A stretch of 40,000 nt of DNA, taken from assembly GCF_900094325.1 (NCBI RefSeq), contig NZ_LT604072.1. The stretch is one strand, 5' to 3'. The notes below the pieces were generated by a model that had not been told where the DNA came from, searched no databases, and saw nothing but the letters and a program-made list of their open reading frames with translations. The position numbers and the translations under genes were made by a program. Positions 1 to 40,000 of this stretch are shown here, piece by piece. The DNA is from Xanthomonas translucens pv. translucens DSM 18974. GTDB taxonomy: Bacteria; Pseudomonadota; Gammaproteobacteria; Xanthomonadales; Xanthomonadaceae. Positions within the stretch are counted from its first letter, which is position 1. Each line of letters begins with the position of its first letter.

Positions 1-2411
1 CGATCGCCGCCGGCAAGCTGGATTTCGTACTGCATGGCGAGCGCCTCAACGGCAACTGGAAACTGGTGCGCACCGCATTGCGCGGCAAGCAGCCGCAGTG
101 GCTGCTGATCAAGCGTGACGACGCGTTCGCCGCCGATCGCGAGGCCGATGACTTGCTGCAGGATTCGCCGGCGGCGGCTGCGAAGCGCGCTGCCAAGGCG
201 ACCAAGGCAACCAAGGCGACCAAGATCACTAAGGCGAGCAAGGCCAGCAAGGCCAGCAAGGCAAAATCCACGCGCAGCCAAGCGCCCGCCGCAACTGCCG
301 CAACACCCGCCGCACGGCCACGGCGCAGCGACGCGGCCTGGCGCAAGCGCGCGCTGGCGCTGGAGGGTGCGCGCGATCGCCCGTGTCCGCCAGGCGCGCG
401 CGCGCAGCTGACGTTGCTGCGCGCGCGCGCGCCCGACGGCGCGCAATGGCTGCACGAGATCAAGTGGGACGGCTACCGCCTGCTCGCCGATCTGGACGCC
501 GGCCAGGCGACGCTGCGCTCGCGCAACGACCAGGCCTGGACCGAGACCTTCCCCGAGGTCGCGCACGCGGTGCAGGCCTTGCCGGTGCGCGAGGTGCGGC
601 TGGACGGCGAACTGGTGGTGCTCGATGCCGAGGGCCGCAGCGATTTCTCCGCCTTGCAACGGGTCATCGAGGGCAGCTCCAGGCAGCCGCTGCGCTACCT
701 GGTGTTCGACCTGCTCGGCGTGGCCGGCGTGGACCTGCGCGAGGTCCCGCTGCTGCAGCGCAAGCAATTGCTGCGCGCGCTGCTCGGCGACACGCCGGGC
801 GTGCTGGCCTATAGCGACCACGTGCTCGGCCATGGCCCGGAGGTGTTCGCCGCGGCGGCGGCGAAGGGCTACGAAGGCGTGGTCAGCAAGCGCGCGGACG
901 CGCGCCATCACGGCGGCCGCGGCGGCGACTGGGTCAAGACCAAGCACGAGAACAGCGATGATTTCGTCATCGTCGGCTATACCGATCCCAAGGGCGCGCG
1001 CAACGGCTTCGGTTCGCTGCTGCTGGCGCAGCGCAGCGCTGGCGGGTTGCGCTACGTCGGCCGTGTCGGCACCGGCTTCGACGAATCCGGCCTGCGGCGG
1101 TTGCTTGCGCAGCTGCAGGCATTGCACAGCGAGCAGGCGGCGGTGGAGCTTCCCGCGCATGCGCCGTTCCCGCGGCGCAGCGTGCACTGGGTACGGCCGC
1201 AGCTGGTGGCCGAAGTCGCTTTCCGTGGCTGGGCCAAGGAAGGGTTGTTGCGCCAGGCCGCGTTCAAGCGCCTGCGCGCGGACAAGCCGCTGCAGGATCT
1301 TGGCGGCGATCGTGCGCCGCTGCCGGCGGCCGGCCAGGGCAACCATGCCGTGGCGGCGCGCGCTGCGGCATCGGCGAAGAAGACCGTGCCGGCCGCGCGC
1401 GGGCCAGCCAAGCAGGCGAAACGCAGCGCGTCGAACGGCAATGCCGCGAAAACCGGCGCCGCCGAGCGCAAACCGGCGACCGCCAAGCCTGCGCCGCGCG
1501 CAAGCACCGCGGCGCAGAAGACCGCGTTCTCCGCCAGCGCCGATGCCGCAGCCGCGGCGGTCGCCATCACCCACCCCGAGCGCGTGGTGTATCCGGGCGC
1601 CGGCATCCGCAAGGGCGAGGTCGCCGATTACTACCGCGCCATCGCGCCATGGCTGCTGCAGGAAGTCGCCGGGCGGCCGCTGTCGCTACTGCGCTGCCCC
1701 GATGGCGCCGGCGGCGAATGTTTCTTCCAGAAGCACAACAACCGCGCGCTCGGCCAGCACGTGCAGGCGATCGCGCTGAAGCAGAAGAGCGGCACCGAGG
1801 ACTACCTGTACATCGACGATCTGGCCGGCCTGCTGGAACTGGTGCAGATGAACACCCTGGAGCTGCATCCCTGGGGGTCGACCGTGGACGATCCCGAGCA
1901 CCCCGACCGGCTGGTGTTCGATCTGGACCCGGGCGAGGGCGTGAGCTGGGCGCAGATCAAGGCCGCCGCGCGCGAGATCCGCACCCGCCTGCGCGAGACC
2001 GGGCTGGAGAGTTTCGTGCGCCTGTCCGGCGGCAAGGGCCTGCACGTGGTGGTGCCGATCGTGCCCGACGCGGACTGGGAGCGCGCGCGCGATTTTTGCG
2101 AAGCCTTCGCCCAGGCGCTGGCTGGGTCCGCGCCCGAGCGCTACGTGGCCACGATGAGCAAGGCCAAGCGCAGCGGGGTGATCTTCGTCGATTGGCTGCG
2201 CAACGGCCGCGGCAACACCAGCGTGTGCTCGTGGTCGCTGCGCGCGCGCGAGCACGCCACCGTGGCGGTGCCGCTGCGCTGGGAGGAACTGGCGCGGATC
2301 GCCTCGCCGCAGGCGTTCCCGCTGGCCAAGGCGCTGCAGCGCGCCGCGCGCCTGCGCGCGCATCCGTGGAAGGAGATGGCGACGCTAGAGCAGCGGTTGC
2401 CTGGGAGCTGA
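1..2411 (+). CDS. ligD: ATP-dependent DNA ligase LigD (NHEJ), 5'-truncated by the window edge: tail of phosphoesterase domain, ligase core, C-terminal polymerase/primase domain
   Basis: The frame of ORF 66..2411 stays open back to nt 3 (IAAGKLDFVLHGERLNGNWKLVR, typical end of the LigD phosphoesterase domain). Ligase motif I is present in HEIKWDGYRLL. The LigD-Pol signatures LVFDLDPGEG and LSGGKGLHVVVP lie in the C-terminal third. Confidence 0.9.
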   Translation, partial: IAAGKLDFVLHGERLNGNWKLVRTALRGKQPQWLLIKRDDAFAADREADDLLQDSPAAAAKRAAKATKATKATKITKASKASKASKAKSTRSQAPAATAATPAARPRRSDAAWRKRALALEGARDRPCPPGARAQLTLLRARAPDGAQWLHEIKWDGYRLLADLDAGQATLRSRNDQAWTETFPEVAHAVQALPVREVRLDGELVVLDAEGRSDFSALQRVIEGSSRQPLRYLVFDLLGVAGVDLREVPLLQRKQLLRALLGDTPGVLAYSDHVLGHGPEVFAAAAAKGYEGVVSKRADARHHGGRGGDWVKTKHENSDDFVIVGYTDPKGARNGFGSLLLAQRSAGGLRYVGRVGTGFDESGLRRLLAQLQALHSEQAAVELPAHAPFPRRSVHWVRPQLVAEVAFRGWAKEGLLRQAAFKRLRADKPLQDLGGDRAPLPAAGQGNHAVAARAAASAKKTVPAARGPAKQAKRSASNGNAAKTGAAERKPATAKPAPRASTAAQKTAFSASADAAAAAVAITHPERVVYPGAGIRKGEVADYYRAIAPWLLQEVAGRPLSLLRCPDGAGGECFFQKHNNRALGQHVQAIALKQKSGTEDYLYIDDLAGLLELVQMNTLELHPWGSTVDDPEHPDRLVFDLDPGEGVSWAQIKAAAREIRTRLRETGLESFVRLSGGKGLHVVVPIVPDADWERARDFCEAFAQALAGSAPERYVATMSKAKRSGVIFVDWLRNGRGNTSVCSWSLRAREHATVAVPLRWEELARIASPQAFPLAKALQRAARLRAHPWKEMATLEQRLPGS
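195..263 (+). repeat. In-frame 9-bp tandem repeat (about 7.7 units of AAGGCNACC/AGC) encoding a (KAT/KAS)n linker inside ligD
   Basis: Read directly: aaggcgacc aaggcaacc aaggcgacc aagatcact aaggcgagc aaggccagc aaggccagc aaggca, translating to KATKATKATKITKASKASKASKA. Confidence 0.85.
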
Positions 2412-2477
2412 GCCGGCGGGCGGCCGCGGATTGCGGCTTCCCTTTGTCGCCTTTTCCCGCACCTGCTGGCGTACCGC

Positions 2478-2564
2478 GTCGCGACTGAAGTCGCCCCTGC
2501 ACTGGATCCAAGCGCTGACCGCGCAACAGACGCGGTTCCTTGCAGGAGCGGCTTCAGCCGCGAC
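2478..2564. repeat. Inverted pair of REP units (degenerate GTCGCGACTGAAGTCGCCCCTGCA ... TGCAGGAGCGGCTTCAGCCGCGAC)
   Basis: Same unit family as at 8250-8726, 13137, 38152 and 39307-39367. It sits in the ligD/lldD convergent intergenic region. Confidence 0.8.
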
Positions 2565-2725
2565 GAACGGAGCCTGGATCCCGCCGTTGGCATCGACCTC
2601 TACGCACGAGCGCAGTCACCGCAGTGCCGCCAGCAGTGAATGTGCCAGTGCCATCCACGGTGCAGCCACTCGCGCGATGCTCGCGTAGGCGGCAACCGCA
2701 ACCGTCGCCGCGCCCACCACGCCAC

Positions 2726-3886
2726 TTACGGCGACACAGCGGATTCGCGGGTGACCCGCGCCAGCGAATCGCGCGAGATCGCCGCAATCGACTTTGCTCC
2801 GGTCAGCGTCATCGCCACCCGCATCTCCTTTTCGACCAGGCTCAGCAGGTTCTCCACCCCGGCCTGGCCGGCCGCGGCCAGCGCATACACGAAGGCGCGG
2901 CCGAGCAGCACCGCATCGGCGCCGAGCGCCAGCATGCGCACCACGTCCAGGCCGCTGCGGATGCCGGAGTCGGCCAGGATCTTCAGCTCGCCCTTCACCG
3001 CGTCGGCGATCGCCGGCAGCGCGCGCGCGCTGGACAGCACGCCATCGAGCTGGCGCCCGCCATGGTTGGAGACCACGATGCCGTCGGCGCCGAAGCGCAC
3101 TGCGTCGCGCGCATCGTCCGCATCCAGGATGCCCTTGATGACCATCGGCCCGGTCCAGAACTCGCGGATCCATTCCAGGTCCTTCCACGCAATCGACGGA
3201 TCGAAGTTCGCGCCGAGCCAGCCGATGTAATCCGCCAACCCGGTCGGGCTGCCGCGGTAGGCGGAGATGTTGCCCAGGTCGTGCGGCCGCCCGAGCAGCC
3301 CCACGTCCCAGGCCCAGCGCGGATGGGTCATGGCCTGCAGCATGCGCCGCAGCGACGCGTGCGGCCCGCTCATGCCCGAATGCGCATCGCGGTAGCGCGC
3401 GCCGGGCGTGGGCATGTCCACGGTGAACACCAACGTGGTCACGCCGGCGGCCCTGGCCCGCTCCAGCGCGTTGCGCATGAAGCCGCGGTCCTTGAGCACG
3501 TATAGCTGGAACCACATCGGCCGGTCGATCGCCGGCGCCACTTCCTCGATCGGGCACACCGACACCGTGGACAGGGTGAACGGCACGCCCTTGGCCGCCG
3601 CCGCCCGCGCGGCCTGCACCTCGCCGCGGCGCGCGTACATGCCGGTCAGCCCGACCGGGGCCAGGGCCAGCGGCAGCGCCAGGCGCTCGCCGAACAGCTC
3701 GGTTTCCAGGCTGAGCTCGGCCATGTCGCGTAGCACCCGCTGGCGCAGTGCGATGTCGGCCAGGTCGGCGACATTGCGCCGCAGCGTGTGCTCGGCATAG
3801 GCCCCGCCGTCGATGTAGTGGAACAGGAACGGCGGCAGCCGCGCCTGGGCGGCGGCGCGGTAGTCGGAAGCGGCGGAAATGATCAT
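2726..3886 (-). CDS. lldD: FMN-dependent L-lactate dehydrogenase (alpha-hydroxy-acid oxidising family)
   Basis: 386-aa ORF. The N-terminus [38 protein letters not shown] and the later [10 protein letters not shown] motif are characteristic of LldD / glycolate-oxidase-family flavoenzymes. Confidence 0.9.
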
Positions 3887-4734
3887 CGGCGCGGGTCGTC
3901 GGGAGAGGAGGGGAGGCGCGAGGCGCGCGCGCGGCGCGCTTCGTCTTCGTCGAGGCTGCGCAGGGAGGTGTGGACGAAGGCCAGGTGCGCGTGCGCGGCG
4001 TCGCGTGCGCGTTCCGCCTCGCCGGCCAGGATCGCGTCGCGCAGCGCGCGGTGTTGCGCCAGCAGCGGGGCGAAGGTGCGCGGCGACTGGAACAGCTTAT
4101 GCCGGCTCTGCGAGATATTGGTCTGCAGGAGATCGAACAGCCCGCGCATCACCTGCAGCAACACGCGGTTGTGCGCGGCCTCGGCGATGGCCAGGTGGAA
4201 GTCGGCGTCGGCGCGCGCCTCGGCGGCCGCATCGCCCTGCGCATGCGCCTGCAGCATCGCCTCGAACGCAGCGGCGATGCGCGCGCGGTCGGCGTCGGTG
4301 GCGCGCAGCGCGGCATGCCAGGCGGTGGCGCCTTCCAGCGCATGGCGGGTCTCCAGCACGTCGAAGCGGTATGCCGGATCGCCCTGCAGCAGCGGCAGGA
4401 ACGGCTGCAGCGGCGCCACCACCTGCTCCTCGGGCGTGTGCGGGCGCTGCACGTAGGTGCCGCCGCCGGCGCGGGCGCGCAGCAGGCCCTGGCTGGCGAG
4501 CTGGGCGATCGCCTCGCGCAAGACGGTGCGCGACACGCCCAGCTGCAGCGCCAGCGTGCGCTCGGCCGGCAAGCGCGCGTCCGCTTGCAGCCCGTGCTGC
4601 GCGATCAGCGCGCGCAATTGCGCGGCGACGCGGTCGCTGAGGCGGCCGCCGCCGAGCCCGGGCGCTGGATCGCCTTGGTGTGCGACTGGCCGGGAGCCGG
4701 CACCGGTCTTCGCGGACGTGGATAAAGTGGTCAT
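3883..4734 (-). CDS. lldR: GntR/FadR-family transcriptional regulator, LldR/PdhR-like
   Basis: 283-aa ORF whose stop overlaps the lldD start (ATGA at 3883-3886). It has a GntR-type wHTH ([25 protein letters not shown]) followed by an all-helical FCD-type C-terminal domain. The position upstream of lldD matches lldR. The exact start codon is uncertain. Confidence 0.75.
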
Positions 4735-4740
4735 ACCAAA
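4727..4740. promoter_or_regulatory. Putative LldR/PdhR-type operator half-degenerate copy (GTGGTCATACCAAA) overlapping the lldR start codon
   Basis: It shares the core TGGTCATACCA with the perfect palindrome at 4823-4837. The central CAT is the reverse complement of the proposed lldR ATG. Confidence 0.4.
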
Positions 4741-4822
4741 AGCTGCCGAGCGCAGGAGCGGACCCCATTAGATCGCGCTACGTTGGGCCAGGTCAAACGC
4801 AGGCAACGCGATCGCCGCGGAG

Positions 4823-4837
4823 ATTGGTCATACCAAT
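4823..4837. promoter_or_regulatory. Putative LldR/PdhR-type operator, perfect palindrome ATTGGTCATACCAAT
   Basis: 15-bp perfect inverted repeat matching the FadR-subfamily PdhR/LldR box form ATTGGT-N3-ACCAAT, about 90 bp upstream of lldR. Confidence 0.6.
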
Positions 4838-4874
4838 TGTCTCGGACCATGCCGCGCCCGGGTGGCGGCCGCCC

Positions 4875-5450
4875 TCACCAGACGAACGGCAGCAGCCGCC
4901 AGCTGTGCCTGGCGTACTCCGGGTACTCGCGCGGAAAGGCCTGGGTCAGCGCCGCTTCCTCCACGCGGATGCGGCGCAGGAACGCCCAGGTCACCGGCAG
5001 CACGATCGCCAGCAGCGACAGCCCATCGCCCAGGCCGATCGCCAGCCCGTAGAACGCCAGCAGCGCGCCGGTGTAGGACGGATGGCGCAGGTAGCGGTAC
5101 GGCCCGTGGCGGATCAGCCGGTGGTCGTCCTGGATGGTCACGTCCACCGTGAACCAGCGCGCCAGCACCCGGATCGCCCACAGCCGCAGCCCCAAGCCGC
5201 CGGCCAGCAGTGCGCAGCCCAGCCAGCGCGCCGGCTCCTGCAGCGCCGGCGCATAGCGCCATAGGCCGGCGAAGGACAGCAACACGCCCACCGCCACCGC
5301 CGCATACAACACGCGCCACAGCAGCTGCAGCGTGCCCTGGTCGTGCGCGCCGCCATCGGCCGCGCGGCGGCGGTGACCGAGCAGCATCTCGAAGACGCCC
5401 CAGCTCGCGCCCAGCAGCATGAACAATAGATCGGGATGTGGAACAGGCAT
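4875..5450 (-). CDS. Isoprenylcysteine carboxyl methyltransferase (ICMT)/phospholipid methyltransferase family membrane protein
   Basis: 191-aa ORF with multiple hydrophobic helices and the family motif LIRHGPYRYLRHPSYTGALL. Confidence 0.8.
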   Translation of the reverse strand: MPVPHPDLLFMLLGASWGVFEMLLGHRRRAADGGAHDQGTLQLLWRVLYAAVAVGVLLSFAGLWRYAPALQEPARWLGCALLAGGLGLRLWAIRVLARWFTVDVTIQDDHRLIRHGPYRYLRHPSYTGALLAFYGLAIGLGDGLSLLAIVLPVTWAFLRRIRVEEAALTQAFPREYPEYARHSWRLLPFVW

Positions 5451-5687
5451 TGTCGTGTCCTTGGGGAATTGTCGGTGTACGCCATCGCGCTGCAGGCCGG
5501 GCGAACGGGCGGTCGCGGCGGCGATGGCATGGCGCCAGTGTGGCCGCCATGCGCTGGCGGGAACAGTGGCGCCTGGTCATCGATGCGACCTGCCGGACGT
5601 CTTCTTGCATGCGTCTCATTACTGCCGCCACGCGTGCTGCCTGCAGCTTGCCGCGGCGCGCGTCCATGCCGGCCAGGCAGGCTCGCG

Positions 5688-5975
5688 TCAAGGCCGTCGC
5701 TGCGGCCAGCGTCTCTGGGTGTCGATGCGTAGGCTGGACGTGCTGCGCAGCACGCGTCTTTGCAAACGGAGATCGGCCGGCGCGGCGACGCTGCAGTGCA
5801 AGGTGCGCTCGGCCCAGGCGCGGCCGTCGCTGTAGCGGAGCAGGAACGACGGCGGCACCCAATCGGCAACGGCGCTTTGGCCCCGGAGACGGGCGCGAAG
5901 TTCGGTTATCGGCTCAGCTTTTCGGCATTCGAATGAAAATGGACGGGATTTGTACTCTAATTTTCCTGCCAACAT
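5688..5975 (-). pseudogene. Truncated/diverged paralogue of the 6290..6628 small gene (SMI1/KNR4 (SUKH)-like immunity-type fragment)
   Basis: The block PITELRARLRGQSAVADWVPPSFLLRYSDGRAWAERTLHCSVAAPADL parallels AITELLPISRAKVPLPIGWTPLLRYSDGGVWAEPTLQLSAAALADI of the upstream copy. DNA repeats are visible at about 5828-5920 and 6498-6580. The C-terminal part diverges into GC-rich non-protein-like sequence. Confidence 0.25.
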
Positions 5976-6289
5976 CAGATAACAAGTAGAAAAACGAATG
6001 CACCGATCTAAACAGATTGCAACGGGCAGTAGTTCTTCTTCAAGTTCAAGTTCTCCCGTGCCAGAACACGATGCCGAGCAGACCAGTCCTTGCCCTGAAC
6101 CGCCAGCGGCATCCCCTCACCCGCAATTAGGCGGGCTCGCAGCGCGCGCCCCTGCGCGCGCTGCGCCCCCCCCTGCTTTATCGACGCAAGAGCCTGCCAT
6201 ACAGCCCAACCTTCCGCGCTTGACATTCCCGAGCCCGGAGGAGATAACAAAACCAACGTGACCGTGAAGCGGATAATGGCAAAATTGAA

Positions 6290-6628
6290 TCATGGCAAGT
6301 CGCAAAGAGATCCCATCGTGCTGTGGAAGCGCATCGAACCGTTGATTCGGCCGGTGAAGCCTTCGCCGCTGGTCATTACGGCTTGGGTTACCAGGCGCAG
6401 GCCGGACATCGTGCACAGCGCGCGTGGGTGTAACGCGATATCGGCCAGTGCGGCGGCGCTGAGTTGCAAGGTAGGCTCAGCCCAGACGCCGCCGTCGCTG
6501 TAGCGGAGCAGCGGCGTCCACCCAATCGGCAACGGTACTTTGGCCCGGGAGATGGGAAGAAGTTCGGTTATCGCCTCAACCGCTGCCTGTCGTAGACTTG
6601 CAGGATATCGATCCCGGTAAACCACCAC
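6290..6628 (-). CDS. Small hypothetical protein, possibly SMI1/KNR4 (SUKH-1)-like immunity-type protein; start codon uncertain (GTG at 6628 or 6625)
   Basis: The pattern helix - LP..W..LL.YSDGG - ...LQL.S...I resembles the SMI1/KNR4 core (LP.dY..fL...NGG ... l.l.s.eEi). Local GC drops relative to the flanks. No canonical ATG or SD was found. Confidence 0.3.
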   Translation of the reverse strand: MVVYRDRYPASLRQAAVEAITELLPISRAKVPLPIGWTPLLRYSDGGVWAEPTLQLSAAALADIALHPRALCTMSGLRLVTQAVMTSGEGFTGRINGSMRFHSTMGSLCDLP

Positions 6629-6964
6629 GCGCCAAGGCGACAACTGTTTTGGTCGCGCTTGGTTTGTGCCTGCGCGCGGGCGCCATCGTTGGCACGGCAA
6701 CGACCTCGTCGGCGGTCGGGTCTTGCCGCAACGTCGTGTGCCGCGTCCCCCGCCTTGCGCCGACGTGTTGCGGCTGACCCTATGCGTAAGACCGCGCCGT
6801 GCCTGGCAGACGCGCGGCGCGCGCGCCAATCATGTCGGCTGCGGCGCTGCTGCGTGCAGGCCAGCCCGCCGCTCATGCCAGTCTGCCCAGCCCCGCCGCG
6901 GCCTCCCCAATGACGCTGCCAGGCCCTAAGATGCCGCCAGCATCTTGTTGACGAGGAGTAGGCA

Positions 6965-8170
6965 GTGATCATCCATCCCAAAGTTCGCGGTTTCATCTGC
7001 ACCACCACGCATCCGCTCGGCTGCGAGCGCAACGTGCTTGAGCAGATCGCCGCCACGCGCGCGCGTGGCGTACGCAGCGACGGGCCGAAGAAGGTGCTGG
7101 TGCTCGGCGCCTCCAGCGGCTACGGCCTGGCCTCGCGCATCACCGCCGCGTTCGGCTTCGGCGCCGACACGCTGGGCGTGTTCTTCGAAAAGCCGGGCAG
7201 CGACAAGAAGGCCGGCACTGCCGGCTGGTACAACTCGGCCGCATTCGACAAGCATGCCAAGGCCGCGGGCCTGTACAGCAAGTCGATCAACGGCGATGCG
7301 TTCTCCGACGAGGCGCGCGCGCAGGTGATCGAACTGATCAAGACCGAGATGGGCGGCCAGATCGATCTGGTGGTGTATTCGCTGGCCTCGCCGGTGCGCA
7401 AGCTGCCCGGCACCGGCGAAGTGAAGCGCTCGGCGCTCAAGCCGATCGGCCAGACCTACACCGCCACCGCGATCGACACCAACAAGGACGCGATCATCGA
7501 GGCCTCGATCGAGCCGGCCACCGAGCAGGAGATCGAAGACACCGTGACCGTGATGGGCGGCCAGGACTGGGAGCTGTGGATCGACGCGCTGGCCGCCGCC
7601 GGCGTGCTCGCGCCGGGCGCGCGCAGCGTGGCCTTCAGCTACATCGGTACCGAGATCACCTGGCCGATCTACTGGCACGGCGCGCTGGGCAAGGCCAAGG
7701 TGGACCTGGACCAGACCGCGCAGCGCCTGCACGCGCGCCTGCAGCAAAGCGGCGGCAGCGCCAACGTGGCGGTGCTCAAGTCGGTGGTGACCCAGGCCAG
7801 CGCGGCGATCCCGGTGATGCCGCTGTACATCTCCATGGTCTACAAGATCATGAAGGAAAAGGGCTTGCACGAAGGCACCATCGACCAGCTCGACCGCCTG
7901 TTCCGCGAGCGCATGTACCGCGCAGACGGCCAGGCGCCTGCCACCGACGAGCAGAACCGGCTGCGTCTGGACGACTGGGAACTGCGCGACGACGTGCAGG
8001 ACGCGTGCAAGGCGCTATGGCCGCAGGTCACCACCGAGAACCTGTTCCAGCTCACCGACTACGCCGGCTACAAGCACGAATTCCTCAAGCTGTTCGGCTT
8101 CGAGCGCAACGACGTGGACTACGACGCCGACGTGAATCCGGACGTGCAGTTCGATTGCATCGCGCTGTAG
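6965..8170 (+). CDS. fabV: NADH-dependent enoyl-[acyl-carrier-protein] reductase FabV (trans-2-enoyl-CoA reductase family)
   Basis: 401-aa ORF with a GTG start preceded by GAGGAG. The N-terminus [20 protein letters not shown] and the Rossmann segment [17 protein letters not shown] are hallmark FabV/TER sequences. Confidence 0.92.
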
Positions 8171-8210
8171 GCAGCCGGGATGCGGCATCGGGAATGCGGC
8201 ATGCGGCATG

Positions 8211-8237
8211 CGGCCGGCAGCGATGCCGGCCGTTTTT
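8211..8237 (+). terminator. Rho-independent terminator downstream of fabV
   Basis: CGGCCGGCA-gcga-TGCCGGCCG stem followed by TTTTT, about 40 nt after the fabV stop. Confidence 0.7.
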
Positions 8238-8249
8238 CTGTGAGTGCCT

Positions 8250-8726
8250 GTCGCGGCTGAAGCCGCTCCTACACAAGCGCGCAGCTCTCCTGTAGGAGCG
8301 GCTTCAGCCGCGACCGGAACGATGAAACCACCGCGGCGCGAATCGGATGGGAGGTGCGGCCTGCGCCTGCAATCAGGCGCGTTGGATGGCGTCCCGCGCG
8401 CTCCCACAAGGAGCGCGGCCGGCCACCGCGGAGACTGTGCCGGTCGCCACTGTGGGAGCGACTTCAGTCGCGACGCGGGAAATCAGGGCCGCCGCTGCGC
8501 CGGGCATTGCAAATCCGCACATGGAAACCGCCCGGTACCTGAAGCGTGTCGCCGCTCGCGGTTGAAGCCGCTCCTGCAAAGGCGGGAATTCGGGGTTCGT
8601 GGTGGCCTCGATGCCGGGTTTCCCATGGGGAGCTTGGCATCGCGACCGCCTCATTTTCCGGTCGCGGCTGAAGCCGCTCCTACAAGAGCGTGCTGCGCTC
8701 CCTGTAGGAGCGGCTTCAGCCGCGAC
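8250..8726. repeat. Cluster of six REP units (three inverted pairs) of the GTCGCGGCTGAAGCCGCTCCTACA family
   Basis: Units at 8250-8273(-)/8291-8314(+), 8451-8474(+)/8555-8578(-) and 8661-8684(-)/8703-8726(+). Orientation alternates and spacing is irregular. Confidence 0.85.
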
Positions 8727-8792
8727 AGGAACACGAATCGCCAGCAACCCCGTGCCGCGCGCAAAAACGCCGCCACCAGCGCTCCCACGGAT

Positions 8793-8823
8793 CCCCATTC
8801 CCCATTCCCCATTCCCCATTCCC
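8793..8823. repeat. Heptanucleotide microsatellite (CCCCATT) x about 4.4
   Basis: Read directly immediately downstream of the kdgK stop (minus strand). A second heptamer run (ATGCGGC) x3 lies at 8194-8214. Confidence 0.9.
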
Positions 8824-8829
8824 GGCCTT

Positions 8830-9852
8830 TCACCGCTTCACATCGAACCGCGACGTCCCCACGCAGGCCTGCACGTCTGCTTCGCCCAGCGCATGGAAGT
8901 CGCCCGGCAGCGAGTGCTTCAGGCAGCCGGCGGCCAGGCCGAAGCGGATCGTGGCGGTGTCGTCCCAGCCCTGGCTCAGGCCGTGCAGCACGCCGGCGGC
9001 GAACGCATCGCCGCCGCCGATGCGATCGACGATGCCGGTCAATTCCTCGGCCGGCGCCTGCGCCACGCTGCCGTCGCGGCGCAGCAGCATCGCGCCCAGG
9101 CTGTGGTGATCCACGCTGTGCGCCACGCGCTGGGTGCAGGCCATCGCCTGCAGCTGCGGGAACGCGGCGAAGGCGTCGCGCGCACCGGCTTGCACCCGTG
9201 CCTGCGCACTGTCCTGCGGGTACTGGTGGCCCAGCACCACCCCCAGGTCGCGGTAGTCGGCGAACAGCACGTCGGCCTGCGCCAGTAGCTGGCGCAGGAT
9301 GCCCGGCGCGTCACCGTTCCAGGCCTCCCACAGTTTGGGCCGGTAGTTGCCGTCGAACGACACGCGCACGCCGAGGTCGCGCGCGCTGCGTGCCGCCGCC
9401 AGCGCCGCGGCCGCGCCGCGTTCGCCCAGCGCCGGGGTCACCCCGGATAGATGCAGCCAGTCCGCGCCGCGCAGCAGCGCCGGCCAGTCGTGGGCGTCCG
9501 CCTGGGCCAGCGCGAAGGCCGAGCCAGCGCGGTCGTAGGTGACTTCGCTGGGGCGGTGTCCGGCGCCGGTGGTCAGGAAGTACAGGCCCATGCGCCCGGG
9601 CACGAAGCGCACGCCGCGGGTGTCCACGCCGTGCCGGCGCAGCTCGCCGGCGGCCGCTTCGCCCAGCGGGTTGTCCGGCAGCACGCTGACCATCGCCACG
9701 TCGTGGCCGAAATGCGCCAGCGCCACGCCGACGTTGGCCTCGGCGCCGCCGACGTGCACGTCCAGCCGCGGCGACTGCAGCAGGCGTTCGTGGCCGGGGG
9801 CGCCCAGGCGCAGCAACAGTTCGCCGAAGCAGACGATGCGGGATGCGGTCAT
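8830..9852 (-). CDS. kdgK: 2-dehydro-3-deoxygluconokinase (PfkB-family sugar kinase)
   Basis: Start trimmed to ATG at 9852 (MTASRIVCFGELLLRL...). The N-terminal PfkB motif GGAEANVGVALAHFG and the C-terminal motif DRIGGGDAFAAGVLHG are present. The longer 410-aa ORF prefix is not protein-like. Confidence 0.85.
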   Translation of the reverse strand: MTASRIVCFGELLLRLGAPGHERLLQSPRLDVHVGGAEANVGVALAHFGHDVAMVSVLPDNPLGEAAAGELRRHGVDTRGVRFVPGRMGLYFLTTGAGHRPSEVTYDRAGSAFALAQADAHDWPALLRGADWLHLSGVTPALGERGAAAALAAARSARDLGVRVSFDGNYRPKLWEAWNGDAPGILRQLLAQADVLFADYRDLGVVLGHQYPQDSAQARVQAGARDAFAAFPQLQAMACTQRVAHSVDHHSLGAMLLRRDGSVAQAPAEELTGIVDRIGGGDAFAAGVLHGLSQGWDDTATIRFGLAAGCLKHSLPGDFHALGEADVQACVGTSRFDVKR

Positions 9853-10151
9853 GGCAGGAGGATCCTGATCGATCGAAGGGGAGGCCAAGCATGCCGGGAA
9901 CGGCGGCCACAGCCAAGTTTTTTGACTATCGGTGTCATTTTTCGCGGCGGCCAGGGGGCCAGCGTCGCAGCGGCTGCGCCAGGCCAGGCACGGCTTTGTG
10001 CCGAAAGCCCGCAAATTCGGCGCGGTTTCTGTTGCGCTGCAAGATGCCGCAATGTTTCGCAACTGTTAACGTCGATTTTGACCAGCGGTGTCATCCGCGG
10101 CAAACAGCCCGAAATATCACGCAGTTCATGTAACCCTTGGGAGGGGAGGAC

Positions 10152-12950
10152 ATGCAATCTCGCACTGAACGCCGGAAGACACCGGTTACCTTGCTCGCGC
10201 TCTCGATCGGACTGGCCCTGCAGGCCGGCATCGTCCAGGCACAGGACGTTCCCGCGACCGCCAGTGGTGCCACCGAGCCGGCCACCCAGCTCGACACGGT
10301 CACCGTCACCGGTTACCGCGCCAGCGTGGAGAAGGCGCTGGACATCAAGCGCGGCGAAGCCGGGGTGGTCGACGCCATCGTGGCCGAGGACGTCGGCAAG
10401 TTCCCCGACCTCAACCTGGCCGAATCGTTGCAGCGTATCCCCGGCGTGGTCATCACCCGCGAGGCGGGCGAGGGCCGCAGCATCTCGGTGCGCGGCCTCG
10501 GCCCGGACTTCACCCGGGTGCGCATCAACGGCATGGAAGCGCTGACCACGGTCGGCGCCGGCGACCAGAGCGGCGGCACCAATCGCGGCCGCGGCTTCGA
10601 CTTCAATGTGTTCGCCTCCGACCTGTTCTCGCAATTGATCGTGCGCAAGACCGCCTCGGCCGATGTCGAAGAAGGTTCGCTCGGCGCCACCGTCGACCTG
10701 AAGACCGCGCGCCCGTTCGACTACAGCGGCTTCACCTTCGTCGCCAGCGGCCAGGCCGGCTACAACGCGATGGCGCAGAAGGCCGATCCGCGCCTGGCCG
10801 CGCTGATCTCCAACACCTTCGCCGACGGCACCTTCGGCGCGCTGCTGTCGGTGGCCTACTCCGAGCGCCAGGCGCTGGAGGAAGGCTCCAACACCGGCCG
10901 CTGGGCCGGCGGCACCAGCAACGGCGGCTTCGCGGCGTCCTCGCCGTACGCGGCCGCGCGCGCGGCCAACGTCTACCAGCCGCGCTTCCCGCGCTACGTG
11001 CAGATGGAGCACGCGCAAAAGCGCCTGGGCGTGACCGGCTCGCTGCAGTGGAAGCCCAGCGACGCCACCGAGATCGCGCTGGATACGCTGTATTCCAAGA
11101 TCGACGCCGAGCGCGACGAACACTACATCGAAGCGATCTCCTTCAGCCGCAACCGCGATGCGGCCACCGGCGCGGCGCGGCGTCCCGACCGCGACGGCAA
11201 GCCCACCACCATCGTGCGCAACGGCGAGATCCGCAACAACGCGCTGGTCTACGGCGAGTTCGACAACGCCGACATCCGCAGCGAGAACCGCCACGACGAG
11301 TGGAACACCGTGTTCAAGCAGATCGGCCTCAGCGCGCAGCACCGCTTCAGCGACGACGTCACCCTGTCCGGCAAGGTCGGCACCTCGCGCTCCAGGCACG
11401 AGAACCCGGTGCAGACCACCATCATCATGGACAAGTACGACGTCGATGGTTACAGCTACGACTACCGCGGCAACAGCCGTGCGCCGGTGATCAACTACGG
11501 TATCGACACCACCGATCCGCGTGGCTGGGAACTGGCCGAGATCCGCCTGCGTCCGCAGTACGTGGACAACGACTTCGACACCGGCCAGATCGACTTCAAC
11601 TGGAACATCAGTCCCGGCTTCCGGCTCAAGGGCGGCGTGCTGGCCAAGGACTACACCTTCAAGACCGTGGAACTGCGCCGCGCCTCGGAAAGCACCGTGC
11701 CCAACTTCGCCAATGGCACCAAGCTCGTGCCGGTGGACATGACCGGGCAGGCCGGACTCAAGGGCATCGCCGGCAGCCCGTCGAACTGGGTGATCCCGGA
11801 TCTGAACGCCTTCGTCGATGGCTTCGACCTCTACAGCAACAGCGGTCTGTTCGCCGTCGCCCCGCGCAGCAACAACAGCCGCAGGGTGGAAGAGAAGGAC
11901 CGCGGCGCCTACCTGATGGGCGAGTTCTCCACCGACCTGGGCAACATTCCGCTGTCGGGCAACATCGGCGTGCGCTACGTGCGCACCAAGCAGGCCTCCA
12001 CCGGCTATGCGCTGATCAACAACGTGCCGACCCAGACCACGGTCGAGCGCAGCTACGACGACACCTTGCCCTCGTTCAACCTGGTCGCCGAGGTCACCCC
12101 GGACTTCCTGATCCGCCTGGGCGCGGCCAAAGTGATGACCCGCCCGGGCCTGGGCAGCCTGACCCCGGGCGTGACCGTCGCCGTGGCCGGCGGCGCGCGC
12201 ACCGTCAGCGGCGGCAACCCGGATCTGGACCCGATCCGCGCCACCAACGTCGACCTGGGTTTCGAGTGGTACTTCGACGAAGGCGCCATGGCCGGCGTCG
12301 GCCTGTTCTACAAGGACATCGACAGCTTCATCCAGACCGCGCGCGAAGTGCGTCCGTATTCCAGCAGCGGCCTGCCGGCATCGCTGCTCGACGGCACCAA
12401 CGCCTCGGTCAACGACGATTTCACCTTCAGCATCCCGCTCAACACCCCCGGCGGCAAGCTCAAGGGCGTGGAAGCCAACTACATCCAGCCCTTCACCTTC
12501 CTGCCCGGCAAGTGGTCCAACCTGGGCGTGCAGTTGAACTACACCTGGGTCGATTCGCAGATCCAGTACCTGGACAACACCGGCAAGCCGGTGATGAAGA
12601 ACGACCTCACCGGCCTGTCCAAGTCCTCATGGAACGCCACCGTGTTCTACGAAGGCGAGGTGTTCTCCGGGCGCGTCTCGGCCACCAACCGCGACGACTA
12701 CTTGACCCAGGCGCCGGGCACCGAAGCCGGCTTCAACGTCGACGGCACCCACGGCATGACCGGCACCACCGTCATCGACGCCTCGCTGCGCTACAGGATC
12801 AGCGAGCAGCTGGAACTGAGCCTGGAAGGCATCAACCTGACCAACGAAGCGTCCGACGAGTGGGTGTACTCGCCGACCACCGGGCGCCTGCCGCTGCAAT
12901 ACACCGAAACCGGCCGCCAGTACCTGCTCGGCGTGCGCTACAAGTTCTGA
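10152..12950 (+). CDS. TonB-dependent receptor (outer-membrane transporter), carbohydrate-locus type
   Basis: ATG at 10152 is preceded by GGAGGGGAGGA. It has a signal peptide ending AQAQ, a plug region (DTVTVTGYR, VDAIVAEDVGKFPDLNLAESLQRIPGV) and a C-terminal beta-barrel ending LLGVRYKF. Confidence 0.9.
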   Translation: MQSRTERRKTPVTLLALSIGLALQAGIVQAQDVPATASGATEPATQLDTVTVTGYRASVEKALDIKRGEAGVVDAIVAEDVGKFPDLNLAESLQRIPGVVITREAGEGRSISVRGLGPDFTRVRINGMEALTTVGAGDQSGGTNRGRGFDFNVFASDLFSQLIVRKTASADVEEGSLGATVDLKTARPFDYSGFTFVASGQAGYNAMAQKADPRLAALISNTFADGTFGALLSVAYSERQALEEGSNTGRWAGGTSNGGFAASSPYAAARAANVYQPRFPRYVQMEHAQKRLGVTGSLQWKPSDATEIALDTLYSKIDAERDEHYIEAISFSRNRDAATGAARRPDRDGKPTTIVRNGEIRNNALVYGEFDNADIRSENRHDEWNTVFKQIGLSAQHRFSDDVTLSGKVGTSRSRHENPVQTTIIMDKYDVDGYSYDYRGNSRAPVINYGIDTTDPRGWELAEIRLRPQYVDNDFDTGQIDFNWNISPGFRLKGGVLAKDYTFKTVELRRASESTVPNFANGTKLVPVDMTGQAGLKGIAGSPSNWVIPDLNAFVDGFDLYSNSGLFAVAPRSNNSRRVEEKDRGAYLMGEFSTDLGNIPLSGNIGVRYVRTKQASTGYALINNVPTQTTVERSYDDTLPSFNLVAEVTPDFLIRLGAAKVMTRPGLGSLTPGVTVAVAGGARTVSGGNPDLDPIRATNVDLGFEWYFDEGAMAGVGLFYKDIDSFIQTAREVRPYSSSGLPASLLDGTNASVNDDFTFSIPLNTPGGKLKGVEANYIQPFTFLPGKWSNLGVQLNYTWVDSQIQYLDNTGKPVMKNDLTGLSKSSWNATVFYEGEVFSGRVSATNRDDYLTQAPGTEAGFNVDGTHGMTGTTVIDASLRYRISEQLELSLEGINLTNEASDEWVYSPTTGRLPLQYTETGRQYLLGVRYKF

Positions 12951-13136
12951 GTCACACGCCCGCTGGTGTCGCGTGGCCCCGCGCGGCCCCCGCCATGCCC
13001 GCTGCCTGCATACTCGCCGGATCGGGGCTAGGGAGGATCGCCGTGCGGCGGCACGTGCGCACGGCGATCGCAAAGGAGCGATATGGAAGACGCAATCCGC
13101 CGCAGCGCCGCGCGCGCTGCCGCCATCTTGTTCCCC

Positions 13137-13160
13137 TGTAGGAGCGGCTTCAGCCGCGAC
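13137..13160 (+). repeat. Single REP unit TGTAGGAGCGGCTTCAGCCGCGAC
   Basis: Exact match to the window's REP family. It lies in the TBDR/LamG intergenic region, which argues against the 13083 ORF start. Confidence 0.85.
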
Positions 13161-13211
13161 AAGCACTCCCCGTCCCGCGATCCCGCGCCGCCCGCGCGCC
13201 GCTGCGCACGG

Positions 13212-16200
13212 ATGGGTCTCGAAACCCCCACGAATACCGGCAATCGCATCCTGGCCCGCTGCCTGGTCATGCTGTCCTGCCTCGCACTCCCGGCCTTCGC
13301 CGCCCCCGCACCCACCAGCAGCGCCCCCGACCTGCTGTTCCGCGTCTCCGCCGACCACGGCTTCGACGCCGACATCGCCCAGGGCGACGCCACCCCCAAC
13401 GTCCGCGACAAGGTCGCGCTCGTCGCCACCGGCGTGAAGGGCAACGCGATCGCCTGGGCCGACGACGGCGTCCTCGCCTGGAACGCCCCCGGCAACCTCT
13501 ACACCCAGCGCGGCACGCTCTCCTTCTTCTGGCGCGCGCGCGATCCGGTCGGCGAAGCCCCGTTCGTGATCTTCCGCGTCGGCTACGCCGACCACAGCAG
13601 CTGGGACATGGCCTGGCTGCGCATCGACTGGAACGGCCACGGCTTCGACGCCTTCGTCACCGACGCCAACCTGGCGCGCACCCGCGTGTCGTTCACCCTC
13701 GACAAGAACCCCACCGCCAGCCAATGGACCCACCTCGCCTTCGCCTGGGACGAAACCCGCGGCGTGCGCCTGTATGTGGACGGCAAGGACGCCGCGCGCG
13801 CCGACTGCGCGCAAGCCTGCGCCGACGGCGGCGCGCTCGACTTCGACGCCGCGCTCGACCAACTCGGCCTGGCCGGGCGGGTGATGGCCCCCCACCAGGT
13901 GCAGAGCCGCTACAACTTCCTGCGCGGCAGCGACTTCGACGAGATCCGCATCTACGACCGCATGCTCGACGCCGCCGGCGCCGCGGCCCTGGCGCGCCAG
14001 CAGGAACCGCGCAGCGCTGAACCGCCGCGCGCCGACGCCGCGCGCAACGCCTGGCTGCACCGCTACGGCTGGGACCACGGCCACGCGCCCCCCGTGCTGG
14101 ACGCGCCGTCCACCCGCATCCGCAAGGTCGAATTCGCCGATGCCAGGGACCTCAAGCAGTGGATGTGGAAAGCCACCGACGGCATCGCCGAGACCACCTG
14201 GCCCGGCGTCTACAACCGCTCGCGCCTGCCCGGCCGCAACGACTACTTCCAGTTGCCGGATTGGAACACCTACGTCGAAGGCGGCAAGGCGCTGGACCTG
14301 GCCCTGCCCGACGAACCGTTCAACCGCATCGAACTGCGCGGCGCCGCTGACGGCCAGGCCAGCTACGCCGCCGCCGGCGCCACACTCGCGCCGCTGTTCC
14401 AGCGCACGCAAGGCACCGTGCGCAGCGTCGATCAGTTCGAGCGCCGCCGCGGCGGCCGCCTGCGCTTCACCAACACCGCGCAGGAAACCCCGATCCAGGA
14501 AATCTGGGCCTACGACGTCAGCGCCGGCGCGCCGCCGTCCGACCCCAGCGCCACCCTCAGCTACACCGTGCGCAGCGACATCGCCCCCGACTACGCCAAC
14601 CTCGCCGCCTTGCGCAGCGACATCGCCGGACGCTATCCGCAGGGCGAGCGCAGCACCGTGGTCGCCCTGCCGAGCAAGGCGCCGGCGCGCAAGCGCAGCG
14701 CCGAAACATCCGCAGCGCCGCCGTTGCCCATCGTGCACGTGCTGATCCCCTCCAGCCTCGGCGACGCCCCGCCGGACCAGCCGCTGATGCGCAGCTGGTC
14801 CTACGGCTGGGAAAACATGCACGACGGCCTGGACGGCATCGCCATCGACCTGCCGGCGCTGGACCTGCCCGCCACCCACGACGGCCTGATCCCGCTCAAC
14901 CTCCGCATCAAGGACCCGATCTGGCCGGCGCGCGACATGCTCGACGTGTCGGTATCGGTCAAGCCCGGCCAGCCGCGCACGCTGTGGCTGGACCTGCGCG
15001 ACCGCATCCTGAGCAACGACAGCCTGATGCTCAGCATCGCCTCCGCCGCGCCCGGCTTCGACACGCGCGCGCTGGACGGCGCGCAACTGCGCCTGCTGTT
15101 CAAGCCGCGCGACCAGGCCAAGGCCGAACACATCGCCGACCGCTTCAACCAGGTCAAGGACAACTGGGGCTTCCTGGTCGAGGAACACACCACCTCCAAG
15201 CGCCAGCGGCTGTACGCGCGCCTGGATGCCGACATCGGCGACCTGCTGCGCGTGGACCCGGATAACGCGCTCGCCCGCCAATACTGGAACGACATCGGCT
15301 ACGGCAACCAGAGCGCGCTGCCGGTGGACCTGCCCACCCCGCCCAAGGGCGTGCCGGCCTGGGCATTCTGGCAACTGGAAGACCTCAAGGCCACGCGCCG
15401 CTACATCCGCTGGTGGATCGACGAGCGGCAAGTGGATTACGGCGATTTCGGCGGCGGCATCTCCGACGATTCCGACCTCACCCAGCAATGGCCCGGCGTC
15501 GCCCTGATGGGCGTGGACCCGGATCTACTCAACGCCTCGCTGACCGCGCTGTCCGACGCCAACTACCGCAACGGCATGTTCACCGACGGCCTGTCCACCA
15601 TCGAGACCGACGAACTGCATGCCTACGAAGAAGGCATCAACCTCAACAGCGCCATGCTCTACCTCAACTGGGGCGACCCGCTCACCGTCGAGCGCCTGAT
15701 GCGCACGGTGAAGGCCTTCGAGCGCATCATCCAGGTCAACCCACAAGGCCACCTGCTGTTCGCCAGCAACTGGTTCGGCGGGCGCAAGGTCTACCGCGAG
15801 CCGAACTGGCAGTGGCAGAAACCCTATTCGTTCCCGGTACTGCACCCGGCCCTGCTACTCGGCGGCTACAACGCCGACCCCAACAGCCGCCGCATCGTCA
15901 CCGGCCTGGCCGACGGCTACCTCGCCTACGCGTACACCAATGCCAAGGGCCAATGGGCGCTGCCCAACGAGATCAACTGGAAGACCGGCAACACCCGCGG
16001 CGGCGAACTGTTCGAAGGCAGCGGCGGCGCCGACACCCTGCACACCTTCTGGGCCGCCTGGCGCTGGACCGGCGAAGCGCGCTACCTCAAACCCATCGAC
16101 TACCGCGTCGCCAACGCCGGCCCGGCGGGCCTGTCGCTGCTCAACGAAAATTTCCTGGACCTGCTCGGCAAACGCGACAGCTGGGGCGCCGACCTGGCCA

Positions 16201-17081
16201 AGGCCGCCGCTAAACCTGATGCCGTCCCCGACTTCGCCCACCACGCGGCCTGGGAAGCCACGGGCGACACCGCCTGGCTGGCAACCCTGTACCGCGCCGA
16301 GACCCGCGACAAGTTGCAGAGCTTCTACATGAACACCGAAGGCCACTGGTGGAGCGACCGCGTCGAATCGCCCACCGTGCACCTGCAGCGCGCCCGCCTG
16401 GGCGGCGTGGCGCTCAAGCGCAACCAGACCTACCCCGGCCACACCGTCAGCTGGCGCTTCGCCGACCCCGAAGGCGCCGTGCAGGTGGCCCTGCTGCTGC
16501 CCAAACCGCGGCAGGACCGCTTCACCGTCATCGGCTACAACACCAGCGGCACGCTGCAGCGGGCGCAGATGACCGGCTGGAATGTGGCCGCCGGGCAATG
16601 GCGCATGCGCTCGGGCCTCGATCGCGATGGCGACGGGCGCATCGACGGCAACGCCGCCACGCGCGAGTTCGCGTTCGAAAAGAGCGGGGCGGTGGAGGTG
16701 GAATTCCCGGCTGGCAAGACGGTGGTGATGGAGTTCGAACTCATCGAGCCTGCGGCGGTGCCGGTGGAGCATCGGCCGGATCTGGGGATTGGGCGTGGCG
16801 ATGTGCGGGTGAGCGCGGGGGCTATCGAGGTCACCGTGCACAGTCTTGGTCATGCGGATGCGCCAGGGGGATTCGTGGTGCTGGAAGACGCGCGTGGCCG
16901 GGAAGTGGCGCGGGCGGCGTTTCCTGCGTTGGAGGCGCCGCGGGATTTGGAGCCTAGGACTGCGAAGGTGCGGTTGGCGTTGCCAGCTGGTGTAATTGGC
17001 AAGGAAGCGCGTTTGCGTGTGATGACGGAAGTAGAGGTTGCGGAAGTCACGCAGCTCAACAATTCGATGAAGTTACCGTGA
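13212..17081 (+). CDS. Large secreted LamG/concanavalin-like domain protein of unknown enzymatic function (1289 aa)
   Basis: ATG at 13212 gives a signal peptide (ILARCLVMLSCLALPAFAAP). The N-terminal region (GTLSFFWRA...WTHLAFAWDETRGVRLYVDG) has the Laminin_G_3 pattern. The remainder is not recognised. It is co-oriented directly after the TBDR. Confidence 0.8.
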   Translation: MGLETPTNTGNRILARCLVMLSCLALPAFAAPAPTSSAPDLLFRVSADHGFDADIAQGDATPNVRDKVALVATGVKGNAIAWADDGVLAWNAPGNLYTQRGTLSFFWRARDPVGEAPFVIFRVGYADHSSWDMAWLRIDWNGHGFDAFVTDANLARTRVSFTLDKNPTASQWTHLAFAWDETRGVRLYVDGKDAARADCAQACADGGALDFDAALDQLGLAGRVMAPHQVQSRYNFLRGSDFDEIRIYDRMLDAAGAAALARQQEPRSAEPPRADAARNAWLHRYGWDHGHAPPVLDAPSTRIRKVEFADARDLKQWMWKATDGIAETTWPGVYNRSRLPGRNDYFQLPDWNTYVEGGKALDLALPDEPFNRIELRGAADGQASYAAAGATLAPLFQRTQGTVRSVDQFERRRGGRLRFTNTAQETPIQEIWAYDVSAGAPPSDPSATLSYTVRSDIAPDYANLAALRSDIAGRYPQGERSTVVALPSKAPARKRSAETSAAPPLPIVHVLIPSSLGDAPPDQPLMRSWSYGWENMHDGLDGIAIDLPALDLPATHDGLIPLNLRIKDPIWPARDMLDVSVSVKPGQPRTLWLDLRDRILSNDSLMLSIASAAPGFDTRALDGAQLRLLFKPRDQAKAEHIADRFNQVKDNWGFLVEEHTTSKRQRLYARLDADIGDLLRVDPDNALARQYWNDIGYGNQSALPVDLPTPPKGVPAWAFWQLEDLKATRRYIRWWIDERQVDYGDFGGGISDDSDLTQQWPGVALMGVDPDLLNASLTALSDANYRNGMFTDGLSTIETDELHAYEEGINLNSAMLYLNWGDPLTVERLMRTVKAFERIIQVNPQGHLLFASNWFGGRKVYREPNWQWQKPYSFPVLHPALLLGGYNADPNSRRIVTGLADGYLAYAYTNAKGQWALPNEINWKTGNTRGGELFEGSGGADTLHTFWAAWRWTGEARYLKPIDYRVANAGPAGLSLLNENFLDLLGKRDSWGADLAKAAAKPDAVPDFAHHAAWEATGDTAWLATLYRAETRDKLQSFYMNTEGHWWSDRVESPTVHLQRARLGGVALKRNQTYPGHTVSWRFADPEGAVQVALLLPKPRQDRFTVIGYNTSGTLQRAQMTGWNVAAGQWRMRSGLDRDGDGRIDGNAATREFAFEKSGAVEVEFPAGKTVVMEFELIEPAAVPVEHRPDLGIGRGDVRVSAGAIEVTVHSLGHADAPGGFVVLEDARGREVARAAFPALEAPRDLEPRTAKVRLALPAGVIGKEARLRVMTEVEVAEVTQLNNSMKLP

Positions 17082-17500
17082 TCGAGAGAGGTATGCGCGA
17101 GTAAAAAGCACCAGCAACGCCGCTGCAAGGAAGAGCAAAACGCCTCGCACGATGACGCTAGCATTTGTCTCCCAGCGCCGCCGCGAGTCGTGATACAACA
17201 GGATCGTCAATTCAGGGAGGGTGCATGCATGGGCTTATTGACCAGCGGCAATCACTTGCGGCGTCCATCATCAATAAGCGCGCGATTATCCAATTAGATG
17301 GGTAGCCAAGGGCGCTATTGAAGTGCTTCTACAGCGAACTCACCTCATGCGCAATCGATAAACGGGACTCTGAAAGATCCTTCCAACACATTGACCCTTA
17401 AGCACCAATGTGTGGCTACGCTTGGACTGGGGTGTGAATTTACCAATATCTCAGTCTGTGAGATGGAATAGATTTAGAATAATACTTAACGGGGGAGTAA

Positions 17501-18406
17501 ATGCAAGCAACTTATTATCAATACTACTTCACCAAAGGGAACGGCCAGAAAAAATACTCCGCAGATCTGCGAAATTTCCTGCAGAAGTATTGTTCATGGA
17601 AAATTCCAGTGTTTAAGTCCCAGTTCGAGCATGCAGGTGAGCGTCTTTATCTAGTACATACAGTTGGCGACCAATACTTGTTCCTGCACACACTGGATAA
17701 GGAAATAATTAAGAAAATTGACTCGAAAAACCTCACTTTGGCTGATCTTAAATCACACCTTGCTGGAGACTCTGCCGGCTTTGCTTCATATGTAAATTTC
17801 CGAGGAGACTTTTTTGGTATTGCTTGTAAAGTGCTTTCGCCTCGAGGTGCGACCTTCGCAAGCTATATTAACCAGGTAATTGAGGCGTTGAATCTCCCTT
17901 ATAAGTTCCACGCGGTCGCTCTTACGCATCAAATGCAGCGAAAAGATATTTCGAAACTCAGTCGTGTAGGGAAAATTACGGTTGAGCTTCAGAGGGACAA
18001 TAAGCTTCACGAAGACTTAGTTGAGTTTATTAGTGGTCAAACCGGACAGAATTATGCGGAAGTCGGTCCCGTTGAAATAACGATTCGGCCAGAAAAGAGG
18101 CTCGGAAACATTAAAGCGATTTTACAAGGTGTTTCTTCGCAAATAGGTCAGAAAGGTGTTTCTGACTTTGAAGCTCGGGCAGTCACCGCCCTTGCTGATA
18201 AAGTTATTGATGTATATTTGGTGGGAGAGGGCGCAGTGCGCCATTCAATTAGTGGCGATACAGATGCAAAGATTCAGGCAGATTTTGACAAGCAGATGAG
18301 CCGAAATGCGCTGTTGCAAGAAAAGCTCAAGGAAATGAGATCTAACGTCAATGTACAGAAAACTACGTTTGCTGACCTTGATAGTCCTGCTAAGCCACGG
18401 AATTAG
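17501..18406 (+). CDS. RexA-like protein (phage lambda exclusion/abortive-infection sensor component homologue)
   Basis: 301-aa soluble protein with GGGGGAG SD 5 nt upstream, strongly AT-rich. Blocks RLYLVHTVGDQYLFLHT and DLKSHLAGDSAGFASYVNFRGDFFGIA align with remembered lambda RexA YLYIHKIDGKTFLFTKT and DIKNSLADDESLGFPSFLFVEGDTIGFA. Length is similar (279 aa in lambda). Confidence 0.65.
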   Translation: MQATYYQYYFTKGNGQKKYSADLRNFLQKYCSWKIPVFKSQFEHAGERLYLVHTVGDQYLFLHTLDKEIIKKIDSKNLTLADLKSHLAGDSAGFASYVNFRGDFFGIACKVLSPRGATFASYINQVIEALNLPYKFHAVALTHQMQRKDISKLSRVGKITVELQRDNKLHEDLVEFISGQTGQNYAEVGPVEITIRPEKRLGNIKAILQGVSSQIGQKGVSDFEARAVTALADKVIDVYLVGEGAVRHSISGDTDAKIQADFDKQMSRNALLQEKLKEMRSNVNVQKTTFADLDSPAKPRN

Positions 18407-18812
18407 CTACTGTGCCACATTCCTTATTCCCTCTGGGACGTCGGTAACCATTACGAGTGTTCCAGGGCGTATTGAGTCATTGGCAGCATTGCTAGCTAGT
18501 TTCGCGTTTACGATGCTCGGCTTTTTAGCAGCATTGTTGGCGCTATTCGGAATAATGTCCGGCTCATCATTGTTGGCTGGGTATAAGAAACACGGACATT
18601 TGACTGTCTTGTTGCTAGTAATTGGTATAACTATGGTTGAGCTTGTTTTTACATTTGGAGCTTCCTTAGGTTTATATTTCACTCCGCTAACAGATGGGTA
18701 TGCCAAATTTATGGCCTGGCTTGTTACAACAAACTTTGTGATGCTATTAGTGAGCACCCTTCCAGTTATTATGCTGGTTAAAGGTACACTTGATAGTATC
18801 AAGCACGAATAA
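18351..18812 (+). CDS. RexB-like small four-helix membrane protein
   Basis: 153 aa with four hydrophobic segments (about residues 5-26, 43-69, 84-110 and 119-142). It overlaps the rexA-like gene by 56 nt. YKKHGHLTVLLLVIGITMVELVFTF resembles remembered lambda RexB REYGYMTSVVIVYALSFVELGALFF (144 aa, 4 TM). Confidence 0.65.
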   Translation: MYRKLRLLTLIVLLSHGISYCATFLIPSGTSVTITSVPGRIESLAALLASFAFTMLGFLAALLALFGIMSGSSLLAGYKKHGHLTVLLLVIGITMVELVFTFGASLGLYFTPLTDGYAKFMAWLVTTNFVMLLVSTLPVIMLVKGTLDSIKHE

Positions 18813-18850
18813 AAATTCGACTGCATTCGCAATATAGGTGCAACAAAGAA

Positions 18851-18868
18851 CAAGGGGCCGGAGGTAAT
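18851..18868. repeat. Solitary left-arm-like copy (CAAGGGGCCGGAGGTAAT) of the island palindromic element
   Basis: Matches the left arm CAAAGGGGCCAGAGGAAAT of elements A-D. No matching right arm occurs nearby. Confidence 0.4.
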
Positions 18869-19043
18869 TAAGCGAACAATTTCTATTGGCTGTCGCGGTA
18901 GCAATGAAAATGGGGTCAGAGTGAAATTATTTCGATGTTCCGCACCTACTGAAGTGCACTCAAACCTCAGGATAAGAGTGTACTTTTGTCCATGTCTGTG
19001 CCCTATAAGTGCACCTTGACCACCCGTCCATTGAGGAAAGCCG

Positions 19044-19868
19044 ATGTCCCTAGTTCTGGAGTTGCAGCGAGCCGCAATGGATCAGAGCCAAAGTGTGTCT
19101 GACGTACTAAGGAAAGCTCTCGTCGTGTCAACCAAACTGAAGTTGATAGACTTCCAGCAGTGGTGCGATCTTGAGGTAAATGGATACGGTGGAGCCGAAG
19201 TTCCGCCGTATCGAATTGTTAATGGGACCGTAAAAGCCCACAATCCATACAATGGGTGGATTCCGGTCATTATGAGTGACAGCGAGTCGCAGCAATTAAT
19301 CTCACAGAGAGCTGTCGGACAGCCGGTCGGAGAATTGGAGCATCTAGTTTCGAGCAAAGAGAAAGGGCATTTGCAAATGACCTTTCCTTCGGAGGCACTG
19401 TACAAGATTTTTGGTCGCAGCGAGTCGTTCCAACTTGGTATGATCCCTATACTTATCATCGGGAGAAGTCAGGTAGTCAGTATACTTGAAGCGGTACGCA
19501 ATAAAATTTTGAATTGGAGTTTGACGCTGGAGCAAAATGGAGTTCTTGGCGAGGATCTTACGTTCACAAAAGAAGAAGTACAAAAAGCTTCTGGCGCAAC
19601 TTACAATATTGGTCAATTCCACGGTGTACTAGGTAATGTTTTGCACTCTGAAGTCCAAGTTGGCGACTACAACGGTATTCATTCCAAACTAAAAGACGCC
19701 GGTATCCCACAGAAGGAGAGAAACGAGCTGGAACAGATACTAGATGACATGCCGAAGGCGCAAGGGCCTCGCCGTACGTCACTTATGGCTCAGGGTGCAG
19801 CGTGGGTAGTTAGAAATGGTGAAAAACTAGGTGCACTATCAGGTGCAATAAAAGAGTGGTTCGAGTAA
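19044..19868 (+). CDS. AbiTii-domain protein (abortive-infection family candidate)
   Basis: 274 aa with GAGGAAAG SD. N-terminal LELQRAAMDQSQSVSDVLRKALVVSTKLKLIDFQQWCDLEVNGY...PPYR, plus central ILEAVRNKILNWSLTLEQNGVLGEDLTFTKEE, match my recollection of AbiTii-domain proteins. Confidence 0.55.
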   Translation: MSLVLELQRAAMDQSQSVSDVLRKALVVSTKLKLIDFQQWCDLEVNGYGGAEVPPYRIVNGTVKAHNPYNGWIPVIMSDSESQQLISQRAVGQPVGELEHLVSSKEKGHLQMTFPSEALYKIFGRSESFQLGMIPILIIGRSQVVSILEAVRNKILNWSLTLEQNGVLGEDLTFTKEEVQKASGATYNIGQFHGVLGNVLHSEVQVGDYNGIHSKLKDAGIPQKERNELEQILDDMPKAQGPRRTSLMAQGAAWVVRNGEKLGALSGAIKEWFE

Positions 19869-19887
19869 ATAAATGCAAAGGCAAGTG

Positions 19888-19940
19888 CAAAGGGGCAGAG
19901 GAAATATGCGTTTGAAATGGGTATTGCCTCTGGCCCCTTT
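19888..19940. repeat. Island palindromic element A (about 20-bp arms, 13-nt loop)
   Basis: CAAAGGGGCAGAGGAAATAT gcgtttgaaatgg GTATTGCCTCTGGCCCCTTT. It begins 20 nt after the AbiTii-like stop. A partial left-arm duplication (tgcaaagg) lies just upstream. Confidence 0.85.
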
Positions 19941-19941
19941 A

Positions 19942-20078
19942 TAGCGCGCCCGCCTCGGCGGCGTCGCCATCAAGCTCAACCAGACCTACCACGGCGACAC
20001 CGTCAGCTGACCCCGAAGGCGCGGTGCAGGTGGCCCTGCTGCTGCCCAAGCCCCGCCAGAACCGCTTCACCGTCATTA
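19942..20078 (+). pseudogene. Captured, diverged fragment of a LamG-protein gene homologue (matches 16386-16530 of the intact gene)
   Basis: Alignment by eye shows roughly nine-tenths identity over about 140 bp with a 12-bp deletion (ctggcgcttcgcc region). It is bounded exactly by palindromic elements A and B. Confidence 0.8.
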
Positions 20079-20157
20079 GTTCAAGGGCCTAGTTCAAAGG
20101 GGCCAGAGGAAATATGCAAATAAAGGGGTCGGAGGAAATAAATTTCTCCTCCGGCTC
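20079..20157. repeat. Island palindromic element B (duplicated left arm plus variant hairpin)
   Basis: gttcaagggcct agttCAAAGGGGCCAGAGGAAATATgc, followed by the variant hairpin GGGGTCGGAGGAAAT-aaa-TTTCTCCTCCGGCTCT. Confidence 0.75.
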
Positions 20158-20180
20158 TAATTTTCCACAATGGAGCCAAC

Positions 20181-20510
20181 ATGTACGCTGCAATCGTCCT
20201 CTTCGCAACACTAATCACCTTGCTCGCCCCAACATTGGCATTCGCACATCCAGGCGGTCTGAACGCCGAAGGCTGCCACAACAACCGGAAGACCGGTGAG
20301 TACCATTGCCACCGAGGTGGCGCTTCTGGCTCCGGAAGCTCTGCTGTCCCTCGGCATAGCTTCTCTGCACCAGCCCGGGCCAGTGCCAACACTCTGCCGT
20401 TTGCCAACTGCACCGAAGCTCGGGCCGCGGGCGCCGCCCCCGTCCGCCGTGGCGATCCAGGGTACGCTCCCAAGTTGGACCGCGATAACGATGGCATTGG
20501 GTGCGAGTGA
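20181..20510 (+). CDS. Secreted YHYH-motif / Excalibur calcium-binding domain protein
   Basis: 109 aa with a signal peptide (AIVLFATLITLLAPTLAFA), the YHYH-type motif HPGGLNAEGCHNNRKTGEYHCH, and the C-terminal Excalibur motif FANCTEARAAGAAPVRRGDPGYAPKLDRDNDGIGCE. Confidence 0.8.
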   Translation: MYAAIVLFATLITLLAPTLAFAHPGGLNAEGCHNNRKTGEYHCHRGGASGSGSSAVPRHSFSAPARASANTLPFANCTEARAAGAAPVRRGDPGYAPKLDRDNDGIGCE

Positions 20511-20725
20511 TATCCAGAGGCTTGAGCACAACAGCCCGTCCAAGCTGAGGTCGCTTCGCTGTGTGGCCTAATTTGCAGGTCTGCTGTGAGCAGAGAAGAG
20601 ATCTGCGATAGCAGCATCAAGTTCACTTTCAATCTTGCAATTTCGCCACTTCTATCAGTTGACATTCGAAACAACCAGTAGCAATCTATTGCCCAAGGAG
20701 CGTAGAAACTCCTCTAAGAGCGGTA

Positions 20726-20754
20726 CCCACCTCCGACAAACTGGTGGGTTTTTT
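20726..20754 (+). terminator. Rho-independent terminator (CCCACC-N11-GGTGGG-TTTTTT), possibly ending a small RNA
   Basis: Read directly. It lies over 200 nt downstream of the YHYH gene stop and about 65 nt downstream of a TTGACA hexamer at 20660. Confidence 0.6.
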
Positions 20755-20916
20755 GTGCCTGATCCTCAGGCGCAACCGATGCGATGCTTGCGTCGGGAGG
20801 GCGGCTAATACAACACCCTTCGGGGAAATAAGCCCGCCGTCTCTTAGCGGTTTCTAACCTCCCGACATCCCGTCGCCGGCCGGCGGCGGGTTCCTGTCCG
20901 ACAAGGAGGCTTCGCC

Positions 20917-21270
20917 ATGCGTCAACCGTCACCCCGTCCCGCCCCTGCGCGCAAGCATGCCACGCGCAAGGCTGCCTGCTGCCCGAACTGGACCATCGTC
21001 GAGTCCGAGCTCATCCCCATGCTGACGCCCGAGCAGATCGCCGCGGCCGACGCCGCCGAGCTTGCGCGCCAACAACGCCCTCCACGCCGCACGCGCCCGC
21101 CGCAGCGCTGCACCGTCGGCCGCATCCACCAGGCCGCCAGCGGCCAGACCGTGCCGGCGCTGCGCCTGTGCGGCCGCTGGATGGAGGAACTGGGCTTCGC
21201 CATCGGCCAGACCTTGCACGTGCGCGTGCGCGACGGCGAGCTGGTGGTGAGCGTGGCCGCCGCCGATTGA
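20917..21270 (+). CDS. symE: SymE-family (AbrB/SpoVT-fold) type I toxin-like protein
   Basis: 117 aa with a strong SD (AAGGAGG) 7 nt upstream. C-terminal PALRLCGRWMEELGFAIGQTLHVRVRDGELVV matches the SymE-family motif (P.LRL.GrWLe.aGF..G..v.V....g.L.i). The N-terminal half is basic and disordered, as in annotated SymE toxins. Confidence 0.65.
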   Translation: MRQPSPRPAPARKHATRKAACCPNWTIVESELIPMLTPEQIAAADAAELARQQRPPRRTRPPQRCTVGRIHQAASGQTVPALRLCGRWMEELGFAIGQTLHVRVRDGELVVSVAAAD

Positions 21271-21468
21271 TCGGTCACCGTGCATAAAGGGAGCCCACGC
21301 GTGCGGCTATCTATGCCTGCCATGGGGTCGCACACGCCGGCTGTCTGGACAGGCCTCGCGGTATCGTGCCCGCGTATACGTCAGACCGCAGCGTGTTTGG
21401 CCTGGGGTTGACCACGTGGCCCTTCGCTTGCTAAAAGCCTCAGCGCAGGGGTGTATAGGAGATTGAAG

Positions 21469-22686
21469 ATGAGGACCACTTCAAGATTTCTGTTATGTGC
21501 ATTGTTGAATTTTCCTTTCGCACTTGTAGCCCAAGCGCAAGGTGTGCAGGCCGATAGCGTTGAAGCAAAGTCTTATGCAAAAAGCGCAATGATATCGGAG
21601 CAAGAAGCGGCAAAGCGGATTAACTTACAGCAAGGCTCTCAACAGCAAGTTGCCGGGCTAGTGGAGAAATATAGAGATAGGTTGGCTGGTGCATATTGGG
21701 AGGAAGAACCTGAGCTGAGGTTCGTGGTTCGGCTCAAAGGAAGCGAACCCGTCCCTGTTGCTAAAATATCGACAACGTTTGGCGACGTTCCTGTTGTCGT
21801 TAAAACAGGCGCCCCTAAAACTATTGAGGAGCTTTGGGCGATAATAACGGCGCATCAGCAAGAATTATACAAAAATATCCCCGGGCTACAAGGTATGTTT
21901 GTCGACGAGCGTACCGGCGATATTGTTCTTCATGTTTATACCAAGAGTAATGATAAAAGCTCCTACTCGGATGAGGCCGCGTCGCTACAGAAGATTCTTC
22001 AGACACCCGTGCGAATTGACTTCCTTGTAGGTCCAATGCGCCCCGCAGCATATCTGAGAGGAGGATCTATACTGCAAGGATCCAATGGAAATCTCTGCAC
22101 GGGCGGATTTATGGTCAGGCATAGGGCAACTTCCAAAGTCGGAATAGTGACCGCCGGGCATTGTCCTGACACCATGGTCTACTACAATTGGCAGCCATAC
22201 GATAGCGGAGGCCAGATTACGGCAATATTGAAGAAAGAGGGTGAATTATGGGACGCCAAACACGATCTTCAGTGGCATAGCTTCCCTGCAGTGGGATACT
22301 CCGCTCTCGGAGAGATATATGGTTCCGGCACTAGCGAAAGCTCTGGTCTATCCATTCTGTTTGCGGGTGCGCAGAGTGTAGGAGGGCGCATATGCCATCG
22401 CGGCGTCAACACAGGAAACTCATGCGGTGTGGTGTCAAGCACGCGATATAGTTTCCCACCTAAAGCATGCAACGGCAAAAATTGTGATGCAGCCTCGTTC
22501 GCGGTTGCTGTAGGTGATAACTTAGCATGCTTTGGCAGTGATAGCGGAGGGCCAATGTATTCTGGTAACACCGCATATGGCATTGTGACAGCCGCGGCTT
22601 ATGCCGGCGCCAATCCAGGCCAATGCGGCGCCTTGGCTTTCATGCCCATTGGAAAAATTGCGGACGCTGGATTGTCACTCTACTGA
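21469..22686 (+). CDS. Secreted alpha-lytic-protease-like serine peptidase (S1 family, chymotrypsin fold) with N-terminal pro-region
   Basis: ATG at 21469 after AGGAG, with a signal peptide (FLLCALLNFPFALVAQA). Catalytic contexts IVTAGHC (His) and GSDSGGPM (Ser) are present. A pro-domain of about 190 aa lies ahead of the protease core. AT-rich relative to the backbone. Confidence 0.85.
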   Translation: MRTTSRFLLCALLNFPFALVAQAQGVQADSVEAKSYAKSAMISEQEAAKRINLQQGSQQQVAGLVEKYRDRLAGAYWEEEPELRFVVRLKGSEPVPVAKISTTFGDVPVVVKTGAPKTIEELWAIITAHQQELYKNIPGLQGMFVDERTGDIVLHVYTKSNDKSSYSDEAASLQKILQTPVRIDFLVGPMRPAAYLRGGSILQGSNGNLCTGGFMVRHRATSKVGIVTAGHCPDTMVYYNWQPYDSGGQITAILKKEGELWDAKHDLQWHSFPAVGYSALGEIYGSGTSESSGLSILFAGAQSVGGRICHRGVNTGNSCGVVSSTRYSFPPKACNGKNCDAASFAVAVGDNLACFGSDSGGPMYSGNTAYGIVTAAAYAGANPGQCGALAFMPIGKIADAGLSLY

Positions 22687-22716
22687 TGGCGCGCAACTGA
22701 AAAGTCGCGGATATTT

Positions 22717-22743
22717 CCCGCCGCCGGTCGGCGGCGGGTTTTT
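22717..22743 (+). terminator. Rho-independent terminator after the protease gene
   Basis: CCCGCCGCC-ggtc-GGCGGCGGG followed by TTTTT. A second copy lies at 24222-24248 and a T-less relic at about 20868-20892. Confidence 0.75.
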
Positions 22744-22817
22744 CCACCGTCATCCCGCCCTGCCCTGGCGCGCAAGCGTTCAAAACCTAAAGCAAGTTGC
22801 TGCCCGAACTGGACCAT
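22744..22817 (+). pseudogene. symE 5' fragment (truncated at element C)
   Basis: The sequence ...gcaagttgctgcccgaactggaccat matches the symE 5' coding region (gctgcctgctgcccgaactggaccatcgtcgag), then breaks into element C. An in-frame TAA lies upstream and there is no SD/ATG. Confidence 0.7.
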
Positions 22818-22824
22818 AAGGGTT

Positions 22825-22878
22825 CAAAGGGGCCAGAGGAAATATGCATTTGAGATGGATATTTCCTCTGGCCATTTG
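22825..22878. repeat. Island palindromic element C
   Basis: CAAAGGGGCCAGAGGAAATAT gcatttgagatgg ATATTTCCTCTGGCCATTTG. Confidence 0.85.
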
Positions 22879-23260
22879 GATTTTAAGTCTTAGTTTTTAT
22901 AAGTTATGAATTTGATGGCGCGGACGGCAACTTTCGCAGGGCAAATGGCTGCAGTTTGTTCTTTCCTCGTGCCCGGCATCTTAGAGCTGCATTTTGACCC
23001 CGGTTCCCAACAACACGCTGGCGGTGCGGTGAATGCTGGGAAAAGACACAGCGCCGGTTTCCCCGGCTTCTTCGTTATACCGCTAATAGGGCGTTGAGCA
23101 AGCAAAAATGTGACGTGATGCCAGGCGGGAAGCTGACAATGCCGGGAAATGTGAGGTACATAAGGGCTTTGCCGGATTGACGGTGGTCAACAACTCGGCG
23201 AGGATCGTATTATGCCGCGCTTAGACGTCCAATGGTGGTTAGGCCTTTCTGGAGATATTT

Positions 23261-23551
23261 ATGGCAACCATAATTTCGCTTGCTGCCGAGTATGCAAACT
23301 ATCTGCTCTTGAATAGCGATAACCCTAGCGCTGCGAGCGAAATCGCTCAGAGAATCAATGAGCTCAAATATACACAATCTGGAGATTCATTAACTGACTT
23401 CGACAAGAATGATCTTGTAAATAATATTGAGTCAGTACTTCTTCCAGAGAAAAGGACTCCGGATGAACTCTCGATTGTCCTCGAGTCTAAGGATTCGAGC
23501 GAACTTAGCAAGTTGATCCAAGTAATCAGATCTAGCACTATGGGGAATTGA
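23261..23551 (+). CDS. Hypothetical small acidic helical protein (96 aa), first gene of an uncharacterised two-gene cassette
   Basis: ATG with GGAG 8 nt upstream, AT-rich. The stop overlaps the region of the next gene's start. No family was recognised. Confidence 0.5.
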   Translation: MATIISLAAEYANYLLLNSDNPSAASEIAQRINELKYTQSGDSLTDFDKNDLVNNIESVLLPEKRTPDELSIVLESKDSSELSKLIQVIRSSTMGN

Positions 23552-23553
23552 AA

Positions 23554-24084
23554 ATGAGTGGTCCGCTCGTAGTTGTACTAGTCCAACAACTTTCACTTAG
23601 AGTCGCAGCACTTGAGGGGAAAGAGTCCCAATTTTGGATTCCCGTTTTAATTTCAGTTGTGGCGGTGGCTACAAGTATTTTCACTGCTTATAAGGCAAAG
23701 CTCTCGTCCACCGAAAATCTTAAACAAATAGCTCTTCAGGGGATCAAGAGCAACATTGATGCAGCAAAAGCTCAAGTCGAATCGATCGCGATGCAACTTG
23801 CCCTCCTGAAGGCAAAGAGGTCACCAACTAAAGATCAAAAAGACGAACTCGCTATAAAGCAGCAGGTATTCGATAGCATGGTTGAACGACTACTTAATGC
23901 ATACAACGACGGGTGCCAGAAGTTCTATAAAAATCAGGTCATCGCCCAGGATTTCATTGACCTTTATCATCAAGACATTGCAGACTACATTCGCGAGTTT
24001 AAGGAAAAGTTCTCCGGGCCATTAACTAGATTCGATGCCATGCTCAACTATTACAACGAGAAGCACAAAAATCCAAAGGCTTAA
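23554..24084 (+). CDS. Hypothetical membrane-anchored helical protein (176 aa; alternative TTG start at 23548)
   Basis: One clear TM segment (FWIPVLISVVAVATSIFTAY) is followed by long, probably coiled-coil helices (KSNIDAAKAQVESIAMQLALLKAK...). It is tightly coupled to the upstream ORF. No family was recognised. Confidence 0.55.
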   Translation: MSGPLVVVLVQQLSLRVAALEGKESQFWIPVLISVVAVATSIFTAYKAKLSSTENLKQIALQGIKSNIDAAKAQVESIAMQLALLKAKRSPTKDQKDELAIKQQVFDSMVERLLNAYNDGCQKFYKNQVIAQDFIDLYHQDIADYIREFKEKFSGPLTRFDAMLNYYNEKHKNPKA

Positions 24085-24097
24085 CAATTCATTGGCG

Positions 24098-24150
24098 CAA
24101 AGGGCCAGAGGAAATATGCGTTTGAAATGGATATTTCCTCTGGCCCTTTT
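24098..24150. repeat. Island palindromic element D
   Basis: CAAAGGGCCAGAGGAAATAT gcgtttgaaatgg ATATTTCCTCTGGCCCTTTT, starting 14 nt after the 24084 stop. Confidence 0.85.
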
Positions 24151-24155
24151 AGCCG

Positions 24156-24420
24156 GGAAAAATTGCGGACGCTGGATTGTCGCTCTACTGATGGCGCGCA
24201 ACTGAAAAGTCGCGGATATTTCCCACCGCCGGTCGGCGGCGGGTTTTTCCACCGTCATCCCGCCCTGCCCTGGCGCGCAAGCGTTCAAAACCTAAAGCAA
24301 GTTGCTGCCCGAACTGGACCATCGTCGAGTCCGAGCTCATCCCCATGCTGGCGCCCGAGCAGACCAAGGACGTGGTCATGGCTTGCCCACGCTTGCAGGA
24401 GGTCGCCGGCTGCTTGGACT
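24156..24420 (+). pseudogene. Relic unit: last 12 codons of a protease paralogue, its terminator, and an internally deleted symE copy
   Basis: 24156-24322 is a near-identical direct repeat of 22651-22817 (ggaaaaattgcggacgctggattgtc...ctggaccat). The symE homology continues to ...atgctggcgcccgagcag, then jumps to the symE-protease spacer. Confidence 0.75.
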
Positions 24421-24486
24421 AGAGGTTGACCGCGTGGACTCTGGCTTGATAAAAAGCGCAGCGCAGGGGTGAATAGGAGATTGAAG

Positions 24487-24771
24487 ATGAGGACGACTTC
24501 AGAATTTCTATTGGCCGCATTGTTGAATGTGCCTTTTGCCCTTTTAGCGCAGACGCCAGGCGTCAAGGCGGATAGCGTTGAAGCCTGATCTTACGCAAAC
24601 AGCGCGATGCTCTCGGCGCAAGAGGCCGCAAGGCGGATTAACGTGCAGCAGGCCGCGCAACAGCAAGTTGCCGAGCAAGTGGAGAAATACAGGGATCGGT
24701 TGGCTGGTGCGTACTGGCAGGACGAACCCGAACTGAGGTTCGTGATTCGGCTCAAAGGAAACGCGTCCGTC
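24487..24771 (+). pseudogene. N-terminal fragment of an alpha-lytic-protease paralogue (nonsense codon plus truncation)
   Basis: It has the same SD/start context as 21469. The translation MRTTSEFLLAALLNVPFALLAQTPGVKADSVEA* stops at 24586-24588. Same-frame homology (..EKYRDRLAGAYWQDEPELRFVIRLKGNASVP) continues to about 24771, where palindrome fragments begin. Confidence 0.8.
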
Positions 24772-24801
24772 CCTCTGCCCCTTTTGCACTGGCCCCTTTT
24801 G
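24772..24801. repeat. Two right-arm fragments of the island palindromic element (F)
   Basis: CCTCTGCCCCTTTTG cA CTGGCCCCTTTTG. Both resemble the right-arm end CCTCTGGCCCCTTT. Confidence 0.6.
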
Positions 24802-24828
24802 CAGATCTTAGAGCAGACCAATGACGTA

Positions 24829-40000: not shown

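Follow-up and report, generated by a model that had tools for sequence, protein, structure and literature searches.

The locus considered here, a low-GC part of the genome of Xanthomonas translucens pv. translucens DSM 18974, raises the question of what a pair of small adjacent genes flanked by hairpins and direct repeats is, on what unit of DNA it is carried and what it may do. In the window, i.e. the whole stretch of 40,000 nucleotides that was analysed, the list of open reading frames places the two low-GC genes on the plus strand at 23261-23551 and 23554-24084, confirming the pair that was originally predicted. Their GC content is 0.42-0.43 compared to 0.69 for the core genome. The first gene encodes an acidic protein of 96 aa (pI 4.34) and the second a basic membrane protein of 176 aa (pI 9.04), or of 178 aa from an alternative TTG start at 23548, and the isoelectric points of the two partners are complementary (4.3 versus 9.0). 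With 2 nt between the stop codon of the first gene and the ATG of the second, the pair has the layout of type II toxin-antitoxin genes, i.e. small, adjacent, co-oriented and coupled.

Both proteins are all-helical in AlphaFold2 models. The model of the 96-aa protein (pLDDT 80) has four helices, in line with the small, acidic and helical first product that had been proposed. In the 176-aa protein (pLDDT 81) we find the expected single N-terminal transmembrane (TM) helix (hydrophobic, residues 27-47), followed by a coiled stalk; the C-terminal head is helical and conserved, with E111, C121 and F134 invariant. Neither protein had been assignable to a family, and our searches agree: Pfam, PADLOC, PHROGs and NCBIfam as well as the PDB, searched by fold and by sequence, gave no match for either protein, and none of 50,697 phage records matched the pair in tblastn. 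Homology to a housekeeping, phage structural or lysis family, which would argue against the original prediction, did not emerge from any of these searches. Neither a known toxin or antitoxin fold nor a DNA-binding antitoxin domain was found in Pfam, NCBIfam, PADLOC or the PDB, and the small partner lacks the kind of DNA-binding domain that is typical for type II antitoxins. The nearest link is to Pfam DUF4760 (PF15956), the members of which are also small (about 150 aa): of 38 proteins distantly related to the 176-aa protein, three match it weakly (best E 3e-5), and the 176-aa protein of the window has no match in the Pfam search at the gathering threshold. DUF4760 is without known function and the link, therefore, adds no mechanism.

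The two-gene architecture is widely conserved. In each of the 13 loci compared, the membrane-protein gene is immediately preceded by a small gene that is homologous or similar in size; the two genes overlap by up to 17 nt or are at most 16 nt apart. These loci include two small plasmids, islands with integrase and relaxase genes, and a Pycsar/AbiE defence island. The membrane-protein family comprises 323 representative clusters at 50% identity, and the two-gene architecture is kept from Xanthomonas to Treponema and gut bacteria. Small partners aligned from nine loci have a C-terminal D-S/N-S..L..L motif in common. Both genes are under purifying selection with the small partner evolving faster (dN/dS 0.15-0.34 for the 96-aa gene and 0.04-0.09 for the 176-aa gene). 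Two other apparent features of the family turned out to be of a different nature: the 176-aa gene of L007, at first sight a pseudogene hinting at toxin loss, reflects a gene-calling difference, its DNA being identical to that of L008, and longer family members, considered as fusions of the two partners, are only linker expansions.

On what unit, then, is the pair carried? The original prediction regarded the 1338-bp segment between two 167-bp direct repeats, bounded by palindromes C and D, as a discrete unit. The building blocks of this proposal are all present. Hairpin C (22826-22878; arms of about 20 nt and a 13-nt loop) and hairpin D (24098-24150) are 92% identical, a match that no shuffle of the window yielded, and in single-stranded form both fold much more stably than shuffled controls, at -21.6 kcal/mol (z -9.2) and -26 kcal/mol (z -7.3), respectively. 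The direct repeats are located on the plus strand at 22651-22817 and 24156-24322 and are 99% identical. The first copy contains the last 36 nt of a gene for a 411-aa protease, a G+C-rich terminator hairpin (22717-22738) and a symE-like 5' start, its end resembling the start of symE at 20925-20997; the second copy runs on into a deleted symE and then into a protease pseudogene (24424-24723) with 80% identity to the first protease copy (repeat families D1, D2, D4 and D9). The repeats are copies of this protease-3'/symE-5' junction. An origin as a target duplication was rejected on the basis of the sister strain L011, in which the module from C to D is 99.3% identical to that of the window and has the same left junction and a different right flank, without the right-hand repeat.

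The extent of homology to other strains places the limits elsewhere. Positions 22884-24093 are 95% identical to X. translucens pv. cerealis (L008/L068), and homology to L008 stops at 24093; for the X. arboricola locus, which is more distant, the alignment covers just 23240-24089, from an attC core onward. In other words, homology breaks inside the 1338-bp segment at the attC core, and attC boundaries, rather than the palindromes and repeats, delimit the unit. The palindrome-bounded segment together with its leader is a patchwork and not the true mobile unit. Hairpin C is the junction between a symE 5' fragment and the last 9 nt of a gene for a small secreted protein. Both C and D are hairpin elements associated with attC sites; they mark the points of rearrangement and do not belong to the functional module. 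A scan of the genome collection with the pattern GGCCAGAGGAAN{1,2}TATGC gave nearly exclusively chance matches, the sole relevant one being in L068, and for that reason yields no estimate of hairpin copy number.

An alternative model for the same block is that C to D (22826-24150) is a hairpin-bounded, translocatable MITE-like composite with the two genes as cargo and that its insertion into symE made the 167-bp duplication. This would fit with the occurrence of the block, 99.3% identical, in strains L011-L014, with assembly contigs of about 1.4 kb that end at the hairpins, with the different right flanks in the window and L011, with the variable 10-16-nt tandem duplications at the hairpin bases, and with the finding of the same hairpin in other cassette arrays in metagenomes. 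Nevertheless, we consider it quite unlikely. The ends of the block cut a gene (9 nt left of the stop codon) and an attC site (of which 15 nt are kept), so that the block represents a piece of an L008-like array rather than a designed element. The window and L011, like all copies seen, share one and the same left junction, which provides no evidence for independent insertions. Moreover, no transposase is associated with the block, and across species the gene pair travels with attC boundaries and without these hairpins. Of the hallmarks of a transposable element, the block shows the terminal hairpins but no sign of independent insertions and no short duplication of a target site, and L011 lacks the 167-bp repeat.

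Similarly, the stretch of approximately 380 bp without a convincing open reading frame is present upstream of the pair as described but it is the tail of the neighboring cassette rather than a leader. This stretch (22884-23237, plus strand) is 91% identical to L008 9621-10000 and consists of a relic of the upstream cassette and an ORF-less spacer: it starts with the last 9 nt, i.e. the 3' end, of the gene for a secreted His-rich protein of 67-83 aa, which is intact in L008 and L010, and the spacer contains a terminator-like hairpin at 23053-23067. The proposal that it encodes an RNA component, e.g. a regulatory or antitoxin RNA as in type I/III-like modules, could appeal to its 91% conservation in the X. 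translucens group, to the small hairpin and to the sRNA in the neighboring symE cassette, where an Rfam search detects sRNA-Xcc1 at 20792-20874. sRNA-Xcc1 has been described as integron-borne. In contrast, the Rfam search gave no match in 22884-23237, the stretch is missing upstream of the conserved pair in X. arboricola, Stenotrophomonas, Pseudomonas, Dyella and the plasmids, and where present it is less conserved than the coding region, all of which makes an RNA component very improbable.

The attC sites provide the boundaries. At the 5' side, a degenerate attC-like site (23185-23244, plus strand) ends in the R' core GTTAGGC (23238-23244); the cassette begins within this core (G|TTRRRY), and homology to X. 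arboricola starts at 23240. The element AACAACTCGG in this site is also part of an attC site at L011 1158-1221. The site does not match the attC covariance model R2, and the conserved 85-nt element that precedes the pair folds no better than shuffles (z -0.1), so that energy alone does not make it a convincing attC hairpin. At the 3' side, a truncated attC (24079-24093, plus strand) consisting of R'' GCTTAAC and AATTCATT is cut off by hairpin D and fits the Xanthomonas attC consensus GCCTAACAAnTCATT; of a complete site (R''-L''...L'-R') only GCTTAACAATTCATT (24079-24093) is left in the window, without a match to model R2. The orthologous 3' attC site scores 58.6 bits in L001 (8525-8588), which is within the training set of model R2, and 18.2 bits (E 0.04) in L008 (10817-10896). 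A strict regular expression (RYYYAAC...GTTRRRY with complementary arms) detected no attC site in the window and was replaced by the covariance model, which detects one weak site there (20525-20584; 18.7 bits). L011, which has the same array, contains attC sites of 62 and 54 bits, and L001 has nine matches. In X. arboricola the pair is flanked by two attC sites of an array of approximately nine, and in Stenotrophomonas an attC site of 27.7 bits, outside the model-building set, is located directly upstream of the pair. From these alignments, we take the real cassette to be a two-gene integron-type cassette comprising approximately 23239-24093 plus the lost 3' half of its attC site.

This array is the key context of the pair and was overlooked in the original prediction. 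The low-GC stretch at 17.1-24.9 kb is a cassette array without an integrase (CALIN) adjoining lamG: the lamG gene (13083-17081), with a Laminin_G_3 domain, lies upstream of the array, a penicillin amidase gene (24829-27237) lies on its right side, and there is no integrase among the annotated open reading frames between the two. Xanthomonas CALINs adjoin lamG according to the passages on them in Colombi et al. 2025 (Microb Genom, PMC12444791). As described in those passages, such arrays share with the window (i) the site directly downstream of the Laminin_G_3 gene, (ii) cassettes of low GC content with attC sites of the GCCTAAC...GTTAGGC type between them, and (iii) the lack of a nearby integrase and the presence of defence cassettes; the window differs from them in that its attC sites are mostly degraded or truncated, with one weak match, and in that its array has been scrambled by hairpin-associated rearrangements. 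The same passages do not describe this cassette or its proteins. An organization as cassettes separated by attC sites is thus seen in L011, in L001, in the weak site of the window and in the published lamG CALINs, and the locus is better classified as a CALIN than as a complete integron. Because the attC sites in the window are degraded and no integrase is seen among the reading frames annotated between lamG and the penicillin amidase gene, IntI can probably no longer mobilize the cassette. In total, the pair is a real, conserved mobile gene pair within a decayed integron-type cassette array.

What the pair does has to be approached from its neighborhoods. The Rex-like and AbiTii-like neighbors that had been reported are indeed found within 17501-19868 as matches to RexA (E 4e-50), RexB and AbiTii (E 5e-45); unlike these neighbors, the pair has no match to the RexA, RexB and Abi families, and the RexAB homologue proper of the window is a separate cassette (17501-18812). 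Elsewhere, homologues of the pair have as neighbors SIR2 and HerA, Pycsar together with two AbiEi/AbiEii pairs, DUF4238 and an integrase, or PIN and Fic genes. Known defence genes (SIR2+HerA, Pycsar, AbiE, DUF4238, RexAB/AbiTii or MC2) occur within 7 kb in about half of approximately 15 loci, a qualitative count and not a statistical enrichment, and toxin-antitoxin or mobile-element genes are present at nearly all of these loci. We suggest that the pair forms a two-gene integron-type cassette of the lamG CALIN that functions as a conflict module akin to toxin-antitoxin or abortive-infection systems, and we assign this reading a probability of roughly 45%. A function in toxin-antitoxin or abortive infection is a reasonable candidate that we infer only from context.

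Alternatively, the pair could be a non-toxic accessory membrane module in which the tethered head and the small partner serve an adaptive function, e.g. envelope or capsule-related regulation or stress signaling, as ordinary cassette or plasmid cargo. The design of the membrane protein, in which a TM helix is followed by a coiled stalk that varies and by a conserved head carrying an invariant Glu, Cys and Phe, is compatible with such a role, as are the lack of detectable toxin or defence homology and the presence of two homologues inside capsule polysaccharide synthesis loci; in addition, most Xanthomonas cassettes are of unknown and not necessarily defensive function, as stated in the parts of PMC12444791 that deal with them. 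However, at the capsule loci the pair adjoins a PIN toxin-antitoxin pair and an IS element, which suggests that it was inserted there. Also, two RelE plasmids of 4.8 and 9.4 kb carry the pair, and on the former the only other identified genes are the RelE toxin-antitoxin pair and a predicted replication protein (annotated as hypothetical and called from reading its sequence). Given this cargo and the recurrence of the pair next to known defence or toxin-antitoxin genes, we consider a purely accessory role unlikely and favor the conflict module.

Integron cassettes have been found experimentally to be rich in toxin-antitoxin and small defence systems (bioRxiv 10.1101/2024.07.02.601686), among them Sucellos (SclAB), a RexAB-like two-gene cassette with its own promoter in the Vibrio cholerae integron (Darracq et al., bioRxiv 10.1101/2024.07.02.601686). 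Sucellos and the window pair are both two-gene integron cassettes with one soluble and one membrane partner and their own promoter (putative for the window pair), and by analogy the abortive-infection logic of Sucellos may serve as a working model. Sucellos is structurally RexAB-like, whereas the window pair has no similarity to RexA or RexB and its membrane partner has one TM helix and a cytosolic head instead of a multi-TM channel. We therefore rejected Sucellos as a homologue of the pair; being RexAB-like, it parallels the neighboring RexAB cassette.

A second point of comparison is SpoIISA/SpoIISB, a toxin-antitoxin pair in which a membrane toxin with three TM helices is neutralized by a small protein. 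Both systems combine a membrane-anchored protein with a cytosolic domain and a small acidic cytosolic partner, both are encoded by adjacent, translationally coupled genes, and such pairs occur on mobile DNA. The likeness is one of architecture alone, there being no similarity in sequence or fold, and in the window pair the gene for the small partner comes first and the membrane protein has one TM helix instead of three.

Combining these comparisons with the structural models, we propose the following scheme for the conflict module. Transcription probably starts at the motif TTGACG-17-GAGGAT (23177-23205, plus strand) in the attC-like element just upstream of the pair, and the cassette would therefore be independent of the integron Pc promoter. 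In an alignment of the sites from the window, L008 and L011 with three from X. arboricola, one of them at the array head after lamG, TTGAC and A2, A5 and T6 of the second hexamer of this putative promoter are invariant in all sites; the previously proposed promoter TCAACA-15-TATTAT (23187-23213) is not conserved between loci. The 176-aa protein would insert N-out/C-in, and the stalk and conserved head would therefore face the cytoplasm, where the acidic 96-aa protein may bind the head and keep its partner inactive or, alternatively, serve as a sensor. Phage infection or loss of the module would release the membrane protein, which may then self-associate and cause damage to the inner membrane or growth arrest. 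A point against this scheme is the design of the protein: one TM helix, a stalk that varies in length and a strongly conserved cytosolic head suggest a membrane-tethered domain for binding or catalysis rather than a simple pore former.

A bolder reading, and in our view a doubtful one, is that the pair founds a widespread, undescribed two-component conflict system in which a membrane-tethered head controlled by a small acidic partner may act in phage defence or addiction and which has spread on integron cassettes, small plasmids and defence islands. Equally doubtful, and separate from it, is the idea that the 53-bp hairpins constitute a new class of attC-derived elements, which are conserved in structure and may shuffle cassette fragments independently of the integrase.

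The locus illustrates how a cassette array without an integrase decays and is reshuffled at hairpin elements. Cassettes of integrons have recently emerged as a source of compact anti-phage systems, although most of their genes still lack a known function. With a length of 0.8 kb, a conserved architecture, an apparent promoter of its own and its absence from family and defence databases, the pair is an easily cloned candidate for experiments. If the conflict module that we favor is correct, the pair would represent a new protein family, possibly with a new membrane-based effector mechanism, and would add a further defence cassette to the repertoire of an important cereal pathogen.

The two adjacent, co-oriented and AT-rich genes at 23261-23551 and 23554-24084 encode, as had been predicted, a small acidic helical protein of 96 aa (pI 4.34) and a 176-aa protein with a single N-terminal hydrophobic helix (residues 27-47); the larger protein is basic (pI 9.04). 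Combining the homology limits of this pair with its genomic position, we suggest, with a probability of roughly 85%, that the two genes form an integron cassette within a CALIN, i.e. an array of attC sites without an integrase, that adjoins the Laminin_G_3 gene lamG.

The low-GC region at 17.1-24.9 kb begins directly after the 1332-aa lamG gene and extends to a penicillin amidase gene of opposite orientation. The GC content of the pair is 0.42-0.43 versus 0.69 in the flanking core, and its GC3 is 0.44-0.46 versus 0.90 in lamG. In X. arboricola, the same post-lamG position holds an array whose cassettes are set apart by typical attC sites (GCCTAAC...GTTAGGC). A covariance model was built on seven attCs from this array and run on the other loci. 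In L011, the locus of a sister strain, it identified two strong attCs outside the training set (62 and 54 bits). It also identified one directly 5' of the Stenotrophomonas pair (27.7 bits) and another five in a metagenomic array (30-39 bits). The only detectable attC of the window is a single weak site at 20525-20584 (18.7 bits), which follows the gene for a 109-aa protein that has a signal peptide and an Excalibur calcium-binding domain (gene and attC together, 20181-20584). According to Colombi et al. 2025 (PMC12444791), clusters of attC without integrase adjoin lamG and/or secF in Xanthomonas genomes, with X. translucens CALINs at two positions. Given this report and the attC array after lamG, the region is a lamG-adjacent CALIN of an already known type that is strongly decayed. 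The nearest matches to the two proteins come from Xanthomonas graminis/translucens (99-100% identity).

After lamG, the array opens with a low-GC block (17501-19868, ending at hairpin A) that contains the Rex-like and AbiTii-like genes that had been noted nearby: a 301-aa RexA-like gene (Pfam E 4e-50), an overlapping 153-aa RexB-like gene (PADLOC E 9e-8) and a 274-aa AbiTii gene (E 5e-45). Further downstream, Rfam detects sRNA-Xcc1 (RF02221, 76 bits) at 20792-20874, directly 5' of a SymE toxin gene (20917-21270); this sRNA has been described as integron-borne. The sRNA-symE unit also adjoins the pair in L001 (X. arboricola), L008, L010 and L011, and in L008 the sRNA region is truncated by an IS4/IS5 transposase fragment. 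The next gene (21451-22686; GC 0.50) encodes a secreted serine protease of 411 aa with a weak Trypsin match (E 0.007) that looks alpha-lytic-protease-like from its sequence; this gene and symE travel together as a repeated unit.

The original prediction is confirmed in part, with most of its features present. It treated the 1338-bp segment between the 167-bp repeats, bounded by palindromes C and D, as a discrete unit. Both palindromes are present and fold strongly as single strands (C, 22826-22878, -21.6 kcal/mol, z -9.2; D, 24098-24150, -26 kcal/mol, z -7.3), and they are 92% identical to each other, a match that no shuffle of the window yielded. The ends of the mobile unit lie elsewhere. The alignment with L008/L068 (X. 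translucens pv. cerealis) covers window 22884-24093 (95% identity), and that with the more distant X. arboricola is confined to 23240-24089 (80%). Position 23240 falls within GTTAGGC (23238-23244), the attC R' core, and 24079-24093 (GCTTAAC AATTCATT) fits the beginning (R''/L'') of the attC consensus for Xanthomonas, the remainder of which is cut off by hairpin D. These X. arboricola homology limits indicate that the unit moving between species is the two genes with attC-type ends, running from an attC core to a truncated attC, rather than the C to D segment.

The approximately 380 bp between C and the pair lack a convincing ORF, as predicted. This stretch opens with AAGTCTTAG, which in L008 and L010 is the end of an intact gene for a 67-aa secreted His-rich protein followed by its spacer, and it is missing 5' of the pair in all other genera compared; moreover, an Rfam search of it gave no match. 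The proposal that this leader encodes an RNA component is therefore not supported; the leader is a remnant of the neighboring cassette. The hexamers of the proposed promoter, TCAACA/TATTAT, are unconserved in the alignment in which TTGACG-17 nt-GAGGAT (23177-23205) is invariant in its -35 hexamer and the key positions of its -10 element at six sites in three genomes, one of them the head of the X. arboricola array. The latter motif is probably the promoter. The 60 nt that end with the core (23185-23244) have AACAACTCGG in common with a canonical L011 attC. In the metagenomic cassette array L153 (1700-1745, shown as minus strand), an ORF-less mini-cassette has at its start an attC R' core (GTTGGATTGACA) that GGATTGAC overlaps, and the same GGATTGAC opens the promoter-like motif in the window (23173-23182), suggesting that promoter-bearing ORF-less cassettes exist.

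The two 167-bp direct repeats flanking the segment (22651-22817 and 24156-24322) are both present and 99% identical. Each spans a gene junction, with the final 36 nt of the protease gene and its terminator followed by the opening codons of a symE-like gene. Copy 2 runs on into a deleted symE and then a protease pseudogene 80% identical to the first protease gene (5' part, 24424-24723 versus 21406-21705), and thus the module lies between two tandem symE-protease units, the second of which (24323-24950) is degenerate, has an internally deleted symE and ends into the 3' end of the opposite-strand penicillin amidase gene. Alternatively, the repeat could be a target-site duplication of a C..D element. 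In L011, the C..D block is 99.3% identical and its left junction is identical, and unrelated DNA and Imm11 genes follow D; this different right flank rules out a target-site duplication. The L011 array abuts an interbacterial-competition locus, with three Imm11 immunity genes and a gene for an XVIPCD-domain protein (X-Tfe type IV secretion effector) at 5464-10447, 3' of the pair.

Relatives of hairpins C and D occur in the window as hairpin A (19889-19940) and as element B (20096-20119), which consists of the left arm only. Between them lies a 134-bp lamG fragment (19943-20076; 84% identical to 16387-16531), which is frameshifted and corresponds to the start of the truncated lamG copy heading the L008 array. 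Compared with the L008-type arrangement, the window array is fragmented, and hairpins lie at the joins between the fragments. Beyond the window, copies of this approximately 53-bp family were found in L011 (31-50, 4041-4094, 5319-5376) and in L151, L152 and L153, so far in cassette arrays only. The left arm also occurs by itself, after an attC core in X. arboricola (GTTAGGCCAGAGGAAACTATGCG) and at the L008/L068 array end, where it can be read as a ribosome-binding site and ATG; it corresponds to an attC R'-core-like sequence plus the ribosome-binding site and ATG of a cassette start. In L153, the 3' part of a canonical attC carries a complete hairpin, with a GTTGGAT core after it. The bases beside the conserved hairpin core vary by copy yet stay complementary (CAAC/GTTG versus GC(T)A/TAGC), and the hairpin bases carry short tandem duplications of 10-16 nt. 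We conclude that these hairpins are attC-associated elements marking rearrangement junctions. A second family, AA[A/C]GGGGTC.G...C.GACCC TTTTCCACA, has different stem sequences and the same flanks; it comprises hairpin B' after element B (20122-20169) and three L001 copies (12830-12880, 13538-13590, 14701-14753), often just 5' of cassette ORFs or beside truncated symE copies.

The two genes make up a conserved two-component module. Close homologues are scarce (22 and 8 clusters for the two proteins in a search of 5.8 billion sequences). A profile search of 1.84 billion representatives gave 323 clusters for the membrane protein, 81 of them at E of 1e-10 or better, with members mostly of 135-180 aa aligned from the TM helix to the C-terminus. 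Members are built from a TM helix, a variable-length linker and a conserved head; the head motif is E..LNAYE.AC.KY...K.DK..F, and E111, C121 and F134 do not vary in the sampled alignment. In 13 of 13 loci with upstream DNA (X. arboricola, Pseudomonas, Dyella, the X. translucens group, Stenotrophomonas, Shewanella and Serratia plasmids and five metagenomic/MAG contexts including Treponema), a gene for 86-113 aa lies directly 5' of the membrane-protein gene, with a 17-nt overlap to a 16-nt gap. Small partners from nine aligned loci are homologous, with a PL(T/S)..K...IE segment and a C-terminal D-S/N-S..L..L helix in common. Purifying selection acts on both genes, with dN/dS of 0.04-0.09 (membrane protein) and 0.15-0.34 (partner). 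Plasmid-borne copies are on a 9.4-kb Shewanella plasmid and a 4.8-kb Serratia marcescens plasmid (AP028541.1); the latter pair (108 aa and 158 aa, 1-nt overlap, complete, minus strand, 3702-4504) is unannotated in the PLSDB-distributed gene table, which is possibly incomplete.

The AlphaFold2 models based on family alignments are all-helical (96-aa protein, pLDDT 80, pTM 0.73; 176-aa protein, pLDDT 81, pTM 0.66). The N-terminal flank of the TM helix is acidic or short and the C-terminal flank is rich in Lys/Arg, which predicts an N-out/C-in topology in which the head faces the cytoplasm, the compartment of the signal-less partner. As the original prediction held, neither protein can be assigned to a family: the two proteins and sampled relatives match nothing at curated thresholds in Pfam, NCBIfam, PHROGs or PADLOC, Foldseek against PDB and viral models gave no match better than E 0.07, profile searches of PDB sequences returned just coiled-coil noise, and tblastn found none in 50,697 phage records. 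Thus, these family, fold and phage-record searches revealed no clear housekeeping or phage structural or lysis homology. The only recurrent weak signal is DUF4760, a family without known function (3 of 38 relatives, best E 3e-5).

The X. arboricola pair has SIR2 and HerA immediately upstream; the Pseudomonas pair neighbors an integrase, a DUF4238 gene and an HSDR_N_2 gene, and the Dyella pair a MobA relaxase and an IS3 element. One homologue locus contains HEPN_Toprim_N, a PycTM-containing operon and two AbiEi/AbiEii pairs; separate loci have a PIN TA pair, PIN_12 and Fic genes, an MC2 gene or an RVT_1 gene. RelE TA pairs accompany the homologues on both small plasmids, and two homologues lie within capsule loci. 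Experiments have shown integron cassettes to be rich in TA and compact defence systems. One of these is Sucellos, a RexAB-like cassette of two genes that has its own promoter and includes a membrane effector (bioRxiv 10.1101/2024.07.02.601686). The RexA/RexB/AbiTii arrangement of the window parallels Sucellos; the pair parallels it as a two-gene cassette yet is unrelated to it. Based on these neighborhoods, the predicted topology and the TA/defence-rich content of integron cassettes, we tentatively favor, as the best-supported model, a TA-like or abortive-infection-like conflict module in which the small acidic protein would control a membrane-tethered effector. The TA/abortive-infection reading is thus supported in part, by architecture, context and the lack of housekeeping or phage-family matches, and the pair has no match to a TA or defence family in PADLOC or NCBIfam. 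Alternatively, the pair may have a non-lethal membrane-tethered function, which the single TM helix, variable stalk and highly conserved head fit equally well.

Whether conflict module or not, the pair is a new entry in the class of small cassette-borne two-gene modules and, as a candidate rather than a demonstrated new system, a worthwhile and cheap experimental target.
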